The position numbers and the translations under genes were made by a program. The notes under the pieces are model-generated. The model made no database searches, was not told where the DNA came from, and worked only from the letters and a program-made list of their open reading frames with translations. DNA of 64,000 nucleotides from a virus. Its lineage: Duplodnaviria > Caudoviricetes. The first letter of the stretch is position 1, and every line of letters begins with the position of its first letter. Positions 1 through 64,000 of the stretch are shown here, piece after piece. The stretch lies in IMG/VR virus record IMGVR_UViG_3300006125_000005, positions 15,910 through 79,909 of that record; one strand, 5' to 3'.

Positions 1-1
1 T

Positions 2-70
2 TTTGAACTTAGCTACGTTTTTGATCCCGCCGACGAATCAGCTGGTATTCTTGCTAAAATGAGGACTTGA
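2..70 (+). CDS. C-terminal fragment of capsid maturation (prohead) protease, truncated by window edge
   Basis: Reads FELSYVFDPADESAGILAKMRT*; E-L-S-x-V-x-x-P-A-D is the catalytic-Ser motif of HK97-type prohead proteases; directly upstream of the scaffold and capsid genes. Confidence 0.6.
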   Translation, partial: FELSYVFDPADESAGILAKMRT

Positions 71-71
71 A

Positions 72-2807
72 ATGCCAATTCTTAAAGTCTCTGCAGAGCT
101 TCTAAAGTTTGCAGAAGAGAAAATAAGAATTCCGGCAGATGTTGATACCACACAGGATATGGGCCCATGTCCCCAATGTGGTACAACTTATGATGGACAA
201 GCTTGTGAGAGTTGTGGTTATGTGAGTGAAAAGACTCAGATGGCCGAAGATATTTACATGCAACAAGAAGATCAAAAGAAGGCTTTACAAGAGAAAAATT
301 CTGCAAAGAAACAACAAGAGGATAAGTGCCCCAATTGCACCGTTGGTTGGTGTGAGTCTTGTGGTAGGACTACAACAGCCCCGGAGCTAATGCATCCAAA
401 TGATCAGAATAAAGACAACGTTATAGGGCGTAACCCAAAGCTAAAGGTAATCCCCTGGGAAAAGAACAAAAAGAATCCTAATAGGGATACAGGTAAGAAT
501 CCAAAGAAATCTTCCGTTGATAGTTTAGGCAAAGACAACTTAGCCGAAGTAGAAGACGATCAGCTTACCGGGGTTGAGAATAACATTATTCACAATCCAG
601 AAGTAGTAGAAGACAAAAGACAACCGACAGGAGCTAGAATGAGTCGATTTGACGATGAGCTTAGAAGAGAGGCAGCTGTACCCGGAGTACAGTATGACCA
701 AACTTCTAACATGAACTTGGATGGACCCTTTGGTCTGTCCTCCCAAGCCCCAACCCCAGAGATGGACATGTGGAAAGATGTTTATCCAGAGCGTTGGTTA
801 GATGTTACAAATCTTGATGCACCCGACATTCAGGGTGGTCCTGGAAGCAATGAGGTACATGCAGAAATGTCTCCTTGGCAACAACAACCCATCGCCGGTC
901 CTCAAGTAGCTGGTACTCCTGCTAGCTTTGAGCAACCTGGTTGGTTACCTTACAATACAGCTAAAAGAGCTTCTGCTGTTTCCTGTGACGCCTGTGGTGA
1001 CTATGCTGACACCTACAAAGTTGCTGGTTACGGTGAAGTAATCAACCTTTGTGCTCCTTGTGGCGATGAGCAAATTAAGTTTGCTAAGGGTAAGGGTACA
1101 CCACTTCGTAGTTCAAATTGTACTACAGAAGGCTGCACCAACACTCCAACCCGTAGAGTTGACGGTGCACCCATGTGTACAGATTGCAGAAAGAAAAAGC
1201 TTGGTTCTGTAAAGACAGCTGTTCCAGAAAACATTAACGGTTCCCCACTTTCCGGTGGTAAGCCATTCAACATGAACCAAGGTTGGGCCCCTGGAACGTT
1301 CCCAGTTGACCGATTTGGTACTGACTACGATGAGCATGGTCGTGAAGTAGAAGTAGACCCAATTGAGCATGCTAAAGCCTTCAAAGAGGCTCACCCAGCT
1401 GGTGGTATCTTTGCCCCATATCCAAGTGAAAGAAAGGGTGATGACCAGGGTCAGTACTTTGGAAGAATCACCGGTCACGACTATGACCCATCCAACCTTC
1501 CAGCAGGTTATGCTTATCCTCACCAAATTGCTGAAGGTTCGGCTCACCCAGATTCCATCCCATTTGTTGACTCAGACACAGGAGAGAATCTTCCTTCTTC
1601 CCCATCTGTAGTCACAACTCAATACAGTGACAGAACAAAGCGTAAGTGGCACGGTATTCAATACCACCACGACGGTGGTGAAGTTGTTACTCCTGAGACT
1701 CACGGTCCAGGTAACCACGAATACGCTCAAAACTTTGTAGAGTCTATGGAAGCATTACATGGGCCTACTCCTCCAGAGGCATCTAGTCGTGGACGTGCAA
1801 AGGGCATTTCATTTGGTAAGCCTACCCCAGCAGATGGTGCAGGTGGTGCTCGTACACGTCCAAATATTAGAGGATCTGCTGTAGTATACGATGGTGTTGA
1901 AGAATCTCTTTACAAAGCCTACGAAGCCTCAAGAAACCTCCGTACAGAGCTTGAAGCTAATGGCGATGGTGACTTTAGTACCTTAAGAGACCGTCTTGCT
2001 TCTGTAATTATCAATTACAGCACTAACCTCCGTACGTCTTCTAGGCACGAAATTGAGACAGCAAAGGCCTTAGTTAAGTTTGCTGCTGATCTCGAAGAGT
2101 ACTTTGACAACTCCCTGGACACCCGTACAGCTAGCAATAGCTTAATCCAACTTGAGGAAAGCCTTTCGAGTATTTCCAAGATTGGTACTAATGGTAACCA
2201 AGAGACCAGTCGTACAACGGACGTAAGAGACCTTGACGACCAGGCCGGTATTTTTGACCGTCAGTACGTAATGCAACCTGATGCAATGACTCAGGTTACA
2301 GTTCCTAACTTACAGCCTAACCAGCTTCAGTTAGCTGACGTTCCAGACTACTACAACGATGGCGGAGAGACCGGTTATGGTCTTGCTTATAATTACCACC
2401 GTGAGCCATGGCCAAATGACCCCACCAACCCTGCTTTGCAAGGTTACATGGGTCTTGAGTACCAAACCCAAGGTACTACTGGTTCCGTAAATGTTGCAGC
2501 TGCTGTACAGGCTGCTAAAGAAAGAGTATTAGAGTCGATTGAGTTAGTAGATCGACTTGAGCGTTTGGGTATGGTCAACTCGGAAGACAAGGCCATGCAC
2601 ATTGCAAAGTTTGAGCAAATGTCTGCTGAAAAGCTCGCTGGTTACAAGGAGAACGTAGACATGCTCGAAAAATCTGGGGCCCGTCAACCCCGGGTAGCAA
2701 AGGTGGCCTCCGGTAACAATCGGATGCCAGAGATGGGCCGTATGACAACAGCCAGTTCAGTAACACGTCAGGACATCATCGCTGATGACTTCCTGATGAC
2801 CCTCTAG
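72..2807 (+). CDS. Large scaffold / head assembly protein with several CxxC Zn-ribbons
   Basis: 911 aa; multiple CxxC pairs; low-complexity middle; helical C-terminus; lies between protease and capsid genes. Confidence 0.5.
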   Translation: MPILKVSAELLKFAEEKIRIPADVDTTQDMGPCPQCGTTYDGQACESCGYVSEKTQMAEDIYMQQEDQKKALQEKNSAKKQQEDKCPNCTVGWCESCGRTTTAPELMHPNDQNKDNVIGRNPKLKVIPWEKNKKNPNRDTGKNPKKSSVDSLGKDNLAEVEDDQLTGVENNIIHNPEVVEDKRQPTGARMSRFDDELRREAAVPGVQYDQTSNMNLDGPFGLSSQAPTPEMDMWKDVYPERWLDVTNLDAPDIQGGPGSNEVHAEMSPWQQQPIAGPQVAGTPASFEQPGWLPYNTAKRASAVSCDACGDYADTYKVAGYGEVINLCAPCGDEQIKFAKGKGTPLRSSNCTTEGCTNTPTRRVDGAPMCTDCRKKKLGSVKTAVPENINGSPLSGGKPFNMNQGWAPGTFPVDRFGTDYDEHGREVEVDPIEHAKAFKEAHPAGGIFAPYPSERKGDDQGQYFGRITGHDYDPSNLPAGYAYPHQIAEGSAHPDSIPFVDSDTGENLPSSPSVVTTQYSDRTKRKWHGIQYHHDGGEVVTPETHGPGNHEYAQNFVESMEALHGPTPPEASSRGRAKGISFGKPTPADGAGGARTRPNIRGSAVVYDGVEESLYKAYEASRNLRTELEANGDGDFSTLRDRLASVIINYSTNLRTSSRHEIETAKALVKFAADLEEYFDNSLDTRTASNSLIQLEESLSSISKIGTNGNQETSRTTDVRDLDDQAGIFDRQYVMQPDAMTQVTVPNLQPNQLQLADVPDYYNDGGETGYGLAYNYHREPWPNDPTNPALQGYMGLEYQTQGTTGSVNVAAAVQAAKERVLESIELVDRLERLGMVNSEDKAMHIAKFEQMSAEKLAGYKENVDMLEKSGARQPRVAKVASGNNRMPEMGRMTTASSVTRQDIIADDFLMTL

Positions 2808-2834
2808 TAACCCAATATATAAGGAGAAACAAAC

Positions 2835-3365
2835 ATGTTACAGCTTAATAGCGTAGCTAACGTTGGGGTACACCGTACGTGCTCCCCATTGTATGAGAAG
2901 TATGAGGCCACCCCATACAACACCTTCCTGGACCCAGCCGAGACCTCTAACATTTACAGTGGTTTTATAATGGCCAGAAGTGGTCCTGACACCGTTGCTC
3001 TGCTCGGTGGGCCTGTTGTTACCTCGTCTGGTGCTCGTCCATTTGGTCTTTCGGCTCTTGACCGTAATGCCAACATTGACGATGTTACCCAGGTCGGCGT
3101 AAATGCTTGGGCCGTATGGCTTGGTGGGCACAATGCCTTCTTTACCCTTACAGCTCCTGCTTTTGACACAACTCAGGCTTATGTTGTTCCTACGGACGGT
3201 AGCCGTGCTTACTTGTTCGCCAGTAACACCGTACCTGGTCAGTTGACTTCAGCTATCCAAACCGGTGGTTGGGCAGAAGTTCCAGTTGCTGAGCTCATTG
3301 ACGTACTTGGGCCAACACAAATTGTTATCCGGTTCGTCGACAACGTTTCCAACGGCAGCTTCTAA
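2835..3365 (+). CDS. Capsid decoration / minor capsid protein
   Basis: 176 aa; strong RBS (aaggag); immediately upstream of major capsid; codon usage similar to the capsid gene. Confidence 0.55.
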   Translation: MLQLNSVANVGVHRTCSPLYEKYEATPYNTFLDPAETSNIYSGFIMARSGPDTVALLGGPVVTSSGARPFGLSALDRNANIDDVTQVGVNAWAVWLGGHNAFFTLTAPAFDTTQAYVVPTDGSRAYLFASNTVPGQLTSAIQTGGWAEVPVAELIDVLGPTQIVIRFVDNVSNGSF

Positions 3366-3394
3366 TTTAGTTCTCAGGAAAGGAACATACTATA

Positions 3395-4408
3395 ATGAGT
3401 ACAATTACCCCAATGGGCGGAGTTGCAGACCACTTGCAACCACGTACCGCCAAAAAGTCGGACAGTTATGTATCCGACATTATTGAGGCTCGTGACCGTC
3501 TCAAAACCGCTACTGGTCGTGTTTCGGCCACCCGTGAGGAGAAGCAACGTCGTTTAGCTTCGATCCTTGCTGACAAGGACAACTATATGGTCCGTCTGGG
3601 CCAGGGTATGATTGGTCCTATCCAGCTTAAGCTCCGTTATCAGGGTATGACCCGTAACGTACTGCTTGAGGACCCACTGACCCCTGGTGTTCCTGTTATG
3701 TACGATGTCCTGGACGAGTACGGCCAGGCCTACATCCTGTCGGGTAACGAGGGTGAGGTTCGTGTAACCCCATTCGAAGGTAAAAAGGTTCCGGTCCGAC
3801 TGTTCCGTATTGCCACGTTCCCTCAAATCAAAAAGGAAGACCTCTGGTACCTCAGAGTCAACATCGTAGAGTATGCTCAGGACATGTCCAAGCAGGCTAT
3901 CATGATGCAGGAAGACGCCCGTCTTATCACGGTGCTCGAGGCTGCTATTAACAACTACGCTGTTGACCCTAACCACACGGTTAGTCCTAACCACGTCATC
4001 AACGAGCTTTCGGGTTACATTACCCCAGACTCAATGTACGACCTGGTTGCTCTTATTGAGGTCCACCAGTTGGAGGCCAGCCGCTTGCTGTTCAACCCAA
4101 TTGACTACCGTGACCTTTACAAGTGGGACATCAACCAGACCGGTTGGGCCTTCAAGGACCGCGTTGTAGCCGGTGAGAGAATCGTTCAGTTCGGTGGCTT
4201 CCAAGTCCAGCGTTCGATCGAGGTTCCTCAGGGTACCGTTTACATGACCCCATCGCCTGAGTTCTTAGGTGTATTCCCAGTCATGTACTCCCTAGACGTC
4301 GAGGAGAACCACACTCCTGAGAAGTTCCACAAGGGTTGGGTCATGGACGAGCTCGTTTCCGAGATTGTTCTTAACCCAAGAGGCCTTGGTAAGATCGTTA
4401 AGAGCTGA
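3395..4408 (+). CDS. Major capsid protein (HK97 fold)
   Basis: 337 aa; RBS aaagga; C-ending codon bias typical of high expression; C-terminal GWVMDELVSEIVLNPRGLGKI; followed by hairpin. Confidence 0.8.
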   Translation: MSTITPMGGVADHLQPRTAKKSDSYVSDIIEARDRLKTATGRVSATREEKQRRLASILADKDNYMVRLGQGMIGPIQLKLRYQGMTRNVLLEDPLTPGVPVMYDVLDEYGQAYILSGNEGEVRVTPFEGKKVPVRLFRIATFPQIKKEDLWYLRVNIVEYAQDMSKQAIMMQEDARLITVLEAAINNYAVDPNHTVSPNHVINELSGYITPDSMYDLVALIEVHQLEASRLLFNPIDYRDLYKWDINQTGWAFKDRVVAGERIVQFGGFQVQRSIEVPQGTVYMTPSPEFLGVFPVMYSLDVEENHTPEKFHKGWVMDELVSEIVLNPRGLGKIVKS

Positions 4409-4428
4409 TCTTAACAATCGTTTTGGTG

Positions 4429-4460
4429 GAGGCCCCTGGTGTAAAAAGCCAGGGGTTCTC
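4429..4460 (+). terminator. GC-rich hairpin after capsid gene (likely intrinsic terminator)
   Basis: gaggcccctgg-tgtaaaaag-ccaggggttctc; only a weak U-tract follows. Confidence 0.55.
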
Positions 4461-4564
4461 TGCTATTGTAACATGTAATTAATGCATCATAGCAATATAA
4501 GTATCAAGAAGTACTCCCTTAACGTGAGGAACAAAATTTGTTCCCTAGAAACTAGGAGACCATC

Positions 4565-5170
4565 ATGGCTAGAACAGTATCAAGAGCAGGCGAAAACGGT
4601 GAATCAACTCCGTTAAATGTACCATCATTTGACGGAGAGATTGTAGAACATAAGGCAGACCCAGTAGACCTTTCCGCTGCTAAGGTCTTTGTTCCACCAA
4701 GTACCAAAGGGTTACAAGACATCACTCCAGATGCATGGATTGAGAACTTAATGAGTTCCCCAACAAACTTTAGTAGCCCAAAGGGTTTATCATTTAAGCT
4801 TAAGCCAAATGGTATTCATGGTTCGATTCAACAGCTTGACGAGAGCTTAAGAAGAGATCCATTTGTTCTTAGAGCTGTTCAAAGAGGAAAGATCAAGTTC
4901 CTTTCCGAAGAAGAGGCTTATGAAAGAATTAATGAACTTGAAGACGAAAAGAACGAGACGGGAAGTCACCTTGACCACCTGATGGAATCATTAGGTGTAG
5001 ACGCTTCTAGTAACAATGGTATGTACAAGCCAGGTGTCCCTGAAGAGGGAGAACCAAATGGTCCAAGTCAAACCCCCCAACAAATTTGGGCTCAATCACA
5101 AAATAAGCCAGAGAGCCCCAAGAATTTCCGAGCCCACGTGGGTCAGGGAGAAACAGAATTCATCCTCTAA
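4565..5170 (+). CDS. Hypothetical protein (head module)
   Basis: 201 aa ORF with aggag RBS. Confidence 0.6.
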   Translation: MARTVSRAGENGESTPLNVPSFDGEIVEHKADPVDLSAAKVFVPPSTKGLQDITPDAWIENLMSSPTNFSSPKGLSFKLKPNGIHGSIQQLDESLRRDPFVLRAVQRGKIKFLSEEEAYERINELEDEKNETGSHLDHLMESLGVDASSNNGMYKPGVPEEGEPNGPSQTPQQIWAQSQNKPESPKNFRAHVGQGETEFIL

Positions 5171-5187
5171 ACTAAAGGAGAAAGAAG

Positions 5188-5544
5188 TTGAGCGAGGAAA
5201 CAGCTAACGCTGAAACCGAAAATGTAGTAGAGCCAGAGGCCCCAGTAGAGGCTGTTTCTGAGCTCCCTTCTAAGAAGACTAAGGCTGCCAAGGCCGAAGC
5301 CCCAGCCCCAGCTCCAGTAGAAGAAGTTGCTGTTGCTGCAGAGCCTGTTGGTATTGTTACACCTAATACCGCCATTGAGAACCTTACGTATGCTAATACG
5401 AACTTCTTTTACCCATTCTTAAGACAAGTTTATAACCCAATTGGCTTTAACCCCAATCCCCCGGGTGGTCCTTGGGCAGCCGTCAATAACGGTGGGCTTG
5501 TTTTCCAAAATGGTCAGTACAACACCACACAGAGAGGTTTCTAA
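5188..5544 (+). CDS. Hypothetical protein, Glu/Ala/Pro-rich N-terminus
   Basis: TTG start with aaggag RBS; 118 aa. Confidence 0.55.
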   Translation: MSEETANAETENVVEPEAPVEAVSELPSKKTKAAKAEAPAPAPVEEVAVAAEPVGIVTPNTAIENLTYANTNFFYPFLRQVYNPIGFNPNPPGGPWAAVNNGGLVFQNGQYNTTQRGF

Positions 5545-5546
5545 TA

Positions 5547-6464
5547 ATGGTTAGTGTTAATTACGAACAGACAGCCAAGCAGGTTGTAAGAGGAAATACC
5601 AGACCAGGTGCTAACTCTTATTGGACCAACGTTGACAAAGTTGTAAACGCTGGTTATACAAGCTGGAGCCTTTACAGACTGGTTGTCAACTCCATCGATG
5701 TTAACCACATTAACATTGAGTCTGACTGGAATAGTATAGTTGTAGATTCTGATGCTATCCAAACTGGTGCTACTGTAAAGACATTGCAAAATGCTATGCT
5801 TGCAGCTTTACCAACGGGTGTTTATGCTGAAGTAGTTGGAAGCCCTTCTTCTTACCTTGAGCACACTTCAACGGACATTATCTTTACAACTGACGCCCCC
5901 AACATTGATACCTACCCTTGGTACGTATCGTCATGTGTTAATGGTGCTCCAGATGTAGTTAATGGTGACACCCTTACGTTCTCAGGTTATGGTTATGTTA
6001 ATGGTGCTCCTAAGGTTGGTGACTTTATTTCGTCTGCTACCTTTAACCAGACGTTCTTTGAGCCTAACCTTCCCAAAGTAGTTTCGGTTACTAGTGGTAC
6101 CAACTTAGTTGTTACCATCACCAGTGGTTTTGGTGGTAATTTTGCTGTAGGTTCTGGAACGTTCTTTAGTGGTGCTGCTCTTGTTAACGTTAACTTGGCT
6201 GAAATCAGTGAATCAACTCCTTACCCTAACTACGTTGGTAGTCCTTATGCAAAACCAACTTGGGTTGATGATGCTACAGTTCACGCCTACCAAGTAATTG
6301 GTGGTCCTGGTGGTTCGATTGAGACCCCACTTGTAAACCAATATCAAGTCCGTCAGATTGGTACTAACGTACAGGAGACTCAGATCCAAGATGGTTACTT
6401 TGCTCAATACCAAAGTAACTTGGACCAAACTAAGCAAAGAAACACTAAGAATCAGCAGTGCTAG
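5547..6464 (+). CDS. Putative virion structural protein
   Basis: 305 aa, beta-rich V/T/S/G composition, in structural operon. Confidence 0.5.
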   Translation: MVSVNYEQTAKQVVRGNTRPGANSYWTNVDKVVNAGYTSWSLYRLVVNSIDVNHINIESDWNSIVVDSDAIQTGATVKTLQNAMLAALPTGVYAEVVGSPSSYLEHTSTDIIFTTDAPNIDTYPWYVSSCVNGAPDVVNGDTLTFSGYGYVNGAPKVGDFISSATFNQTFFEPNLPKVVSVTSGTNLVVTITSGFGGNFAVGSGTFFSGAALVNVNLAEISESTPYPNYVGSPYAKPTWVDDATVHAYQVIGGPGGSIETPLVNQYQVRQIGTNVQETQIQDGYFAQYQSNLDQTKQRNTKNQQC

Positions 6465-6467
6465 TAA

Positions 6468-6605
6468 ATGGACGAGGTTGCTTCCAGTAGGAAAATAACC
6501 GTCCATGCTGTAATTGTTAGAGAAGACGGTTCAAGAGAGTACTTAGGTAATCTCTTGGACCCTTCTCCATCTAAGGAAGAGTATGACAGGCCTAATAACG
6601 ACTAA
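6468..6605 (+). CDS. Small protein missing from ORF track (45 aa)
   Basis: MDEVASSRKITVHAVIVREDGSREYLGNLLDPSPSKEEYDRPNND*; fills the gap and overlaps the next start. Confidence 0.45.
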   Translation: MDEVASSRKITVHAVIVREDGSREYLGNLLDPSPSKEEYDRPNND

Positions 6606-7164
6606 TGGAAATTTCATCAATGCAGAGTTATCGGCTTATGCTGTGCCCACTTACCTTGGAGTAGGATGTGGGAGTGGAACAACTTCTGTAACTGATGTAG
6701 CCCTCTTTAATGAAGTAGAAGCTAATGGTTACTCTAGACCACAATTTAATGTAAACGCCTCTGGGTCAACTGCCTATTTTACAGCTACATTTACTTCACC
6801 TGGTAGTTATGATATGACTAATATTGGGTTAATCTATTTTGATGCAAATACACAAACCCAAGGGTATTTAACTAGTGAAATTTCTAGTACTAGTCAAAGT
6901 TATATAGAAGTTTCTGGTTCTCCATACTTTACAACTGGAGACAACATACAGGTAGTAACAGAAGTAATGACTATAGCTAGTGGAGATCAATATGGTCTTT
7001 ATGTACTAAGAGGGCAAAATGGATCGTTACCATTAGCTCAATGTGCAGCTAACACAGCTGTAACTCAAGCAGAACCAGGATTATTTGCTAAAGTTGATTT
7101 CCCCGAAGTTCCAATTGCTCTTAATGATATGATCGAGTTTACTATAGAGGTAGAGTACCAATAA
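6583..7164 (+). CDS. Virion / fibre-associated protein
   Basis: YLGVGCGSGTTSVTDVALFNE resembles tail-collar N-terminal motifs; VLRGQNGS domain. Confidence 0.5.
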   Translation: MTGLITTNGNFINAELSAYAVPTYLGVGCGSGTTSVTDVALFNEVEANGYSRPQFNVNASGSTAYFTATFTSPGSYDMTNIGLIYFDANTQTQGYLTSEISSTSQSYIEVSGSPYFTTGDNIQVVTEVMTIASGDQYGLYVLRGQNGSLPLAQCAANTAVTQAEPGLFAKVDFPEVPIALNDMIEFTIEVEYQ

Positions 7165-9218
7165 TGTCAAGAACCCCTTATTCACTTAATTCTTATGTTG
7201 GTGGAGCTAATAATGGTTTCCTGACAACTATTATATCTAGCCTATCAGAAAATTTCTACATTTTAGGTAATCATACTTGGAATGGTTTAGGTTCTACAGC
7301 TGGTTTTTGGGCAGCTTTAGATTACGGTAATCCAGAAGAAGAAAAGATTTATATTCCTCAGGGTGATTATGATTGGGCAAGTGGTGCTGTATATGTTACT
7401 GGGGTTACGAGAGGTGCTGATGGAACGACAGCTAGAAGCCATACAGCAAATGCTATAGTTGTCCCTGTACTTACAGCCACAGATTTAGCTGAAGCAAATA
7501 CGGTAGTCAATCAAACTATTGGCAGTGTTACAACTAGTGGAACGGTATTATCAACGGATGGGACTAACTTACTTTGGGCCAACCCAAGTGAGGGAATAGT
7601 TGTATCAGTTGTAGCTGGTTCAGGTATTGTCGTAAATAGTACAGATCCAGCAAACCCAATAGTATCAGCTGGTAGTATTGTAGTAAGTACTCCAGAGGTA
7701 GTATCAACTACTATAGTATCTGGGTGGGGAGAAAATGGTGGAGTACCCATTACCCTATCTACGGTACCAGCTTCTGGTAACCTCTTAGTATCTATCTTAT
7801 CAATTGCTGGTCAAGGTGGTGGTGGTGTTCCAACAATTAATTGGGCTCCAGCTAGTGGAAGTACTTTAATTTCTCAAGTATCTGGTCCCAATGCTAATAA
7901 TAATCCTAACTATATCGGTTATTCATACACCCCTGTTACTAGTGGCACAGCATCGTTTGACCCAGGTACAGTTAATGTCGCAGTATCATCTGGGCAGCAA
8001 AATGGTTCTAACTTAATTGTATACGAGATTACTAACGTCGATACTAACGACCCAGTAGATACGTATACTTTTGAGACTAATAATACTGGATACCCCACGT
8101 CTGGTTTTACTACAGCCCCATTAACACCTACACTAGTAAATGAGTTGCTTATTGGTACGGGTTCTTTTCTCGGTAACGGGGGAACAATAGTAGTTGGCTC
8201 TGGGGCTGACCCAACACCAATTGGATTAGACACCGTTGTTCACGGGCTCAATGGTAGTGGTTCTTACTACATAACAGCAACTGGTACAGTTTCTGTACAC
8301 GTAGAAGTAACAGATACTCCACCTTATAATCCAGAAAATGCTGGTGCTGCTGAAGCTGCTGTCCTCTTTAAAGGAACCCAGCAGTTTGTCCCAGGTGGAG
8401 CACAGGGTCCACAAGGTGTCCCAGGTAATGGTTACACAGCTACATCTAATACATCTATTACGATGTCGTATGACCCACAAACGTTTGTCATTAACGAAAC
8501 TAATATTGCTTACCAACCAAGTGACTATGTTTACGTAAGTTGGACAGGTGACCCTTATAATGTTTACTTTGGTGGATATATTACAGACGTATCTTCTGGT
8601 ACTATTACAATAGCTCCAAATTACTATTACGATGGAGATTCATCTGATCCCTACAGCTCATGGAGCTTTTCTTTTGGTGGTGGTGGAGTACAAGGTGCAC
8701 AAGGTTTTCAAGGTCCACAGGGAGCACAAGGGTCAACTGGACCAGGAGTTGTAGGGGATTCAAGATTAAATCTTGCGATGTTGACTCCAAATACTCCCTT
8801 ACCCCAAGGGACTTGGATTATAGTCGGGCAAGATACAGCACATTGGACCTTACAAAATGATAATTCATCAGCTGGAAGTGATATTTCACTCAATGCAGAT
8901 GGTAAAACTATTAATATCAACACAACTGGAACCTATATGGTGCGTTTAGCGTTCCAATACACTTCATACCATGGGTCTAGCCAGGTAAGATTTGCTACTG
9001 GTGCATCAGCTGTAGGTGGAAACTTCCCAGGTTGGTTGTCTGGAGACCCAGACCCACTTACTATTGCAGTTGCTCAAGATATCAACGGTGACTACATTGG
9101 TGATTACATTTGGCGAATTGCTGCAGGTGGGTCGTTTACTATCGCACTTGGTACATGGGGGAACACTTCAAACGAATCTCTTGATGGTGTAGAGATGGAT
9201 ATTGTGAGAATAGCATGA
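7164..9218 (+). CDS. Fibre / receptor-binding-like virion protein with short collagen segments
   Basis: 684 aa; N-terminal VTRGADGT domain; GAQGPQGVPG and GVQGAQGFQGPQG collagen triplets; beta-rich C-terminal domain. Confidence 0.6.
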   Translation: MSRTPYSLNSYVGGANNGFLTTIISSLSENFYILGNHTWNGLGSTAGFWAALDYGNPEEEKIYIPQGDYDWASGAVYVTGVTRGADGTTARSHTANAIVVPVLTATDLAEANTVVNQTIGSVTTSGTVLSTDGTNLLWANPSEGIVVSVVAGSGIVVNSTDPANPIVSAGSIVVSTPEVVSTTIVSGWGENGGVPITLSTVPASGNLLVSILSIAGQGGGGVPTINWAPASGSTLISQVSGPNANNNPNYIGYSYTPVTSGTASFDPGTVNVAVSSGQQNGSNLIVYEITNVDTNDPVDTYTFETNNTGYPTSGFTTAPLTPTLVNELLIGTGSFLGNGGTIVVGSGADPTPIGLDTVVHGLNGSGSYYITATGTVSVHVEVTDTPPYNPENAGAAEAAVLFKGTQQFVPGGAQGPQGVPGNGYTATSNTSITMSYDPQTFVINETNIAYQPSDYVYVSWTGDPYNVYFGGYITDVSSGTITIAPNYYYDGDSSDPYSSWSFSFGGGGVQGAQGFQGPQGAQGSTGPGVVGDSRLNLAMLTPNTPLPQGTWIIVGQDTAHWTLQNDNSSAGSDISLNADGKTININTTGTYMVRLAFQYTSYHGSSQVRFATGASAVGGNFPGWLSGDPDPLTIAVAQDINGDYIGDYIWRIAAGGSFTIALGTWGNTSNESLDGVEMDIVRIA

Positions 9219-9400
9219 AACAAATTAGTTCACTATTCTTTAATGGTGGAGCTTTTTATCCACCAACACCAGTTACTCTTTCTGGTATGCAGTTTAATGT
9301 TACCGCTACAGCTCAAGTTTCAGAAATTGCACAACCCACCTATACTACCCACGGTCAAGAAGTTGTAAGTGACCCCACAGAATGGGTAGAACCCACCTAA
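9215..9400 (+). CDS. Small hypothetical protein
   Basis: 61 aa; ATGA overlap with upstream gene. Confidence 0.45.
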   Translation: MKQISSLFFNGGAFYPPTPVTLSGMQFNVTATAQVSEIAQPTYTTHGQEVVSDPTEWVEPT

Positions 9401-9560
9401 TCCCTTAAACGAGACCCCAGTACAATTAGTTCTCTTTAAAGTATCTATAGTATTGGGTATAATTTATCCCCATAAGTTAGTAACTTAGGAGATACAATTC
9501 GTTAATGTACTAGAAGCTGTAAGACATATTATAAGTTGAAGGGTTATTAAGGAGATTATA

Positions 9561-10097
9561 ATGGCAACAGCTATAGATGGACGTCCAGCAGCGGTAGAGT
9601 GGGCTAAGTGGTTTGTTACTGATAACAAAACTAGCCACCACAAGTATAATTATACTGAGGGTGCTCAGCGAATGCAAGAAGAAAACATTTGGCCTTTAAC
9701 CTGGCCATTTGAGGCAGATTGCTCTGCTTTTGTAACTGATTGCTATGCTCTTGCTGGTATGCATGACCCCAATGGTCAACGTTATAACCACACAGGGTAT
9801 ACTGGAACCTTACTTGCAACTGGTAAGCACATTGACATTGCTCAGGTTAAGCCTGGAGATGTTGTTATCTATGGTGCTGGTACTGGCGATCATGCTGCTA
9901 TTATTGTAGAGGTACACGGTAAAGATATCCTTACGGTAAGTCATGGTCAACAAGGTGACCCTAGCTTTGTATGGGTTAATCATCCAATTGCTGTGCCTAC
10001 TCGTGGTTATGGCTATGATGGTAGACAACCACAAACGTTCCTTACTTTTGACCCAACAGTTGTAAGAACTCAACATCACCCCACCGAGATTAAGTAG
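9561..10097 (+). CDS. NlpC/P60-family peptidoglycan peptidase (possible endolysin)
   Basis: DCSAFV (catalytic Cys), GYTGT, PGDVVIYG, DHAAI (His); aaggag RBS. Confidence 0.75.
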   Translation: MATAIDGRPAAVEWAKWFVTDNKTSHHKYNYTEGAQRMQEENIWPLTWPFEADCSAFVTDCYALAGMHDPNGQRYNHTGYTGTLLATGKHIDIAQVKPGDVVIYGAGTGDHAAIIVEVHGKDILTVSHGQQGDPSFVWVNHPIAVPTRGYGYDGRQPQTFLTFDPTVVRTQHHPTEIK

Positions 10098-10105
10098 GAC
10101 CTAAA

Positions 10106-11971
10106 TTGGTTCAGCGTTTACGAGCTAACTTTTTAACTGGTACTTTGGGTACAGGTGGGCTATTGGCAAATAGTACTACTATCCATTTTACTGGGTCAGG
10201 TTTAGGTAATATTACAGTTACTACTGGTACTAATTATTTGCCACTTGTTATTAACCCAAACCAAAGTACAACAGCTAGTGGTAATGTTTCAGAAATTGTT
10301 TATGTTACTAGCTATACAGCTAATGCTACAACAGCAACAGTAATTAGAGGCCAAGAAGGTACATCTGGGTTTACTGCTTCAGGTTGGGCTAGTGGAACTA
10401 CTTGGTCCCATGGTGCATTAGCTTCAGATTTTGGCTTTGTTAATCAAATTAACAATGGTGACTTTCCAGCTCCAACAGTTTCTGGCCAGTTTTTTACTTC
10501 TACTTCGACTACAAGTGGCCAATGGTCTAATCTTACTGTAGATACATCAGAGATTAATGCTGGTCCGTTACCATCCGGGATAACCATTAGTGGTGCAGCT
10601 GTTTATGGTGACCTTACAGCCAATGCTACTATTTCTGGGTCAGCTGTTTATGGACCCTTATCTAATGCTACTATTTCTGGTAGTAGAGTATCTGGTGTTG
10701 TAGCTAATGCTACTAATGCTACTAACGCTACCAATGCCACTAATGCCACTAATTTAACTGGAACATTAGCTGCTGCCCAAGTTTCTGGATACTTATCGTC
10801 AAGTACTATTAGTGGAAGCCAAGTTAAAAGCCCAGTAGCCTTAGCTAGTGGATTGACTTCTACCGCTACTATTTTGGGTAGTCAAGTTAGTACAGCAGTT
10901 GCAAGTGCTAATACAGCATCAGCATTATCTGGTAATATTAACACTACTCAGATTAATCCTGGTACACTTCCAAGTAATGTATTAGTAAATGCTGTAACTG
11001 TAACAGGAAATATAGCTAATGCTACTATCAGTGGTACTAACGTTTATGGTTACCTTGCAAATGCAACTATTAGTGGATCCCAAGTTACTGGAATAGTAAC
11101 AACTAACGTAGTAGCTAGCAGTGTACAACCTGGAACCTTCCAAAGTGGTGTATATATTCCTGGTGCTCAGGTAACGGGTACAGTTGCAAATGCTACTACA
11201 TCTGTAAGTGCTAATACTTCTTTGGCATTAACTGGAACTATTTCTGGTAGCCAAGTTACTGGTTATTCTCCAGTAACTATTTCTGGTTCCCAGGTATTGA
11301 GTATAGTTGCAAGTGCTAATACCTCCTTAGCTCTAACTGGACAAATTGTCCCAACCCAAATTAATCCTGGGACCTTGCCTAGTAATGTCATAGTACCAGC
11401 TGTAACAGTTACGGGTTATCTTGCTAATGCTACAATTTCAGGTAGTAAAGTTGGTGGAACGGTCCCAAGTGCTACTACGTTAGCTTCCCCAATTAGTCCA
11501 TCAGCAGCTGTAACAGCTGGTTCAGATGGACAGGTACTTACAACTAGTGGTACAAGTGTAGTATGGGCTAGTCCCCAAGTTAATGGCTGGTCAAATAATG
11601 CTACAGGAAGTGCCTCTGGAGTAAACTTTACTACTACTGTTCCAACTCCAAGTTATAGTCCAACTGTTTGTGCATCTACTACAGTTAGTGGTTTTACTAA
11701 GTATCTCATTTCTATAAGTGCTTATATGGGTAATAATAGTGGAGCTGCAGCCATCAATCCTTGGCTTGGTTATGGGACTTCTGGATCTGCCTTTATTGAC
11801 CGTAAAGAAGTATTTACTATACAACTCGGTAGTTACTTATCGCCAACTGTTAACTTTATAGCATCTTTTGCTAATACAAATAGTAATACGTTACTTGTAT
11901 TAGCTGCAAACAACTCTGGTACAAACTTACAAGTATATGGAAGTACTATTTCTGTTATTGGATTAAGCTAA
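10106..11971 (+). CDS. Ser/Thr/Gly-rich fibre-like virion protein
   Basis: 621 aa; repeated ATISG and ANAT units; N-terminal VIRGQEGT domain. Confidence 0.6.
   Translation: MVQRLRANFLTGTLGTGGLLANSTTIHFTGSGLGNITVTTGTNYLPLVINPNQSTTASGNVSEIVYVTSYTANATTATVIRGQEGTSGFTASGWASGTTWSHGALASDFGFVNQINNGDFPAPTVSGQFFTSTSTTSGQWSNLTVDTSEINAGPLPSGITISGAAVYGDLTANATISGSAVYGPLSNATISGSRVSGVVANATNATNATNATNATNLTGTLAAAQVSGYLSSSTISGSQVKSPVALASGLTSTATILGSQVSTAVASANTASALSGNINTTQINPGTLPSNVLVNAVTVTGNIANATISGTNVYGYLANATISGSQVTGIVTTNVVASSVQPGTFQSGVYIPGAQVTGTVANATTSVSANTSLALTGTISGSQVTGYSPVTISGSQVLSIVASANTSLALTGQIVPTQINPGTLPSNVIVPAVTVTGYLANATISGSKVGGTVPSATTLASPISPSAAVTAGSDGQVLTTSGTSVVWASPQVNGWSNNATGSASGVNFTTTVPTPSYSPTVCASTTVSGFTKYLISISAYMGNNSGAAAINPWLGYGTSGSAFIDRKEVFTIQLGSYLSPTVNFIASFANTNSNTLLVLAANNSGTNLQVYGSTISVIGLS
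10702..10753 (+). repeat. 9-bp tandem repeat encoding (ATN)n
   Basis: gctactaat-like units, about 5 copies, encoding ANATNATNATNATNATN. Confidence 0.8.
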
Positions 11972-12837
11972 TGAGGGTAAGACCCATTCCACAATATTCC
12001 GTGGAGCCCATTGGGCTTATGATCTATGTTCAAGGTGCACTTACAGATGCTGATGACAATTCGGTGACCCTAGAAGTTATTAATACTGATAATAACGTCG
12101 TACTGGTTCCAAGTGGGACAGCAGCTACTCGTGAAAGTACAGGAACTTATACCTATAGTCTCAGCTCTACAGAGACAACTATATTAGGTAACTATAAAGC
12201 CAATTGGTCCTATACTACTAGTGGGAATGCAAGGTTTTACTCAGACTCCTTTACTATTACAGAAGCAATGCCTTATTGGCAAATGTTAACAGCAGATGAA
12301 AAGCAATTAGTTGCTGGAATTGTACATAGATTAGATAAAAGTTTTGACTCCTCTTCTGGTGGTCCATACTTGCAGGAGCTTAGTCAATCTGGTTTTAATA
12401 TGTACGAAGATGTTGCATTCCTTATGTCAACAGAAGCTTTAGACTATATTAACTATGAGTTTCAGCCCGTATTCCGTCCAGCTTATGATATGGGTTCTAA
12501 TGCAATGGTTCCGTTTCCTTCTACCTGGTGGGGTGTATTAGCTACTCAAACCTATGCTCACTTCATTAAGCATATTGCTAGAAACTATATTGAGCAACCT
12601 ACTCCAGAAGGTATGAATGCTGCCTGGATGAATAGAAGAGATTACTATAATCGCTGGATGGATCTCTATAACATAGAGAAAGAAATTGCTGACAAACAGC
12701 TCCGTCAGATGAAGCGTGCATACATGGTTGGTTCTAAGAGAAGTCTTTTGGTTGCTGGTGGTCTTATTCCAAGAATGTTTATCAACCCAGCACGTCCTCA
12801 CTTTATGTATGCTGCTGTAAATATGGGTGGTATGTAG
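11971..12837 (+). CDS. Putative head-tail adaptor / neck protein
   Basis: 288 aa; Ig-like N-terminus (RESTGTYTY) plus helical C-terminus; position ahead of the neck genes. Confidence 0.5.
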   Translation: MRVRPIPQYSVEPIGLMIYVQGALTDADDNSVTLEVINTDNNVVLVPSGTAATRESTGTYTYSLSSTETTILGNYKANWSYTTSGNARFYSDSFTITEAMPYWQMLTADEKQLVAGIVHRLDKSFDSSSGGPYLQELSQSGFNMYEDVAFLMSTEALDYINYEFQPVFRPAYDMGSNAMVPFPSTWWGVLATQTYAHFIKHIARNYIEQPTPEGMNAAWMNRRDYYNRWMDLYNIEKEIADKQLRQMKRAYMVGSKRSLLVAGGLIPRMFINPARPHFMYAAVNMGGM

Positions 12838-13274
12838 TGGATTGGAATCAACGTTACGCTAACGAATCTGATGAAGATTTTAAAGATTTTACAAATAAGT
12901 TTAAGTTTTGGACAGCTAATCATTATTTGACTAGAGCCAATGAAATGATGGGACTCCACGATGATATGATGGATTTCCACGGAAAGTTAGCCTATGATAC
13001 TACTGGGGGCCATCCAATAACTAGACAGCAACAAGTGGGTGCTGAAAAACGGGGCATTGACCCAATTACTTCCCCTTCTCATGCTCTTGCTGCTCACTTA
13101 CATTCAGCAGCTTTTGATGCTTGGTCAAATCTACAGGGACATATGGGTATACTTGCTGATGATGAACATCAATCATTACATGAAGATCAATGTGAAGCTC
13201 TTAGAGAGCATGCTGAACACCTTTCTTCACTTGCCAACTCTGTCTCAGAACAGTTTAGACACGAGGATAACTAG
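12837..13274 (+). CDS. His-rich hypothetical protein
   Basis: GTG start overlapping upstream stop; 145 aa. Confidence 0.55.
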   Translation: MDWNQRYANESDEDFKDFTNKFKFWTANHYLTRANEMMGLHDDMMDFHGKLAYDTTGGHPITRQQQVGAEKRGIDPITSPSHALAAHLHSAAFDAWSNLQGHMGILADDEHQSLHEDQCEALREHAEHLSSLANSVSEQFRHEDN

Positions 13275-14002
13275 TGTCAATTCAGCCATCTTATGGACCA
13301 ATAGAGGAACCTACTCCACCTCTACAGACTATTCCATTTCAGGTTGAGTCCTCTCTCTATGTCCGTAAGCAAACAGAAAATTGGGCTGAGATTGATCAGC
13401 AAAGATTCCATGATGAAGCCTTACAATGGTTTGGTGAGCAGTGTATTGTAAGGTTACTTTGGAGAGCTGAAGATGCAAAAGCTGGTCTAGTTACTTATTG
13501 CCAGGAATGTCAAGACTCCCCAGACCCTTCTAATCCTAATGCTAATATAAGGTCTAGAGTTTCTGCAGTATATAAGCAGACTGGTAACTCTTATTGTCAA
13601 ACTTGCTATGGTACTACATTTACAGGTGGTTTTCAACCTGTAGCTTACCACCTCTATATGTTGGCTTCTGATACTGCAGATACGAGAAAGAATTTAGAAA
13701 CTGGACAGTTTTGGCAACAGAATCCCCAAGTACAATTTTCTTGGTTTCCCCAATTGAGACAGGGTGATTTAGTTGTAAGAATTGAACAATGGGATGGAGA
13801 TACTCCAGTACTTTCTTCAACTAGATTCCAAGTATCAAATGTTAGTCCCGTTACTGTAAGAACTGGTCCAAGCAACTCAGCTATAAAACCCTATAGAACT
13901 GGAAATCAACCATTTCCTACGAACTCTAAGATAGTAAATCAAACTTGCACCTTAGAGAACCTTTGGCCAGAACATCCATACTACCAGGTACCCTACGTAT
14001 GA
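13274..14002 (+). CDS. Putative head-closure / neck protein with CxxC pairs
   Basis: CQEC...CQTCYGT.FTGGF pattern seen in myovirus neck proteins; synteny. Confidence 0.5.
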   Translation: MSIQPSYGPIEEPTPPLQTIPFQVESSLYVRKQTENWAEIDQQRFHDEALQWFGEQCIVRLLWRAEDAKAGLVTYCQECQDSPDPSNPNANIRSRVSAVYKQTGNSYCQTCYGTTFTGGFQPVAYHLYMLASDTADTRKNLETGQFWQQNPQVQFSWFPQLRQGDLVVRIEQWDGDTPVLSSTRFQVSNVSPVTVRTGPSNSAIKPYRTGNQPFPTNSKIVNQTCTLENLWPEHPYYQVPYV

Positions 14003-14496
14003 AAATTCCTGCAGATATAACAGCTAGAATTTCCCAAAGAGCTTCTGAAATAGCTAAGGTATTGGCTCCAAGGAAAACTGGTAAAGGTGCAAATGCTTTA
14101 CGCCCTGCAAGTGCCGAAGGACAAGTGGGTATTGAGATTCCACCTGAAGTTCAATACATGCGTTACCAAAACGATGGTGTAGAATCTAGATTACAGACAG
14201 AATTAGCTGGAAGAACTATTCCTATTAGACTTTCTAGTGGTAGTGTAATCTTTAGAAGAGCAACTAGCAGCAATATTGGTAGGGTAAGATTAGTATCTAG
14301 AGATGAGCATGGTGATCTTATTAGTACTAAGACTACCTGGGAGCATCCAGGTATTGAAGGTAAACACTTTGCTGAAAAAGCTTTGAGACAAGCTACATCA
14401 GAATGGGTTCAAACATTAACAGGCCAAGAAGTTTTGAGAATGCTTGAAGAGTCTGCTGTCAGAGATATCATGATGATCTTAGAGGGGAGGGGTTAA
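13999..14496 (+). CDS. Neck / tail-completion protein (HK97 gp10-like)
   Basis: APRKTG...YMRYQNDG...HPGIEGKHFAEKAL pattern; ATG at 13999 preferred (ATGA overlap). Confidence 0.55.
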   Translation: MKIPADITARISQRASEIAKVLAPRKTGKGANALRPASAEGQVGIEIPPEVQYMRYQNDGVESRLQTELAGRTIPIRLSSGSVIFRRATSSNIGRVRLVSRDEHGDLISTKTTWEHPGIEGKHFAEKALRQATSEWVQTLTGQEVLRMLEESAVRDIMMILEGRG

Positions 14497-15110
14497 TGTT
14501 TATTACAGGTGTAAAAACGTCTATAGTAGAAGCACTAAATGCTGGGTTTGATGCTCTTGGAGAACGTACTTCCAATACGACCTTGGAACTAACCCCTAAT
14601 AGTGTTACGATTGAATATCCTCTCGAAGAAGTTGCCTGGCCTGCTGTCTTTGTTCAATTTAGACCTAGTAAGAGTCAGTGGACAGGATTAGGCCCGGATC
14701 AACTAACAACAATCTCTGGTGTAGGAATTAATAGTACAAGACAACTTTATTTTGAAGGTTCTTTAGATTTGCAAATTTTAGCTATGCACTCTGAAGAAAG
14801 AGATAGGTTATGGGACTCCCTAGTCAATCTTATTACTATGGACCCAGGGTCCCCAGGTTCTTACGCTTTCTATAATAGCATCAACCAAAATAACTTGATA
14901 GCATTAACATTATTACCCGGAACAGTAACGTCTTTAGGAGACACAGTATCACCAGGGACTCCATTTAGTCCAGAAGAGCTAACCTATGAGGCTGGAATTA
15001 GAATTAACTGCATAGGTGAAACCTTTGAGACTAAGTACGATCAACTGTTCCAGCCCATTAGTGAAGTTACGGTATCCGGTACAGCTGAGATCACCGTTTA
15101 TCCGAACTAA
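14496..15110 (+). CDS. Tail terminator
   Basis: EYP...WPAVFV and ERDRLWD motifs; immediately before sheath. Confidence 0.55.
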   Translation: MFITGVKTSIVEALNAGFDALGERTSNTTLELTPNSVTIEYPLEEVAWPAVFVQFRPSKSQWTGLGPDQLTTISGVGINSTRQLYFEGSLDLQILAMHSEERDRLWDSLVNLITMDPGSPGSYAFYNSINQNNLIALTLLPGTVTSLGDTVSPGTPFSPEELTYEAGIRINCIGETFETKYDQLFQPISEVTVSGTAEITVYPN

Positions 15111-15175
15111 TACATTACAAATCCCAACATTGTAATTTTAAGCATACCTAATATAAAGTACTGTAAGGAGAACTT

Positions 15176-16624
15176 ATGCCTATTTCTAATTATGTTAACC
15201 CAGGTGTCTACGTAACTCAAGGCCCTGCTGTAAACGTTGCCACTAACCCCAATAACCCATTGAACGTTTGCTTCCTAGGTTATGCACCTAATGGGGTTCC
15301 TCAATCATCTGCTGCTGATGTTTACCAAGTTACATCAACAAGTGGTGTACAGACCTTTGCTCTTAGTGCAAGTGGTTTTGTTTCTAGCACACTTAACGTA
15401 ACTAATAACGTAACTGGAACCGTTTTGGTATCTGGTGTAGATTATGGTTCAATTGTTACCAGTGGTGGAGTAACTCAATTTTCTACAATTAGTGGTGCCA
15501 ATACTACTCAAGGGACGTGGTTAAGAGCTACCTACTCCGGTACAGCAGCCGTAACTGGTACTGTTTATACTTTTAAGAGCTTTAACGATGTACAGACATT
15601 GTTTGGATCAGCTTTTACATATGATCAGACCGGGACTGCTACCGTTAATTCTCCTAATACTTTAGCTGCTTACTTAGCTTTCCAAAATGGTGCTACTACA
15701 GTTAGTTGTGTTAACATTTCTGGTTCTACTGGTTCTAATTCAGAGTTCTTAGCTGCTGTACAGTCTTTGCAGTTTGTAGACGGAATTGACGTAATTGTCC
15801 CCCTTAAGTATGACACAGGTTACAACACAGGAAGTACGGGTAGTTTATTCGAAGGTGTTAGCAACTTTGTAAGTGCTCAAGCTAACAATGGTGTTTACCA
15901 AAGAGCATTTATTGGAATGGACAGCACCGTTGGTGGTAACCTCTTTAGTGTTTGCAGTAAGATTACTTCAGACCCATCAGTAATTAACCAAAGAGTTACT
16001 TTAGTTGCTCCTAATGTTCTTACCTTTAACCCAGGGTTAAATACAGCAACTGGTGTCAATACGGGTACCGTAAGCATCGATGGTATTTACCTTGCAGCTG
16101 CTGTTGCTGGTTTATTTGCTGGACAACCTACAGTTGCTACACCTATTACTAATAAAGTTGTAACTGGATTTGCTGGAATTCCTAACCAAATTTCAACTGC
16201 TCAATCTAATACACTACAGTCGTATGGTGTAACCGTTGCTAGACAAAATAAGAACGGTCAGATTGTTATTAGACATGGTTTAACGACAGATACTAGTAAC
16301 TGGTTGACCCAGGAAATTTCTATTAATGCTATTGGTGATAGACTTGCTAATATCGTAGAAAATTCTGTAACTAATAGCGGTGTAATTGGTTCACCAATGA
16401 CTAACACAACTATAGTTAGTCTACTGGGTATTATAGAGAAGTCAATTTTGAATGCAAAGAATCAAGGTTTAATTCAAGCATATCAAAACTTAAGTTACAC
16501 TATTGACCAAAATAATCCAACGGCTGTAGATGTCACCTTCCAGTACTCACCAACTTATCCCTTGAATTACGTCAATATTGTATTCAATATTAACGCTGCT
16601 ACTGGCCAAATTACAGCCATTTAA
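15176..16624 (+). CDS. Tail sheath protein
   Basis: N-terminal YVNPGVYV; AAAVAG; IVIRHGLTT; C-terminal YSPTYPLNYVNIVF. Confidence 0.9.
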   Translation: MPISNYVNPGVYVTQGPAVNVATNPNNPLNVCFLGYAPNGVPQSSAADVYQVTSTSGVQTFALSASGFVSSTLNVTNNVTGTVLVSGVDYGSIVTSGGVTQFSTISGANTTQGTWLRATYSGTAAVTGTVYTFKSFNDVQTLFGSAFTYDQTGTATVNSPNTLAAYLAFQNGATTVSCVNISGSTGSNSEFLAAVQSLQFVDGIDVIVPLKYDTGYNTGSTGSLFEGVSNFVSAQANNGVYQRAFIGMDSTVGGNLFSVCSKITSDPSVINQRVTLVAPNVLTFNPGLNTATGVNTGTVSIDGIYLAAAVAGLFAGQPTVATPITNKVVTGFAGIPNQISTAQSNTLQSYGVTVARQNKNGQIVIRHGLTTDTSNWLTQEISINAIGDRLANIVENSVTNSGVIGSPMTNTTIVSLLGIIEKSILNAKNQGLIQAYQNLSYTIDQNNPTAVDVTFQYSPTYPLNYVNIVFNINAATGQITAI

Positions 16625-16636
16625 TAGGAGAATAAC

Positions 16637-17206
16637 ATGGTTCAATCAAAATTTCGTGTAGGTGGTGGCTATACACTGCTTACTTACAAGAGCACACCAT
16701 TAAGCTACATTGATATTATTCAGGAAACGGGGCCTCAACCTGTTGCTGCCCCACAAGCTATTCAGCCAATTGATGCTCCGTATCCAATTGAAATTGCCTT
16801 TCCAGCTGCTATCCAAGCTGGTACACTTTCTATAACATTTAGAGAGCAATGGAACTGGGAAGTATGGAGCCAACTTTTTGGTCAAGATGCTTCATTAGAT
16901 TCTAGTAGTACAAAATCTACATCTGGTTCTGGTCCCCAAGATCTTTTAGAAGTTTTTAAGGCACAGTTGCAAGCTAGTAGTTTAGACATTGTTAAAGTTA
17001 TTACAGACCCTAAGGGTAATCAGAGAGTTGCTACTTATAGTGGACTTGTAATTGTCAACGTTGCCATTGATGAAACAATCAACATTGGAACAATGACGTT
17101 ACCAAAGCAGATTCAATTTATGTATACCCAGAGAACAGAGAAGTATTACACGGTTGGAAGTACAGGAACCACAGTTTCTGGGAATACTTACGCCACTTTT
17201 AGTTAA
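16637..17206 (+). CDS. Tail tube protein
   Basis: 189 aa directly after sheath; strong RBS; GTLSITFRE motif. Confidence 0.75.
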   Translation: MVQSKFRVGGGYTLLTYKSTPLSYIDIIQETGPQPVAAPQAIQPIDAPYPIEIAFPAAIQAGTLSITFREQWNWEVWSQLFGQDASLDSSSTKSTSGSGPQDLLEVFKAQLQASSLDIVKVITDPKGNQRVATYSGLVIVNVAIDETINIGTMTLPKQIQFMYTQRTEKYYTVGSTGTTVSGNTYATFS

Positions 17207-17235
17207 AGATTTGCAATAAGAAAGGAATTATCCAA

Positions 17236-18186
17236 ATGCCTGCACGTTCAGTCACAGTTCAGCTTCAACCAGGGGTTGGCCAAGCCATTCTCCCAGACCA
17301 CAGAGCTATGGTCCCTGGAAAGCAATATGTAATTGACTGGGACACCTTTGAGAAAATCTCTAATGGTGCTCGTCAAAATGTCATTAAGGTTGTATCGGTT
17401 CAAACCGATGCTACCACAACCGAAGCTTATGTAGCTCAAACAGACAACGGCAACGTTAACTTCCAAGACATCCTTGGTATGGAGTGGAGTACATTTGCTG
17501 ATGCTAATTTCCAACTTGCTGGTTTTGCTGCCCAAGGTAGTGCCGGTACAAGCTTAGTTGGCCTTATGGACGACAAGTACTTTGTTGGTGGTGCTCCTAT
17601 TGGCCTTAAGGCTTTAACAGGTCCAGATGGTGCCCGTTACCTTCTTGTACAAGCTACTAATAGCATTGAGCAAGGTGATGTTTGCATTTGGGTAGACCCC
17701 ACTAGAGCCGAAGTTAACAGCTATCTTAATAGTAACGACAATAGTCACTACCAAATTCGGGTAGATGGCCAAGGTACAGAGTACCAAGTTCCATCTTTCC
17801 GTAATACGTCGCCCTATGGTATCAATCAGTACGCTATTAGTCGTGGTGGTTTTGCTGGGGTTGCCGTACGTACCTTTAACAACATTGGTTGGATTCAAGT
17901 AGAAGGTATCGCCCCACAGGTAAAAGTTGCCAGCAGTGTTGTAGCTGGTGCTACTCTTGCTGCTACTCCAGTTGGTACACAAGGTGAAGCTAGTTATCAA
18001 CCACATACCCCTACCGTCGTAGATGGTAGTGGTGTAGTAACTGGTTCTGCTCTTGCTAACAAAGTATTTGGTACAGCTCTTACAGATGCTGTTGAAGTTG
18101 GTACCACAGGTGTTTACTTTGCCCAAGCTGAAATCCGCTCACAAAAGGTTAAGAAGCCTTACAGCAGATTCCTCAATAAGAACTAG
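17236..18186 (+). CDS. Putative structural (cement/decoration-like) protein
   Basis: 316 aa; YLLVQA..GD..GVAV..GWIQVEG pattern; between tube and chaperone. Confidence 0.4.
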   Translation: MPARSVTVQLQPGVGQAILPDHRAMVPGKQYVIDWDTFEKISNGARQNVIKVVSVQTDATTTEAYVAQTDNGNVNFQDILGMEWSTFADANFQLAGFAAQGSAGTSLVGLMDDKYFVGGAPIGLKALTGPDGARYLLVQATNSIEQGDVCIWVDPTRAEVNSYLNSNDNSHYQIRVDGQGTEYQVPSFRNTSPYGINQYAISRGGFAGVAVRTFNNIGWIQVEGIAPQVKVASSVVAGATLAATPVGTQGEASYQPHTPTVVDGSGVVTGSALANKVFGTALTDAVEVGTTGVYFAQAEIRSQKVKKPYSRFLNKN

Positions 18187-18239
18187 TTTTTAAGCAGTAA
18201 CAAAGGTAGATAGATCATCTATCCTTGACCTAAGGAGAT

Positions 18240-18734
18240 ATGTTGGAAACCCAACTTAGTGAAGAAAACTTACTTACCTTTCCAGAAGAGTGGAAAGATA
18301 AGTTTGAAGGTTTATTATACCTAGGGTACTTGAAAAAAGAAGTTAATTCAATCCCTTTCCACAAGTTTGTTATCAAAACACTTACTGTTAATGAAAAGCT
18401 AGAAATTAGCCTTTTAACTAAACCATACGAAGATACAGTTGGATACGGTAGAGCCTATAGAGCTGCTGTTGTAGCTGCTGCATTGGAATCCGTAGATGGA
18501 AGAAGATTAGTTCCAGCCTCTAAGGGTTCTAACGTACTCCAACAAAAGTATGACTACGTAGTTAATGGTTGGTATGATTTCGTTATTGATATCCTTTACG
18601 TAGAAGTTGACCAATTAGAGGGCCAAGTATTAAGTGTACTGCAAGAACTAGGGATCTTCCAAGCACCTGGCCCAACTCCTATTTTCGAAGATGAAGTAGA
18701 GAGTGAAAACGATAACCCAAAAGATGGGAAGTAG
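18240..18734 (+). CDS. Tail assembly chaperone (gpG-like)
   Basis: 164 aa; upstream of tape measure; ends just after slippery CCCAAAA. Confidence 0.75.
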   Translation: MLETQLSEENLLTFPEEWKDKFEGLLYLGYLKKEVNSIPFHKFVIKTLTVNEKLEISLLTKPYEDTVGYGRAYRAAVVAAALESVDGRRLVPASKGSNVLQQKYDYVVNGWYDFVIDILYVEVDQLEGQVLSVLQELGIFQAPGPTPIFEDEVESENDNPKDGK

Positions 18735-19159
18735 ATCCCTACATCCTCCATCATATTAGGTTAGCCTACAACAAGGGTGTACTTACTAATAATAATCTCA
18801 ATACAATACAGCAAAATTTTCTTATCTTATTTTTACACTTAGAGCAAAAGCGTGAAATTGAGTCACTGGATGAAAAGTTCCAGCAAGATCTCTTAATTCA
18901 CCGTCCTGAGCTTTACAAGGCTTATCAGGATAAGAGAGAAGAACTTAACTCTTACAGCGTTGACGAAATTGTCTGGGTCAACCCAGAAAGCATGGAAGAA
19001 GCAGAAGAAGTCTTCCGGGACTTTGCTGAACTCTCTAAGAAGATGGGTTACGGTCTAGACAACAAAGAAGAAGCCCAAGAGTTACAAATAATTTCAACTA
19101 ACTCCCTAGAGCAACATGGAATTGATATAGACTTATTAGGGGATGAAGATGGATTATAA
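18716..19159 (+). CDS. -1 frameshift extension of tail assembly chaperone (gpGT-like)
   Basis: C CCA AAA heptamer at 18716-18722; the -1 frame is open to TAA at 19157-19159 (PKRWEVDPYILHHIRLAYNKG...LLGDEDGL*) and has no good start of its own. Confidence 0.8.
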   Translation, partial: PKRWEVDPYILHHIRLAYNKGVLTNNNLNTIQQNFLILFLHLEQKREIESLDEKFQQDLLIHRPELYKAYQDKREELNSYSVDEIVWVNPESMEEAEEVFRDFAELSKKMGYGLDNKEEAQELQIISTNSLEQHGIDIDLLGDEDGL

Positions 19160-21935
19160 CGATAATATCTTAGGACCAGGTCCAGGGGCTATTATCCTCC
19201 CCATGGAGTTTAGAACTAACTTGGATAGAAGTATCCAAGAAATGACTACCTTCCTAAGCCTTTATCAACAAACAGTAAGTACCCAAAAAGCTTTTGAAGA
19301 GTCCATTGAGACTACCCAAGAAAAGTTTGGAAAGTTGCTGTCTGATCAGCAAACATCCTTGGGTGAAAGAAGAGAAGCTCTACAAATTGAGCTACAAATT
19401 CGTGATGCTGTTGATAATCAGCTTCGTACTACACAGCAGTTAAAGTCTGCTTTTAGTGAGTTAAATACTAGTATTGGCCAAATTAGTAATGCACTTGGTG
19501 GTAACCTTAGTGGAGTTAACTTAGGTAACTTACTTCATGGTGGTAGTGGAGGGCCAGCTGGTATATCAGCTTCGAGTACACAAGACTTAGAACAGTTAAT
19601 AGGTCAGTTAGCTTCTGCTATTCATCAAAATACCCAAGCTGTACAAACATCTGCTGGTCTTTCGACGGCTACAGGTGGCGGTGGAGGAGGCGGTGGTGGC
19701 CGTATAAGACCTCCTATTATTTTTGGTGGTAGTGGTGGTGGTTTCGGGGAAGATTCAGACGATGATGATGATGAAGAGGAAGATCCCCCAACAGGCCCAG
19801 GGACAACCTATACTAACCCAGCAACTGGTAAGAAGATCAATTTTAGTGGAGTTACCCCTAAAAAGACTCGAAGGAAAACAGTAAAGAGAATATCTGAAGG
19901 CGAACGAATTGCCAAAGAAGCTCATAAAAAGTTTGGTCAATTAGTATCTGGTATTCAGGCAACTAACCTTCCAGGGTCTGGTAGATTAGGGTATACACTT
20001 CGTAGAATTGAAAGCTTAACTGCTGATGAGTCAGGTCTTGGGTACTTGGGGAGATCTCTTAGAGCTTATGGGGCTAAAAAGTCACTATCTACACTTGCTG
20101 ATCAACAAGCTGCATTTGATGAACATGTTGCTGGAAAAATGGATGCTGGTGCTTCTAAAGCCCTTGCAGAAAGATCAGCAGCCAAAACTCTTGGTTATAC
20201 AGGAGAAAGTTTAGCAGCTGATACAGCTTCAGCTAGTGCTGCTGCAGAAGGTGGAAGTTCTCTTTTAGGTGGAGCATTAAGTGGTGCAGGAGCTGGAGCT
20301 GCTGAAGTTGCTTTACCAGTAGCTGCTGTTGTAGCTGCTGGTCTTATGACTTATAAGGCTTTTTCTTATGGGGCTCAACAGCAACAAGCCTATACAGGTG
20401 TAACTGGTGGTACTAGTGAAGGCCAAGCTGTAGGGTATGGCTTACAAGATATGTGGACTGGTATAAGTACTCTTGGTAGAGTTAGTTCAGGAGACTCTAG
20501 ACAAATCCGTATGCAGGCTTTATCCGCTGGATATAGAGGCTCAACACTTGATCAGTCATATAATTTTGGTATCTTTGCAAAAGAAAATTATGACATAAGC
20601 CCCCAAGAATCAGCCCAAATGTTTGCAGCTGCTGTAGTAACAGCTAAAATGTCAGTAGGAGAATTGTCTAGTGCCCTAAGTGATTTAGCAACAGTTTCTT
20701 CTGGTACTTCTACATCCTTTGCAGCATTACAGCAAAACTTTACGACCAACCTACAGTCTATGGGTGGTATGGGTATGACTGGGTCTGGCCTTAGTGTTGC
20801 TGCATTAAGTTTGGCAACAACTTATCAAGGTGATCTTCAATTACAAAATGCTGGAAGTTCAGCTGCTCTATTCCAAAGCTATGGTGGGCAAGCTATGATT
20901 GCTCAACAGCTGGGTATTGCTCCATCTAGTATGTATAATTATTTGCAAGGTGCTGGAGGAACTGGTAATGCACAGCAAAATGATATTAACGCTGCTTCAG
21001 CATCCGATTCTGTAATTGACGGGCTTCTTGCTAGACTTGGATTAAAGCACGGAGATAGTAAGGCTAAGGTTGGTCAGTTTGCTATGCAACTTGCTATGAT
21101 CTTTGACCAATATATGCCCAATGCAGATGGAACCTCCTGGACTCAAACAAACGCTGTTGAAGCAGCTTATAAGAGGTTAAGTGTAGTCACAAGTGGAGTT
21201 GCTGCACTTGGAGGTTCTCCTCATACTGCTGAAGCTCAAAGAATTGAAGGTTTGGCATCTTCAGAGATGCACTCAATGAAGACCAAAGAACTTACTGCTA
21301 TGAGTGAAAGAGAACAGCTTGGGCTAACTATGTTTGAAAGACAGTATGTTGGGACTGTTAGATTAGCTGAGTCTGATGCCAGAAAACGTTGGAGTTTGAC
21401 ATCAAACGATAAGGGTATGACTACAGGCTTAGTCTACAGACTTAAAAAAGCTAACGGGACATATGAGCAAGTTACTGACCAAGAGCTTCAAGATATGAAG
21501 AGCTCTGGAAGTGCTAGAGTTACAGCTAGGTATGCTGCATGGGCAAATGCTATTAATAGTGGTCAGGCACAAATGGGTAATATGGACCCCAATACCCATA
21601 AACTTATGAATGGCACCAATTGGAGAACCTTAGCTGACTTAGAAAACAATAGGAATCTTGCTGCTACACAGGGAGGCTTTGCAGGAGAATCTAAGGCCTT
21701 TAAAGCACAGTTTGATCTTACCCCGGGTGCTCGTGCTCTTCTTAGAATTATTAATAATCCAGAAGCTGCAAGAAATGCTCAATCGTTGTTTGATAGACAG
21801 CGTGGAAGACATGCTGGTGAACTTTCTAGATTTGGTTCAGTTGAAAATCTTGCTGTAGCTACTGTAGGATCTGTTGCAAATGCTGGACAATGGGTTGGCC
21901 ATGGAGCTGAGCATCTTTGGGACGACATCTTTTAG
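19143..21935 (+). CDS. Tape measure protein
   Basis: 930 aa; Ala/Gly-rich and helical; follows chaperone pair. Confidence 0.8.
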   Translation: MKMDYNDNILGPGPGAIILPMEFRTNLDRSIQEMTTFLSLYQQTVSTQKAFEESIETTQEKFGKLLSDQQTSLGERREALQIELQIRDAVDNQLRTTQQLKSAFSELNTSIGQISNALGGNLSGVNLGNLLHGGSGGPAGISASSTQDLEQLIGQLASAIHQNTQAVQTSAGLSTATGGGGGGGGGRIRPPIIFGGSGGGFGEDSDDDDDEEEDPPTGPGTTYTNPATGKKINFSGVTPKKTRRKTVKRISEGERIAKEAHKKFGQLVSGIQATNLPGSGRLGYTLRRIESLTADESGLGYLGRSLRAYGAKKSLSTLADQQAAFDEHVAGKMDAGASKALAERSAAKTLGYTGESLAADTASASAAAEGGSSLLGGALSGAGAGAAEVALPVAAVVAAGLMTYKAFSYGAQQQQAYTGVTGGTSEGQAVGYGLQDMWTGISTLGRVSSGDSRQIRMQALSAGYRGSTLDQSYNFGIFAKENYDISPQESAQMFAAAVVTAKMSVGELSSALSDLATVSSGTSTSFAALQQNFTTNLQSMGGMGMTGSGLSVAALSLATTYQGDLQLQNAGSSAALFQSYGGQAMIAQQLGIAPSSMYNYLQGAGGTGNAQQNDINAASASDSVIDGLLARLGLKHGDSKAKVGQFAMQLAMIFDQYMPNADGTSWTQTNAVEAAYKRLSVVTSGVAALGGSPHTAEAQRIEGLASSEMHSMKTKELTAMSEREQLGLTMFERQYVGTVRLAESDARKRWSLTSNDKGMTTGLVYRLKKANGTYEQVTDQELQDMKSSGSARVTARYAAWANAINSGQAQMGNMDPNTHKLMNGTNWRTLADLENNRNLAATQGGFAGESKAFKAQFDLTPGARALLRIINNPEAARNAQSLFDRQRGRHAGELSRFGSVENLAVATVGSVANAGQWVGHGAEHLWDDIF

Positions 21936-21950
21936 ATTGGTAATATATTA

Positions 21951-22577
21951 ATGGCCCCTATTGACATCAATACAACTCAATCTAATACAGCACACCTTAT
22001 AGCTCACCTAAATAAGCAGGGAGCTACAAAGATTGTGCCACTACCCTTTAACCCAAACGATTTAACTTGGTCTTATGATATTAATAAAATATCGTTTGAT
22101 ACCTACGGTGGCCGTGTTACCCAAATTCTTTCTGTAAAAACAGGGAGCATGTCATTATCTGGAGATAGTGGCTCTAGATTTAATTTGCTCAATCTCTATA
22201 AGTATATTAAATCTTTGCAGGAATGGCAGGTACAAAATTCTAAAGCTCTAGAGTTTGTTTTACCAAGTGTCAGCTTTGGTGACATAGGTAGTCTCTACGT
22301 TTGGATTAGAGGTATGAATATTGGATGGGACCCAACAACGGTAACTTATCCCTATACTATTCAGTTTGAAATACAAGATGACGGTGGATACGGAGATATC
22401 CAGCAAGTTGGATCAGGGCAAACAGGTTTTGATGAGCTTGTTTCATTATTTGTAAATATGAACTTAAGCAATGGTACACATGGTATAGGCTTTAATAGTT
22501 ATTATGCTGGATTAGATCAAAATACTTCTGGAGTAGTTTCGTTTAATCAATTAAGTCAAGTTACAGGTCAGGGTTAA
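21951..22577 (+). CDS. Baseplate / tube-initiator-like protein
   Basis: LPFNPNDLTWSY...TYGGRV motif; follows tape measure. Confidence 0.5.
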   Translation: MAPIDINTTQSNTAHLIAHLNKQGATKIVPLPFNPNDLTWSYDINKISFDTYGGRVTQILSVKTGSMSLSGDSGSRFNLLNLYKYIKSLQEWQVQNSKALEFVLPSVSFGDIGSLYVWIRGMNIGWDPTTVTYPYTIQFEIQDDGGYGDIQQVGSGQTGFDELVSLFVNMNLSNGTHGIGFNSYYAGLDQNTSGVVSFNQLSQVTGQG

Positions 22578-22578
22578 A

Positions 22579-22764
22579 ATGAGTCAAAATCCCGTAAATA
22601 GCACTCAAGGTTTTGTAGCTAATTGTCCAATTTCAACTGTTAGGACTTTTCCAGAATCTGAGCTTATCCCCTTCAATGGTTTTGCATGGTCTAATGTACA
22701 GGGTATGATACATCAATCTAACCTTGTGAGTGCAGATAATCCCTTGAACTTCTTAGGAGACTGA
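22579..22764 (+). CDS. Small baseplate-region protein
   Basis: 61 aa; tightly packed between flanking genes. Confidence 0.45.
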   Translation: MSQNPVNSTQGFVANCPISTVRTFPESELIPFNGFAWSNVQGMIHQSNLVSADNPLNFLGD

Positions 22765-22765
22765 T

Positions 22766-23569
22766 ATGTCAGATCCTACTGCAAAGTCTACATCTACAGT
22801 TGGTTCTAATCTTCTAAATAGTACAAATCCACATAATGCTATCATTACTTTAGCAGACAGATCAAACTCTGGTACGAGGGATTTTTACGTAAATATAACT
22901 TCTTTGCAAACAGGTATCTTTACACAGTATGACTCCAGTCAAGTTAGGAGAGGCATTTCTTGGTTCCCTATTAGACGTGGAGAAATGTTTATTTCGTTTA
23001 CCATCCAATGGGCTTTACAGTCAGTAAATAATGTTACAAGCTTTCATGATATGCAATTATTCCAAAACTCTATAAGGTCTCACCATAGAGCTTCAGCATT
23101 AACTACGGGGTCCCAACCCACTCCAATGACTTTAACATTACTAAATAATGCTAATGGAAACCCATTGATTAGTGACGAAAGTGTTGGGTCTAGTACAACT
23201 TTGTCAAGTACAGATTTTCCTTCAGTGTTCCAAGGTTGGATTCAAACAGCAGAAAAAGAATACTCTAGATTTAAATCTACCTTTACACGTTCATATAATA
23301 TGAACATTTTAAATAATCTTACTGGAGCTATAACATCTAGTGGAATAGCTGATCAAGCAAATGAAGCTTTCCTACTACCCGTTAATGTTCCTTCCAATTC
23401 ACTTTTTAATGATTACTCTACCCAGCTGATAAAATCTGGAATAGACGTAAGTTTAATTCCTGGAGAAAGTACTTTAGCTATCTACGGTGGGACTACATAT
23501 TTTAATAATACTGCTCCACCAGTTTCTACTGTACCCAACCCAACTCAAGCACAACAGATAGGAAGCTAA
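22766..23569 (+). CDS. Baseplate-region structural protein
   Basis: 267 aa; synteny. Confidence 0.45.
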   Translation: MSDPTAKSTSTVGSNLLNSTNPHNAIITLADRSNSGTRDFYVNITSLQTGIFTQYDSSQVRRGISWFPIRRGEMFISFTIQWALQSVNNVTSFHDMQLFQNSIRSHHRASALTTGSQPTPMTLTLLNNANGNPLISDESVGSSTTLSSTDFPSVFQGWIQTAEKEYSRFKSTFTRSYNMNILNNLTGAITSSGIADQANEAFLLPVNVPSNSLFNDYSTQLIKSGIDVSLIPGESTLAIYGGTTYFNNTAPPVSTVPNPTQAQQIGS

Positions 23570-26568
23570 TGCCTTTTGGTAACGCTGGAACCTTTGCATA
23601 TACACCTGATGTTAAAGTGTATATTTCTACAACTAGAAATGGTTTCATTGATGTTTCGGATGACGTTATGTCATTTACTGTAACAAGACAGGTTAATGCT
23701 ACTAGTTCTGCATCAGTAATTCTTACTAATAAAGACTGGAAATACACCCCAGCAGGTACACCTGGCGCTATTGGGACGGAGCCTCCAATCATTGAGACTA
23801 TGGATAGAATTATTATCCTGCTTAAAAGAACTACCTATTTACAAGTATTTTCTGGGTTTGTAACTTCAGCTCCTATTATTGGACTTATCCCATCCCCAAT
23901 ACAAATTACTGCAAACTGTACACTCTATAGATTGCAAAATGTTTATTGGGATGCTTCAATCCCACAGTTTCAAGCATTAGTACCTGGTATCTTAGAGGGT
24001 AAAGATATTAGTAATGCAGTTGTTGGTTACGGAAATGATGGTGGAGTAGCCCAAAGTGTTAGAGACGTACTGTCCCAGGTAGCTTACTGGCCACTTAGCA
24101 ATATTCATATTTCAGCTTTACCCAATGACTGGATAACATATGCTGAAAATATTTACAATAATGACATTGTAGGTAACTCAGCTACATCATTGTCCCAAAA
24201 TAGTACAGTAACCTTAATGCAACTACTAGATGGAGCTGGAATTGCAGCTGGAGCTAACTTATTAGCTCAAGATGAAGCAATTGCTTGGAATAATCCTACT
24301 ACTAGTAATGGTGGAGCAGTAAATCAATCTCTTGTAGAAATTCCTTATGGTCAAAAAACCTATGCTTATGCTGTAGCTTATAATAGGGCTGTAAGCTCAA
24401 CTAAGCAAGACGGTGTTGAAATTATAGGCTTAGATAACACTGAGTTACAGAGTTATATTGATCAAGGTAATACTTTATCACCTGGTAACTGTGCAGGAAA
24501 AGATGCTATTAAGAACCCACAGTGGGGTCCAGTAGACTTTTGGTCAATCATTCCTTGGCCTTACTCCAACGAACCTAATATTAACAGTGATGCTAGGAAT
24601 ACGGCCAGAGACTGGTTATCTGAAGATAGTAACTTTAATGAAGGTAGACCCATACTTCTTACTAACACTCAAAATGGAAATCAGGTAGTTGTAAGGGCAA
24701 GTATTACAGCAAAAGTCCCTCCAGGTGGTAAAGATGCTGGTATTGGACTAAGTAGGGCAGCTTGGGAAGCTTTAGCTGGTCCCGTAGTAACAAGACAAGG
24801 AGTTAATAGAGAATTAGATTTTTATTACAGCAACGTAGTACCTGTAACATGTGCTTTTGTTGATACTACTTCTTCGTTGATTACTCCAGGTGTACAAAAC
24901 AGTACAAGCTTGCAGCAGCAATTAAAGGCTGCTGGTTTTAATCTTAATAGCAGTTTTCCCCAAGATAAACCAACTAACGGTAAAATTGTTACAACAGGGC
25001 AAAGTAGCCTTATAACAATGGGTAGCAGTACGACTGTAAATGACCAAAATGGAACAAACGTAGCAGCTAGTGCTGTATCTTATGCTTTAACACAGCTAGG
25101 AAAACCTTATTCTTGGGGTTATGGACATAGTGGATCTGGAACTACACCAACAGGTTTTGACTGCTCAGGTTTAGTAGATTGGAGCTATTCTAAAGCTGGA
25201 TTAAACTTTGGTGGAAAGGGTGCAGAAGGTTTACGAACAGATACTGATATGCCTGGTAGATTTATTCCAGTAAGTGAATTAAATCAAAATGGAGTTTGTG
25301 ACCCTAACGGGTACGGTATTAAAGTTAATAAGTTAACTAACACATTAAGAACTGGAGATTTGATCTTTTGGATGGAGGGGTCTACACAAGCTCAGCACGT
25401 AATGATGTACGTTGGAGAAGTTCAAGGCAGAAGTGGAGTACAAGTTATCCAAGCTGCTGGTGGGCCTGATAAGAACGATACTATTGGGAATCATGCTCCA
25501 GGAAGCCCTGGTATTATATTGGCTAGTCTTAGTGAAATAATTCAATACTGGGTTCCTGGATCTTCTGGGTTAAAAGCTATTGGTGGTATTAGAAGACCCT
25601 CTACTGGTGTTACAGATGAGGGCCGGGGCAGTACTACTATGACGTCAACAACTTTAGCATCTGGTGTAACACCAGGAAACATTAACAACAATACAGTTTC
25701 AGTTTATGGAAACCTTACTCCTACTACTCAAATTACTACATCTGTAACTGGAACAACTGGTGCATCCACTAACATTTCTAGTACAGGAAATGGTAATTTT
25801 AACTTTGAGTGGACAAATGCTGGAATGGATACAAAAGCATTATGGATGTTTGGTTCTCCCAGAGCTTTTATTTCTGATGTCCCAGTATTAAGTAGCATAT
25901 CTACACTAATTACTACAAGCCTTAGGGATTTCCAATCAGCCCCCAATGGTGATTTTGTTGCCTGGTATCCAGATTACTTTGGGTTATATGGTACAGCTCC
26001 AACTATTGATGTTTATGACATCGAAATTTTAGACTTTAAAATTCAACATGATGATAATTACTTAGTTACCCACGTAGGCGTTGCTGGAGATCCTTTCTTT
26101 ATGGGACAGGGTGTTCAGCTTGCTGACTGGATTTCTAGTAATGGAATTGTTTCATTGCAAATTCCAGAAATTATGGCATATTTATTCAAGGGAGATAAGA
26201 AAGCTACAGATTCTCTATTTGGTAACCAAGCTATCAACTTCCTAAATAGGTATGGCATGAGGCCAATAGTACAAGAACAGCCAATGATTCAAAGTCATTT
26301 GCTTGAATTTATGTATGCTTGGCAGCTGTTCCTTTTAAATTGGTCCCAACAATATACTACAGAGGTTTCGTTTACGTTTATGCCTGAGCTTTATCCAGGT
26401 ATGAGAATTAATTTAGCTGATCACGGGATTGAAGTTTATGTACAGTCAGTAACACACCAAGGTTCAAGAGAAGGTGGGTTTACTACAGAAGCTCAGGTTA
26501 CGTGCCCTATTACCAGAGATGCTAATGGAAATGTACAAATTATGCATTATGGATTCCCCGTTAGCTAA
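23569..26568 (+). CDS. Baseplate hub with inserted NlpC/P60 peptidase domain
   Basis: Hub-like ends (DVSDDVMSFTVTR; FMPELYPGMRI...VQSVTH); internal YALTQLGKPYSWG...FDCSGLV...GDLIFW...HVMMY. Confidence 0.8.
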   Translation: MPFGNAGTFAYTPDVKVYISTTRNGFIDVSDDVMSFTVTRQVNATSSASVILTNKDWKYTPAGTPGAIGTEPPIIETMDRIIILLKRTTYLQVFSGFVTSAPIIGLIPSPIQITANCTLYRLQNVYWDASIPQFQALVPGILEGKDISNAVVGYGNDGGVAQSVRDVLSQVAYWPLSNIHISALPNDWITYAENIYNNDIVGNSATSLSQNSTVTLMQLLDGAGIAAGANLLAQDEAIAWNNPTTSNGGAVNQSLVEIPYGQKTYAYAVAYNRAVSSTKQDGVEIIGLDNTELQSYIDQGNTLSPGNCAGKDAIKNPQWGPVDFWSIIPWPYSNEPNINSDARNTARDWLSEDSNFNEGRPILLTNTQNGNQVVVRASITAKVPPGGKDAGIGLSRAAWEALAGPVVTRQGVNRELDFYYSNVVPVTCAFVDTTSSLITPGVQNSTSLQQQLKAAGFNLNSSFPQDKPTNGKIVTTGQSSLITMGSSTTVNDQNGTNVAASAVSYALTQLGKPYSWGYGHSGSGTTPTGFDCSGLVDWSYSKAGLNFGGKGAEGLRTDTDMPGRFIPVSELNQNGVCDPNGYGIKVNKLTNTLRTGDLIFWMEGSTQAQHVMMYVGEVQGRSGVQVIQAAGGPDKNDTIGNHAPGSPGIILASLSEIIQYWVPGSSGLKAIGGIRRPSTGVTDEGRGSTTMTSTTLASGVTPGNINNNTVSVYGNLTPTTQITTSVTGTTGASTNISSTGNGNFNFEWTNAGMDTKALWMFGSPRAFISDVPVLSSISTLITTSLRDFQSAPNGDFVAWYPDYFGLYGTAPTIDVYDIEILDFKIQHDDNYLVTHVGVAGDPFFMGQGVQLADWISSNGIVSLQIPEIMAYLFKGDKKATDSLFGNQAINFLNRYGMRPIVQEQPMIQSHLLEFMYAWQLFLLNWSQQYTTEVSFTFMPELYPGMRINLADHGIEVYVQSVTHQGSREGGFTTEAQVTCPITRDANGNVQIMHYGFPVS

Positions 26569-26649
26569 AGAAGACACATATAGAGACTCGAGTCTCTTAA
26601 ATTGAAACAAAGTTTTAATATATTTTCCCCCAAGTACTAGAGAAACTAA

Positions 26650-29600
26650 ATGCCAACAATTCATAGACAATATGATACATCTTCCAACGTTAGAAGAGTT
26701 ACTTTACAAACAGAACCCTATGTAGATAGTCTTACTGATACGGCTAGAGTAGTAGGGCAGGATGCTATTGGGTTCCAATATCAGATTGACCTAACTGTAC
26801 TTCCACCTGGTGTTGTATTAAGCTCTTTGCAACAAGGTCAAGATTGGATTGTAGAAAAAAGAGCTTCTCCTTCCTACAGATTACTCTTCTTTTGTGGTGA
26901 ATTAGGATTAGCTACCGGACCTGCAAATGGTGACTTAGATGGTTCTTTCCCCAATCCAACTGTAGTTGGTTTAAACGGATACCCAATTGCTAATGTAGTA
27001 CCAGCTTCAGGGCAAGTACTTGGGTTTCAAGGAAGCAGTAACCCCGGTACAGGATTAAATAGTGGAGATGGTGGTGGTGTTTGGGTTCCAATAACATTTA
27101 GTGGTGGCGGTGGTGGAGCACAAGGTCCACAAGGTCCGCAAGGCAACGACGGTGCTCAGGGACCACAAGGAGACATCGGCCCGCAGGGCTACCAGGGCTA
27201 CCAGGGCTACCAGGGCTACCAAGGCTTCCAAGGCGCACAAGGTATTCAGGGCTCTGGCTCTCAAGGTGTTCAGGGAAGTCAAGGATATCAGGGAAACCAA
27301 GGTCGCTCGTTCCTCAATGTCACCTCAACCACCTCGGTCACGCTAAACGGCGGCATTGACGGAACCTCAGTCACTTTTGCCACGCCCTACACCGGAGCGT
27401 ATCTTGCAGCCTATGGTGGTCAGGAATGGGTCTACGTCTACAACAACGCTGGCGTGTCGCTCTACGGGCAGATTACAGCCCTCTCGTTGGACACCTCCAT
27501 TACCGTCCTCGTTTACTCACACAGCGGTACAGGAACCTACGGAGCCTACTGGACATTCTCGCTGGCATCTTCTCCCGGTTCTGCCGGCGCTACCGGACCT
27601 CAAGGAGCACAGGGTTATCAAGGTTTGACCGGGCCGCAAGGATCACAGGGTTATCAAGGTTTGACCGGGCCGCAAGGATCACAAGGATCACAAGGAACCA
27701 CCGGAGCACAAGGCAATCAAGGCTTTCAAGGATATCAGGGCACTCAGGGTAGCCAAGGTGTGCAGGGCTATCAGGGCGCACAAGGTTCTCAAGGCTACCA
27801 AGGCACGACCGGAGCGCAAGGAACCCAAGGAGTTCAAGGCACGCAGGGATACCAAGGTAATCAGGGCGTACAGGGCGCACAGGGTAGCCAAGGAACTCAA
27901 GGATATCAGGGAAACCAAGGCACACAGGGTTTGCAGGGATATCAAGGCACGACCGGAGCGCAAGGCAACCAAGGCGTACAAGGTTCGCAAGGTAACCAAG
28001 GTTCCCAAGGTTCAACGGGACCGCAGGGCAACCAAGGCACACAGGGTTTGCAGGGATATCAAGGCACGACCGGCGCTCAGGGAGCGCAAGGTTTCCAAGG
28101 GAATCAAGGCCAACAGGGTTTTCAAGGCAATCAGGGATACCAAGGCACGACTGGTTCGCAGGGAGCTGGCGGAACGCTCGGCTACTACGGCTCGTTCTAC
28201 GACACCACCACGCAGTCAGTAGGTTCTGCCAACACGCCTACGGCAATGACCTTCAACACCACGGCGGAGAACAACGGCGTCTCCATCACCAGCAGCAGCC
28301 AGATTTTGTTTGCCAACGCCGGAACTTACAACGTGCAGTTCTCGGCGCAACTCACGCAGACCGACAACAGCAGCGACAACGTGCAGATTTGGCTCCGCAA
28401 GAACGGCAGCGACTTAACCGAGACCAACACAACGGTCACGATGGATAAGCAGAACAGCGACAAAGTTGCCTCGTGGAACTTTGTGCTCACCGTTGCAGCC
28501 AACGATTACCTGCAACTTATGTGGGAATCCAATTCCACAAGCGTTACCTTGCTTGCTCAATCAGCAGGCAGCACCTACCCTGCCACTCCCTCAGTCATCT
28601 TGACCGTGCAGCAGGTGATGTATACGCAACTCGGACCGCAAGGTCCACAAGGACTTCAAGCTTATTCATTTGTTAACCCACTAACAGTTAGTGGTGGTTC
28701 AACGGTATTAGTTTCTGGTAATGGTGCAATCACTACAGGAAATATAACTAACACTAACTTACTTACGACGAGTGGCGCTGTAGTACAAAATAACCTTGCA
28801 GTCAGTGGAACTATAACTAATATCAGTGGATTTCAATATTTTCCAATACTTGCATCGGGGACAGATGCAAAAACTACCACCTATCAGGTACAAGCTTCTG
28901 ATAATGGAAAGATAATTCTTGCTAGTGGTGGAACCATTACCCTTGTATCTGGTGCCCCAGCACCACCTTGGTATATTGGTATTGCTAACTATGCTCAATT
29001 TACAACAACAGTTAACCCAAATGGTATTAAGCTAAATGGTAATAATGCTAACTATACACTAGTTACTAACCAAAGTGCTATTATTTATTCTGACGGAGCT
29101 GGTGGTTATGGTTTAGTTACAGCACCATCTTCTCAAAATAACGTATTGACTTCTCAGCTAAACGTAACAGGTGTTGTTTCTACCGGCGGTGCAATTACAT
29201 CTGGTGGTAGGTGGGTTTATACAGGTTCATCAAGTGGTCAAATTTTAACTCTGGGTGCTGTAACAAACGGTACAATGACAAGTCTTACTAATTTAGCATC
29301 AGTTCCAGTTACTTTATCAGGTGCTTCAACTACTATTAACACTTTTGGTACTACGGGAAGCTTAGTCGTTCCACCAAATACTTCTTATACGTTCTTCTAT
29401 ACTACTACAGGTTCTACTTGGTATGCTACTGCTTCGAGCCCAGCACCTGGTACTATTAACGGTAACCTAACAGTTTCTGGAAACGTAACAGTTAGTGGTA
29501 CCCTTACTATGGGAAACACTAAAGTTACCGGTCTTGCTAGTGGCACTGCTTTAACTGATGCAGTAAACGTAAGTCAAATTTACTCTTCAATGCAAGCAGC

Positions 29601-30138
29601 AGCTCTTACTCCAGTCATTAGTGGAACAACAGCTATTGCTGAAACTGTTGGTAGAATCTTCCTCAACTCTAGTCTTTCTCCAGCAAGTGGAGCCGTACGT
29701 ATTAATGCTGTTTATTTAACTGCTGGTCAAGTAATTCATAATATCAGTTTTAATACCACTGCTACCGCTGGAACAACCGTCAGTGGAACATGGGGTGGCA
29801 TTTTTACAGCATCTGGTACAACTGTTACGCTTGTTGCTGCTACAGCTCAACAAGGTCTTTCATCACTACCTGCTACAAGTTTGTTTACTTGGCCTATTGC
29901 TACAATTGCAGCAGGTTTATCAAGTACTTATACAGTTCCATCAAGTGGTCTATACTATATTGGTGTATGTATTACAGCAACTACTATGCCGACAATGTCA
30001 GCTATTAACGGAACAGCATATAATAACATACAGCCCCCAATTGGTTTTACTTTTACTGGTTCAACAAACCCAGCGGCTATTGGCACAACATACACAGGAA
30101 CTGCAGCTACATTAACGTTTTACTACGTACTGGCTTAG
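26650..30138 (+). CDS. Tail fibre / spike with long collagen-like domain
   Basis: 1162 aa; GDLDGSFPNPTV repeat; long G-X-Q triplet tracts; BclA/C1q-like YGSFYDTT...GTYNVQFSAQ domain; KVTGLASGT..TDAVNVSQ stalk motif. Confidence 0.8.
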   Translation: MPTIHRQYDTSSNVRRVTLQTEPYVDSLTDTARVVGQDAIGFQYQIDLTVLPPGVVLSSLQQGQDWIVEKRASPSYRLLFFCGELGLATGPANGDLDGSFPNPTVVGLNGYPIANVVPASGQVLGFQGSSNPGTGLNSGDGGGVWVPITFSGGGGGAQGPQGPQGNDGAQGPQGDIGPQGYQGYQGYQGYQGFQGAQGIQGSGSQGVQGSQGYQGNQGRSFLNVTSTTSVTLNGGIDGTSVTFATPYTGAYLAAYGGQEWVYVYNNAGVSLYGQITALSLDTSITVLVYSHSGTGTYGAYWTFSLASSPGSAGATGPQGAQGYQGLTGPQGSQGYQGLTGPQGSQGSQGTTGAQGNQGFQGYQGTQGSQGVQGYQGAQGSQGYQGTTGAQGTQGVQGTQGYQGNQGVQGAQGSQGTQGYQGNQGTQGLQGYQGTTGAQGNQGVQGSQGNQGSQGSTGPQGNQGTQGLQGYQGTTGAQGAQGFQGNQGQQGFQGNQGYQGTTGSQGAGGTLGYYGSFYDTTTQSVGSANTPTAMTFNTTAENNGVSITSSSQILFANAGTYNVQFSAQLTQTDNSSDNVQIWLRKNGSDLTETNTTVTMDKQNSDKVASWNFVLTVAANDYLQLMWESNSTSVTLLAQSAGSTYPATPSVILTVQQVMYTQLGPQGPQGLQAYSFVNPLTVSGGSTVLVSGNGAITTGNITNTNLLTTSGAVVQNNLAVSGTITNISGFQYFPILASGTDAKTTTYQVQASDNGKIILASGGTITLVSGAPAPPWYIGIANYAQFTTTVNPNGIKLNGNNANYTLVTNQSAIIYSDGAGGYGLVTAPSSQNNVLTSQLNVTGVVSTGGAITSGGRWVYTGSSSGQILTLGAVTNGTMTSLTNLASVPVTLSGASTTINTFGTTGSLVVPPNTSYTFFYTTTGSTWYATASSPAPGTINGNLTVSGNVTVSGTLTMGNTKVTGLASGTALTDAVNVSQIYSSMQAAALTPVISGTTAIAETVGRIFLNSSLSPASGAVRINAVYLTAGQVIHNISFNTTATAGTTVSGTWGGIFTASGTTVTLVAATAQQGLSSLPATSLFTWPIATIAAGLSSTYTVPSSGLYYIGVCITATTMPTMSAINGTAYNNIQPPIGFTFTGSTNPAAIGTTYTGTAATLTFYYVLA
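27115..28170 (+). repeat. Collagen-coding (G-X-Q)n repeats, interrupted by one globular module
   Basis: cagggctac x4; 36-bp tandem duplication at about 27609-27682; ggcacacagggtttgcagggatatcaaggcacgaccgg present twice. Confidence 0.85.
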
Positions 30139-30174
30139 ACCAATGTACTTTACAGTAGATTTCAATAAAGTAAT

Positions 30175-30945
30175 ATGAGCTCCCAACCAGTAATAACAAA
30201 GATTTTAACTACTGGTAAACCAAGTGCAGTTGCTTTACAAGCTTTAAGTAACGCAAAAAATGTTGTAAGTAATAGTCATAAACTTTACTATGTACTAGGT
30301 GGGTTTCATAGTGGAGACAGTCCACATAAGCCAGTTAGTACTAAAGATTGGGATCTTAGCTTATTGCAAGGTTTTAATTCGTTTAATACTGTTACAGGTG
30401 CAACTTCATATAATAGTGGTAAATATGGGGTAGATTGCTCTGGTTTTGTACGTTATTGTTACGGAAAAGCCTGGGGTTATGATAACTTTGGGGGTTCTGC
30501 TACGTGTGATCAGTTTAAAGGTCATAGAGGGACAGCTTTTTGGCCAATATGGAAAGGTATAGACCCGACTAGTATTATTAAAAATCCAGGGCTTAGAAAT
30601 ACACTTTGGGCCCAAGATAAATTAAAAGTTGACTATACTGAGACCATTAAATTATTACTCCCAGGAGATATACTTTATTTTTCCAACTGGAACCCACCAC
30701 AGACTAATAATTTAGGGACAGCTCCTAATCCATCAATTCTTCCGGATAATGATCATACAGCTATCTATGCTGGAATACTTCCGGGGACGTCTACTACACT
30801 TGGCTTCTATGGTGGAAAAGACATTCCTACAGTTTTAAATGCTTACAATTCTCAGTATGGAATTAGAGCTACATCATTAGTTGATGCTGGAACTTCATCA
30901 GGTTATTTGCAAGAATTATTGGCAATTAAGAGGGTTTTGCAATGA
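30175..30945 (+). CDS. NlpC/P60-family peptidase (baseplate-associated)
   Basis: GVDCSGFVRYCY, PGDILYF, DHTAIY. Confidence 0.75.
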   Translation: MSSQPVITKILTTGKPSAVALQALSNAKNVVSNSHKLYYVLGGFHSGDSPHKPVSTKDWDLSLLQGFNSFNTVTGATSYNSGKYGVDCSGFVRYCYGKAWGYDNFGGSATCDQFKGHRGTAFWPIWKGIDPTSIIKNPGLRNTLWAQDKLKVDYTETIKLLLPGDILYFSNWNPPQTNNLGTAPNPSILPDNDHTAIYAGILPGTSTTLGFYGGKDIPTVLNAYNSQYGIRATSLVDAGTSSGYLQELLAIKRVLQ

Positions 30946-31391
30946 AAACTATTCAAGTGCAAAATGGAGATATAGCTTTAGATAGTGGTGGTAGGTTACA
31001 GTTTGTACAAGGTACATCTAAGCTTGTACAAGACCTAACCCTTTGGTTAAAAGAAAATTATGGAATTGGTTTTACTTCACCAAACTTTGGTTCGTTGTTA
31101 CCTGGGTTAATTGGTGCACCAATGACTGGCGGAACGTTAGCTCGTGTTAGAACAGAAGTTACCAGAATAATTAGTCTTTACCAATCCCAACAAATTTTAG
31201 CTTTAAAACAAAGTCAAACTAGAGCCCAATTATCAAATTGGAATAAGTCAGAAATCATCAACTCTATTGACTCAATAGTTGTAACGCCTAATTATACTTC
31301 TATTAACATAACGGTGGGCCTTACAACCTTATCAGGTTCTACACTTAGTCTTACGATCTTAATTACTTCTGAAGGATTACAGGTTTCATAA
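30942..31391 (+). CDS. Baseplate wedge protein (gp25/GPW-like)
   Basis: NGDIALD...KLVQDL...PNFGS; precedes J-like gene. Confidence 0.75.
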   Translation: MKTIQVQNGDIALDSGGRLQFVQGTSKLVQDLTLWLKENYGIGFTSPNFGSLLPGLIGAPMTGGTLARVRTEVTRIISLYQSQQILALKQSQTRAQLSNWNKSEIINSIDSIVVTPNYTSINITVGLTTLSGSTLSLTILITSEGLQVS

Positions 31392-33877
31392 TGGCAAATA
31401 CAAGTGATGTACTCAATAGACTACTTGCAAGTCTAACAATTGCTGATCCTACTTGGGATACGTCAATTGGGTCAGCAACGTATAAAATCTTAGAGTCCAT
31501 AGCTAACGAAATTTCTACAGCATCTGATAACTCTACTCTACAGACCTATAGCTATGATGTTATGAGTAAATCTGGTATTCAACTTGATGCTTTTGTTAAC
31601 TTATTTGGTATTGCAAGACAGTTAGGTAAAAGATCTGTTGGAACTGTTACCTTTAGTTTAACAAGTGCAGCTACTCAAATTATCTATATCCCTTACGGAA
31701 CTCAAATTTATGTTCAGGGTACTAGCAATGGTGTTTCAAATATCTACTTTAATACTACTTCAGCAGCAATTATTAATGTTGGAGAAACGTCAGTGCAGGT
31801 TCCAGTAATTTCTGTACTTCCTGGTACCTTCAATAATGTCAATGCAGGTTCAATTAATCAAATTTCCACCTCTATAGTAGGTGCCCCATCAGTTACTAAC
31901 GAACAACCTTTAATTGGTGGCTCAGATACTGAGACAGACACTCAGCTGCAAAGTAGATTTCAAGCTACAGCTTTTAGCAATATTTCTGGAACTGTAGATA
32001 AATTTGTTGCTATGGCTTTGCAAAACCCTAACGTAACTCAGGTAAATGTTGTTGGGTCCCAAGAAACTTATCTGGAACAAGATTCAGTTATAACAGTTGT
32101 CTCAGGCACAGACAATTATACAATTGGATTGCAAGCTCAAGGAACATTAGCTGTTAGTAGTGGACAAATAGCAGCTGATGGACTTATTTCTGGTGTCTTT
32201 CCATTAAATACTACAGTTACAAGTGGATTTATTACACAAAGTCCGTCTGGAATTTTTAATAACGGCTCTGTAATATACGATGGTAGTAACTATAATCTAT
32301 CTGTCGCAACATCTAATAGTGGAACTTTAACTACTAACTATTTGCAATTTGGAACTACAGTTTTTTCTGGTTCGTCTACAGCAAGTGATGTTATAACGGT
32401 AGTTGAGCAACTACTTGCATCTGGTAACTATAGTGTTGGGGCAAGTGTTAGTGGTACCACTACTGATGGCCCAGGTGGTTTGCAAATTGGTTTTAATAAC
32501 CCCACTATTTATAACGTAGTAATAAGTGGTACTGGAAACGTTACTTGTAAAAACATAATCTATTCTCAGATTCCAGACTCTAAATATACTTACCCACAAG
32601 GTGGAGAAAAGATTGGTGAGCTGTTAAACTCAGCTAGTCAAACTTTACTATCCCCTTATGTAGACTATATTTATCCATCCGGGACTTCTGTACCATTAAC
32701 AGTTACTCTTTATCCTAATGCTTTAAATGCTCCCTATACGTATACTGGTAACTTATTGCAAATGCAATCCGAGTATATTCCTCTTTGCTCAAGAACAGTA
32801 GACCCCAGTGTTAATTCTAACTACGTTGATATTTTCATTAACACTTTAAACTCTAGCCTTGTACAAGAACAAGTAGTATTTACTCCTACTAATACTTTTG
32901 GGTCAAGTCAGCTTCCAATTTCTAACTTTAATCTTGCAAATGGACTTTCTGCAGACAGTTCTATTACAGGAGACTATTATGTAGGCGTAAGTCAAAACCC
33001 ATTAATCAACTTTCCCTCACAGCTTGTTTCCGGAAATAGCCCAAGTATTGTAACCTTTGGTTCTACAGATTACCCATTATGTCTATCTAGTGTCAATTCC
33101 TCTCCCCCAACTTTAACAGTTTCTGGGTCTCAAGATACTACTATACTCTATACAACTGATACTATAGCAAATTTGCAATTAGGTCTAGCTGTCTCTGGAA
33201 CCGTAGGTGGCATTTCTACTCAAAGCTATATCATTCAGTTAACATCAGGAATCCCTAATCAAATTACACTTAGCTCCCCATTGACATCTGACCTTTCTCC
33301 TACAGCTGTTACTTTTTGGACTGTAGCATATCCAGTTTACGATAATACAAATAATGCTGGTAGTATTTTAGATGCTTCTGGAATTGGTTTAGTAGCAAGC
33401 AACGTAGTACTTCCAGCTTCTGGGCAGGTTGGCTCCTTTAGTCATTACTATAATACAAGTGTTGTACAGATTGATAACCTTGTTCAACAATCTAAAGTTA
33501 TTGGAACTAACGTATTAGTACACCAAGCTCAGTTCCTTAATTTTGTTGTTAATCTTTCTATCGTATACCAACAGTCAGTTAATATTGATATAGTCAATAC
33601 TAGTTTGAAGAATGCTATCGCTACCCTTTTCCAAAGTGTAAACTATTTAGATACTATTTCATTAAGTAGTATTGTTTTTGCTGCATTGAGGACTCCGGGT
33701 ATTAGCTCAGCTAGAATATCCACAAATGCAGATAATGCTACTAATTTTGGAGTTCAAGAAGTTGCATTAGATGGAAGTATCTTAAACTCTTACACAAATG
33801 ACATTCCTCTCTTTAATAATCAACTGCCATCATTCTACGGACTCAATACGATAAGCTTTGGAAAGAACAACTTCTAA
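31391..33877 (+). CDS. Baseplate J-like protein
   Basis: LDAFVNLFGIAR, GTVTF, IPYGTQ, GTFNNV.AGSI, VTN...GGSDTETDTQLQSR. Confidence 0.85.
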   Translation: MANTSDVLNRLLASLTIADPTWDTSIGSATYKILESIANEISTASDNSTLQTYSYDVMSKSGIQLDAFVNLFGIARQLGKRSVGTVTFSLTSAATQIIYIPYGTQIYVQGTSNGVSNIYFNTTSAAIINVGETSVQVPVISVLPGTFNNVNAGSINQISTSIVGAPSVTNEQPLIGGSDTETDTQLQSRFQATAFSNISGTVDKFVAMALQNPNVTQVNVVGSQETYLEQDSVITVVSGTDNYTIGLQAQGTLAVSSGQIAADGLISGVFPLNTTVTSGFITQSPSGIFNNGSVIYDGSNYNLSVATSNSGTLTTNYLQFGTTVFSGSSTASDVITVVEQLLASGNYSVGASVSGTTTDGPGGLQIGFNNPTIYNVVISGTGNVTCKNIIYSQIPDSKYTYPQGGEKIGELLNSASQTLLSPYVDYIYPSGTSVPLTVTLYPNALNAPYTYTGNLLQMQSEYIPLCSRTVDPSVNSNYVDIFINTLNSSLVQEQVVFTPTNTFGSSQLPISNFNLANGLSADSSITGDYYVGVSQNPLINFPSQLVSGNSPSIVTFGSTDYPLCLSSVNSSPPTLTVSGSQDTTILYTTDTIANLQLGLAVSGTVGGISTQSYIIQLTSGIPNQITLSSPLTSDLSPTAVTFWTVAYPVYDNTNNAGSILDASGIGLVASNVVLPASGQVGSFSHYYNTSVVQIDNLVQQSKVIGTNVLVHQAQFLNFVVNLSIVYQQSVNIDIVNTSLKNAIATLFQSVNYLDTISLSSIVFAALRTPGISSARISTNADNATNFGVQEVALDGSILNSYTNDIPLFNNQLPSFYGLNTISFGKNNF

Positions 33878-34875
33878 TGGCCAATAGTGTATTCCCATTA
33901 AACTTACATCAAACACTCCTTTGGAAAGTCCGTAATTTTCCAGAAGATGTTTACAATTTTGATATAGGCGATAAACTTACGACTTTAATGTCTATTGTCC
34001 TTGGAAATACTGGCACTGGCCAGTTATGGACTTCTCAGCTTGCTGCTAGATTAACTCAAGAGAATATGGAGTTTTCTGACCTAGATAACATCTTTGGGCA
34101 GATATTAAATACTCCTAGACTTTCCACTGAGATGTATGCTACTTCTAAAGATCCCTTTTTAGATCAGTTGACGTCTGAAGAGTGGCAAGATGTTATCTCT
34201 AAGGATTCAGCTTACAGAGAGCGTTTAAATGGAGTAGCCTCATCTTTGTTAAAGGGAGCTACTACATTTGGTATCCAGCAAATAGCTGAGTCAACAGCTG
34301 ATATTCAGGCTAAGGTAATAGAAGTTTGGAATACAACTGCTAGTGGAACAACTACAGCACAAACTTTAGCTTCTGGAGTTACTACAAGAGGGTTGGGGGA
34401 TAACGAAGTACTAGTTATTCCAACAGATCTTCCAGATGTACCACTTACAACTGACTTTAGAGCTGCTGTTATGGATAGTTTAAGACAGTTAAAACCAGCT
34501 GGAGTAGCTGTTACTCTTACCAGTGGAGTCAGTAACTTAAATAGTCTACCCTATACAGTTGTTACAGGAAACTCTGTTAACTTCTATATGGAAAGAACTA
34601 CAACAGCTGCTAATTTGAGTTATCCTAGCTTGGCTCAAAATAGTCCTGTTCCTGGAGTTGCAAGTAGGTACTGGGCCCAAAATAATGTTGCTGTACAAGC
34701 TCCTTACTTTGCTCACTTACAAACTCAAGAGTCTTACATCGATGTTACTCAAAATATTTCTACAGTAAATATTACACTTGAAACCCCAGGTGGGCCTAAT
34801 ACAACTTATGGAGTCACTAGCCCATTGGGTAAAGCAAATCTTAAAATTACTAGTACGGTATATGGTGCCCTATAA
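33877..34875 (+). CDS. Baseplate wedge protein (gpI-like)
   Basis: DSAYRERL...KGATTFGI...LKPAGV motif; follows J-like gene. Confidence 0.65.
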   Translation: MANSVFPLNLHQTLLWKVRNFPEDVYNFDIGDKLTTLMSIVLGNTGTGQLWTSQLAARLTQENMEFSDLDNIFGQILNTPRLSTEMYATSKDPFLDQLTSEEWQDVISKDSAYRERLNGVASSLLKGATTFGIQQIAESTADIQAKVIEVWNTTASGTTTAQTLASGVTTRGLGDNEVLVIPTDLPDVPLTTDFRAAVMDSLRQLKPAGVAVTLTSGVSNLNSLPYTVVTGNSVNFYMERTTTAANLSYPSLAQNSPVPGVASRYWAQNNVAVQAPYFAHLQTQESYIDVTQNISTVNITLETPGGPNTTYGVTSPLGKANLKITSTVYGAL

Positions 34876-37763
34876 TGCCCAATAGTTCTAATCCATTAAT
34901 CAAATATGTAGCGGGTGGAAGTGCCCCTATGACTCAAGCTGGGTTAGTTGTTGATGGAGTCTATCCTGTTGTAGGTATTATTAACTCACTTAATACTTCA
35001 ACTAATACCTACCAAGACCCCAATAGTAATAGTTACTCCTATAACACTCAAGTCTCTTCTGTCCCTACTAATCCTACAAAATGGGTTTCATCATTAGTAG
35101 ACGATTTTAGTAACAACCAATACAACTTGGATTTTATCTTCAATAGAACTACATATCTAAATACCGTTAAATTTAGATTGTCCTCTGTCCCCTGTATGTG
35201 GACTTTGTCAGTTGTCTCTGGGTCTACAACTATTAACCTTGAGTCTGGAATCATAGATATCTATAAGCCAGATCAAACAAACTATGTACAAATTGACTTA
35301 GATGAGACTTATACTTTTGATCCAAACACTTCTTTAAATTTACAGCTTATTAAATCTCAAAATGGTATCCAATATAGTTTTACAGTACAAGACTTTACTG
35401 CTGGTTTAACTGTACAAAATTATTCAGATGTTGTCATTAGTGGAACCCCAATTGACTTAACTGTACAAAATAGTCTTGGATTTGTTGAAGAGTTTGTCCC
35501 CCAACAAGATTTAATAACTAACATATACAGCAACAGTACCACAAATTATTGGAAGTCTTCTCCACAACCCGTTAAAGATGCTGTAGTATATTTTGTTATT
35601 GACTTGGAGTCAAAGCAAACCATAAATAAGATGTACTTAGATCCTTTATTTAGTGGCAACTCTATGAACCTGTATTACTCAAATGATAATTTGAACTGGT
35701 CTCCAGTACAGAGAGATTTTACACTTAGAAGAGGTGTTTATGATCTTCCAACAATTTATGCTAGGTATTTAAAGTTAGAGTTTAGTCAACTTACTCCTGA
35801 ACCCTATGACTTACCTTTTGATACAGTTAATAGAACTATCCAAGTATTTCCTGATTGGGTAGATGCTTACTTTATCTCTATTGAATCAGCTATTCCAGAT
35901 ATAGCTAATCAAGGGTATCTACCCTTAAACACTAACCCAGGGCCAAATGTACTTTACAACAGCAGCCTTAATGTTAATACGACACAAGGTGCTATTACTA
36001 ATCAGCTTAGTGATACGTCGTGGGGAGCTAACCCAAATAACACTGGCTCAACAAATGTCTTACAGCAATTAGGGCAATCAGTAGTAGCTGACCCAACTAC
36101 ATCATATAAGACGGTTATAGAGACTGGTAATTTTGGATCTACTTATAACTACGTTGACAACAACGCCTTTATCAATAGACGTTTTCCAACTTACTGTCAG
36201 CATATTTACAAGAATGTCAATATAGCTCAAACATGGCATCAAGCCTATTTTGCTGGTATTAAGAAGCTTTCATTTTACAATACTAATCTGACTGTACAAA
36301 ATGATTATGAAGAGTTTACAGATTACTTCCTTCCATCAGGACCTACTATTGTAAATGCTTTATCTACTACAGCTACTTTGCAACCTAGTGGTGGGTATAC
36401 AGGGACAGCTAGTCAATATGTTACAACTAAGCAACTCAAAACTATTAGTGAATTTAAAAGCTTTAAAATTGCTGCATTAAGTACAGATTGGCAAAGCTTT
36501 TTAGCTGATCCACTTACAGGCCAAGATTATAAGACATTACTCTATGGTCCATCTTCTATTACTAACGTTACTATTTCTGGCGCTTCTTTAGCTAGTATCA
36601 ACACTTCAAACAGTAAGTATGGTATTTATACAATTTCTGGAAGTACGGGTGTTAGTTCTTTGACATCAGATTTTGGTGGTAGTACAAACTTACTTACTGC
36701 CCCATTAGCATTCTTTACAAGCCCAAGTGGATGGTCAGGATCAGCTACTACATCTACAGTTATTTCAGGTTTAAACCATACAACTATTCCTATATATCTC
36801 AATAACTCAGCTAATCCTGCATATGGTCTTGATGTAACAGGTATTAATGCTTACTCTGCTTCTGTTAGTGAGGGACCTAATCTTTATTCCTTCTTAGTAA
36901 GATGTTCAGGGCTTGCAGGAAGTGTAAATGTAGAATTAGATTATTATTCTGATAGCACATTAATAAGTGGTATGAGTCAAACATTTACTGTTGCAGCAAG
37001 TGGTACTAATATTGTATTTACTGTTCCAGAACCATATGACGTAGACAATGTCAACTTTAAACTAACCCCCATTGGTGGAACAGCAACATTTAGTGAAGCT
37101 GGATACTTTTACGGTATTCCCCCACAATGGTCTTCCCCCCTAATAACTAATAATATGAGAGTTTCTGCAGTTGCTAGAATCTTTCTACCCTATACTAATC
37201 AGGGTACATACAGATGTTCATTAATTTCATCTGGGGTAGAGTTGGCACATAAGACTTTCTCAAACATTCCGATTAGAACCTGGGTTGACATCGAGGTTCC
37301 ATTTACTCTACAAAGTACTTTAAATGCCCCACTTCAAGCTAAGCTAACACAAAGCAACGGAGCTGGAGAAGCTTACGAAGTTGCAATGCTTGGGTTATTC
37401 TATAATCCTACACTTTATCAGTACTCAATAGATGGAAGTATTTGGTACAATATTCAAACTAACATCAATGACCCAAACGGGTTTATTACACTCCCTCATA
37501 GTACAAATTCTATTTACTTTAAAGCAACTTTCCTAGAAGATGCTACCCATCTATCAGCATTAAGTGTTGTTCCTAACTATACTCAAAACGCCTACAGCAC
37601 TCAGACTAACATCAATTATTTGAGTGATATTAAAACAAATGAGCTAAGTTCTAGACGTCCAGCTTCCTTAAAACCTTTGTTCCAGTTAAGTCAAGAGCTA
37701 CACCCAAATAGCTATGACATTAGAACTTTGATGCAAATTAGTAACCCCTACCAATTAGATTGA
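34875..37763 (+). CDS. Large baseplate / tail protein with discoidin (F5/8-like) domains
   Basis: YWKS...FVIDL...LYYSNDNLNW...ARYLKLEF. Confidence 0.6.
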   Translation: MPNSSNPLIKYVAGGSAPMTQAGLVVDGVYPVVGIINSLNTSTNTYQDPNSNSYSYNTQVSSVPTNPTKWVSSLVDDFSNNQYNLDFIFNRTTYLNTVKFRLSSVPCMWTLSVVSGSTTINLESGIIDIYKPDQTNYVQIDLDETYTFDPNTSLNLQLIKSQNGIQYSFTVQDFTAGLTVQNYSDVVISGTPIDLTVQNSLGFVEEFVPQQDLITNIYSNSTTNYWKSSPQPVKDAVVYFVIDLESKQTINKMYLDPLFSGNSMNLYYSNDNLNWSPVQRDFTLRRGVYDLPTIYARYLKLEFSQLTPEPYDLPFDTVNRTIQVFPDWVDAYFISIESAIPDIANQGYLPLNTNPGPNVLYNSSLNVNTTQGAITNQLSDTSWGANPNNTGSTNVLQQLGQSVVADPTTSYKTVIETGNFGSTYNYVDNNAFINRRFPTYCQHIYKNVNIAQTWHQAYFAGIKKLSFYNTNLTVQNDYEEFTDYFLPSGPTIVNALSTTATLQPSGGYTGTASQYVTTKQLKTISEFKSFKIAALSTDWQSFLADPLTGQDYKTLLYGPSSITNVTISGASLASINTSNSKYGIYTISGSTGVSSLTSDFGGSTNLLTAPLAFFTSPSGWSGSATTSTVISGLNHTTIPIYLNNSANPAYGLDVTGINAYSASVSEGPNLYSFLVRCSGLAGSVNVELDYYSDSTLISGMSQTFTVAASGTNIVFTVPEPYDVDNVNFKLTPIGGTATFSEAGYFYGIPPQWSSPLITNNMRVSAVARIFLPYTNQGTYRCSLISSGVELAHKTFSNIPIRTWVDIEVPFTLQSTLNAPLQAKLTQSNGAGEAYEVAMLGLFYNPTLYQYSIDGSIWYNIQTNINDPNGFITLPHSTNSIYFKATFLEDATHLSALSVVPNYTQNAYSTQTNINYLSDIKTNELSSRRPASLKPLFQLSQELHPNSYDIRTLMQISNPYQLD

Positions 37764-37766
37764 TTA

Positions 37767-37795
37767 TTGATTTTCTAATGTTCATATAATAAACT
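37767..37795 (+). promoter_or_regulatory. SigA-type promoter, probably producing a leaderless mRNA
   Basis: TTGATT-N17-TAAACT; ATG 6 nt downstream; no Shine-Dalgarno. Confidence 0.6.
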
Positions 37796-37801
37796 TTAAA
37801 T

Positions 37802-39661
37802 ATGGACCCCCAAAAGTTAATCTTTGTACAAAAGAGTGAACTTTTAAATGGCTTACTGAGATTTTCGTCTCTAAATAAGAACTTAAAAGAGACAGGGTTC
37901 GTTGATGGCTTTGATACACTGAGGAATAGAGACAAGCTTCTTGATTTTGAAGAGTTCGTTGGCCATAATGGTATGGAAGTCGTCTTTACCGATGAAGAAG
38001 CTGAAAACGAATATAAGAAGCTTTCAGATTCAGTTAAGTTTCCATTTGAAGTAGACAGTCCATTCCTTGTTGAAAATAGCCTTTTTCCTTTCCAACATGT
38101 GGGACTAAATATAGTTTGGAAAAAATTACAAACTGATTCCCCTAGAGTACTTGTACAATGGGATACAGGAGCAGGTAAGACACTGTTAAGCTGTCTTACG
38201 GCTCAAAAGCTTTTTGCTGAAAATAAAGTCGATAAGGTGCTTGTCTTTTGTAAGAAGATTAAGCAGTTTGACTGGGAGCAGGAGTTTAAAAGAATGACTA
38301 CTCTTTCTGTAACGAAGGTTGATTCCTGGGCCAGAAAAGTTCGTCATGACTTTTATGATAATGATGATTCCCAAGTATTAGTCTTGAATTATGAAAAGGC
38401 TAGAGGACCATCTAAAGTCAAAGAAAAGGGTAAGAGAAACAGGGTTGATGATTTTAGTCGGACCGATATACTTAAACTAGTTAATATAACTAAAGATAAA
38501 AGAGTATTAATTATTATAGATGAAGCACAAAAGATTAATACCGGTACCAGTCTTTTATCTGATGGATTTGATATATTAATGAATAGGACGAGCAGCCCGG
38601 TGATGGCTCTTGCTCTTACAGCAACTCCTTACACTACCAGCCCTTTAAATATCAGGAATATTCTTTCTACAGTTGCCCCTGGTATTCCAGATGTCTCAGA
38701 TTTAACTAGAGATCAGTTTAAGAGACTTTACGGAAAGAAGTTAGAGTATTTTGGGACTAAGTATGCCCAAACACTTTACGTAAAAGAGTGGGATAGAGCA
38801 AAGCTTCCTCTTTTGGGTAAGAAGCATGAAAATTGGACTCATATTGCAATGAAGAGTGATCCTCTTATTGCTAGACAGTTTCCTGAGTCCCTTCCTAAGA
38901 GAGTTGTTTACGAGCTTTCAGATATTGATAGAGAAGTTTACGATTATGCTGAAAAAGTTGCTCAAGAGAGATTTAACCCTGACAACCCAACAGCATCCTG
39001 GGCGTATGTCAATACCCTTAGGATGATTTGTAATACTACAGCTGGGTTAAAAGATTCAAACGGTAAGTTTGCCCAAGAGCTAGTAGAAAAGTTTGGGGAT
39101 GCACTTTCCATTGAGAATAGCTCAAAGTATCAGCTGATTGAAAGTGCTTTAGAGACAGCATTTGAGAGTAATGAGAAAGTAGTACTCTTTACCTTTTGGA
39201 CCAATGGTACACTTTTTCCATACATGAATGCTCTTAAGTCTCACTTTAGAGATGTTCCAATATTACCCATTTGGGGTGTAGGATTAGACCCCCAAGTAGT
39301 GACTAAGAATATTAAGCAATTTAACAGTACAAAAGGTCCAGCGGTATTGATTACTTCAGATGTTGGACAGGAAGGATTAAACCTTTATGCGCCATATCTT
39401 TGGAACATTGAGATTCCAACTACCTATGCAGCTTATAAGCAACGTAAGGATAGGATTAACAGAGCTGATAGTAAGTCCAAAGGAGTTAGCCACACATGGA
39501 TTTATCGACCTGTGGGAATTGACACCGTTGAAGAGCGAATTGATGCAAAGGTCCTTAGGCGTAGAGATGAAGCAGAGGCTATTAGAGGAGTAGTAGACGA
39601 AAATGTCGATATGGAAGATACTATTGATATCTCTCCCAGGGCTTTGCTATTTGGTTCTTGA
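37802..39661 (+). CDS. SNF2-family helicase
   Basis: LFPFQ, DTGAGKT, LNYE, IIDEAQ, LTATP, KVVLFT, GQEGLNL, QRKDRINR. Confidence 0.85.
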   Translation: MDPQKLIFVQKSELLNGLLRFSSLNKNLKETGFVDGFDTLRNRDKLLDFEEFVGHNGMEVVFTDEEAENEYKKLSDSVKFPFEVDSPFLVENSLFPFQHVGLNIVWKKLQTDSPRVLVQWDTGAGKTLLSCLTAQKLFAENKVDKVLVFCKKIKQFDWEQEFKRMTTLSVTKVDSWARKVRHDFYDNDDSQVLVLNYEKARGPSKVKEKGKRNRVDDFSRTDILKLVNITKDKRVLIIIDEAQKINTGTSLLSDGFDILMNRTSSPVMALALTATPYTTSPLNIRNILSTVAPGIPDVSDLTRDQFKRLYGKKLEYFGTKYAQTLYVKEWDRAKLPLLGKKHENWTHIAMKSDPLIARQFPESLPKRVVYELSDIDREVYDYAEKVAQERFNPDNPTASWAYVNTLRMICNTTAGLKDSNGKFAQELVEKFGDALSIENSSKYQLIESALETAFESNEKVVLFTFWTNGTLFPYMNALKSHFRDVPILPIWGVGLDPQVVTKNIKQFNSTKGPAVLITSDVGQEGLNLYAPYLWNIEIPTTYAAYKQRKDRINRADSKSKGVSHTWIYRPVGIDTVEERIDAKVLRRRDEAEAIRGVVDENVDMEDTIDISPRALLFGS

Positions 39662-39731
39662 TTGATAAAATGCAATCAATTAAATTGGTATTATTAAGGA
39701 AAGGAAAAGCCTATTAGATAAGAGTAACTTT

Positions 39732-39826
39732 GAGCTTAACACGGTTGCACACCTGATGTCGTAGAGACTAGGCCGTTGTATTCCATACCGGAACCGGACT
39801 CAGGATCGTATGCCAGACCGTAGCTC
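39732..39826 (+). ncRNA. Candidate structured cis-regulatory RNA upstream of rpf
   Basis: Nested pairings gagct/agctc, acggtt/gaccgt, cctga/tcagg enclose gtc-gtaga-gac and ttcc-atacc-ggaa hairpins; GC-rich in an AT-rich context. Confidence 0.45.
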
Positions 39827-39863
39827 TCCCTAGAGGAATAACATCCAGCAAGGAGCGCGAAAA

Positions 39864-40331
39864 ATGCGCCGTATTAATACACTTAGTATTGCTTTTACCG
39901 TATTGGCTATTTCATTCAGTTCGAATGTTATTAATGAAGGAGTTGCATCATCATCGTTATCAAACCATTCGACGACGACAGTAAAAAGCGTCGTTCATAC
40001 AACAACCACCCAAGTCAAAGCCTCAAAGTTCCATGGGCCATTGAAACATTGGACGAAACCTCCGAAGGGTTGGCCATGGGGAGTAACTCAGAACGACCTT
40101 AGAATGTGGTCAAAAGTTAACATTTGTGAAGAAGGTGGCAATTGGCACGTTAGAGGTAGTATTTACTCTGGTGGCCTAGGTATGAGGAACGATGTATGGT
40201 CCTACTATAGCCGAGGAATGGGGTTTTCAGCCTCAGCTGCAGATGCTACCCCAGTTCAGCAAGTAGCAGTAGCAAAAAAAATTAACACCGGTTATGGTGT
40301 TCCAGATCAGAATGGATGTCACGCATGGTAG
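39864..40331 (+). CDS. rpf: Resuscitation-promoting factor (Rpf) transglycosylase-domain protein, secreted
   Basis: Signal-peptide-like N-terminus; WSKVNICEEGGNW...YSGGLG...W...ADATPVQQVAVAKKI...W matches the Rpf domain (CESGGNW consensus). Confidence 0.8.
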   Translation: MRRINTLSIAFTVLAISFSSNVINEGVASSSLSNHSTTTVKSVVHTTTTQVKASKFHGPLKHWTKPPKGWPWGVTQNDLRMWSKVNICEEGGNWHVRGSIYSGGLGMRNDVWSYYSRGMGFSASAADATPVQQVAVAKKINTGYGVPDQNGCHAW

Positions 40332-40534
40332 AAAAAACCTCACTTAAAGATCAAATTGCTAACTATGTTAAGTCTGGTGAAATTAAGCACACTATTGTAG
40401 GTGCTATGGTTACTTATGATAACCCTTCAGAAATCCACGATAGGAATGTAGAAAAATTTGCAAAGACTATTGCTGAGTTAATTGAGGGAGCAAAAGCCTA
40501 CGATAAAAAGCATCGCAACAATGTAAAGAACTAG
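40325..40534 (+). CDS. Small hypothetical protein
   Basis: ORF overlapping the end of rpf; ATG at 40325 preferred. Confidence 0.5.
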   Translation: MVEKTSLKDQIANYVKSGEIKHTIVGAMVTYDNPSEIHDRNVEKFAKTIAELIEGAKAYDKKHRNNVKN

Positions 40535-40585
40535 AGAAACTAGTAAAAGTAACAGTAAAATACTATCCTAATGGATAGTCATATC

Positions 40586-40648
40586 GGGGGATACCGCACC
40601 GGGGTTGCAGTCGAGCATCATGCTTTTGACTCCCCCGGGTCCCCTTTC
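40586..40648 (+). terminator. Long GC-rich hairpin (terminator or small RNA)
   Basis: gggga..ccgggg..agtc..gcat-c-atgc..gact..ccccgg..tcccc followed by tttc. Confidence 0.4.
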
Positions 40649-40650
40649 TA

Positions 40651-40679
40651 TTGATTTACTATAGTAGATATATTAAACT
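40651..40679 (+). promoter_or_regulatory. SigA-type promoter
   Basis: TTGATT-N17-TAAACT. Confidence 0.65.
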
Positions 40680-40713
40680 ATATTTAAGTAGTTTAAAATG
40701 AAAGGAAAGTAAG

Positions 40714-40953
40714 ATGGCAACAACCGTAGATTACAGTGAAAAGAATCGACGACGCAAAGAGGGCAAAAACAATGGCCCAGCTAATGTTCGAGCAAATGCA
40801 AAGCAACTCCGTAAAATGGTTGGTGGGGCTTTTGGTAACCTGAAGGAAGATTTCCAAAGGGAATGTCTTCCAGGTACCCTCGGTAGTGTTAGTGAAAATG
40901 CTAACAATAAGAACGAAATGAAAAAGGGTAAGAAGGGTGGAGTAAGCATCTAA
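40714..40953 (+). CDS. Small basic protein
   Basis: 79 aa, Lys/Arg-rich; gaaagga RBS. Confidence 0.6.
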   Translation: MATTVDYSEKNRRRKEGKNNGPANVRANAKQLRKMVGGAFGNLKEDFQRECLPGTLGSVSENANNKNEMKKGKKGGVSI

Positions 40954-41378
40954 TGCAAACCTTCCTTCCCTATGAGTCCTTTACTGAATCAGCCAAGGTA
41001 TTGGATATGAAGCGTCTTGGCAAACAGCGTGTTGAGACTATGCAAATTATGAATGCTATTCTTACTCCTGGGCATGGATGGAAAAACCACCCAGCTGTTA
41101 AGATGTGGAGGCCTTACCTTCCTGTACTTTGGGATTATCAGCAAGCTATTTGTAATGAGTGGACATCTAGAGGGTATAAAGATACTTGTCTAGAAAAGTC
41201 TAGAGCACTTATTGCTGGACAAGAAAATATTGAGTCTAATGGTATTCCAAAGTGGTTGGGTAACAGAGACTTCCACCTAAGCCACCAGAGTAATCTAGTA
41301 AGAAAGCTTCCAGAGTATTACGGTCCTTTGTTCCCAGATATTTCTGGAGATTTGCCATATATTTGGCCAGGGGAGTAA
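40953..41378 (+). CDS. Pyrimidine-dimer DNA glycosylase family (DenV / MSMEG_6728-like)
   Basis: MQTFLPY...LDMKRLGKQRVE...GWKNHPAVKMW...SHQSNLVRK...LPYIWP. Confidence 0.8.
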   Translation: MQTFLPYESFTESAKVLDMKRLGKQRVETMQIMNAILTPGHGWKNHPAVKMWRPYLPVLWDYQQAICNEWTSRGYKDTCLEKSRALIAGQENIESNGIPKWLGNRDFHLSHQSNLVRKLPEYYGPLFPDISGDLPYIWPGE

Positions 41379-41379
41379 A

Positions 41380-42321
41380 ATGGAAAAAGTAGAGTTAATG
41401 CTATCAAAGTCTACGGACCCAGAAGATTTGCATGATCCATTTTGGGCAAATTATTGGATGGAGCCAAAGCTTGATGGTATGAGAGCAGCTGTTCTCAAAG
41501 TAGGTAACGAAGTTACTATCTATGGTAGGTCTTGGATTGAGTATCAAGACCATGTCCCTCACCTAGTAGAAGCTTTTAAGGCTATTCCACTTGATTTTCA
41601 CTTAGATGGAGAACTTTGTTATATAAATGGGTTTGGAAAGGTAGAGAACTTCCCAGATCTAAGTGTACCTATTGTAGACTTTAACCGAACTATGAGGGTT
41701 ATGGGGTCCAATCCAGATGTTGCTGTTGAAAAGCAGATTGAAAATGGGTATATCAGTTTTGTAGCTTTTGATACTATCGAAATGAATGTTACCTATGAGA
41801 ATAGAGCCATTGATTTAAATAATCTTCCTGAACTTACTCAGTCTAGATTTATCCACCGTATTCCAGTTTTTGATGATTGGACTCCAATACTATATAATCA
41901 GTTAGTGGAATTGGGTTGTGAAGGGGCAATGCTTAAGAATAGGCATTCCTTTTATAAGTCTGGTAGACCCAATAAAACGATGTATAAGATTAAGAAAGAA
42001 GAAACATATGACGTTGTCGTCTATGAAGCTTACGAAGGCACTGGAAAACATACAGGGCGACTTGGCGGCCTTAAATTTGGAGCTTATCTTCCTGATGGAC
42101 AATTTAAAAAGGTTGGACGTGCTGGTGGAGGATTCAACGACGAGCAACGTCAGTATATCTGGGATAACAAAGACAGTATCCTTGGAAAAGTAATGGAAAT
42201 TAAGTGTAACGAAACTGTAGGGTCTGGTGAATATAGAACCCCAAGACATCCTCAGTTTATTACTTGGCGTTATGATAAGAAAGCAGAAGAATGTTTGATG
42301 GAGCAATTTAAGAGTGATTAA
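41380..42321 (+). CDS. ATP-dependent DNA ligase
   Basis: EPKLDG (motif I), LDGEL, FVAFD, EGAMLK, KIK, OB domain, RHPQF..R.DK. Confidence 0.9.
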   Translation: MEKVELMLSKSTDPEDLHDPFWANYWMEPKLDGMRAAVLKVGNEVTIYGRSWIEYQDHVPHLVEAFKAIPLDFHLDGELCYINGFGKVENFPDLSVPIVDFNRTMRVMGSNPDVAVEKQIENGYISFVAFDTIEMNVTYENRAIDLNNLPELTQSRFIHRIPVFDDWTPILYNQLVELGCEGAMLKNRHSFYKSGRPNKTMYKIKKEETYDVVVYEAYEGTGKHTGRLGGLKFGAYLPDGQFKKVGRAGGGFNDEQRQYIWDNKDSILGKVMEIKCNETVGSGEYRTPRHPQFITWRYDKKAEECLMEQFKSD

Positions 42322-42790
42322 AACAGAGTGGATGAAGGACGGAAATTGCAAGGAGATGAATCCTAATCTTTTTTACATCGAAAGAGGAGAAAAGATTTTG
42401 GATGAAGTAATTGTTGCCTGTATGACTTGCCCAGTAAGAGAGCAATGTGAAGAATATTCCGTCAAACATGAAGCTTATGGATATTGGGCTGGCCTTTCTG
42501 AAAAGGCCCGTAAGAATTTGAGGGCTGAAAGAAAGATTACTCTTGAGTCTCCAAATGGTGACTGGGTGAATTGGCAAGCTATTACTAGACAGATGAGAGC
42601 CGCTGGTTTTGGCGAAAAGAAAGTTAAAGTTTCTACTAGAAAAGTAGCCCAATGTGCTACAGTTTCTGGTTACATGAAGCACCGTAGAAATAAAACAGTT
42701 ATTTGTGAACCTTGCAGACAGGCTAATAGGGAGTACTCAGCTATACTTAGACAAAAGAAAAAAGAAAGAGAAGGGTCAAAAGTAGCATGA
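42314..42790 (+). CDS. whiB: WhiB-family transcription factor with extra C-terminal Cys/His domain
   Basis: C...CMTCPVREQC...YGYWAGLSEKAR; C-terminal CATVSGYMKH...CEPC. Confidence 0.85.
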   Translation: MIKTEWMKDGNCKEMNPNLFYIERGEKILDEVIVACMTCPVREQCEEYSVKHEAYGYWAGLSEKARKNLRAERKITLESPNGDWVNWQAITRQMRAAGFGEKKVKVSTRKVAQCATVSGYMKHRRNKTVICEPCRQANREYSAILRQKKKEREGSKVA

Positions 42791-43512
42791 AAGTTGGATT
42801 AGTAATTCCAGTACTAAATAACTTTCAGCAAGCTTTGGACCTAATTGCTTCAGCTAAGACCAAAAGTCATGAGCTAAAGATTTATATCCAACAGCAATAC
42901 CATTATCAAAAGCCATTAGCTGCTGCTTGGAATACAGGAATTAGTCAAGCTATTAGAGATAATTGTGGGTATATCATTGTTGCCAATGATGATGTGCTTT
43001 TTGCTCCTGATTCTATTGATAGAGCAATTATGGAGTTTGCCAGTTTAGATAGTGAATACGTACTCTATGGGTTTAAGGATGCAAAAAAAACTTTTGATAA
43101 CCCATTAGAGATTCTTTTCTCAGGCTCAGATACCGAATGGGTATTAGAGGAAGCTGAGTTATTTTCTTGCTTCATTGTAGATAGTAGATTCTTTGATACT
43201 TGTGGAAAGTTTGATGAAAACTTTTTGCCTTGTTTCTGGGAAGACAATGATATGCATTATAGAATCCACTTATTAGGTTATAAGATTTACCACTCTAGTA
43301 CTCCCTATATCCATATTGGAAATCAAACTACTAGGTTCCTTAGTCAAAGTGTAGTACAGAATGGAGCAAAGTATTTTGTTGAAAAGTGGGGAAGTTTAAA
43401 TCGTGGACAAGCAAATTGGGATAAAAGTTTTACTCCACCTTTGATGGAGCTATATACTGTCCCTTATAATAATTTAGAGTATACCCCAAAAGAATGGAGA
43501 AATTATGTCTAA
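42787..43512 (+). CDS. Glycosyltransferase, GT2 (GT-A) family
   Basis: VIPVLN, LAAAWNTGI, ANDDV, GKFDENF...WEDND. Confidence 0.85.
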   Translation: MKVGLVIPVLNNFQQALDLIASAKTKSHELKIYIQQQYHYQKPLAAAWNTGISQAIRDNCGYIIVANDDVLFAPDSIDRAIMEFASLDSEYVLYGFKDAKKTFDNPLEILFSGSDTEWVLEEAELFSCFIVDSRFFDTCGKFDENFLPCFWEDNDMHYRIHLLGYKIYHSSTPYIHIGNQTTRFLSQSVVQNGAKYFVEKWGSLNRGQANWDKSFTPPLMELYTVPYNNLEYTPKEWRNYV

Positions 43513-44764
43513 ACTAAAAGTACTTTCGTGGGGTGATTACGCCTGCTCTACTGGTTTTGCTACAGTCAATAGTAATATCATGAGAGAACTAAATAAGACT
43601 GGTAAGTATGATATTGATGTAATTGGTATCAACTATGATGGTGGCCCGTACGATACTGAAAGGTTTCCAGGCAGAGTCTGGCCAGCTATTAGTGCCCTTA
43701 GACAGCAAGGTCCATATGGAGACTACTTTGGGAGACAGGTATTCTTAGATGCTATTACTTCAAGAGATTATGATATCATTTTTGTAATTCAGGATTCTTT
43801 TATTGTTGAGAGTATTACAGAGCAATATTTGCAAATTGCAAGGACCAAAGAGAATAAGTTTGCTTCCATCTACTATTACCCATTTGATTGTACCCCAAAG
43901 CCAAATTGGGTTATGCAGGGTGTTGCTCCTTGGGACTTCCCAGTTGCCTATACTGAGTATGCAAAGAATGAATCCAGAAAAGTTATTGGTCCATTAGCTG
44001 AAAGACACGATGTCATCTACCATGGGACTAATACCAAGGACTTCTTTCCAATTATGGACCCAAGTGTACTTAAGCAAGTACGTAAGAATATCTTCCAAGA
44101 TAATAGTGAAAGATTTATCATTACTAACGTAAACCGTAATCAGGGACGTAAAGATGTTGCTCGTTCCTTTATGGTCCTTAGAGAGCTTCGTGATAGAGGA
44201 TATGAAGAGCCATTCCTCTATATGCATATGCAAGAGACAGATTTTGGTGGCTCTATTATACAACAAGCTTCTAGTTTTGGATTAGAACCTGGAAAGGATT
44301 GGAGTCTTCCTAACCCACAGCAATTTAGTGCTCACTCTGGGTTTCCGATTCAAATGCTTAACGAAATTTATAATGCAAGTGACTGTTACCTTACTACAAC
44401 ATTGGGTGAAGGTTGGGGCTTATCTATTACAGAGGCAATGTCAGTTGGCCTTCCAGTAGTTGGTCCAGATAATACTTCCTTAAAAGAAATCTTAGGGGAT
44501 AATAGGGGGTGGTTGGTTCCATCAGGGGATACCCCTACTCACTTCATTATCAAAGAGAGTGACAATGATAGACTCCGTCCCCTTATGAATGTAGAAAAAG
44601 CTGCAGATGCCATTATTGAAGTTATGGAAGGTAAGCATCCAGAAAGAGCTGAAAATGCTTATGCTTGGGCTTCAGATTTAACTTGGCAAAAGGTAGCTAG
44701 ACAATGGATGGAAGTTTTTGACAAAGCGGCCAATAAGGTTAAGATATCCAAAAACTTCAAATAG
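43505..44764 (+). CDS. Glycosyltransferase, GT4 (GT-B) family
   Basis: STGFA, IYHG, NRNQGRK, YNASD...GEGWGLSITEAMSVGLPVV. Confidence 0.88.
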   Translation: MSKLKVLSWGDYACSTGFATVNSNIMRELNKTGKYDIDVIGINYDGGPYDTERFPGRVWPAISALRQQGPYGDYFGRQVFLDAITSRDYDIIFVIQDSFIVESITEQYLQIARTKENKFASIYYYPFDCTPKPNWVMQGVAPWDFPVAYTEYAKNESRKVIGPLAERHDVIYHGTNTKDFFPIMDPSVLKQVRKNIFQDNSERFIITNVNRNQGRKDVARSFMVLRELRDRGYEEPFLYMHMQETDFGGSIIQQASSFGLEPGKDWSLPNPQQFSAHSGFPIQMLNEIYNASDCYLTTTLGEGWGLSITEAMSVGLPVVGPDNTSLKEILGDNRGWLVPSGDTPTHFIIKESDNDRLRPLMNVEKAADAIIEVMEGKHPERAENAYAWASDLTWQKVARQWMEVFDKAANKVKISKNFK

Positions 44765-44780
44765 GTGTAGTTTATTAAAT

Positions 44781-44809
44781 TTGATAGTAATTGTTTAACA
44801 TATTATACT
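44781..44809 (+). promoter_or_regulatory. SigA-type promoter for the tRNA region
   Basis: TTGATA-N17-TATACT. Confidence 0.65.
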
Positions 44810-44837
44810 TTTATTATTAAGGAAAAGAGGAAAGTAA

Positions 44838-45053
44838 GTGCACCATATCATCACCTTTATAGGTGAATGTCCAGAAGCAGCTCATTGTAATTATGTACAT
44901 AAGACATTAGGCCTTTTGAGTGATGCACCTCATATTACCTCTGAAGTTGTTGTCTCCCTAGTTGAGCTAGGTATAGGTTTCCTTTTTGGTAGGAGATACG
45001 CTTGGACTAAGCTTCACCGTAAGTTTGATAAGGAGCATAACATAGAGCATTGA
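44838..45053 (+). CDS. Small His-rich putative membrane protein
   Basis: GTG start; one hydrophobic segment (VVVSLVELGIGFLFG). Confidence 0.5.
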   Translation: MHHIITFIGECPEAAHCNYVHKTLGLLSDAPHITSEVVVSLVELGIGFLFGRRYAWTKLHRKFDKEHNIEH

Positions 45054-45060
45054 TGTAGAA

Positions 45061-45136
45061 GGGCCACTAGCTCATCAGGAAGAGTAGGGGACTTTTAATC
45101 CCAAGGTACCGGGATCGAGACCCGGGTGGCCCACCA
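45061..45136 (+). tRNA. tRNA-Lys(UUU)
   Basis: gggccac/gtggccc acceptor stem; loop CT-TTT-AA; encoded CCA; atypical T-loop ATCGAGA. Confidence 0.9.
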
Positions 45137-45141
45137 TAATA

Positions 45142-45215
45142 CGGAATGTGGCGCAGCTTGGTAGCGCACCTGCTTTGGGAGCAGGGGGTCGTGAGTTCGA
45201 ATCTCACCATTCCGA
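45142..45215 (+). tRNA. tRNA-Pro(UGG)
   Basis: cggaatg/cattccg acceptor stem; loop TT-TGG-GA; TTCGAAT; no encoded CCA. Confidence 0.95.
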
Positions 45216-45217
45216 CT

Positions 45218-45283
45218 TTGGCAGCTAGAAAAAATATAGAGTCGTGATTCGCAGTCACTCCTATAAACCACTATAGCTGCCAA
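45218..45283 (+). ncRNA. Unexplained rod-shaped stem-loop inside tRNA array
   Basis: Perfect 10-bp ttggcagcta/tagctgccaa stem; inner tatag/ctata and gtga/tcac stems. Confidence 0.4.
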
Positions 45284-45287
45284 TTAA

Positions 45288-45368
45288 GGGTTGGTGCCGG
45301 AGTGGACAAACGGAACTGGCTGTAAACCAGTCGCGAAAGCTACGGGGGTTCGAATCCCTCTCAACCCA
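45288..45368 (+). tRNA. tRNA-Tyr(GUA)
   Basis: gggttgg/tcaaccc acceptor stem; loop CT-GTA-AA; long variable arm gc-gaaa-gc; TTCGAAT. Confidence 0.95.
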
Positions 45369-45373
45369 CCCAA

Positions 45374-45447
45374 GCCTCAATACCCCAATTGGCAGAGGGA
45401 ATCGACTTAAAATCGATAAAGTGTGGGTTCGAATCCCACTTGAGGCA
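45374..45447 (+). tRNA. tRNA-Leu(UAA) with short variable arm
   Basis: gcctcaa/ttgaggc acceptor stem; loop CT-TAA-AA; TTCGAAT; 74 nt. Confidence 0.9.
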
Positions 45448-45463
45448 CTTTGAAAGGAGAAAA

Positions 45464-45658
45464 ATGACTAAAGAATATACACCAACTACAATTTGGAAGA
45501 TTGGCAATATGCACGTCTTTAAGCAAACGGATGGAAAGTTTGTAGTTAGTTATAAGAAGGGTAAAGAGTTTTACTATACAGAATTTGTATACGAAGACCA
45601 TAATGATGCAAAGCATAAGGCAAGGGAATTGTATATGGAAGGACACCTTTATGTCTAA
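45464..45658 (+). CDS. Small hypothetical protein
   Basis: ATG at 45464 with aaaggag RBS; the longer ORF-track start overlaps tRNA-Leu. Confidence 0.6.
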   Translation: MTKEYTPTTIWKIGNMHVFKQTDGKFVVSYKKGKEFYYTEFVYEDHNDAKHKARELYMEGHLYV

Positions 45659-45887
45659 TAGGGATTTAAGGTGGGCAGCAAAGACGTTGTTAGAATTTAA
45701 TAATGTTCCAGCTACTCCAAAATATATTGATGCTTTTTGTAATCCTTCTGGTAATGAGCAATGGATTAAGGCTATAATTAAAGGAGCATCCCCAGTAGTT
45801 GGAAGTATGACAAGTCCATATTATCAGCAAGCAATTGATATTCTCAAAGAAAATGGTATTCCTGTAGACATTTACAGAGTTGGTTAG
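45651..45887 (+). CDS. Small hypothetical protein
   Basis: ATG at 45651 overlapping upstream stop; gaagga RBS. Confidence 0.55.
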   Translation: MSNRDLRWAAKTLLEFNNVPATPKYIDAFCNPSGNEQWIKAIIKGASPVVGSMTSPYYQQAIDILKENGIPVDIYRVG

Positions 45888-45911
45888 TTGTACAATAAAA
45901 TATAAGTATAG

Positions 45912-45984
45912 GCCTCAGTAGCTCAACGGACAGAGCACCTCGTTTCTACCGAGTCGGTTGGGGGTTCGATTCCCTCCTGGGGCA
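45912..45984 (+). tRNA. tRNA-Arg(UCU)
   Basis: gcctcag/ctggggc acceptor stem; loop TT-TCT-AC; TTCGATT. Confidence 0.9.
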
Positions 45985-46002
45985 CCTAAGAAAGGAAATA
46001 GT

Positions 46003-46161
46003 ATGAAATTTAAAGTTGGAGATTACGTAGCAATCGAAATTGGAAAGATTATTGGCTTTACTTCTGATGGTAAAGCAGTAGTAGAGTTTTCATCATTCCC
46101 AGATGATTTAATGACCTGTGATACAAAAGACTTGTTCCCCTTTTCCCCACCAGAAGAATAG
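46003..46161 (+). CDS. Small SH3-like hypothetical protein
   Basis: MKFKVGDYV...GKIIGF...AVVEF; gaaagga RBS. Confidence 0.55.
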   Translation: MKFKVGDYVAIEIGKIIGFTSDGKAVVEFSSFPDDLMTCDTKDLFPFSPPEE

Positions 46162-46169
46162 TAGTTTTA

Positions 46170-46240
46170 GGACCTATAGTTTAATGGTAGAACGCCTGCT
46201 TTACACGCAGGGTATGGGAGTTCGATTCTCTCTAGGTCCA
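46170..46240 (+). tRNA. tRNA-Val(UAC)
   Basis: ggaccta/taggtcc acceptor stem; loop TT-TAC-AC; TTCGATT. Confidence 0.9.
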
Positions 46241-46242
46241 CT

Positions 46243-46300
46243 AGCTGTAGGCTCCGTTAGGCTTTTGTGCTGAGACTTAATCCATAACTACCCTACAGCT
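46243..46300 (+). ncRNA. Second unexplained stem-loop directly 3' of a tRNA
   Basis: Perfect 9-bp agctgtagg/cctacagct stem; inner gtta/taac. Confidence 0.35.
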
Positions 46301-46322
46301 TTAATCGAAAGGAGAAAGTAAG

Positions 46323-46577
46323 ATGGAAGTTAAACTTAGCGTAAGCATTGGAGCAACTCTTCAGGTAAAGAATGCCAAAGGTGAATGGGATTGGATTAAG
46401 CCTGAAGTAGGTTGTGAAATTAAGCTTATTGATGGTGAGATTAACGACAGCATGCAAACAGCTTTTGTTGATATGTGGGATAAGGTAGTAGGTCCCCAGT
46501 TCCAAAGTGTAGTAAATGAGCTTATTAGTGAGCAAACCCCTAAGGCCCCTACATATAATGAGGATGATCCCTATTAG
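46323..46577 (+). CDS. Hypothetical protein
   Basis: 84 aa; aaggag RBS. Confidence 0.6.
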   Translation: MEVKLSVSIGATLQVKNAKGEWDWIKPEVGCEIKLIDGEINDSMQTAFVDMWDKVVGPQFQSVVNELISEQTPKAPTYNEDDPY

Positions 46578-46580
46578 GAA

Positions 46581-46609
46581 TTGATTTCCTAATAAATAAC
46601 AATTAAAAT
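46581..46609 (+). promoter_or_regulatory. SigA-type promoter
   Basis: TTGATT-N17-TAAAAT. Confidence 0.65.
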
Positions 46610-46640
46610 AATTATATTAGGTAGTAAAAAAAGGAGAAAA

Positions 46641-47372
46641 ATGGAAGAGTTTGAACTAGAGTTTAAGTCAAAGAGTGTAAATGATTTCGGTATTGATCTA
46701 AACTCTTTACTCAGTACGTTTGATGAGTGGTCAGTTAAAAAGGAAGAGCCAAAGACCCCAAGTCGCTCTGATACCCGTAAGCAATGGGCAGAGAAAGAAG
46801 GGCTTAGCTCAGAAGATATAGAGACCCTTTCCAAGCTGTTGGAAGTTTTTAATTCTACTCCAACTAAGGGTATCCAGCATTTCCTTACTGAAGAGGAATT
46901 GGACCAACTTACTGATGAGCTTATGACTATCCGTAATACTTCGGATATGTTGTCTGGCCGTGAGTCAGCTATTAGGTCAGTTGTTTTTGAGCAAATCAAT
47001 AAGCAGCTTGAGCAAGATGGATATGAGCCAGATATTACTTCTGGTAAGATTGATGTTCCAGAGTTTGGTGTTAGTCTTTCTAAGGAAGTAAGTGGCAATA
47101 AGCCTTCCATTGATGTTTATGCCCTTAAGGATATCTTGGATGAGACCCAATTTGACTCGGTTGTCATTAAGTCTACTATTAATAAGGTATCCATTTACCC
47201 CAATGGTAAGAGATTTGAAGAGACTCAAGTAGAATATGAACTTGATGAAAAGGCTTTGCAGACTCAGCTTGAAAAGGGTAACATTGGTATGGAGCAGCTT
47301 CTAAAGGCTACTACCTATTCTACTCGTAGAACGGCGTTTTATGTCAGAAAGATTAAGACATCCGATAATTAA
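46641..47372 (+). CDS. Hypothetical acidic protein
   Basis: 243 aa; aaggag RBS. Confidence 0.6.
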   Translation: MEEFELEFKSKSVNDFGIDLNSLLSTFDEWSVKKEEPKTPSRSDTRKQWAEKEGLSSEDIETLSKLLEVFNSTPTKGIQHFLTEEELDQLTDELMTIRNTSDMLSGRESAIRSVVFEQINKQLEQDGYEPDITSGKIDVPEFGVSLSKEVSGNKPSIDVYALKDILDETQFDSVVIKSTINKVSIYPNGKRFEETQVEYELDEKALQTQLEKGNIGMEQLLKATTYSTRRTAFYVRKIKTSDN

Positions 47373-47670
47373 TGACGATGAGCCTAGATTTACCCAATCT
47401 ATGGCTGCGGCATTCTTTGACCTAACTTCCCAATCTTTGAAGTTCAAAGAGGCCAGGGGTTATTTTATAGACCATGAGGGTAATCCAATTGAGATCTATA
47501 GAACCCCTGGTGGGGAGAGGAGATATAGTCTAAACGATATTTGGCGTATTGCTCATGCTTTACGTAGACAGAATAAGATGACTGATAGACAGTTGAGACT
47601 TATTACATTAAGAGTAGATGCTTTTAAGGAACCCATTAAAAAGCATAGAGTGAGATATAGGAAGGGTTAA
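47341..47670 (+). CDS. MerR-like helix-turn-helix DNA-binding protein
   Basis: FTQSMAAAFFDLTSQSLKFKE...RTPGGERRYSLNDI. Confidence 0.7.
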   Translation: MSERLRHPIINDDEPRFTQSMAAAFFDLTSQSLKFKEARGYFIDHEGNPIEIYRTPGGERRYSLNDIWRIAHALRRQNKMTDRQLRLITLRVDAFKEPIKKHRVRYRKG

Positions 47671-48282
47671 ATGAAGGTTGCTTTTACTGGTGCCCATGGA
47701 GTAGGTAAGACTACTCTATCTAAAATGTTGGAGGAAGTACTTGAAGAAACTTATCCTGAAAGTTCTGTATGTAAGCTCGGGTCTGCTACTCGTGACGTTC
47801 TCTCTTGGGGCGGTAATGATGGAGCAGGTAGAAGAATTTCTATTAACCCAGATGACCCAACATTCCAAGTAGCCTCTGCCCTTAAACGTAGGGAGTGGAT
47901 GCTACATCCTTTCAACCTTAAGATGGACTTTCTCATCAGTGAGAGGTGGGCTATTGATGAGTGGGTTTATCAAAATGCAGCCAATAGTGAATGGACTAAT
48001 CCAGCAAGAGTTGGGGCTGCTTCGTTTTTAGCTGATGAAGCCCGTTGGGAGATCAAAGAGTATTGGGATGTTATTTACTATATCCCCGTAACGGATAGGC
48101 CCCTTGAAGATGATGGAATAAGGCCCCTTGGCAAAGAGTTCCAGTATAAGGTAGATAGATTCTTTAAAAGGGAATTGAATTCCCTAAGTGAACAATATAA
48201 AATTAAGGTAGTATCCCAAACATTAGAGGAGTGCTTGGAGTTCTTTAGGGAGGAAGTAAGAAATTGGAAGATAGAGCGTTAG
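47671..48282 (+). CDS. P-loop nucleotide kinase (NadR/AAA_28 or dNMP-kinase-like)
   Basis: VAFTGAHGVGKTT, ISERWAID, DVIYYIP...EDDGIR. Confidence 0.7.
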   Translation: MKVAFTGAHGVGKTTLSKMLEEVLEETYPESSVCKLGSATRDVLSWGGNDGAGRRISINPDDPTFQVASALKRREWMLHPFNLKMDFLISERWAIDEWVYQNAANSEWTNPARVGAASFLADEARWEIKEYWDVIYYIPVTDRPLEDDGIRPLGKEFQYKVDRFFKRELNSLSEQYKIKVVSQTLEECLEFFREEVRNWKIER

Positions 48283-49046
48283 TTGAATCCGTAGAGGAAG
48301 AAAGTAAGCTTTTTGAGCTTGACCAATTAACTGGAGGAGTTAATAGGTCTGAGTTCTTATATGGAGCTGATTGGAGGAAAAAAGTTTTGAATAAGTCAGA
48401 CGTACCTAATCAAGATGTTATGTATGTGAATTGCCCTAGGCATGCTCACTTCTTAATGACCCCGATTAAGATCTTTAAGTCTAATTATGGATATGGAATT
48501 ACGTTCCAATGTCACCATGCAGATGAGCACGGTAGAATGTGTTTGATCATTGCTCAAATTAACGAAGTTTTGAGTGGCAGTAAGGCATTCCTACGCCCAG
48601 GAGATATCCTTAAGCATGAACCTTGGGAAAGAGCTTTAGAAAAGGTCCAAAAGCTCAACATGGACGTAGCTATTAAGAACCCAGAAGATACCATCGAAAA
48701 GGAAATTGTACTTACGGAGGCTCCACCGAATCCTTACGTTAAGCCAAATACTTTGTCGTTCATCATTTGGGATGTATTTTGGCGGAATATGGTTGCTGAA
48801 GGTTTTTGCTCCTATAAGATGCTAGAAGACGAAGTTACCCGTAGGAAGGGTGATGATAAGACAATGAGGAAACTACGTGATTGGACCCTTGGTTCTCAAC
48901 CAATTACCGATTGGATGACAGCTAAGACTGGTTTCGTATTTAAGTTGTTTGGTGATAGCTGGAAAATTGTTGGAAGAACCGAAGGTGTAAGTCCTCAAAT
49001 GCCTTGGAGTGATCCCAGCTATAGAAGTAAATTTGGTTTTGAGTAG
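48264..49046 (+). CDS. Hypothetical protein
   Basis: 260 aa ORF in operon; Cys/His cluster. Confidence 0.55.
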   Translation: MEDRALVESVEEESKLFELDQLTGGVNRSEFLYGADWRKKVLNKSDVPNQDVMYVNCPRHAHFLMTPIKIFKSNYGYGITFQCHHADEHGRMCLIIAQINEVLSGSKAFLRPGDILKHEPWERALEKVQKLNMDVAIKNPEDTIEKEIVLTEAPPNPYVKPNTLSFIIWDVFWRNMVAEGFCSYKMLEDEVTRRKGDDKTMRKLRDWTLGSQPITDWMTAKTGFVFKLFGDSWKIVGRTEGVSPQMPWSDPSYRSKFGFE

Positions 49047-49053
49047 TACTAAG

Positions 49054-49082
49054 TTGATGTAACTAATACTCGGTACTATACT
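49054..49082 (+). promoter_or_regulatory. SigA-type promoter for the panD operon and its leader RNA
   Basis: TTGATG-N17-TATACT. Confidence 0.65.
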
Positions 49083-49090
49083 CTAAGTAT

Positions 49091-49206
49091 TGGTAGATAG
49101 AAGTTGCAAAGTTTTTTCCTCCATTTCCTTTGCACCTGTCTTACTACCATAGATCCTCTGGGCTTGTTTAAGTTCCTTCCTTCAGCTTAGGTTGGCCCAG
49201 AGGATC
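49091..49206 (+). ncRNA. Two-hairpin RNA with pyrimidine-rich (anti-SD-like) loops
   Basis: Hairpin 1: tggtag/ctacca and tgcaaag/ctttgca, loop ttttttcctccatttc. Hairpin 2: perfect 12-bp gatcctctgggc/gcccagaggatc, loop ttccttccttcag. Confidence 0.55.
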
Positions 49207-49237
49207 GCCCTATCTCGCAAATGGAATAAGGAGAAAA

Positions 49238-49603
49238 ATGAAGCAATTTGTAGGAGCTAAGCTCCATGGAATTAGAGTAACTCATAAGTCACTCGACTAC
49301 CATGGTTCAGTAACAATTCCAGAAAGTGTCTGTATGGAGCTTGGAATTGATGAGTATGAGTGGATTTATTGTGTAAATGCATCTAATGGACTTAGGTGGG
49401 AAACTTACGTACTTTATGGCCCAGATGGTGAAATGCACCTTAATGGTGGTGGAGCCCGTCTTGGTGAAATTGGAGATAAGTGTATCCTTTTTACAAAGGT
49501 TATGTACCATTACTTCCAGGGTGCTTGGGTTGCAGAATTCAATGAGTCTAACGAAGTAACTAAATTCTTTAAGTACACGACAGAGGAAATTGTCAGTGAG
49601 TAA
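49238..49603 (+). CDS. panD: Aspartate 1-decarboxylase (pyruvoyl enzyme; makes beta-alanine)
   Basis: AKLHGIRVT...LDYHG|SVTI autocleavage site; NGLRWETYV; LNGGGARL...GDKCI. Confidence 0.88.
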   Translation: MKQFVGAKLHGIRVTHKSLDYHGSVTIPESVCMELGIDEYEWIYCVNASNGLRWETYVLYGPDGEMHLNGGGARLGEIGDKCILFTKVMYHYFQGAWVAEFNESNEVTKFFKYTTEEIVSE

Positions 49604-50459
49604 GTTTACCTATGGTGCTGAGCTAGAGTGGTCAGATGTTGACCGTAGAACCCCTCTTCCAGAAGAATTAGCCGTTTGGGATAACGAAGACCAATCCATT
49701 GTTAACTCAGATGGAATGCCTAATGACCCTAAGATGAAGAAAAACGTCTACGGTGGAGAGATTAATACTAACCCTACTGATTCGATTGACCAGCAAATTG
49801 AGAATATCGGTAAGCTGAAAGAGCTACTTAACCCAGTTAGTCTTTATCGAGCTAATTTGCATGTACATATTGGAGTAGAAGGTCTTAAGGAAGATATCGT
49901 TTCCTTACAAAAGCTTCTTCAGTACGTAATTGATAATGAGCATTACGTTTACAATGAAATGCTCTTTAGGCCTACTCCTACCCAAGAAGAGTTTCCTGAC
50001 CCAGTAGATCTTAAGTTGGCTAAAGAGTTCCACCGTCAACAAAACTATTGGGCCAAGCGTCCTCTTACTCCTAATAGAGTCATTGAGACCCAAAAGGCAA
50101 CTACTCCCCAAGAGTTTTATGAAGGTCAGTTTGCTTGGAACTCTAAGACCAATACTAGAATTTGGCACCTTGGGTCTCCTAGAGCTGGTATCAATCTTCG
50201 TTCTATCTTTAAGAACGGTTCTATTGAGTTCCGTGTATTTCCGGGTACAGTTGACCTTGATGAGATTAAATCTTGTTTTGAGTTTGCTCATGACTTTACT
50301 TGGGCAGCTTTGAACGATCATAGCATTACTGCAAAGTATATGCATGAGACTAACAACTGGAACTTTCCAAAATGGCAACCATTCCTTCCTGAACTTGAGA
50401 AAGTTTGGCAAGCTAATACGGTTAAGATTCACCCAATGACCGGGGAGAGAATGAGTTGA
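49590..50459 (+). CDS. Amidoligase (COOH-NH2 ligase, GS/GCS fold) 1
   Basis: TYGAELE, GGEINTNP, LHVHIG, GINL, IEFRVFPGT. Confidence 0.75.
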   Translation: MSVSKFTYGAELEWSDVDRRTPLPEELAVWDNEDQSIVNSDGMPNDPKMKKNVYGGEINTNPTDSIDQQIENIGKLKELLNPVSLYRANLHVHIGVEGLKEDIVSLQKLLQYVIDNEHYVYNEMLFRPTPTQEEFPDPVDLKLAKEFHRQQNYWAKRPLTPNRVIETQKATTPQEFYEGQFAWNSKTNTRIWHLGSPRAGINLRSIFKNGSIEFRVFPGTVDLDEIKSCFEFAHDFTWAALNDHSITAKYMHETNNWNFPKWQPFLPELEKVWQANTVKIHPMTGERMS

Positions 50460-51292
50460 ATTTTACGTATGGGGCAGAGCTAGAATGGGCTGATGTAGAT
50501 GCCCGTCTCTTTATTAACCCAACTATTGGGTCTTGGAGTAAGAAGGAATGGACTATCGTTAATAGTGATGGCAAGGCTAATGACCCTGAGTTAATTAGAA
50601 ACCATTTTGGTGGAGAGATTAATACAGTACCTACTAACTCCTTAGCAGAACAGCTTTTAAACATTGAAGGTCTAATTGAGTTTCTAAGCCCCAAAGCTCT
50701 TTATAGGGGTAATATCCAATATCATATTGGCTATGAAGGTGCTAAAGAGAACATTGACCTAATGAAGAAAATCTTTAAGTATACAGAGGAAAACCAAGAC
50801 TTTGTATACTTTGATATGCTTCCTAGAGACCCAGCTGAACCTAAGGACTATCCCAACCCAGAAGACCTTAAGCTTGCAAAGAAGTTTGATAGACAAAGGA
50901 ATCTCTGGAATAAGCGTGGGGTTCCATCTGATAGAGCTGAAAAGATTCTAAAGGCTTCTACAGCTAAAGAGTTCTACGATGAGCATTACTTCTTTAATGA
51001 AAAGACTCAAAGGAGACTCTACCACCTTGGTACATTTAGAGCCGGTATTAACGTAAGAGCTCTTTACACCAATGGTACAGTTGAGTTTAGGTGCTTTCCA
51101 GGTTCTACTGATATAGATGAGATTAGACACTGTTTTGTCTTTTGTGAAGAGTTCATTAAGGCTGCTATCTATACTCCAGAAAGAACTGCAAAAGATATCT
51201 ACGAAAGTAGAGAATGGAAGTTTCCTAAGTGGCAAAAGTTTGACCCCGAATTAGAAAAGGGATTCAATGCAACTAAGCACCGCCCGGAGTAA
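50456..51292 (+). CDS. Amidoligase 2 (close paralog of amidoligase 1)
   Basis: TYGAELE, GGEINTVP, QYHIG, GINV, VEFRCFPGS. Confidence 0.75.
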   Translation: MNFTYGAELEWADVDARLFINPTIGSWSKKEWTIVNSDGKANDPELIRNHFGGEINTVPTNSLAEQLLNIEGLIEFLSPKALYRGNIQYHIGYEGAKENIDLMKKIFKYTEENQDFVYFDMLPRDPAEPKDYPNPEDLKLAKKFDRQRNLWNKRGVPSDRAEKILKASTAKEFYDEHYFFNEKTQRRLYHLGTFRAGINVRALYTNGTVEFRCFPGSTDIDEIRHCFVFCEEFIKAAIYTPERTAKDIYESREWKFPKWQKFDPELEKGFNATKHRPE

Positions 51293-51295
51293 AGT

Positions 51296-52165
51296 ATGAC
51301 TACTTATGGATTAGAGATTGAAACTGGAGATGTTAATTTACTCCAAGCTGCTAGAGTAGTATTTGAGAAGCAGAGTATTCCTTTTGAAGACTGGAAGGAT
51401 AGAGGAGTAAGTTTACGGGATAAGGTCCGTAGATATAACATCTGGAACATTTCTTCAGATAAAACTATTAGCAACCATAATGGGACTAGATGTCGTAGAG
51501 TAGTAATGCTTCCAGATGGTTCTATTGTTGGTGGAAAGCAAAGCAATAGGCCATATTGGCAGGGTGCAGAATTAGTTTCACCCGTACTAAAGTCAGAAAA
51601 TATGGATAATGACTTTGTATTGCTTGAAGAGTACCTTACTCTAATGGAAAACTATGGTGCCACCATTGATCCAGACCTTTTCCATGACCTCCATGTTCAT
51701 GTAGATTTTGGAGAGCAAAGTGAAAAAAATTGGAAGAGACTTCTAGAGTTTACTGCATGGGTAGAAGAAGCCCAATACCCTTTAATCAGTATCCATGAAG
51801 CAGCTACATCTGAGCATAGTCCAAAAGTATACAAGTACAGTCAAACATTTGTAGCTGATCTACTTAAGACTAAGGACTATGAGGAATATAGCTATGAATA
51901 CCGTAGACACCATCCTCTTGCAAATGGAGGTAGACAAAGTTTTGAACTCTACCAATATCGACGTCTAGTCTGCCCAGGTGCTGTTATGGATCCGACTAAG
52001 AACTATAATACACTTGAGTGGAGAGTCTGGCCAGGAATCAGAAATGTAAACTTGATTAAACGTATTTCTCAATTTAGTATTAATAGTACACAGGAATTAC
52101 CCAGTTTAGAGTATGTAAAAGAATGGTCTAAAGAGACCATCGAGTTAATGAGGAAAAGAAAGTGA
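51296..52165 (+). CDS. Amidoligase 3 (Amidoligase_2-like)
   Basis: TYGLEIE, D.TI, GAELVSPVL, LHVHVD, TLEWR. Confidence 0.75.
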   Translation: MTTYGLEIETGDVNLLQAARVVFEKQSIPFEDWKDRGVSLRDKVRRYNIWNISSDKTISNHNGTRCRRVVMLPDGSIVGGKQSNRPYWQGAELVSPVLKSENMDNDFVLLEEYLTLMENYGATIDPDLFHDLHVHVDFGEQSEKNWKRLLEFTAWVEEAQYPLISIHEAATSEHSPKVYKYSQTFVADLLKTKDYEEYSYEYRRHHPLANGGRQSFELYQYRRLVCPGAVMDPTKNYNTLEWRVWPGIRNVNLIKRISQFSINSTQELPSLEYVKEWSKETIELMRKRK

Positions 52166-52887
52166 CCTACCAATTGCCCGGACAGCCAGTAAAAGCTACA
52201 CATAAGTTTGAATCTTTAGAAGAAGAGCTCTTTGGACGCCCAAAGCGTGTACGTCGTGGTAAGATTGATATTAACACCATGACGGATGAAGAGCGTGTTG
52301 AGTATTGGAATAATGTTTCCGAAGCTCATATGTTTGGCCTTTACAAGACCCCAACAGTTAAGTTTGTTAGAGAAAAGGCTCAGCAAGTTACTAACCGTTT
52401 CTACAACGAGCTTGGTAAGCTTTCTGTCCATGAAGTTGGATGTGCTTACTCAATGACCCTCCGTTGGGTTCACCCAGAGGCTACCTTCCTTGGTACGGAC
52501 CCAGCTGAGAATATGATTAAGGCTTGCCGTATTATGTACGAAGACCGTCCCAATACTACTTTTGAGGTAGATAGTATTGAGTCAGGCCATGTCAAGTACC
52601 GTCATGATTTGGTTACAGCTTTCTGTATGATGGATTCACTCTCCCATGAGTACTCCATGAAGCTTATTCCCATGGCTGCAGATATGTGTGAAAGAGCATT
52701 CCTCTTTACTAGTCTTCGCCACGAAAAGAACAATTCCCTTGTTAAGCCCAATTGGAGCATGTACCGTAATTTCAACAGCCATGACCCAGAAGAGATTGTA
52801 GAGTTGGCTGATAAGAATGGTTTTGATTGTGAGCTTGATGTTAGAGACAAGCTTTCCAACTTTGCTGCCCTTTGGATTCGTAGGTAG
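52162..52887 (+). CDS. Class I SAM-dependent methyltransferase
   Basis: VHEVGCA (motif I), FLGTDPAENMI, HDLVTA. Confidence 0.75.
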   Translation: MTYQLPGQPVKATHKFESLEEELFGRPKRVRRGKIDINTMTDEERVEYWNNVSEAHMFGLYKTPTVKFVREKAQQVTNRFYNELGKLSVHEVGCAYSMTLRWVHPEATFLGTDPAENMIKACRIMYEDRPNTTFEVDSIESGHVKYRHDLVTAFCMMDSLSHEYSMKLIPMAADMCERAFLFTSLRHEKNNSLVKPNWSMYRNFNSHDPEEIVELADKNGFDCELDVRDKLSNFAALWIRR

Positions 52888-52889
52888 TC

Positions 52890-53672
52890 TTGAGGACAGT
52901 TGGCTTTGAAGTAGAGATGAGTGATATCCCTACCTCAAAAGCTGCTCAGCTTGTTTATGGGGATTTGAAGTATTGGCCAAAGCAACATTTTGGTGAAGGC
53001 GGATACTTTAAGCCTAAGGTAAAGTACAGCAGATGGAATCTTATCGGAGATACGACAATAGTCAACTCCGATGGGACCATCTGTGTACAACCTAAACATA
53101 GGAGTGAATGGAAGGGTGCAGAGTTAATTTCCCCTATACTGAGTACACCAGTAGAAGAATCTACTTGGGTGCAATTGCAAACTTACTTGGATGGATTTGT
53201 AGAGAATGGAGCTACCTTTAGTTCCAAGCTCTACAACTCTTTGCATGTACATGTTGGTATTTTAGATTTAGATTTTGAACAGTTTAAGTGTTTACCTAAT
53301 CACATTGTTGCTGTACAAGATGACCTAAATACTTTGAGAACAGATTGGACGGGGAGTAAGAAGTACTTCCCAAATCAACTACAAAGATTGCAAAATGCTG
53401 AAGACCCCAAGTCATGGTTGAAGGAATACTGTACTCCTGGCAAGATAACATATAGAGACTATGAGTATCCAGTTAGGAAGCTTGTTAATCTTGTTAACTA
53501 TTTCAACAATAAGGGCACAATAGAGTTCAGGTGCTTTAAGGCTAAACCTAATGCAGAGTATATCAAGTACTGTGTAGAGTTTTGCTTGTGGTTAGTAGAT
53601 AGCTGGGTAAATGGTACGGACTACACTATTGAGTTCAAAGATAGGGTTAAAGAAATTGATAATTGGAATTGA
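52890..53672 (+). CDS. Amidoligase 4 (paralog of amidoligase 3)
   Basis: TVGFEVE, GAELISPIL, LHVHVG, VNL, GTIEFRCF. Confidence 0.75.
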   Translation: MRTVGFEVEMSDIPTSKAAQLVYGDLKYWPKQHFGEGGYFKPKVKYSRWNLIGDTTIVNSDGTICVQPKHRSEWKGAELISPILSTPVEESTWVQLQTYLDGFVENGATFSSKLYNSLHVHVGILDLDFEQFKCLPNHIVAVQDDLNTLRTDWTGSKKYFPNQLQRLQNAEDPKSWLKEYCTPGKITYRDYEYPVRKLVNLVNYFNNKGTIEFRCFKAKPNAEYIKYCVEFCLWLVDSWVNGTDYTIEFKDRVKEIDNWN

Positions 53673-53795
53673 GTCCTATAAAATAGGGTATAATTCCCCC
53701 ATACCCCTATAGAGTCATTAAGAGACCCAAAGGAAAAATGGTCTCTACTAAAGGTAATTTGGGTTTATTAGTTATAAATAAGTTAGGAGATAGTA

Positions 53796-54656
53796 GTGGA
53801 TTTGTATTTAGGAGCTCCCAAGGCTTTACTTAGGCCTATGGGTTTGGGTTATGCTTTGGCTCATGAGATGGATAGTGAGGTTACTATCCAGAAGTATAAG
53901 GCTACAAATAAACTTATCTTAGATAATGGTGCTGATGAATTAGGTGAAGGTCTAGGTGGAGAAAAGCTAGCTTACCTTACTGGTAAGTTAGATCCTTACT
54001 TTCTAATCCTTCCGGATGTTTTGCATAAGCCTAAGAAAACTAGACTAAGGAGTTTAGAATTCTTAAGTAAAATGAAAGATGCTGGTTATAAAGGCCAGTT
54101 TATGGCTGTCATCCAGGATAAGGATAAGAAAAAAGCAGCCAATTCTATTTTAGAGTGGTCTTGTAGTGCTGGAGTAAATAGACTTGGTATTACGTATGAT
54201 ACTAAGATTGTTACTAATGACCCTAGCCCTGAATCTTGGATGAGAAGACTTGACTTCCTTGAATGGTTTATTAGTGAGTATAAGCAAGAGCTTAATAACG
54301 TAGATTTCCATTTGCTTGGAACTTTAGAGGTTAATGAGCTTTACCGTTTGTTCCATTTGGATAGGTATGCTGAAGTAAGGAAGTATGTAGCTAGTCATGA
54401 TACTACTGCTCCTTATGCTTGCCCTACTAGATTTGTAGTAGATCAAAGTGGAACTATTTCTTTTGGTAGAGAAAAGAATTGGAAATCCCTTAACTTTGGT
54501 AAGCAAAGTTTTAGTGGTGGTGAATTAGATACTATTGCTTGGAATACTGCTTGTTATTTAGCTGCCTGTAAGGTTCCTAAGCAAAAGTGGACTTGGTATA
54601 TGGATAAGGTTATGGCAGATATGATGTATGCTCAGTTTGAGAACTATTGTGTCTAA
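53796..54656 (+). CDS. TGT-like TIM barrel; candidate DNA 7-deazaguanine transglycosylase (DpdA-like)
   Basis: LILDNGADE, ILPDVL, MAVIQ, FHLLG, ASHDTT in the order of TGT/DpdA motifs; clustered with queD, queE and folE. Confidence 0.6.
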   Translation: MDLYLGAPKALLRPMGLGYALAHEMDSEVTIQKYKATNKLILDNGADELGEGLGGEKLAYLTGKLDPYFLILPDVLHKPKKTRLRSLEFLSKMKDAGYKGQFMAVIQDKDKKKAANSILEWSCSAGVNRLGITYDTKIVTNDPSPESWMRRLDFLEWFISEYKQELNNVDFHLLGTLEVNELYRLFHLDRYAEVRKYVASHDTTAPYACPTRFVVDQSGTISFGREKNWKSLNFGKQSFSGGELDTIAWNTACYLAACKVPKQKWTWYMDKVMADMMYAQFENYCV

Positions 54657-55587
54657 TACCTTACTCATTGTTGATGGCCATAATATTTGCATTAGAGCCT
54701 ATTTTGGCTTAGTTAGACAACAGCTGAGAACAAAAGATGGTGTAGGAACTTGGGGATTGTATGGGTCTATCAATACTTTAACTTCCCAAGTAAAGAAGTA
54801 TAACCCTACCCATATTGCTGTTACTATGGATTGGGGCAAAAGTAGTAAGAGAACAGCCCTCTACCCAGAGTACAAAGCTAATAGAACAAGTAATGGGCAA
54901 GATGAAAATTACCAAGAGTCCAGAGAACAAGTTAGGCTCTTTAGAGAATTTTGTAAGCTTTCTAATATCCCAGTTATTAGATTTGAAAATGTAGAAGCTG
55001 ATGATATTATGGCTAAGTTGGTTAAAACTTACCATAGTGATTTTGATAAGATTGTTATCTTAACAGCTGACCATGATATTAGACAGCTCATTGATGAAAA
55101 GGTTATAGTAGTAAAACCTTCCCTGGGCCAGTCCAGAGATATTGAGGAACAGACTTTTGACTTACAAAGCATTGTTGATAATTATGGTATTAAACCTAAT
55201 CGCTTACCTGAAATTTGGGCGTTAACTGGAGATAGAGGGGATAACGTCCCAGGAGTCCCTAGTATTGGCGAAAAGACAGCTATGAAGTTACTAACAGAGT
55301 TTGGTAGTCTTAGTAACTTGCTTATGAGTGACCATAAGAAAATTAACGAACATAAAGAAATAGCTAGGTTATCCTATAAGCTGGTGCAGCTGGATGGGTT
55401 AGATGATCTTGATATTCCCAGTTTAGATAGGTTAGAATTTAAACCTGTAAGGATTGGTAAAGTAGGGTCTGGGTCCTTTTTAGACTTTATAGAGAAGTAT
55501 GAATTAAATAGCATTAAGAGTAGATGGTTAGTAGATGAGCTATGGGATGAGGAAAGACCCATTGGAAGGAGACTATCTGATGGATAG
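54628..55587 (+). CDS. 5'-3' exonuclease / flap endonuclease (Pol I N-terminal-like)
   Basis: IVDGHN...RAYF, YPEYKANR, EADD, ADHD, GDRGDNVPGVPSIGEKTA; true start probably GTG 54649. Confidence 0.9.
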   Translation: MLSLRTIVSNTLLIVDGHNICIRAYFGLVRQQLRTKDGVGTWGLYGSINTLTSQVKKYNPTHIAVTMDWGKSSKRTALYPEYKANRTSNGQDENYQESREQVRLFREFCKLSNIPVIRFENVEADDIMAKLVKTYHSDFDKIVILTADHDIRQLIDEKVIVVKPSLGQSRDIEEQTFDLQSIVDNYGIKPNRLPEIWALTGDRGDNVPGVPSIGEKTAMKLLTEFGSLSNLLMSDHKKINEHKEIARLSYKLVQLDGLDDLDIPSLDRLEFKPVRIGKVGSGSFLDFIEKYELNSIKSRWLVDELWDEERPIGRRLSDG

Positions 55588-56668
55588 CAAGTTAGTAGAT
55601 ACAATTCTTAAGGATACTAAGGATTTTATTTCTAAGGGTAGTAAAGAATTAAAGTTTAATGATATTGCTTTAAGCTTGTATGCTTTACATTCTGAGTTGA
55701 ATCCAGTCTATAAGAAGTATAGTGTTGGTCCAGTAGATGACTGGAGACAGATTCCTCTTATGCCTATTAGTGAGTTTAAGAATAATGAAGTTAAACTTAC
55801 TATGAGTGATAGGATGCCCTTTCCTGGAGTAATGTTTGAGTCTTCTGGTACTACCCAGAGAGATAAGTCTAAGCATTTCCTTTATGATACTGAGTTCTAT
55901 AGAGCTTCTATGTACGAAGGGTTTAAGGATTGGATTGTTCCTAGTACTGATAAGAGTAATTTGCATTCCTATAGGGTTGTACTTTTGTCTAAAACTCTTC
56001 CCCATAGCTCGTTGTATTATATGATGAGTTATTTGAGTGAAATTTATGATTACCGTGGTATCAGAGAGCAATGGGAATTGTTAACTGATGTAGAGGTAGT
56101 TAATGAGCTTTTGGGTTGGTTAACTGATGAAAAGGAACACCCGGTAATCCTTTTTGGAACTAGCTTAGCTTTCTATGATCTTATGGATACTGTTAAGAAG
56201 GGCAACCTTGAGTTTGAAGGATTGACTAAGGGTTCCAAGATGATTGAAACTGGTGGGTGGAAGGGTAGAGATATCCAGATTTCCCCTATAGACTTAACTA
56301 AAGAGATCCAAGAGTTCTTTGGGTTAGATGAGTTTAATTGCCTTAGAGAGTATGCAATGTCTGAGATGTCCTCCCAGACTTGGCATAGTGGGTCAGAAGA
56401 TGAAGTAATGTATAGTTACCCTAGACACCTTGGGGTAAGGATTGTAGACCCTTTGAGCCAAAAAGATGTTGAGCCTGGTGAAAGTGGTATGATTGGGTTT
56501 ATTGACTTAGCTAATGTTTGGAGCTGTCCCTTTATCCTAACTGAAGATATGGGTCACCTTAAGACTTTTACCGGGGCTGACTGGTCCTTAGTACTTGAAG
56601 GAAGAGCAGTTAACGCCCCTGAGAAAGGTTGTAGTTTAACTTATGTCGAAGAAGCAATGGATAGTTAA
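55580..56668 (+). CDS. LuxE-like acyl-protein synthetase (adenylate-forming)
   Basis: IPLMPISEFK, FESSGTT, IETGGWKGR, EYAMSEMSSQ, DLANVWSCPFILTEDMG, LEGRA.NAPEKGCS. Confidence 0.85.
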   Translation: MDSKLVDTILKDTKDFISKGSKELKFNDIALSLYALHSELNPVYKKYSVGPVDDWRQIPLMPISEFKNNEVKLTMSDRMPFPGVMFESSGTTQRDKSKHFLYDTEFYRASMYEGFKDWIVPSTDKSNLHSYRVVLLSKTLPHSSLYYMMSYLSEIYDYRGIREQWELLTDVEVVNELLGWLTDEKEHPVILFGTSLAFYDLMDTVKKGNLEFEGLTKGSKMIETGGWKGRDIQISPIDLTKEIQEFFGLDEFNCLREYAMSEMSSQTWHSGSEDEVMYSYPRHLGVRIVDPLSQKDVEPGESGMIGFIDLANVWSCPFILTEDMGHLKTFTGADWSLVLEGRAVNAPEKGCSLTYVEEAMDS

Positions 56669-57677
56669 TCCAGGAGCAAACTTAGTAAGTGAGTGTGCTA
56701 AAGTTGGAAGGTTCTTAGAGTATGACTATAGGTTATCTATTAAGAATGCTGAAGTCCCATCTAGTTTTGAAGAAAACCTTTTACCTACTGGTAGACGTTT
56801 TGTAATTATTGGGGCCAGAAGTGTTCCCATGGCTACTGCTAAGTCTGTATTCCTATGTTTGAGATTAGCTGGAGCTGAAAGTGTAGTTGTTAAGACTGCT
56901 ACTGAGGATGAAGGACTTTTAGTTAAAAATGTCTTGGATAACTGGACTCCAGATGGTGTTAAAACTAAAATCTTTAGTGTAGGCTCAGATAAGCTAGGGG
57001 ATTATCCTGAGTGGGTGGAATCTCTAGAGAATGCTACAGATATTGTAGTATTTGGTGGGGAAGATACGGCTAAGTCTTTTGAAGAGTTAGATTCTAAAGA
57101 TAGGCATGTTTATATCCATGGCCCTAAGTTTAGCTTCAGTATAGTAGACGCCAAGACCCTAACTATGGTTGACTTGATGGATATTTGTTCTGATTTTGCT
57201 AACTTTTACGGAGAGGGTTGTTTATCTCCTAAGTTTTGTGTTATCGTTGGAGATATTGGGGCCAATTGGTATCATGAAGCTAGTATAATTATGAGGGCTG
57301 AGTATGGGGATAGGATTGAAGGGTTCAGGTCTAAGATGACCTTAGCTAAAAAATCTCAGCTTGTCCAAGAGATGACTAGTTCCAATATTATTGAAAAGTT
57401 TGTTAGACTTGAGACTTTGGAAAATGATGAAAAGCTCTTGAGTTCCCTTTATGGGGATATTAGATTTATAAATATAAAAAGTCTTAAAGAGCTTTGGCCT
57501 TTTATGGATAAGTGGAAAAATAGAATCAGCTCTGTATCCAGTAGTGATAATGAAGAAGCAATCAATTTACTGCAAAAGTTTGGTGTAGTTAGAGTTTGTA
57601 ATTTTGGAGAAATGCAGTTTCCAGAATTTGATGAGCAGTTTGATAGTGTAGACGATTTTGATATCTATATGCAATAG
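56643..57677 (+). CDS. LuxC-like acyl-CoA/acyl-protein reductase (compact)
   Basis: VVFGGEDT, HGPKFSF, GEGCLSP (catalytic Cys), GVVRVCNFGEMQFP...D; overlaps the luxE-like gene. Confidence 0.75.
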   Translation: MSKKQWIVNPGANLVSECAKVGRFLEYDYRLSIKNAEVPSSFEENLLPTGRRFVIIGARSVPMATAKSVFLCLRLAGAESVVVKTATEDEGLLVKNVLDNWTPDGVKTKIFSVGSDKLGDYPEWVESLENATDIVVFGGEDTAKSFEELDSKDRHVYIHGPKFSFSIVDAKTLTMVDLMDICSDFANFYGEGCLSPKFCVIVGDIGANWYHEASIIMRAEYGDRIEGFRSKMTLAKKSQLVQEMTSSNIIEKFVRLETLENDEKLLSSLYGDIRFINIKSLKELWPFMDKWKNRISSVSSSDNEEAINLLQKFGVVRVCNFGEMQFPEFDEQFDSVDDFDIYMQ

Positions 57678-57685
57678 GAGGAATA

Positions 57686-57817
57686 ATGAACAAGACAGCA
57701 TCTAAATGCCGTAAGTGTGACCATTTCCATACTGGAGAATGCCACTATAGGATGGAAGAGTTTAATGGGAAGGACTTTATTAAGAAGTCTTGTAATTGTA
57801 GAGAGAATAAAGCATGA
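57686..57817 (+). CDS. Small Cys/His-rich protein missing from ORF track (43 aa)
   Basis: aggagg RBS; MNKTASKCRKCDHFHTGECH...SCNCRENKA*. Confidence 0.55.
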   Translation: MNKTASKCRKCDHFHTGECHYRMEEFNGKDFIKKSCNCRENKA

Positions 57818-57912
57818 TAAAAAAACTTAAATGCTTGTTTAAAGGCCATAGTTGGAAATTTGCTGAAGAAGGCATCCTCTGTAGTAGGTGTGGAAAGTTA
57901 GATAGATGGTAG
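57814..57912 (+). CDS. Small Zn-finger-like protein missing from ORF track (32 aa)
   Basis: ATGA overlap; MIKKLKCLFKGHSW...LCSRCGKLDRW*. Confidence 0.5.
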   Translation: MIKKLKCLFKGHSWKFAEEGILCSRCGKLDRW

Positions 57913-59120
57913 ATTATTTAGCTAGGACCAATCCCTGTCCCTACGATATTACGATTGAAGGCTCTAGTAAGTCCTATCTCCTTACTAAGGAGTTTGGTCC
58001 TATGTTTGATATGGCCTGTGGTATTGCTGTAAATAACTTAGGGCATAGTTACCTTCCTATTATTAAGGCAGCTCGTAAGAGTGTTGGAAGTTACCGTCAT
58101 ATTAATGTGTATGGTGAATTTAATATCTCTGAGCAGCTAGAATATGCTGAGCTTTTAGCTGAAAGATTTTCTACTCTTACTATGGCAAATGGTATCAGTG
58201 AAGAAAATAAGGTTTGGTTTTGTACTTCTGGAACTGAGGCTAACGAGTTAGCTATGAAGCTAGCTACCCTTAGTACAGCTAGTAAACTTAAGAGAGGGTT
58301 TATTGCCCTTACTGGTGGGTTCCATGGTAGGACGTTGGGGAGTTTAAGTCTTACCCAAAAGGAACTTTACCGTGAACCCTTTAGTTGGATGGTTAAGGCT
58401 GGGTTAACTACTTGGATTGAACCTGGTGAAGAAATTCCCAAAGAGTTTAAGACACGTAGTGCTTTCTTTATGGAATTAGTCCAAGGTGAAGCTGGTGTTA
58501 TTCCGTTAGACCCTGAATGGGCTACTTATGTAAGCAACTGGTGTAGGGAGAATGAGGTTCTCCTAGTTGTTGACGAGGTCCAGACTGGATTTGGTAGAAC
58601 TGGAACCCATTTTGCTCTAGATCAGTACCAAGGGGTAAAGCCCGATATCATTACTTTGGGTAAGGCCCTTGGTGGTGGCTATCCCCTAGGGGCTGTTATT
58701 TCTAGTTCTAATAGGTTCAAATCTATTTCTGAGGAAAATCCCTTTACCCACCTGAGTACTTTTGGTGGTAACCCCATTGCTTGTGCAGCTGGTATTCAGA
58801 TGTTTAAGGGAACTGAGAAAAAGAAGCTTTTGCAAAATGTTAATGATGGTAATATCTTAGCTCATAATGTCTTTAAGGAATCTGAATCCGGAGCTCACCT
58901 TAGAGGTTTGGGATTGATGTTGGGTTTAGTCTTAGATGATGAAACTGATATTGACGAGGTAGTACAAAATATCTGGAAGAATAACGTATTTTGTGGTAGG
59001 GTATTGTATGGTAGTAATACTATTCGTCTATACCCGCCTTTGAATACCACTCCTTCGGACATATATAATAAGGTAAGAAGGGTTGAAGAGGCCGTTCTAG
59101 TAAGTAGAAAGAGGAAATAA
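57906..59120 (+). CDS. Class-III PLP-dependent aminotransferase (ArgD-like)
   Basis: SGTEANE, GFHGRT, ELVQGEAG, DEVQTGFGRTG, PDIITLGKALGGG, HLSTFGGNP. Confidence 0.92.
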   Translation: MVDYLARTNPCPYDITIEGSSKSYLLTKEFGPMFDMACGIAVNNLGHSYLPIIKAARKSVGSYRHINVYGEFNISEQLEYAELLAERFSTLTMANGISEENKVWFCTSGTEANELAMKLATLSTASKLKRGFIALTGGFHGRTLGSLSLTQKELYREPFSWMVKAGLTTWIEPGEEIPKEFKTRSAFFMELVQGEAGVIPLDPEWATYVSNWCRENEVLLVVDEVQTGFGRTGTHFALDQYQGVKPDIITLGKALGGGYPLGAVISSSNRFKSISEENPFTHLSTFGGNPIACAAGIQMFKGTEKKKLLQNVNDGNILAHNVFKESESGAHLRGLGLMLGLVLDDETDIDEVVQNIWKNNVFCGRVLYGSNTIRLYPPLNTTPSDIYNKVRRVEEAVLVSRKRK

Positions 59121-59587
59121 TGGCAATTTGTACTATCTCGAAAGAGATTGAGTTTGATGCTGGCCATAGAGTCAGTACTCATGGTTCCAAGTGTAAGAAT
59201 CCCCATGGGCACCGTTATAAGGTCCGGGTTACTTGTAAGGGGACTATTATTGATAACCCAGAGAGAGTTGATCATGGTATGTTGATTGACTTTGGTAGTC
59301 TTAAGACTATTATGAATGAAAAGATTCATGATGTTTTGGACCATGGATTTATTGTCTGGGAAGAAGATTTTGCGATGAGGGAATCTTTGCTTGTAGGTTT
59401 TAGAGATTATGGGCTTAATTGGAACGTAATCTTTTTTGAGACTATGCCTACTGCTGAAAATATTGCTGTATGGTGTTGGAATCAGATTAAGGATGATATT
59501 GCTAATTCCTTTGGTAAGGATTTGGTAATTGATGAAGTGGCTGTTTGGGAGACGCCTACTTCTGTAGCTTATTATCGAGGAGAGTAA
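59120..59587 (+). CDS. queD: 6-carboxy-5,6,7,8-tetrahydropterin synthase
   Basis: FDAGH...KCKNPHGHRY, GMLIDFG.LK, LDH, PTAENIA, VWETPTS. Confidence 0.92.
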   Translation: MAICTISKEIEFDAGHRVSTHGSKCKNPHGHRYKVRVTCKGTIIDNPERVDHGMLIDFGSLKTIMNEKIHDVLDHGFIVWEEDFAMRESLLVGFRDYGLNWNVIFFETMPTAENIAVWCWNQIKDDIANSFGKDLVIDEVAVWETPTSVAYYRGE

Positions 59588-60345
59588 TGGCAGACCATTT
59601 TAAGTTAGTTGAGCATTATGTTAGTACTCAGGGTGAAGGACCTAATACTGGTAAGCTTACCCAGTTTGTAAGGTTTGCTGGATGTGATATGCGCTGTGGT
59701 GGTTGGCCTTGTGATACTCCTTTTGCGAGTGACCCTAAGCAATGGGCTAAGATCTACTATAAGAGAACGGTAGATGAGCTTTACGATAATATCCTTGAGA
59801 AGTATGAGGAAACCGGAGCTAAGAATATCTGCTTTACTGGTGGAGAACCGTTTATGCAGAATAATGATCTCTTGGATGAACTCTTTGAGAAGTTAGATCC
59901 TAACTTGGAGTGGATTGAGCAAGAGAATGGTAATTTTACTATTGTTAACTTGCCTGATTTGAGATTTGAACTTGAAGCTTTCAGTAATGGTAGTTTTGAG
60001 TATTCTGACGTAGCTCTTGATAAGATTTACTTTATGATGGACTGGAAGTTGGATGGTTCCGGTGAAGGTAGTACTTCCTTAGAGAATAGACGTAAAAATG
60101 CTACGAGTATTTATGGTGGCATTAAGTTTGTTTGTAAGGATGAAGAAGACTTTAAGCAAGCTATCCAGGTATGGCATAGTCTTAAAGATAAGGTAAGCTC
60201 AGATTGTAGATTCTGGGTTGGTAGTGCTTGGGATGTATTTCCGACGAGTAGAGTAGTAGAATTGATTATGGAGCATAAGCTCCCTTGGAGTTTGAATATT
60301 CAGGTCCATAACTATATTTTTGGGGCCAACGTTCGAGGTACTTGA
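59587..60345 (+). CDS. queE: 7-carboxy-7-deazaguanine synthase (radical SAM)
   Basis: STQGEG, FVRFAGCDMRCGGWPCDT, FTGGEP, IKFV, QVH. Confidence 0.9.
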   Translation: MADHFKLVEHYVSTQGEGPNTGKLTQFVRFAGCDMRCGGWPCDTPFASDPKQWAKIYYKRTVDELYDNILEKYEETGAKNICFTGGEPFMQNNDLLDELFEKLDPNLEWIEQENGNFTIVNLPDLRFELEAFSNGSFEYSDVALDKIYFMMDWKLDGSGEGSTSLENRRKNATSIYGGIKFVCKDEEDFKQAIQVWHSLKDKVSSDCRFWVGSAWDVFPTSRVVELIMEHKLPWSLNIQVHNYIFGANVRGT

Positions 60346-60395
60346 TAATGTAGTACTATTGTACAGTTACATAAGTATAAGAACAAAGGAGTAGT

Positions 60396-61055
60396 ATGAC
60401 TTATACTTGTAGAATGTGTAGTAGTGAGTTGCCCAAAAGATCCAAGCCGGGTGGGTACCCAAAGTATTGTGAAGATTGTAAGTGTCTTACACGAGAGTGT
60501 GAAAATTGCAAAAAGACGATGTCAATCTGGCGCAAAGACGGGTACCCCACGGCAAGGTTTTGTGGACGAAAATGTTCTGCTATCAGTCAATATAGAGACC
60601 CACTTCAAAGAGATAGACGTAGAATGGGTCCGGGAATTACAGCCATGAAACAAGTCCAGAAAACTCAAGAATGGAAAGACAAGATGTCAATCCTATCGAG
60701 AGACAGAATGTATAGAAACATAGCTGACGGGACTCATCCATTTCGTAAACTCTATGAGACAAAAATTAGCAAGCTAGAACGTAGTTGCATCCCTGTACTC
60801 GAAGAAATGGGTTACTGGCATAGTAGTTTTGAGTATCGAGTCAATCATCCCAACGGGACAGTTAAGAGCCCAGACTTCAAAAAGCATAACGAAAATCTAG
60901 TAGTAGAAATATTTGGACGTTATTGGCACCCACAAGAAGATGAGGAGAATATTATCAATTGGTATAGAGAAGCAGGATTTGACTGTATTGTAGTCTGGGA
61001 AGAAGAAGTTAGTAACATCAAACAAATTATTTCAGCAAATGAAAGAGGTAGGTAG
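60396..61055 (+). mobile_element. Free-standing homing-type endonuclease (Zn-finger repeats plus Vsr/DUF559-like PD-(D/E)xK domain)
   Basis: CRMC..YCEDC, CENC..FCGRKC, SPDF...VVEIFGRYWH...VVWEEE; A-rich codon usage unlike neighbours; sits between queE and folE. Confidence 0.7.
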
Positions 61056-61056
61056 T

Positions 61057-61833
61057 ATGTATAGTAAGAATTGCCCACATTGTGGTCTTGATTTGACCAT
61101 TTACGGTGACAAGACTCAAGAAAGTCATATTAAGAACTGTCTCAGCATCAATGCAAACCGTAAGGATTTGCAAAAGCTTAAGGGTGACTTAAATAAGTGG
61201 TCAAAGCTGGATGATGCTTGGGAATCATACCCAGGGGATTATTGGAAGGATATCCGTTCCAATAAGAAGTTAAATACTCCATCAGCTAAAGATGCTGTAA
61301 GTGAGTTATTGAGTGCTCTAGGAGAAGATGTTACCCGAGAGGGTCTCCTTGAAACTCCACGTAGAGTTGCTGAAATGTATGCTGAGTTAACTTCTGGTTA
61401 CCAGCTTGACCCCAGGGAGATTGTTGAAAAGGCAATCTTTAAGGAGGGTTCCAGTGAACTTGTAATTGTTAGGGATATTCCTTTCTATAGCCTTTGTGAG
61501 CACCACCTTGCTCCATTCTTTGGAACTGCTACTATTGGTTACGTTCCAGTTAATGGACGGGTCGTAGGACTTTCTAAGTTGGCTCGAGTATTGGATGCTT
61601 TTGCTAAGCGTCTCCAAGTCCAAGAGCGACTTGGTGCCCAAATTGCTGATACCCTCTATACTAGTGGCCTTAACCCTAATGGTGTTGGCGTATACATTAG
61701 TGCAGAGCACCTTTGTATGGCTATGAGAGGTGTACAAAAGCCTGGAACCTCTACGGTTACGAATACCCTCCGGGGATGCATAAAGAATGGTGACCACAAG
61801 GAAGAGTGGATGAGGATGGTAGCTGGTAGATGA
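61057..61833 (+). CDS. folE: GTP cyclohydrolase I with N-terminal Zn-finger extension
   Basis: REGLLETPRRVA, SLCEHHLAPFFG, GLSKLAR, RLQVQERL, AEHLCMAMRGV. Confidence 0.95.
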   Translation: MYSKNCPHCGLDLTIYGDKTQESHIKNCLSINANRKDLQKLKGDLNKWSKLDDAWESYPGDYWKDIRSNKKLNTPSAKDAVSELLSALGEDVTREGLLETPRRVAEMYAELTSGYQLDPREIVEKAIFKEGSSELVIVRDIPFYSLCEHHLAPFFGTATIGYVPVNGRVVGLSKLARVLDAFAKRLQVQERLGAQIADTLYTSGLNPNGVGVYISAEHLCMAMRGVQKPGTSTVTNTLRGCIKNGDHKEEWMRMVAGR

Positions 61834-62336
61834 TTATTGACCCTTTTGAGGTCGTCAGTAAGGGATATATCAACAGGGTTAAGTTAGAAAATATTCAGCC
61901 CAATAGTATTGACCTTACGTTGGCCCAGGTATATGAAATCGAAGGACCCTTGGTGCTTTTTGCAAATAAGGAGAACCGTAGGAGACTTCCCCAGTATAAG
62001 TTGATTAAACCCTTCCCATATGAGGGGGTAGATATGTATCAACTTGAACCTGGCAAAAGATACCAAGCTGAGTTCAATGAGCTTTTGCAATTACCTGAGG
62101 ATATTTGTGCTCTTACTTTAGTTAGGAGTACGATGGCCAAGAGTGGTTGTACTGGTGAAAATGGACTCTTTGATAGTGGATACCGGGGAGCAACTGGTAT
62201 GATGGTATCGGTGCAGACTGAAAGCTTTATCGAAATTGGGGCTTGTATTGCCCAGATGATTTTCTTTAAGGCTGAGACGAGTAAAACTTATAATGGATTT
62301 TATCAAGGGGCATTGACCCCATTGGAGTGGCAATGA
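61830..62336 (+). CDS. Trimeric dCTP deaminase / dUTPase family protein
   Basis: IQPNSIDLTL, RSTMAKSG, FDSGYRG, IAQMIF, YNGFYQ. Confidence 0.8.
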   Translation: MIIDPFEVVSKGYINRVKLENIQPNSIDLTLAQVYEIEGPLVLFANKENRRRLPQYKLIKPFPYEGVDMYQLEPGKRYQAEFNELLQLPEDICALTLVRSTMAKSGCTGENGLFDSGYRGATGMMVSVQTESFIEIGACIAQMIFFKAETSKTYNGFYQGALTPLEWQ

Positions 62337-62695
62337 AGTTAGCTCAAGAATATGACACGATGTTCGAAAGAAACATTGCAATTATTGCAAGTAGGAAGCA
62401 GGAAGTAAATGTCCACCTTGATGGACAATTGTTCGAAGGTTATATTTGTGGTTTAGATGAGATCTGGTTACAGATTTATGGCCATGAATATGAGTACCGT
62501 GATGATCCGGAAATTGCCTGGAGATTTTGTTTGATCAACAGAGATAATATCCTTTCCATTACTTCTAGTGGAAGAGATTTACGGTCCTTGAATAGTAAGG
62601 ATAGAGAATACGTAGAAAAGAAGATCTATAACTTCTCTAGTGTTGCCAAAGACTATTTGGAATTAAGGAAGACGAATGATGACGGAGCCCGTTAA
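62327..62695 (+). CDS. Putative Sm/Hfq-like fold protein
   Basis: N-terminal helix, then VNVHLDGQLFEGYICGLDEIWLQI (Sm1-like) and LINRDNILSI (Sm2-like). Confidence 0.45.
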   Translation: MAMKLAQEYDTMFERNIAIIASRKQEVNVHLDGQLFEGYICGLDEIWLQIYGHEYEYRDDPEIAWRFCLINRDNILSITSSGRDLRSLNSKDREYVEKKIYNFSSVAKDYLELRKTNDDGAR

Positions 62696-63143
62696 AAAGA
62701 AGTTAATTGTTCCTATTAAGGACTTTGACTCTGATAGTTATGATGAAGTAATTGAAGTCCCTGTAAGTAAGGTTGAGTCTAGTCAGTTAAGTATTGATGA
62801 AAACTCTGACCCCAAAGACCTACTTATGTACTTTAGTAAGAGGTTTAAAGAGGTGCATGGATATGACTACGTTATATCCTGGGTAAAGGAAATCGGTATC
62901 CTAAAGTCCTTTAAGGAACGTTATGGGCAGGATGCTGGTCCTATGGTTGAACTATTGTTTGATAAGTATGCAGGTTCGATTAATGGGTCTGTAATGACGA
63001 TTACTGCTTTTAGTAAAGGTAGTAAATGGATTCAAGATAGACTCTATATTGAGTTACAGCAGAGTAAAGTTAAGGAAGAGCCAGCTAGTGTGGAAGGGTT
63101 GATGAGTTCGAATGACTTCTTTAGAAAGATTTCCCTGGGTTAA
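62676..63143 (+). CDS. Hypothetical replication-associated protein
   Basis: 155 aa; overlaps the dnaC-like gene. Confidence 0.5.
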   Translation: MMTEPVKKKLIVPIKDFDSDSYDEVIEVPVSKVESSQLSIDENSDPKDLLMYFSKRFKEVHGYDYVISWVKEIGILKSFKERYGQDAGPMVELLFDKYAGSINGSVMTITAFSKGSKWIQDRLYIELQQSKVKEEPASVEGLMSSNDFFRKISLG

Positions 63144-63906
63144 GGATTATAAGGACCTAACCCATAGCTTTTTGGAAGATGATGTAGTTGAGTACTTGGA
63201 GAATAAAACTCCCCAGTTCGAAAAGGTAAGTAAGCAAGGTTGCCCTACTTGTGACGACCGTTCTTGTGGAGATTGCAAGGTCCAGCTTCAGCTGTATAAG
63301 CATTACTTAAATGCTGGTATTGGGTTTAGTTACCAGAGACTTGACTGGGACGATTTCCATGGGGATAAGCAGGCTTTAGAACTTGCTCAGACCTATTTGA
63401 CTAAGCATAGGGAAATGGTCAAGGGTGGGTTAGGGTTAATGTTATATGGTTCCTGGGGAACTGGTAAGACCCTTATTACTGCTTTGATTGCTAAGGAATT
63501 GGTGAAACTTGGTTATACGGTATATTTTGCTACTTTTACTCAGATGGTGGACGAGTTTACCAGAGGGTGGGGAAGTAATGAAGAAAAAGCTAGATTTGAG
63601 TCTAGAGTAGTTAAGAGTGATATCTTCTTCCTTGATGATGTAGGTAAGGAATTTAGAACTAAGAATAATTTGAGTGAAGCTACTTTTGACCATGTGTTGA
63701 GGCAAAGGGCTTTAGATAACCGTCCTACGTTTATTACGACGAATATGACGGTCAGTGAGTTAAGTGTTGGTTATGGGAGTGCAATTTTTTCGTTATTGAA
63801 AGAAAGAATGATTACCCATAATATGGAAGGTATAGATTATAGGGAATTTGCTCGTGATAGAGCCTTTGAAGAAATTGCCTCCGGAAGAGTAAGGAAGATT
63901 TACTAA
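63112..63906 (+). CDS. DnaC/IstB-like AAA+ helicase loader
   Basis: CPTC..C.DC, GSWGTGKT, FFLDDVGKE, R...RPTFITTN. Confidence 0.85.
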   Translation: MTSLERFPWVKDYKDLTHSFLEDDVVEYLENKTPQFEKVSKQGCPTCDDRSCGDCKVQLQLYKHYLNAGIGFSYQRLDWDDFHGDKQALELAQTYLTKHREMVKGGLGLMLYGSWGTGKTLITALIAKELVKLGYTVYFATFTQMVDEFTRGWGSNEEKARFESRVVKSDIFFLDDVGKEFRTKNNLSEATFDHVLRQRALDNRPTFITTNMTVSELSVGYGSAIFSLLKERMITHNMEGIDYREFARDRAFEEIASGRVRKIY

Positions 63907-63936
63907 TGTCGAAAGATCTTATGAGTATAGGAGTAG

Positions 63937-64000
63937 GTGAGTCCAACGGATATTGAGAAGTCCTACGTTCCCCATTTTGTGAAATTAGATTCCCTAAAGT
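63937..64000 (+). CDS. Start of next gene (possibly DnaB-like helicase), truncated by window edge
   Basis: aggag RBS; GTG; open to window end (MSPTDIEKSYVPHFVKLDSLK); product inferred only from position. Confidence 0.35.
   Translation, partial: MSPTDIEKSYVPHFVKLDSLK

What the first reader, a model, noticed from the sequence alone, without database searches (positions are those of the whole stretch)
49238..53672. panD, four amidoligases and a methyltransferase in one coupled operon: a beta-alanine conjugation pathway
Seen: panD with an intact G|S cleavage site overlaps the first of four COOH-NH2 ligase genes. These form two paralog pairs (1/2 and 3/4) around a SAM methyltransferase. No panB or panC is present in the window. 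Established: PanD makes beta-alanine from aspartate; GS/GCS-fold amidoligases join carboxylates to amines using ATP. Inference: beta-alanine is not for CoA but is ligated, perhaps iteratively, onto an acceptor. Candidates are the 7-deazaguanine side chain (CDG carboxyl or preQ1 amine) made by the adjacent cluster, virion glycans, or host cell wall. I know of no described phage system with this combination.
Basis: partly seen in the sequence, partly recalled or inferred. Interest (0 to 1): 0.82.

Follow-up and report, generated by a model that had tools for sequence, protein, structure and literature searches.

The report
Amide-ligase add-on to phage deazaguanine cluster
An uncultured freshwater phage carries a beta-alanine-making enzyme, four amide-bond ligases and a methyltransferase next to the enzyme that swaps a modified guanine into DNA, so it probably builds an undescribed, larger decoration on that DNA base.

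Summary
Window 49238-53672 is one tightly coupled operon: panD, lig1, lig2, lig3, a class-I methyltransferase and lig4.

lig1/lig2 (48% identity) and lig3/lig4 (26%, E 4e-19) are paralog pairs. All four keep the shared acidic and basic motifs.

The operon sits in a variable slot upstream of a conserved core: a TGT-fold DpdA-like gene, FEN, LuxE, LuxC, an aminotransferase, QueD, QueE and FolE. I found no QueC or QueF.

Of 16 related contigs examined:
- 13 carry at least one amidoligase in the slot, in differing sets, some with GNAT or methyltransferase genes.
- 6 carry panD. Counting a seventh, truncated contig, panD always directly precedes lig1+lig2, which are fused in three.

Outside this lineage, 72 of the 80 best lig1-family viral loci lie in TET / DNA-kinase / amino-acid:DNA-transferase hypermodification cassettes.

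Best reading (about 0.5): the cassette extends the 7-deazaguanine side chain in DNA by amide bonds, with PanD supplying beta-alanine. The acceptor, the order of steps and the product are inferred. The DNA target is favoured over glycan or cell wall.

This scan noted the same cassette on other DNA before (e1-6146942, e1-6146951). I found no paper describing it.

The parts
49238..49603 (+). panD, pyruvoyl-type aspartate 1-decarboxylase (121 aa). Predicted source of beta-alanine.
   Evidence: PF02261 at 1.1e-22. Solved PanDs match down to E 5.9e-11, with the GS site aligned. K8, H10, Y21, G23, S24, R53, T56, Y57 and N69 are invariant in 6 phage PanDs. NCBIfam panD equivalog scores 62.7 bits, below its cut-off of 106.
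49590..50459 (+). lig1, GS/GCS-fold carboxylate-amine ligase (289 aa). Overlaps the end of panD by 14 nt.
   Evidence: PF12224 at 1.2e-08. AlphaFold model pLDDT 92.6. VIA-align Z 10.5 to YbdK (1r8g, 1tt4; rmsd 4.7-4.9 over 217 residues) and about 9.5 to glutamine synthetases. Best Foldseek E 5.8e-4.
50456..51292 (+). lig2, paralog of lig1 (278 aa). Fused to lig1 in one ORF in some relatives.
   Evidence: 48% identity to lig1, E 1e-96. PF12224 at 2.9e-06. Fused ORFs of 582-589 aa in L003, L004, L109 and L113.
51296..52165 (+). lig3, divergent amidoligase (289 aa) restricted to this phage lineage.
   Evidence: No Pfam match. blastp to lig4 E 4.4e-19. Only 7 relatives in 5.8 billion clusters, 5 of the 6 non-self ones flagged PF12224. 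Motifs ExE, H, R and ExR are kept.
52162..52887 (+). Class-I SAM-dependent methyltransferase (241 aa).
   Evidence: Methyltransf_25 E 2e-4, below cut-off. Atlas feature score 0.97 to class-I methyltransferase clusters. Orthologs follow lig3 in L002, L003, L086, L109 and L114.
52890..53672 (+). lig4, amidoligase (260 aa). Absent from the closest syntenic relatives, and the only ligase in others.
   Evidence: PF12224 at 3.5e-19. 45 cluster representatives in 1.84 billion proteins. Present in L085, L086, L087-L093 and L095.
53796..54656 (+). Context: DpdA-like TGT-fold transglycosylase (286 aa). Presumed inserter of the deazaguanine base into DNA.
   Evidence: No Pfam, NCBIfam or PDB sequence match. 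Model pLDDT 90.1. Foldseek hits to tRNA-guanine transglycosylases at E 3.7e-06, prob 1.0, TMq 0.52-0.56, with 188 hits at E <= 1e-3. Atlas neighbour cluster carries PF23859 DpdA in 17% of members.
55535..59120 (+). Context: LuxE-like adenylating enzyme, LuxC-like reductase and class-III aminotransferase. Conserved with the core. Role unknown.
   Evidence: PF04443 at 8.9e-13, PF05893 at 9.9e-12, PF00202 at 5.8e-71. Best NCBIfam match for the aminotransferase is acetylornithine transaminase at 3.8e-78, below cut-off. Syntenic in all DpdA-type relatives.
59120..61833 (+). Context: QueD, QueE, an inserted 219-aa ORF, and FolE. Together they synthesise 7-carboxy-7-deazaguanine (CDG).
   Evidence: PTPS at 4.3e-34, GTP_cyclohydroI at 7.6e-69, weak radical SAM. 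QueD 87.6 bits against a cut-off of 89.25. The five best QueE matches are all QueE models but below cut-offs. FolE is over its cut-off.

Best explanation
The six genes are an accessory 'tailoring' cassette of a phage 7-deazaguanine DNA-modification system.

The conserved core (FolE, QueD, QueE and a TGT-fold DpdA-like enzyme, with LuxE/LuxC/aminotransferase beside them) makes a 7-deazaguanine base and puts it into phage DNA. No QueC is encoded, so the encoded pathway stops at the carboxylate CDG.

The cassette then lengthens the C7 side chain through ATP-dependent amide bonds. PanD decarboxylates aspartate to beta-alanine. The lig1/lig2 pair, which is translationally coupled to panD and fused to each other in some relatives, ligates that beta-alanine. 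lig3 and lig4 add further units. The methyltransferase caps the product.

Two polarities are possible: the amine of beta-alanine onto the CDG carboxyl, or the carboxyl of beta-alanine onto an aminomethyl (preQ1-like) group.

The likely purpose is to escape host nucleases that recognise simpler deazaguanines.

Shown here: the gene identities, folds, coupling, synteny and co-variation.
Inferred: the substrates, the DNA as acceptor, the order of steps and the product.
For: 1. Position and co-variation. Sixteen related contigs have the slot fully covered. All 16 keep DpdA-FEN-LuxE, followed by LuxC (not detected in L125), the aminotransferase, Que genes and FolE as far as each contig reaches. The slot just upstream varies:
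- panD-l1-l2-l3-MT-l4 (window)
- panD-l1-l2-l3-MT (L002, L003, L004, L106)
- l1l2-l3-MT (L109)
- panD-l1-l2-l4-MT' (L085)
- l4-GNAT-MT' (L089)
- GNAT-l4-MT'-DpdA-l2'-l2' (L091, L093)
- l4-MT' (L095)
- l1 only (L005, L007)
- GNAT only (L125)
- no ligase (L116, L119)
. In L090, L091 and L093 two ligase genes lie between DpdA and FEN, inside the core.

2. panD. It is in 6 of the 16 contigs, plus truncated L113. In 7 of 7 it is directly followed by lig1+lig2.

3. lig1 family elsewhere. There are 327 relatives in viral contigs. Of the best 80 loci, 72 hold at least one, and 39 hold all four, of TET/JBP, GATase, LMWPc/P-loop DNA kinase and ADDT (amino acid:DNA transferase). The gene order is TET-GATase-TAGT-lig-LMWPc-ADDT-kinase.

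4. No other pathway to pair with. QueC is in 0 of 6 records and QueF in 0 of 4, the best of them 83-84% complete. ADDT and ThyA are in 0 of 3, and TET appears only at 11 bits, below threshold. The deazaguanine pathway is the only base-modification pathway detected for the ligases to act on.

5. Fold and motifs. lig1 has the carboxylate-amine ligase fold. All four ligases keep the ExE, H, R and ExR columns.

6. Other phage PanDs also sit beside acyl- or amide-forming enzymes. In Rhodococcus phage Jace the order is ParB-like, ABC-ATPase+GNAT, PanD, CoA-transferase III. Viral contig L132 has PanD, a 195-aa ORF, then an ATP-grasp enzyme. A GNAT+ABC-ATPase protein has been predicted in print to acylate a DNA base (PMC7824862, passage read).
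Against: - The slot is a general variable region. In relatives it also holds UvdE or a pyrimidine-dimer glycosylase, so adjacency alone is weaker than it looks.
- Ligases are dispensable. L116 and L119 have the core and no amidoligase (0 of 3 records, one of them 84% complete).
- More distant lig4 relatives lie beside an RHS-repeat protein in non-phage-like contigs, with no DNA-modification neighbours (L098; L096 shares its ORF layout and L099 the lig4 side of it).
- The closest outgroup of lig1 (L006, L008) has only LMWPc and nuclease neighbours.
- In L132, PanD sits next to a tail-fibre-like gene, which would suit a protein target.
- None of the four ligases has a basic pI (5.4-6.3).
- PanD scores below NCBI's equivalog cut-off, so its substrate is not certain.
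- All records are metagenomic fragments (22-84% complete), so absences are provisional.
- No modified nucleoside has been measured.
Confidence: 0.5

Rival explanations
1. Same pathway, but tailoring happens before insertion. The ligases and methyltransferase act on the free base or a nucleotide (CDG or a preQ1-like base), and the divergent DpdA-like enzyme then inserts the finished, bulky base into DNA.
For: The DpdA-like protein is so divergent that no sequence model detects it, which would fit an altered base pocket. The ligases are acidic to neutral (pI 5.4-6.3). Published discussion leaves the DpdA3 substrate open between CDG, DG and ADG (PMC10516641, section 17).
Against: The same DpdA orthologs (45-61% identity) serve slots with very different tailoring sets, and slots with none. 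One pocket would then have to accept many bases. lig1's relatives sit in cassettes whose characterised steps are post-replicative on DNA (PMC8989533 abstract and passages).
Confidence: 0.15
2. The cassette is unrelated to DNA. PanD and the ligases make a beta-alanine-containing small molecule or peptide tag, or modify a phage or host protein. They merely occupy a hot spot for accessory genes next to DpdA.
For: The slot also carries unrelated DNA-repair genes in relatives. Distant lig4 homologs lie next to an RHS-repeat protein. In L132, PanD plus an ATP-grasp enzyme lie beside a tail-fibre-like gene. GS-fold ligases include the protein ligase PafA, which appears among the fold hits.
Against: No amidoligase was found in the one related record that lacks DpdA (G006; n = 1, 48% complete). 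Ligase genes are interleaved within the core in L090, L091 and L093. 72 of 80 lig1-family loci are DNA-hypermodification cassettes. GNAT and methyltransferase genes co-vary with the ligases in the same slot.
Confidence: 0.2
3. panD is an auxiliary metabolic gene that boosts host beta-alanine, pantothenate and CoA during infection, independently of the ligases.
For: PanD's textbook role is in CoA synthesis. The putative host class (Actinobacteria, inferred from WhiB and Rpf-like genes) uses PanD.
Against: No PanB or PanC (0 of 3 records). There is a 14-nt overlap with lig1. panD is never seen without lig1+lig2 in this lineage (7 of 7). Two other phage PanDs also sit beside acyl- or amide-forming enzymes.
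Confidence: 0.05
4. The ligases modify virion glycans or the host cell wall.
For: GT2 and GT4 glycosyltransferases lie 4.5-6.5 kb upstream and are conserved in relatives.
Against: The glycosyltransferases are separated from the cassette by a six-tRNA array and five other ORFs. They remain present in ligase-less relatives such as L116, so they do not co-vary with the cassette. No cell-wall enzyme is in the operon.
Confidence: 0.05

Closest known systems
Phage 7-deazaguanine DNA modification systems with side-chain tailoring (DpdA plus DpdM giving mdPreQ1, DpdN giving fdPreQ1; Cui et al. 2023, PMC10516641: abstract and sections 17 and 21 read)
   Same: FolE/QueD/QueE synthesis genes sit beside a TGT-fold DNA transglycosylase. 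Extra enzymes next to it would decorate the C7 side chain. fdPreQ1 is already an N-acyl (formyl) derivative.
   Different: No QueC or QueF was found. The tailoring enzymes are GS-fold amidoligases, PanD and a class-I methyltransferase; DpdM is described as having a unique fold. None of the eight known derivatives carries an amino-acid or beta-alanyl unit. The DpdA-like protein matches no sequence model.
Thymidine/cytosine hypermodification cassettes (TET/JBP or dUMP hydroxymethylase, 5-HMUDK, aGPT-Pplase/ADDT) with associated 'amidoligase' and 'glutaminotransferase' genes of unknown function (Lee et al., PMC8989533: passages read)
   Same: They share the lig1 amidoligase family (30-41% identity). 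Both show combinatorial, cassette-like variation of tailoring genes. An amine-supplying partner sits next to the ligase: GATase there, PanD here.
   Different: The window's record and two relatives have no ADDT or ThyA-like gene, and TET appears only below threshold. The DpdA-context ligases form their own branch (SH-aLRT 95, quick tree). The target base would be a purine analogue.
YbdK/GCS2 carboxylate-amine ligases, glutamine synthetase and gamma-glutamylcysteine ligase
   Same: Same fold (Z 10.5 to YbdK, Z 9-9.6 to glutamine synthetases). Conserved acidic and basic motifs. The implied chemistry is ATP activation of a carboxylate followed by attack by an amine.
   Different: Only 9-14% identity. 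The proteins are much shorter (260-289 aa) and lack the glutamine synthetase N-terminal domain. Substrates are unknown.
Rhodococcus phage Jace gp85-gp88 (ParB-like, ABC-ATPase+GNAT, PanD, CoA-transferase III)
   Same: A phage PanD (43% identity) sits beside an acyl-transfer enzyme. That enzyme's architecture resembles one predicted in print to acylate a DNA base.
   Different: GNAT and CoA chemistry in place of ATP-dependent amidoligases. No deazaguanine genes were seen in the 11 kb viewed. The likeness to the published GNAT+ABC family rests on domain architecture only.

Membership tests
Aspartate 1-decarboxylase PanD (PF02261) | Sequence match above the curated Pfam threshold | tested here: met
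   80.5 bits against a cut-off of 25, E 1.1e-22. 14 solved PanD sequences match at E <= 1e-3.
Aspartate 1-decarboxylase PanD (PF02261) | Gly-Ser self-cleavage site that yields the pyruvoyl group | tested here: met
   G23-S24 aligns with the GS of 3oug and is invariant in 6 phage PanDs. Actual cleavage cannot be tested here.
Aspartate 1-decarboxylase PanD (PF02261) | Lys/His near the N-terminus and the R-x-x-T-Y and LNG motifs (their roles are recalled from the literature, not from a call) | tested here: met
   K8, H10, R53, T56, Y57 and N69 are invariant. The R-x-E-T-Y and LNG..AR motifs align with solved PanDs.
Aspartate 1-decarboxylase PanD (PF02261) | NCBIfam equivalog score (TIGR00223) | tested here: not met
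   62.7 bits against a cut-off of 106. It is a divergent member, so substrate identity is not guaranteed.
Amidoligase_2 / GS-GCS carboxylate-amine ligase superfamily | Pfam PF12224 match above threshold | tested here: met
   lig1 35.6, lig2 27.8 and lig4 70.1 bits against a cut-off of 22. lig3 has no match here but is linked to lig4 (E 4.4e-19) and to PF12224-flagged orthologs.
Amidoligase_2 / GS-GCS carboxylate-amine ligase superfamily | GS/GCS catalytic fold | tested here: met
   lig1 model pLDDT 92.6. Z 10.5 to YbdK, and 196 chains at Z >= 8, all listed ones from GS, GCS or YbdK families. Only lig1 was modelled.
Amidoligase_2 / GS-GCS carboxylate-amine ligase superfamily | Conserved metal- and phosphate-binding acidic and basic residues | tested here: inconclusive
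   ExE, H, R and ExR columns are invariant in all four ligases, in 31 lig1-family sequences and in 32 lig3/4-family sequences. Mapping these to the catalytic residues of solved enzymes was not done residue by residue.
Phage 7-deazaguanine DNA modification system | DpdA/TGT-family transglycosylase | tested here: inconclusive
   The fold test is met: Foldseek to TGT at E 3.7e-06, prob 1.0. The sequence models are not met: PF23859 gives 0 matches at E <= 10, and there is no Pfam, NCBIfam or PDB sequence hit.
Phage 7-deazaguanine DNA modification system | FolE, QueD and QueE (CDG synthesis) | tested here: met
   FolE scores 239 bits, over its cut-off. QueD's Pfam PTPS match is 117.5 bits. QueE's best five NCBIfam hits are all QueE models, but below their cut-offs.
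Phage 7-deazaguanine DNA modification system | QueC (preQ0 synthesis), and QueF for preQ1 | tested here: not met
   QueC in 0 of 6 records, QueF in 0 of 4. The records are 22-84% complete, so absence is provisional. The host could supply these enzymes.
Phage 7-deazaguanine DNA modification system | A 7-deazaguanine present in virion DNA | not testable with these tools
   The phage is uncultured and no nucleoside data exist.
Pyrimidine hypermodification cassette (TET/5-HMUDK/ADDT) | ADDT/aGPT-Pplase, TET/JBP or dUMP hydroxymethylase in the genome | tested here: not met
   ADDT 0 of 3 records, ThyA family 0 of 3, TET only 11.3 bits against a cut-off of 34.9 in 2 of 3.
Pantothenate/CoA pathway | PanB and PanC together with PanD | tested here: not met
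   0 of 3 records for each.

The most novel reading that the evidence does not exclude
Up to four dedicated GS-fold ligases grow a short oligo-amide chain containing beta-alanine, step by step, on the C7 side chain of 7-deazaguanine in phage DNA, and a methyltransferase caps it. This would be a template-free 'peptide' built on a DNA base.

The underlying core would also use a route from CDG to an aminomethyl group that needs neither QueC nor QueF: LuxE-type activation, LuxC-type reduction to the aldehyde, then class-III transamination.

Related phages would carry different chain lengths and caps (GNAT acetyl, methyl), as an arms-race series.
Probability: 0.2. Interest if true: 0.9.

Novelty: new variant of a known kind. 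Interest (0 to 1): 0.7.

Why it matters
Eight 7-deazaguanine derivatives are known in viral DNA. None carries an amino-acid-like unit (PMC10516641, abstract and discussion read). If this reading is right, four things follow:

- It adds a new chemical class of DNA base: amide-extended deazaguanines.
- It gives a first testable function to the 'amidoligase' genes that recur, unexplained, in hundreds of phage DNA-hypermodification cassettes (PMC8989533).
- It gives phage-encoded PanD a role outside CoA synthesis.
- It offers a natural series of related phages, carrying 0, 1, 3 or 4 ligases with or without GNAT and methyltransferase genes. Such a series could show how hypermodifications diversify under pressure from host nucleases.

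Such enzymes could also become tools for site-specific derivatisation of DNA.

Tried and rejected
- DNA search of the operon against GenBank phages (blastn): no match. tblastn with lig4 found only two gut-phage amidoligases at 27-28% identity.
- Single-protein scans of viral contigs with lig4 and lig1 found nothing. Alignments were needed.
- The lig3/4 alignment A3 found only this lineage's lig3 in viral contigs and nothing in the species-representative genomes.
- A profile of the lig1 family against PDB sequences gave no meaningful hit. The methyltransferase against PDB sequences gave only E >= 0.09.
- The promoter and terminator scan of 48000-60000 gave counts no higher than shuffles (30 against 28.7; 11 against 8.2). 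No operon boundary is claimed from it.
- No RNA holder was listed for the operon, so nothing can be said about expression.
- Laid contigs only confirm the assembly and the presence of diverged relatives.
- I considered reading LuxE/LuxC/aminotransferase as a QueC/QueF bypass and kept it only as part of the novel case. Contig L126 has FEN-LuxE-LuxC without DpdA, aminotransferase, Que genes or FolE.
- I considered an ArgBCD/LysW-like logic, in which the ligase attaches Glu or Asp and the side-chain acid is then turned into an amine. I could not test it.
- No complex prediction was run for lig1 with lig2. The gene fusions already argue that they work together, and a pass would not change the functional reading.
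- Papers not held or not read, and cited only from recall: Iyer et al. 2009 on amidoligases (not held), Iyer et al. 2013 on DNA base modification systems, and Burke et al. 2021 on phage TET.
Supplementary Data S1 of PMC10516641, the list of viruses with deazaguanine genes, may hold related clusters that I could not see.

Full report
**What is there.**
Window 49238-53672 holds six co-directional ORFs with overlapping or nearly abutting ends (junctions read): panD (121 aa), lig1 (289 aa), lig2 (278 aa), lig3 (289 aa), a methyltransferase (241 aa) and lig4 (260 aa).

- panD matches Pfam Asp_decarbox at 1.1e-22.
- lig1, lig2 and lig4 match Amidoligase_2 above threshold. lig3 matches nothing in Pfam, and the methyltransferase only weakly.
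- blastp confirms the two paralog pairs: lig1/lig2 48% identity, E 1e-96; lig3/lig4 26% identity, E 4e-19. It also links the pairs through lig1/lig4 at E 2e-8.
- PanD aligns with solved PanDs through the Gly-Ser processing site and the R-x-E-T-Y and LNG motifs. These residues are invariant in six phage PanDs. It scores below NCBI's equivalog cut-off.
- A lig1 model (pLDDT 92.6) has the carboxylate-amine ligase fold: Z 10.5 to YbdK and about 9.5 to glutamine synthetases. Foldseek E-values are weak, 5.8e-4 at best.
- All four ligases share the ExE, H, R and ExR columns.
- The methyltransferase groups with class-I SAM methyltransferases.

**Where it sits.**
The source is a 79.9-kb linear IMG/VR virus record, estimated 51% complete. 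It comes from freshwater metagenomes. WhiB and an Rpf-like transglycosylase suggest an actinobacterial host.

Directly downstream lie, in order:
- a 286-aa protein with no sequence-family match. Its model (pLDDT 90.1) hits tRNA-guanine transglycosylases (E 3.7e-6, prob 1.0), so it is a DpdA-like enzyme;
- a 5'-3' exonuclease (FEN);
- a LuxE-like adenylating enzyme, a LuxC-like reductase and a class-III aminotransferase;
- QueD, QueE, an inserted 219-aa ORF, FolE and a dUTPase/dCTP-deaminase-like gene.

Several families were searched for and not found:
- QueC: 0 of 6 records of the lineage.
- QueF: 0 of 4.
- PanB and PanC: 0 of 3 each.
- ADDT and thymidylate-synthase-like genes: 0 of 3 each. 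TET/JBP appears only at 11 bits.

The best records are 83-84% complete, so these absences are provisional.

**Comparative genomics of the slot.**
I therefore built alignments of relatives and scanned viral and metagenome contigs.

In 16 related contigs the region from the AAA_28/o48264/UvdE genes to DpdA is fully covered. Several of these are near-duplicates. All 16 keep DpdA-FEN-LuxE, followed by LuxC (not detected in L125), the aminotransferase, Que genes and FolE as far as each contig reaches. The slot upstream of DpdA varies:

| Slot content | Contigs |
|---|---|
| panD-l1-l2-l3-MT-l4 | window |
| panD-l1-l2-l3-MT | L002, L106, L003, L004 |
| fused l1l2-l3-MT, no panD | L109 |
| panD-l1-l2-l4-MT' | L085 |
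| l4-GNAT-MT' | L089 |
| GNAT-l4-MT'-DpdA-l2'-l2'-FEN | L091, L093 (also left-truncated L090) |
| l4-MT' | L095 |
| a single l1 | L005, L007 |
| an unknown ORF plus GNAT | L125 |
| no ligase | L116, L119 |

The ligase-less case is confirmed by 0 Amidoligase_2 matches in an 84%-complete record. L117 and L118 were fetched but not examined.

In summary:
- At least one amidoligase is present in 13 of 16 contigs.
- panD is present in 6 of 16, plus truncated L113. In 7 of 7 cases it directly precedes lig1+lig2.
- lig1 and lig2 form one ORF of 582-589 aa in L003, L004, L109 and L113, which argues that they work together.
- lig3 is confined to this lineage: 7 proteins in 5.8 billion clusters. lig4 is rare: 45 representatives in 1.84 billion proteins.

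**The lig1 family elsewhere.**
The family has 327 relatives in viral contigs. I clustered the neighbours of the best 80 loci with a script and named one representative of each cluster with Pfam. This is my own crude ORF calling and single-linkage clustering.

- 72 of 80 loci carry at least one, and 39 carry all four, of: a TET/JBP dioxygenase, a class-II glutamine amidotransferase, an LMWPc/P-loop nucleotide-kinase-3 protein, and ADDT (amino acid:DNA transferase).
- The usual gene order is TET-GATase-TAGT-ligase-LMWPc-ADDT-kinase.
- Of the 8 loci with none of these, 5 are the DpdA-type loci.

Lee et al. (PMC8989533; passages read) already note Pfam 'amidoligase' and 'glutaminotransferase' genes of unknown function in such thymidine-hypermodification clusters.

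A quick maximum-likelihood tree puts the 11 DpdA-context ligases on one side of a branch (SH-aLRT 95), apart from 72 others. lig1 and lig2 orthologs form subgroups within it (midpoint root, fused rows left out, careful search unfinished).

lig1 therefore belongs to a family whose genomic home is post-replicative DNA base hypermodification. In those cassettes the partner next to the ligase is an ammonia-supplying GATase. Here the partner is PanD.

**PanD in other phages.**
- Rhodococcus phage Jace has the order ParB-like, ABC-ATPase+GNAT, PanD (43% identity), CoA-transferase III. A GNAT coupled to an ABC ATPase has been predicted in print to acylate a DNA nucleobase (PMC7824862, section 3.4.7, passage read). 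The likeness here is by domain architecture only.
- A 19.5-kb viral contig (L132) has a tail-fibre-like gene, PanD (46% identity), a 195-aa ORF and an ATP-grasp enzyme.

In three unrelated settings, then, a phage PanD sits beside an acyl- or amide-forming enzyme. That fits a dedicated use of beta-alanine. The acceptor need not be the same in each.

**Mechanism.**
Best reading, confidence about 0.5:
1. The core makes a 7-deazaguanine. As encoded it gets only as far as CDG, a carboxylate. The DpdA-like enzyme puts it into DNA.
2. The cassette extends the C7 side chain by amide bonds.
3. PanD supplies beta-alanine to lig1/lig2.
4. lig3 and lig4 add further units, and the methyltransferase caps the product.

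Which end reacts is open.
- By analogy with the GATase-ligase pairs, the DNA-borne group would be the carboxylate (dCDG) and beta-alanine the amine.
- GNAT genes in the same slot, once with no ligase at all (L125), imply instead that the core product carries an amine. That would fit LuxE/LuxC/aminotransferase converting the CDG carboxyl to an aminomethyl group.

Against that second idea, L126 keeps FEN-LuxE-LuxC with no DpdA, aminotransferase, Que genes or FolE in 75 kb (48% complete).

**What weakens the DNA reading.**
- The slot also holds UvdE or a pyrimidine-dimer glycosylase in relatives, so it is a general accessory region.
- The ligases are dispensable.
- Distant lig4 relatives lie next to an RHS-repeat protein.
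- The ligases are not basic proteins.
- Every record is a metagenomic fragment.
- No nucleoside has been measured.

**Comparison with what is known, and novelty.**
Cui et al. 2023 (PMC10516641; abstract and sections 17 and 21 read) list eight deazaguanine derivatives in viral DNA and three tailoring enzymes (DpdL, DpdM, DpdN). None is an amidoligase and none adds an amino-acid-like unit.

Full-text searches found no description of this gene combination. The term sets were: 7-deazaguanine with amidoligase, LuxE, aminotransferase or DpdA; amidoligase with DNA modification; and aspartate decarboxylase with bacteriophage. A 2026 preprint on bacterial deazapurine clusters does not cover it.

This scan has reported the same cassette, with three ligase domains, on other genomes (e1-6146942, e1-6146951). 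The present window adds the fourth ligase.

I class it as a new variant of a known kind: a phage deazaguanine DNA-modification system with a new, modular amide-ligase tailoring cassette. It is of clear interest, but it rests on inference until a nucleoside is measured.

Noticed in passing
window 55535-59120, and loci L002-L007, L085-L093, L109, L114, L116-L119: LuxE-like, LuxC-like and class-III aminotransferase genes are conserved between FEN and QueD in all DpdA-type relatives, while QueC and QueF are not found. Together they could turn the CDG carboxyl into an aminomethyl group, a preQ1 route without QueC or QueF. Against this, L126 keeps FEN-LuxE-LuxC without any deazaguanine gene.
   Followed up: partly
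window 60396-61055: A 219-aa basic ORF (pI 9.06) lies between QueE and FolE. It is present only here and in L114 (95% identity) and absent from the other relatives. It has only a weak Vsr-like hit (E 0.032). It may be a mobile endonuclease insertion.
   Followed up: partly
L003:9977-11746, L004, L109:4517-6268, L113:4303-6051: lig1 and lig2 are fused into a single 582-589-aa ORF in four contigs of relatives, a Rosetta-stone hint that the two paralogs act together.
   Followed up: partly
L001 (Rhodococcus phage Jace) 4347-7112: ParB-like, ABC-ATPase+GNAT fusion, PanD and CoA-transferase III lie in a row. This suggests beta-alanyl-CoA formation and transfer, possibly to a DNA base.
   Followed up: partly
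L132:4472-10596: Another viral PanD (46% identity) is followed by a 195-aa ORF and an ATP-grasp ligase. On the opposite strand are a PhyH dioxygenase and a weak, sub-threshold QueC-like PP-loop protein. A tail-fibre-like (Mtd_N) gene lies beside them.
   Followed up: partly
P0042, P0043, P0049, P0050; L028:3211-4260: LMWPc (low-molecular-weight phosphatase fold) domains are fused either to lig1-family amidoligases or to P-loop nucleotide kinase 3 in the TET/ADDT cassettes. The role of this phosphatase-like domain in DNA hypermodification is unexplained.
   Followed up: no
L003:8570-9592, L005:8925-9992, L116:6943-7362; window 40953-41378: UV-damage repair genes (UvdE, or a pyrimidine-dimer glycosylase) occupy the same variable slot upstream of DpdA in relatives. 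The window has its glycosylase elsewhere.
   Followed up: no
window 49298-49494 and 51071-51225, runs X1 and X2: Contigs of a diverged relative, at higher depth than the window's own genotype (177.6 against 13.5 in X1), match only the most conserved parts of panD and lig2. Several cassette variants therefore coexist in one sample.
   Followed up: no
window 52890-52916: The public gene call for lig4 (P0064, 251 aa) starts 9 codons later than the TTG at 52890. The longer form contains the family's invariant G-x-E-x-E-x-S-D motif, so the earlier start is more likely.
   Followed up: partly

What the first reader, a model, noticed from the sequence alone, without database searches (positions are those of the whole stretch)
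53796..61833. Candidate new 7-deazaguanine pathway: LuxE + LuxC + aminotransferase replacing QueC/QueF
Seen: one co-oriented, largely overlapping run of dpdA-like, 5'-3' exonuclease, luxE-like, luxC-like, class-III aminotransferase, queD, queE, (endonuclease) and folE. The aminotransferase stop overlaps the queD start. There is no queC, queF or luxAB in the window. Established: FolE, QueD and QueE convert GTP to 7-carboxy-7-deazaguanine (CDG); QueC then makes the nitrile preQ0 and QueF reduces it to the amine preQ1. LuxE adenylates a carboxylic acid and forms a thioester, LuxC reduces it to an aldehyde with NADPH, and class-III aminotransferases convert aldehydes to primary amines. Inference: CDG -> CDG-AMP/thioester -> 7-formyl-7-deazaguanine -> preQ1, a nitrile-free route, with the DpdA-like enzyme inserting the base into DNA. 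The upstream methyltransferase, amidoligases and panD could elaborate it further. The chemistry fills exactly the missing steps; I know of no published description.
Basis: partly seen in the sequence, partly recalled or inferred. Interest (0 to 1): 0.95.

Follow-up and report, generated by a model that had tools for sequence, protein, structure and literature searches.

The report
Nitrile-free deazaguanine pathway in phages
An uncultured phage family makes the modified-guanine precursor CDG but has no QueC or QueF, and instead always carries a LuxE/LuxC-type acid reductase plus an aminotransferase, which probably turn the acid into the amine base preQ1 for its DNA by a route not described before.

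Summary
The gene run is real. All genes lie on the + strand: a TGT-fold DpdA-like protein, 5'-3' exonuclease, LuxE-like, LuxC-like, class-III aminotransferase, QueD, QueE, an unassigned ORF, FolE and a DCD-like protein.

- **No QueC or QueF.** Neither was found in this 51%-complete record, in four related records, or in three records of a distant second lineage.
- **Tight co-occurrence.** LuxE with intact catalytic motifs falls into 23 clusters at 90% identity. All 14 clusters with at least 4.9 kb of downstream sequence also hold LuxC (active-site Cys), the aminotransferase, QueD, QueE, FolE, DCD and the DpdA-like gene.
- **Independent second lineage.** It shares only 20-40% identity and has a different gene order, yet keeps the same set.
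- **Joint loss.** A rooted tree shows three independent losses of the que genes. Each time the aminotransferase and DpdA-like gene went too. LuxE was lost or lost its motifs, and LuxC mostly lost its catalytic Cys.

The substrate is inferred, not shown. One caveat is that a LuxC-like gene persists in que-less relatives. My literature searches found no description of this route. The first stage also noted the DpdA-like gene and the amidoligases on this window.

The parts
53796..54656 (+). DpdA-like guanine transglycosylase of the TGT fold (286 aa); predicted to insert the base
   Evidence: No Pfam, PHROG or NCBIfam hit. The AF2 model has pLDDT 92.5. All of Foldseek's top 50 matches are TGT, with E from 2e-7. 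The best VIA match is DpdA 7ui4 (Z 15.4, rmsd 3.6, 224 aa), tied with arcTGT (15.3) and bacterial TGT (15.2). The family is rare: 57 representatives among 1.84 billion proteins.
54628..55587 (+). 5'-3' exonuclease; a syntenic neighbour and probably not part of the pathway
   Evidence: Pfam 1.1e-38. It is kept in nearly all que-less relatives: 21 of 22 QUE- loci plus L011.
55535..56668 (+). LuxE-like acyl-protein synthetase (adenylating enzyme with a C-terminal acyl-Cys)
   Evidence: Pfam LuxE 8.9e-13. The family profile matches LuxE 7xc6_E at E 7.8e-28 over 27-350 of 355 positions. The SSGTT, TGGWKGR and GR...KGCSL motifs are conserved. They correspond to LuxE K238, R355 and Cys364.
56643..57677 (+). 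LuxC-like thioester reductase (ALDH fold, 344 aa)
   Evidence: Pfam LuxC 9.9e-12. The AF2 model has pLDDT 92.0. The best VIA match is LuxC 7xc6_A (Z 29.5, rmsd 2.8, 326 aa); the next ALDHs score 25.4 or less. The Cys of YGEGCLSPK aligns with the LuxC active-site Cys.
57906..59120 (+). Class-III (omega) aminotransferase
   Evidence: Pfam Aminotran_3 5.8e-71 over the full length. The nearest NCBIfam models are acetylornithine, LysJ and putrescine aminotransferases, all below their cut-offs.
59120..59587 (+). QueD (CPH4 synthase)
   Evidence: Pfam PTPS 4.3e-34. The CxxxHGH signature is present (signature as given in PMC10516641). It is the only PTPS gene in the record.
59545..60345 (+). QueE-like radical-SAM CDG synthase
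   Evidence: PHROG QueE-like 1.5e-26. NCBIfam QueE models reach 2e-27, below cut-off.
60396..61055 (+). Cys-rich ORF of unknown family, probably a mobile insertion and not part of the pathway
   Evidence: No family or PDB hit. In the tblastn tables, the only que-bearing relative with a match is L079. There it is 95% identical, while the flanking QueE is 80% and FolE 76% identical.
61039..61833 (+). FolE (GTP cyclohydrolase I)
   Evidence: Pfam 7.6e-69, matching residues 84-260.
61830..62336 (+). dCTP-deaminase/dUTPase-fold protein that co-varies with the module; role unknown
   Evidence: Pfam DCD 1.8e-18. It is present in 14 of 14 informative clusters and in the distant lineage, where its start overlaps the aminotransferase stop by 4 nt. 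It is absent in all three loss lineages.
49238..53672 (+). Lineage-variable decoration set: PanD (49238-49603), amidoligases (49590-50459, 50456-51292, 52890-53672), an amidoligase paralogue (51296-52165) and a methyltransferase (52162-52887)
   Evidence: Pfam hits. The L007 orthologue of ORF 51296 is 36% identical to the third amidoligase. Presence varies between lineages. No Amidoligase_2 occurs anywhere in G001 or G004.
47671..48282 (+). AAA_28 P-loop kinase-like protein that co-varies with the module; role unknown
   Evidence: Pfam AAA_28 1e-7. It is present in que-bearing loci and in the distant lineage. It is absent from the que-less clade and from L011.

Best explanation
This is a phage 7-deazaguanine DNA-modification module in which QueC and QueF are replaced by three unrelated enzymes.

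Proposed steps:
1. FolE, QueD and QueE make 7-carboxy-7-deazaguanine (CDG) from GTP. This is established chemistry for these families.
2. The LuxE-like enzyme adenylates the CDG carboxylate and carries it as a thioester on its C-terminal Cys.
3. The LuxC-like enzyme takes the acyl group onto its active-site Cys and reduces it with NAD(P)H to 7-formyl-7-deazaguanine.
4. The class-III aminotransferase converts the aldehyde to the primary amine preQ1.
5. The TGT-fold DpdA-like protein exchanges guanine in phage DNA for this base.
6. In most lineages, amidoligases (with PanD-made beta-alanine), a methyltransferase or a GNAT then decorate the amine.

Shown here: the genes, their folds, their conserved catalytic residues, and their joint presence, joint loss and joint decay. 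Inferred: the substrate of LuxE, the product, the order of steps and the DNA target.
For: - **Family assignments.** See the Pfam, profile and fold results.
- **Catalytic residues.** The LuxE SSGTT, TGGWKGR and GR...KGCSL motifs and the LuxC Cys are kept. Their roles are described in PMC9157457 (passages read).
- **No QueC.** None in G000 or in G001-G005, estimated 84, 83, 75, 61 and 48% complete.
- **No QueF.** None in G000-G004.
- **One PTPS gene per record** in 5 of 5 records, and it carries the QueD motif, so it is not a DpdL decarboxylase.
- **Co-occurrence.** There are 23 LuxE clusters with intact motifs. All 14 with at least 4.9 kb downstream have LuxC (Cys), the aminotransferase, QueD, QueE, FolE, DCD and the DpdA-like gene. 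The 9 truncated clusters show nothing to the contrary.
- **Distant lineage.** L110, L112 and L113 share 20-40% identity and have a different gene order. QueE, LuxE, LuxC, the aminotransferase and DCD overlap one another, the last three junctions by 4 nt. The set is the same, the motifs are intact, and there is no QueC or QueF. Two of the three records have terminal repeats.
- **Three independent losses on a rooted tree**:
  - The que-less clade (22 loci) has no LuxE. The LuxC Cys is kept in 7 loci and replaced by S, T or R in 15.
  - The L011 clade has a LuxE without its motifs and LuxC with Cys replaced by Ser.
  - G010 is a complete genome with terminal repeats. It has a degenerate LuxE, LuxC with Cys replaced by Thr, and FolE alone.
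- **The trio persists without any amidoligase** in G001 and G004, so its substrate does not depend on an amidoligase product.
- **No fatty-acyl cleft.** The phage LuxC model ends at about LuxC residue 453. It therefore lacks the P460-P488 element that builds the >40 A hydrophobic fatty-acyl cleft.
- **Precedents.** A LuxC-related reductase plus a class-III transaminase makes an amine in tambjamine biosynthesis (passages read). 7-formyl-7-deazaguanine is a known released compound (passage read).
Against: - **No chemistry was tested.**
- **LuxC without que genes.** A LuxC-like gene persists at full length in 22 que-less loci, directly after the exonuclease. It is not free of constraint there (dN 0.18-0.35 with dS saturated). 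So LuxC-like proteins have some role that does not need que genes.
- **Aminotransferase relatives.** The nearest curated families act on aliphatic omega-aldehydes (acetylornithine, LysJ, putrescine), all below cut-off. None is known to me for heteroaryl aldehydes.
- **Completeness.** No que-bearing genome of the window's own clade is shown to be complete (at most 84% by CheckV). The two terminal-repeat records of the distant lineage are rated only 57-58% complete.
- **Host supply.** The host is unknown, so a host QueC/QueF cannot be excluded.
- **Limited independence.** The evidence comes from two related phage groups only.
- **Amidoligases in most lineages** leave CDG-amide chemistry open.
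- **The TGT fold does not distinguish DNA from tRNA targets.** DpdA, arcTGT and bacterial TGT tie in the fold comparison.
Confidence: 0.55

Rival explanations
1. CDG itself is the base put into DNA (dCDG). Its carboxyl group may be a handle for amidoligases. The LuxE/LuxC/aminotransferase trio would then either make the amine partner or convert a terminal carboxylate of an attached amino acid (for example beta-alanine or Glu) into an amine.
For: - A phage DpdA can insert CDG when QueC is missing (VH7D DpdA2 in a queC mutant, PMC10516641).
- A DNA-borne carboxyl group serves as a handle for an ATP-dependent amide ligase in another phage (CmoY, PMC12783734).
- Amidoligases sit next to the DpdA-like gene in most lineages, including the distant one.
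- The aminotransferase is closest to ArgD/LysJ-type enzymes, which act on acylated amino-acid semialdehydes.
Against: - The intact trio persists in lineages with no amidoligase anywhere in the record: G001 (132.9 kb) and G004 (also clusters L001, L072 and L010).
- PanD is present in only 4 of the 14 informative clusters.
- In the distant lineage QueE, which makes CDG, overlaps the LuxE start directly.
Confidence: 0.22
2. The trio has nothing to do with 7-deazaguanine. It reduces and aminates a fatty acid or another cell metabolite. The phage then either relies on host QueC/QueF or stops at CDG. The co-occurrence would reflect inherited gene order only.
For: - LuxE/LuxC are known only as fatty-acid reductases.
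- LuxC-like genes occur without que genes in the sister clade.
- Cellular LuxE-like genes at 27-33% identity have none of the cluster's other genes nearby, apart from a PanD-like match 9 kb away in L103.
- The host is unknown.
Against: - The same set recurs in a different order in a lineage only 20-40% identical.
- In three independent que losses, LuxE was lost or lost its motifs and the aminotransferase was lost.
- The LuxC Cys is kept in all que-bearing lineages, 14 of 14.
- The phage LuxC lacks the fatty-acyl cleft element.
Confidence: 0.1
3. The TGT-fold protein acts on tRNA, either host tRNA or the phage's own tRNA-Tyr(GTA), rather than on DNA. The module would then supply preQ1 for queuosine-type tRNA modification.
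For: - Bacterial TGT uses preQ1 (PMC10516641 introduction).
- The phage encodes tRNA-Tyr with anticodon GTA.
- The fold comparison ties DpdA with the tRNA-acting TGTs.
Against: - The protein has 286 aa. The model aligns only to the catalytic barrel (224-230 residues), with no extra tRNA-binding domain.
- According to PMC10516641 (abstract and passages read), every phage transglycosylase in a que cluster studied so far acts on DNA.
- The gene sits in the DNA replication block.
Confidence: 0.08

Closest known systems
Phage 7-deazaguanine DNA modification (DpdA with FolE/QueD/QueE/QueC, with or without QueF; dPreQ0, dPreQ1, dG+, dADG; Hutinet 2019, Cui 2023)
   Same: FolE, QueD (CxxxHGH) and QueE are clustered with a TGT-fold transglycosylase in a phage. 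Lineage-specific enzymes that could decorate an aminomethyl group are present, in the way DpdM and DpdN do.
   Different: - There is no QueC and no QueF.
- The transglycosylase matches no TGT sequence model and nothing among 50,697 deposited phage records.
- The route would bypass preQ0, which a 2026 review calls the common central intermediate.
QueC-less phages with DpdL (proposed CDG decarboxylase giving dDG; Cui 2023)
   Same: DpdA, FolE, QueD and QueE are present without QueC.
   Different: There is only one PTPS-family gene per record (5 of 5 records), and it keeps the QueD Cys. No DpdL paralogue exists. LuxE, LuxC and an aminotransferase are present instead.
LuxC-LuxE fatty acid reductase of bacterial bioluminescence (PDB 7xc6)
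   Same: Homologous over nearly the full length, with the catalytic Lys/Arg pair, the C-terminal KGC motif and the reductase Cys conserved. The mechanism is probably the same: adenylate, then enzyme thioester, then aldehyde.
   Different: - There is no luxAB.
- The LuxE equivalog model scores 40.5 bits against a cut-off of 550.
- LuxC is 344 aa rather than 477 in the solved chain. It lacks about 70 N-terminal residues and the C-terminal element that forms the fatty-acyl cleft.
- The genomic context is nucleobase synthesis.
Thioester reductase plus class-III transaminase pairs in natural-product pathways (TabE/TabA, TamH, PigE)
   Same: The same logic of acid, thioester, aldehyde, then primary amine. 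TabE clusters with LuxC.
   Different: Those pathways use fatty acyl-ACP substrates. Here the predicted substrate is a 7-deazapurine carboxylic acid, activated by a LuxE-type enzyme.

Membership tests
LuxE acyl-protein synthetase (PF04443) | Sequence-family match over the length of the protein | tested here: met
   Pfam scores 48.3 bits against a cut-off of 24.9, but over residues 199-370 only. The family profile matches 7xc6_E at E 7.8e-28 over 27-350 of 355 positions.
LuxE acyl-protein synthetase (PF04443) | Catalytic Lys (GGGWK loop), Arg, and acylated Cys in the C-terminal TRxxKGCxLS motif | tested here: met
   TGGWKGR and GR...KGCSL are conserved and align with the LuxE motifs. Their roles are taken from PMC9157457.
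LuxE acyl-protein synthetase (PF04443) | Orthology to the luminescence LuxE (NCBIfam equivalog NF052244; lux operon with luxAB) | tested here: not met
   It scores 40.5 bits against a cut-off of 550. No luciferase is present in the record.
LuxC acyl-thioester reductase (PF05893, ALDH superfamily) | Family match and fold | tested here: met
   Pfam scores 44.9 bits against a cut-off of 21. The best VIA match is 7xc6_A (Z 29.5, rmsd 2.8, 326 aa), about 4 Z units above other ALDHs.
LuxC acyl-thioester reductase (PF05893, ALDH superfamily) | Active-site Cys | tested here: met
   The Cys of YGEGCLSPK aligns with the Cys of the LuxC active-site stretch. It is kept in all 14 informative que-bearing clusters.
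LuxC acyl-thioester reductase (PF05893, ALDH superfamily) | C-terminal element P460-P488 that forms the long hydrophobic fatty-acyl cleft | tested here: not met
   The model (344 aa) aligns to chain residues 70-453 and ends there. The element is described in PMC9157457.
DpdA / TGT superfamily | TGT sequence model (PF01702) | tested here: not met
   No hit for the protein or anywhere in the record. The profile scores only E = 1 against DpdA 7ui4.
DpdA / TGT superfamily | TGT-type barrel fold | tested here: met
   The model has pLDDT 92.5. Foldseek's top 50 are all TGT. VIA gives DpdA 7ui4 Z 15.4, arcTGT 15.3 and bacterial TGT 15.2.
DpdA / TGT superfamily | Catalytic Asp residues in the TGT positions | tested here: inconclusive
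   D43, D74, Q107 and D202 are invariant in 30 family members. Their equivalence to the TGT catalytic residues is recalled; no residue-level alignment checked it.
DpdA / TGT superfamily | Acts on DNA rather than tRNA | not testable with these tools
   The fold scores tie.
Canonical preQ0/preQ1 pathway | FolE, QueD and QueE | tested here: met
Canonical preQ0/preQ1 pathway | QueC (CDG to preQ0) and QueF (preQ0 to preQ1) | tested here: not met
   QueC was found in 0 of 9 records and QueF in 0 of 8. The control genomes gave hits. The records are incomplete, or of uncertain completeness.
DpdL-type dDG pathway | A second PTPS paralogue in which the QueD Cys is lost | tested here: not met
   Each of 5 records has one PTPS gene. 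The window's copy has CxxxHGH.

The most novel reading that the evidence does not exclude
Phages have evolved a preQ0-independent, nitrile-free route to preQ1. A LuxE/LuxC pair would reduce the nucleobase acid CDG to 7-formyl-7-deazaguanine, which would be the first non-fatty-acid substrate known for this enzyme pair. A class-III aminotransferase would then make preQ1. A new TGT-fold subfamily would insert it into DNA. Amidoligases (with PanD), a methyltransferase or a GNAT would then build unseen hypermodified guanines such as beta-alanyl- or acetyl-dPreQ1.
Probability: 0.5. Interest if true: 0.88.

Novelty: new variant of a known kind. Interest (0 to 1): 0.8.

Why it matters
- **It would change the accepted pathway map.** All described routes to aminomethyl-7-deazaguanines, in tRNA and in DNA, run through the nitrile preQ0 made by QueC. 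A 2026 review still calls preQ0 the common central intermediate. A carboxylate-to-aldehyde-to-amine bypass would be a non-orthologous replacement of two steps.
- **It would widen LuxC/LuxE chemistry** beyond fatty acids.
- **It would add a DpdA subfamily** that sequence models cannot see.
- **It points to undescribed amide-decorated guanines** in the DNA of abundant uncultured phages.
- **It is directly testable.** E. coli queC or queF mutants and CDG-based in vitro assays would do it. The enzymes could also serve as a biocatalytic route to preQ1 analogues.

Tried and rejected
- **Deposited phages.** Megablast of the cluster found nothing. tblastn of LuxE, the DpdA-like protein, LuxC and the methyltransferase against 50,697 deposited phage records also found nothing. 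The aminotransferase matched only at under 37% identity, in records that look like housekeeping genes. No cultured relative was found.
- **First scan with a single LuxE sequence.** It found no locus. An alignment was needed.
- **DpdA-like profile against PDB sequences.** Nothing was significant. The fold search was needed.
- **preQ1 riboswitch.** None was found in the window at gathering threshold or at E <= 1.
- **dN/dS for LuxC.** Synonymous sites are saturated, so only relative dN could be read. The LuxC/exonuclease dN ratio is about 1.2-2.8 in que-less pairs and 0.7-1.05 in que-bearing pairs.
- **L011 as a counter-example.** I first read L011 (LuxE-LuxC without que genes) as evidence against the hypothesis. 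I rejected that once its LuxE proved to lack the SSGTT, TGGWKGR and KGCS motifs, and its LuxC the Cys.
- **DpdL route.** Rejected.
- **Cellular LuxE-like loci.** These come from Bacteroidota and Balneolaceae MAGs and are 27-33% identical. They hold none of the cluster's other genes apart from a PanD-like match 9 kb away in L103, so they say nothing about this subfamily.
- **Literature.**
  - Six searches found no paper linking LuxE or LuxC with deazaguanines, and no acid-reductase route to preQ1.
  - Of the three papers holding all three terms, the two I read match 'luxe' only through 'Luxembourg' or not at all in the main text; the third was seen only in the listing.
  - The single hit (PMC6024842) and most of the other listings were seen as listings only.
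  - Supplements of PMC10516641, which list the phage gene sets, were closed and could bear on the novelty claim.

Full report
**What is there**

The window is bases 15910-79909 of a viral record of 79,909 b, estimated 51% complete. Between 53796 and 62336, ten + strand ORFs follow one another, mostly with overlapping ends.

Pfam assigns eight of them:
- a 5'-3' exonuclease
- LuxE (PF04443, 8.9e-13)
- LuxC (PF05893, 9.9e-12)
- a class-III aminotransferase (5.8e-71)
- PTPS/QueD (4.3e-34)
- a radical-SAM protein, which PHROGs and NCBIfam call QueE-like
- FolE (7.6e-69)
- a dCTP-deaminase-like protein

The first ORF (53796-54656) and the ORF at 60396-61055 match no family. Upstream lie PanD, three Amidoligase_2 genes, a fourth paralogue and a methyltransferase. 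The record holds no QueC, TGT-model, QueF or luciferase match.

**The three key proteins**

*DpdA-like protein.* It belongs to a rare family, with 57 representatives among 1.84 billion proteins. An AlphaFold2 model built on 30 members has pLDDT 92.5. Foldseek's best 50 PDB matches are all tRNA-guanine transglycosylases. In the VIA second look, the DNA preQ0 insertase DpdA (7ui4) ranks first (Z 15.4, rmsd 3.6, 224 residues). It is tied with archaeosine TGT and bacterial TGT. So the protein is a minimal TGT-fold enzyme. Whether it acts on DNA is inferred from context.

*LuxE-like protein.* The family profile matches the solved LuxE (7xc6_E) at E 7.8e-28 over almost its whole length. It keeps the SSGTT, TGGWKGR and GR...KGCSL motifs. 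In LuxE, the Lys of the GGGWK loop, Arg355, and Cys364 of the C-terminal TRxxKGCxLS motif carry out adenylation and thioester formation (PMC9157457, passages read).

*LuxC-like protein.* The model (pLDDT 92.0) matches LuxC 7xc6_A best (Z 29.5, rmsd 2.8, 326 of 344 residues). That is about 4 Z units above ordinary aldehyde dehydrogenases. Its Cys in YGEGCLSPK aligns with the LuxC active-site Cys. The model ends at about LuxC residue 453. It therefore lacks the P460-P488 segment that builds the long hydrophobic fatty-acyl cleft. This fits a substrate that is not a fatty acid, though that is an inference.

*QueD.* It carries the CxxxHGH signature and is the only PTPS gene in each of 5 records. 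The DpdL decarboxylase route, known from other QueC-less phages (PMC10516641), therefore does not apply.

**Relatives**

- LuxE in viral contigs gave 11 loci.
- LuxC in viral contigs gave 33 loci.
- LuxE in metagenome contigs gave 51 loci.
- LuxE in genome contigs gave 6 loci.

Gene content was mapped by tblastn with the window's proteins.

The 64 loci with a full-length LuxE fall into 34 clusters at 90% identity. Of these, 23 have intact motifs and are 43-60% identical to the window's LuxE (100% for the window's own copy). All 14 clusters with at least 4.9 kb downstream hold the DpdA-like gene, the exonuclease, LuxC with Cys, the aminotransferase, QueD, QueE, FolE and DCD. The 9 truncated clusters show only what their length allows, and nothing contradicts the pattern.

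QueC is absent from five related records estimated 84, 83, 75, 61 and 48% complete. QueF is absent from four of them.

The amidoligase/PanD/methyltransferase set varies between lineages. It is missing from three clusters (L001, L072, L010). No Amidoligase_2 occurs anywhere in G001 (132.9 kb) or G004. In L010 a GNAT acetyltransferase sits directly upstream of the DpdA-like gene.

**A test that could have refuted the idea**

A large sister group of 22 loci has the exonuclease followed directly by a LuxC-like gene. It has no LuxE, aminotransferase, DpdA-like or que gene. Neither PTPS nor LuxE occurs anywhere in four such records estimated 72-89% complete. In these 22 loci the LuxC Cys is kept in 7 and replaced by Ser (5), Thr (3) or Arg (7).

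Two further groups are intermediate:
- **The L011 clade.** It has the exonuclease, LuxE and LuxC but no que gene in a whole 75-kb record. Its LuxE lacks all three motifs, and its LuxC has Ser in place of Cys.
- **G010.** This is a complete genome with 127-b terminal repeats. It has a degenerate LuxE, a LuxC with Thr in place of Cys, and FolE alone.

I built a careful tree of three neighbouring marker proteins, rooted with the distant lineage described below. It places que-bearing lineages at the base. The que-less clade appears as one derived group (support 100/100), G010 is sister to a que-bearing phage (100/100), and the L011 clade is nested among que-bearing phages.

That makes three independent losses. 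Each time the DpdA-like gene, the aminotransferase, QueD and QueE went together. LuxE was lost or decayed, and LuxC lost its catalytic residue in most descendants. The intact trio never occurs without que genes.

LuxC-like genes nevertheless stay full-length in the que-less clade. There they evolve about 1.2-2.8 times faster than the neighbouring exonuclease, against 0.7-1.05 times in que-bearing pairs (dS is saturated). They must therefore have some other, non-catalytic or different role. I cannot explain it.

**Independent confirmation**

A scan with the DpdA-like alignment found three records of about 86 kb (L110, L112, L113). Two have terminal repeats, although CheckV rates them 57-58% complete. 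Their proteins are only 20-40% identical to the window's, and the gene order differs: QueD ... AAA_28, FolE, amidoligase, DpdA-like, exonuclease, QueE, LuxE, LuxC, aminotransferase, DCD. The last five have overlapping starts and stops. Their LuxE keeps SSGTS, TGGYKG and KGCS, and their LuxC keeps the Cys. Neither QueC nor QueF is present.

**Reading**

The minimal conserved set gives a complete path only in one way:
1. FolE, QueD and QueE make CDG.
2. LuxE and LuxC reduce the CDG carboxyl group to the aldehyde.
3. The aminotransferase makes the aminomethyl base preQ1.
4. The TGT-fold enzyme inserts it.

The variable neighbours (amidoligases with PanD, a methyltransferase, a GNAT) are enzymes that commonly act on amines. 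They may decorate the base, as DpdM and DpdN do with dPreQ1.

Precedents for the logic exist:
- A LuxC-related reductase plus a class-III transaminase makes an amine in tambjamine biosynthesis.
- 7-formyl-7-deazaguanine is a compound released by QueF mutants.

The main rival is that CDG itself enters DNA and serves as a carboxyl handle for the amidoligases, as 5-carboxymethylcytosine does for CmoY. The trio would then work on the side chain or on the amine partner. The amidoligase-free lineages argue against that.

**Comparison and novelty**

This is a 7-deazaguanine modification system of the known kind, with QueC and QueF replaced by a LuxE/LuxC/aminotransferase trio and with a transglycosylase subfamily that sequence models miss. 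Six literature searches found no description. A 2026 review still names preQ0 as the common central intermediate. No deposited phage has LuxE-like, LuxC-like or this DpdA-like gene. I could not see the supplementary gene tables of PMC10516641.

**Verdict**

My confidence in the full mechanism is 0.55. From the co-occurrence and co-loss evidence, I judge it much more likely (about 0.85) that the trio belongs to the deazaguanine module in some way.

Noticed in passing
L024-L047 (for example L024:9992-11056); compare window 56643-57677: In 22 que-less sister loci a full-length LuxC-like gene directly follows the exonuclease, with no LuxE. In 15 of the 22 its catalytic Cys is replaced by Ser, Thr or Arg. 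It evolves faster than its neighbours but is still constrained. Its role there is unexplained.
   Followed up: partly
window 61830-62336 and 47671-48282: A dCTP-deaminase/dUTPase-fold protein and an AAA_28 P-loop kinase-like protein co-vary with the deazaguanine module. Both are present in the distant lineage as well. DCD is lost in all three que losses, and AAA_28 in two of the three. They may be unrecognised parts of the pathway.
   Followed up: partly
window 60396-61055: A Cys-rich ORF of unknown family sits between QueE and FolE. Among que-bearing relatives only L079 has it, at 95% identity while the flanking QueE and FolE are 80% and 76% identical. Weak paralogues lie at three places in G005. 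It looks like a recently moved mobile gene.
   Followed up: partly
L010:7454-8113: A GNAT acetyltransferase (Pfam 2e-5) lies directly upstream of the DpdA-like gene, in a lineage that has no amidoligase. It occupies the position where other lineages carry amidoligases or a methyltransferase.
   Followed up: no
window 59545-60345: The QueE-like protein has its three cluster cysteines spaced C-x3-C-x4-C, not the usual radical-SAM CxxxCxxC.
   Followed up: no
window 61039-61833; L110:8328-9122: The FolE ORF is 264 aa, with the Pfam domain only at residues 84-260. The distant lineage's FolE is also 264 aa, with the domain at 83-259. The N-terminal extension may therefore be real and conserved.
   Followed up: no
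window 45061-46241: There are six tRNA genes (Lys-TTT, Pro-TGG, Tyr-GTA, Leu-TAA, Arg-TCT, Val-TAC). tRNA-Tyr(GTA) is of a kind that carries queuosine in bacteria.
   Followed up: no
window 62327-62695 and 63112-63906: A phage Hfq-like protein (PF23874, 3.2e-7) and an IstB/DnaC-like ATPase follow the cluster and are conserved in all relatives. The cluster therefore sits at the head of the replication block.
   Followed up: no
L001:6943-7362; L005:3641-4708: A pyrimidine-dimer DNA glycosylase (Pfam 2.5e-25) and a UvdE UV endonuclease (3.4e-39) occupy the variable slot upstream of the DpdA-like gene in two related phages.
   Followed up: no
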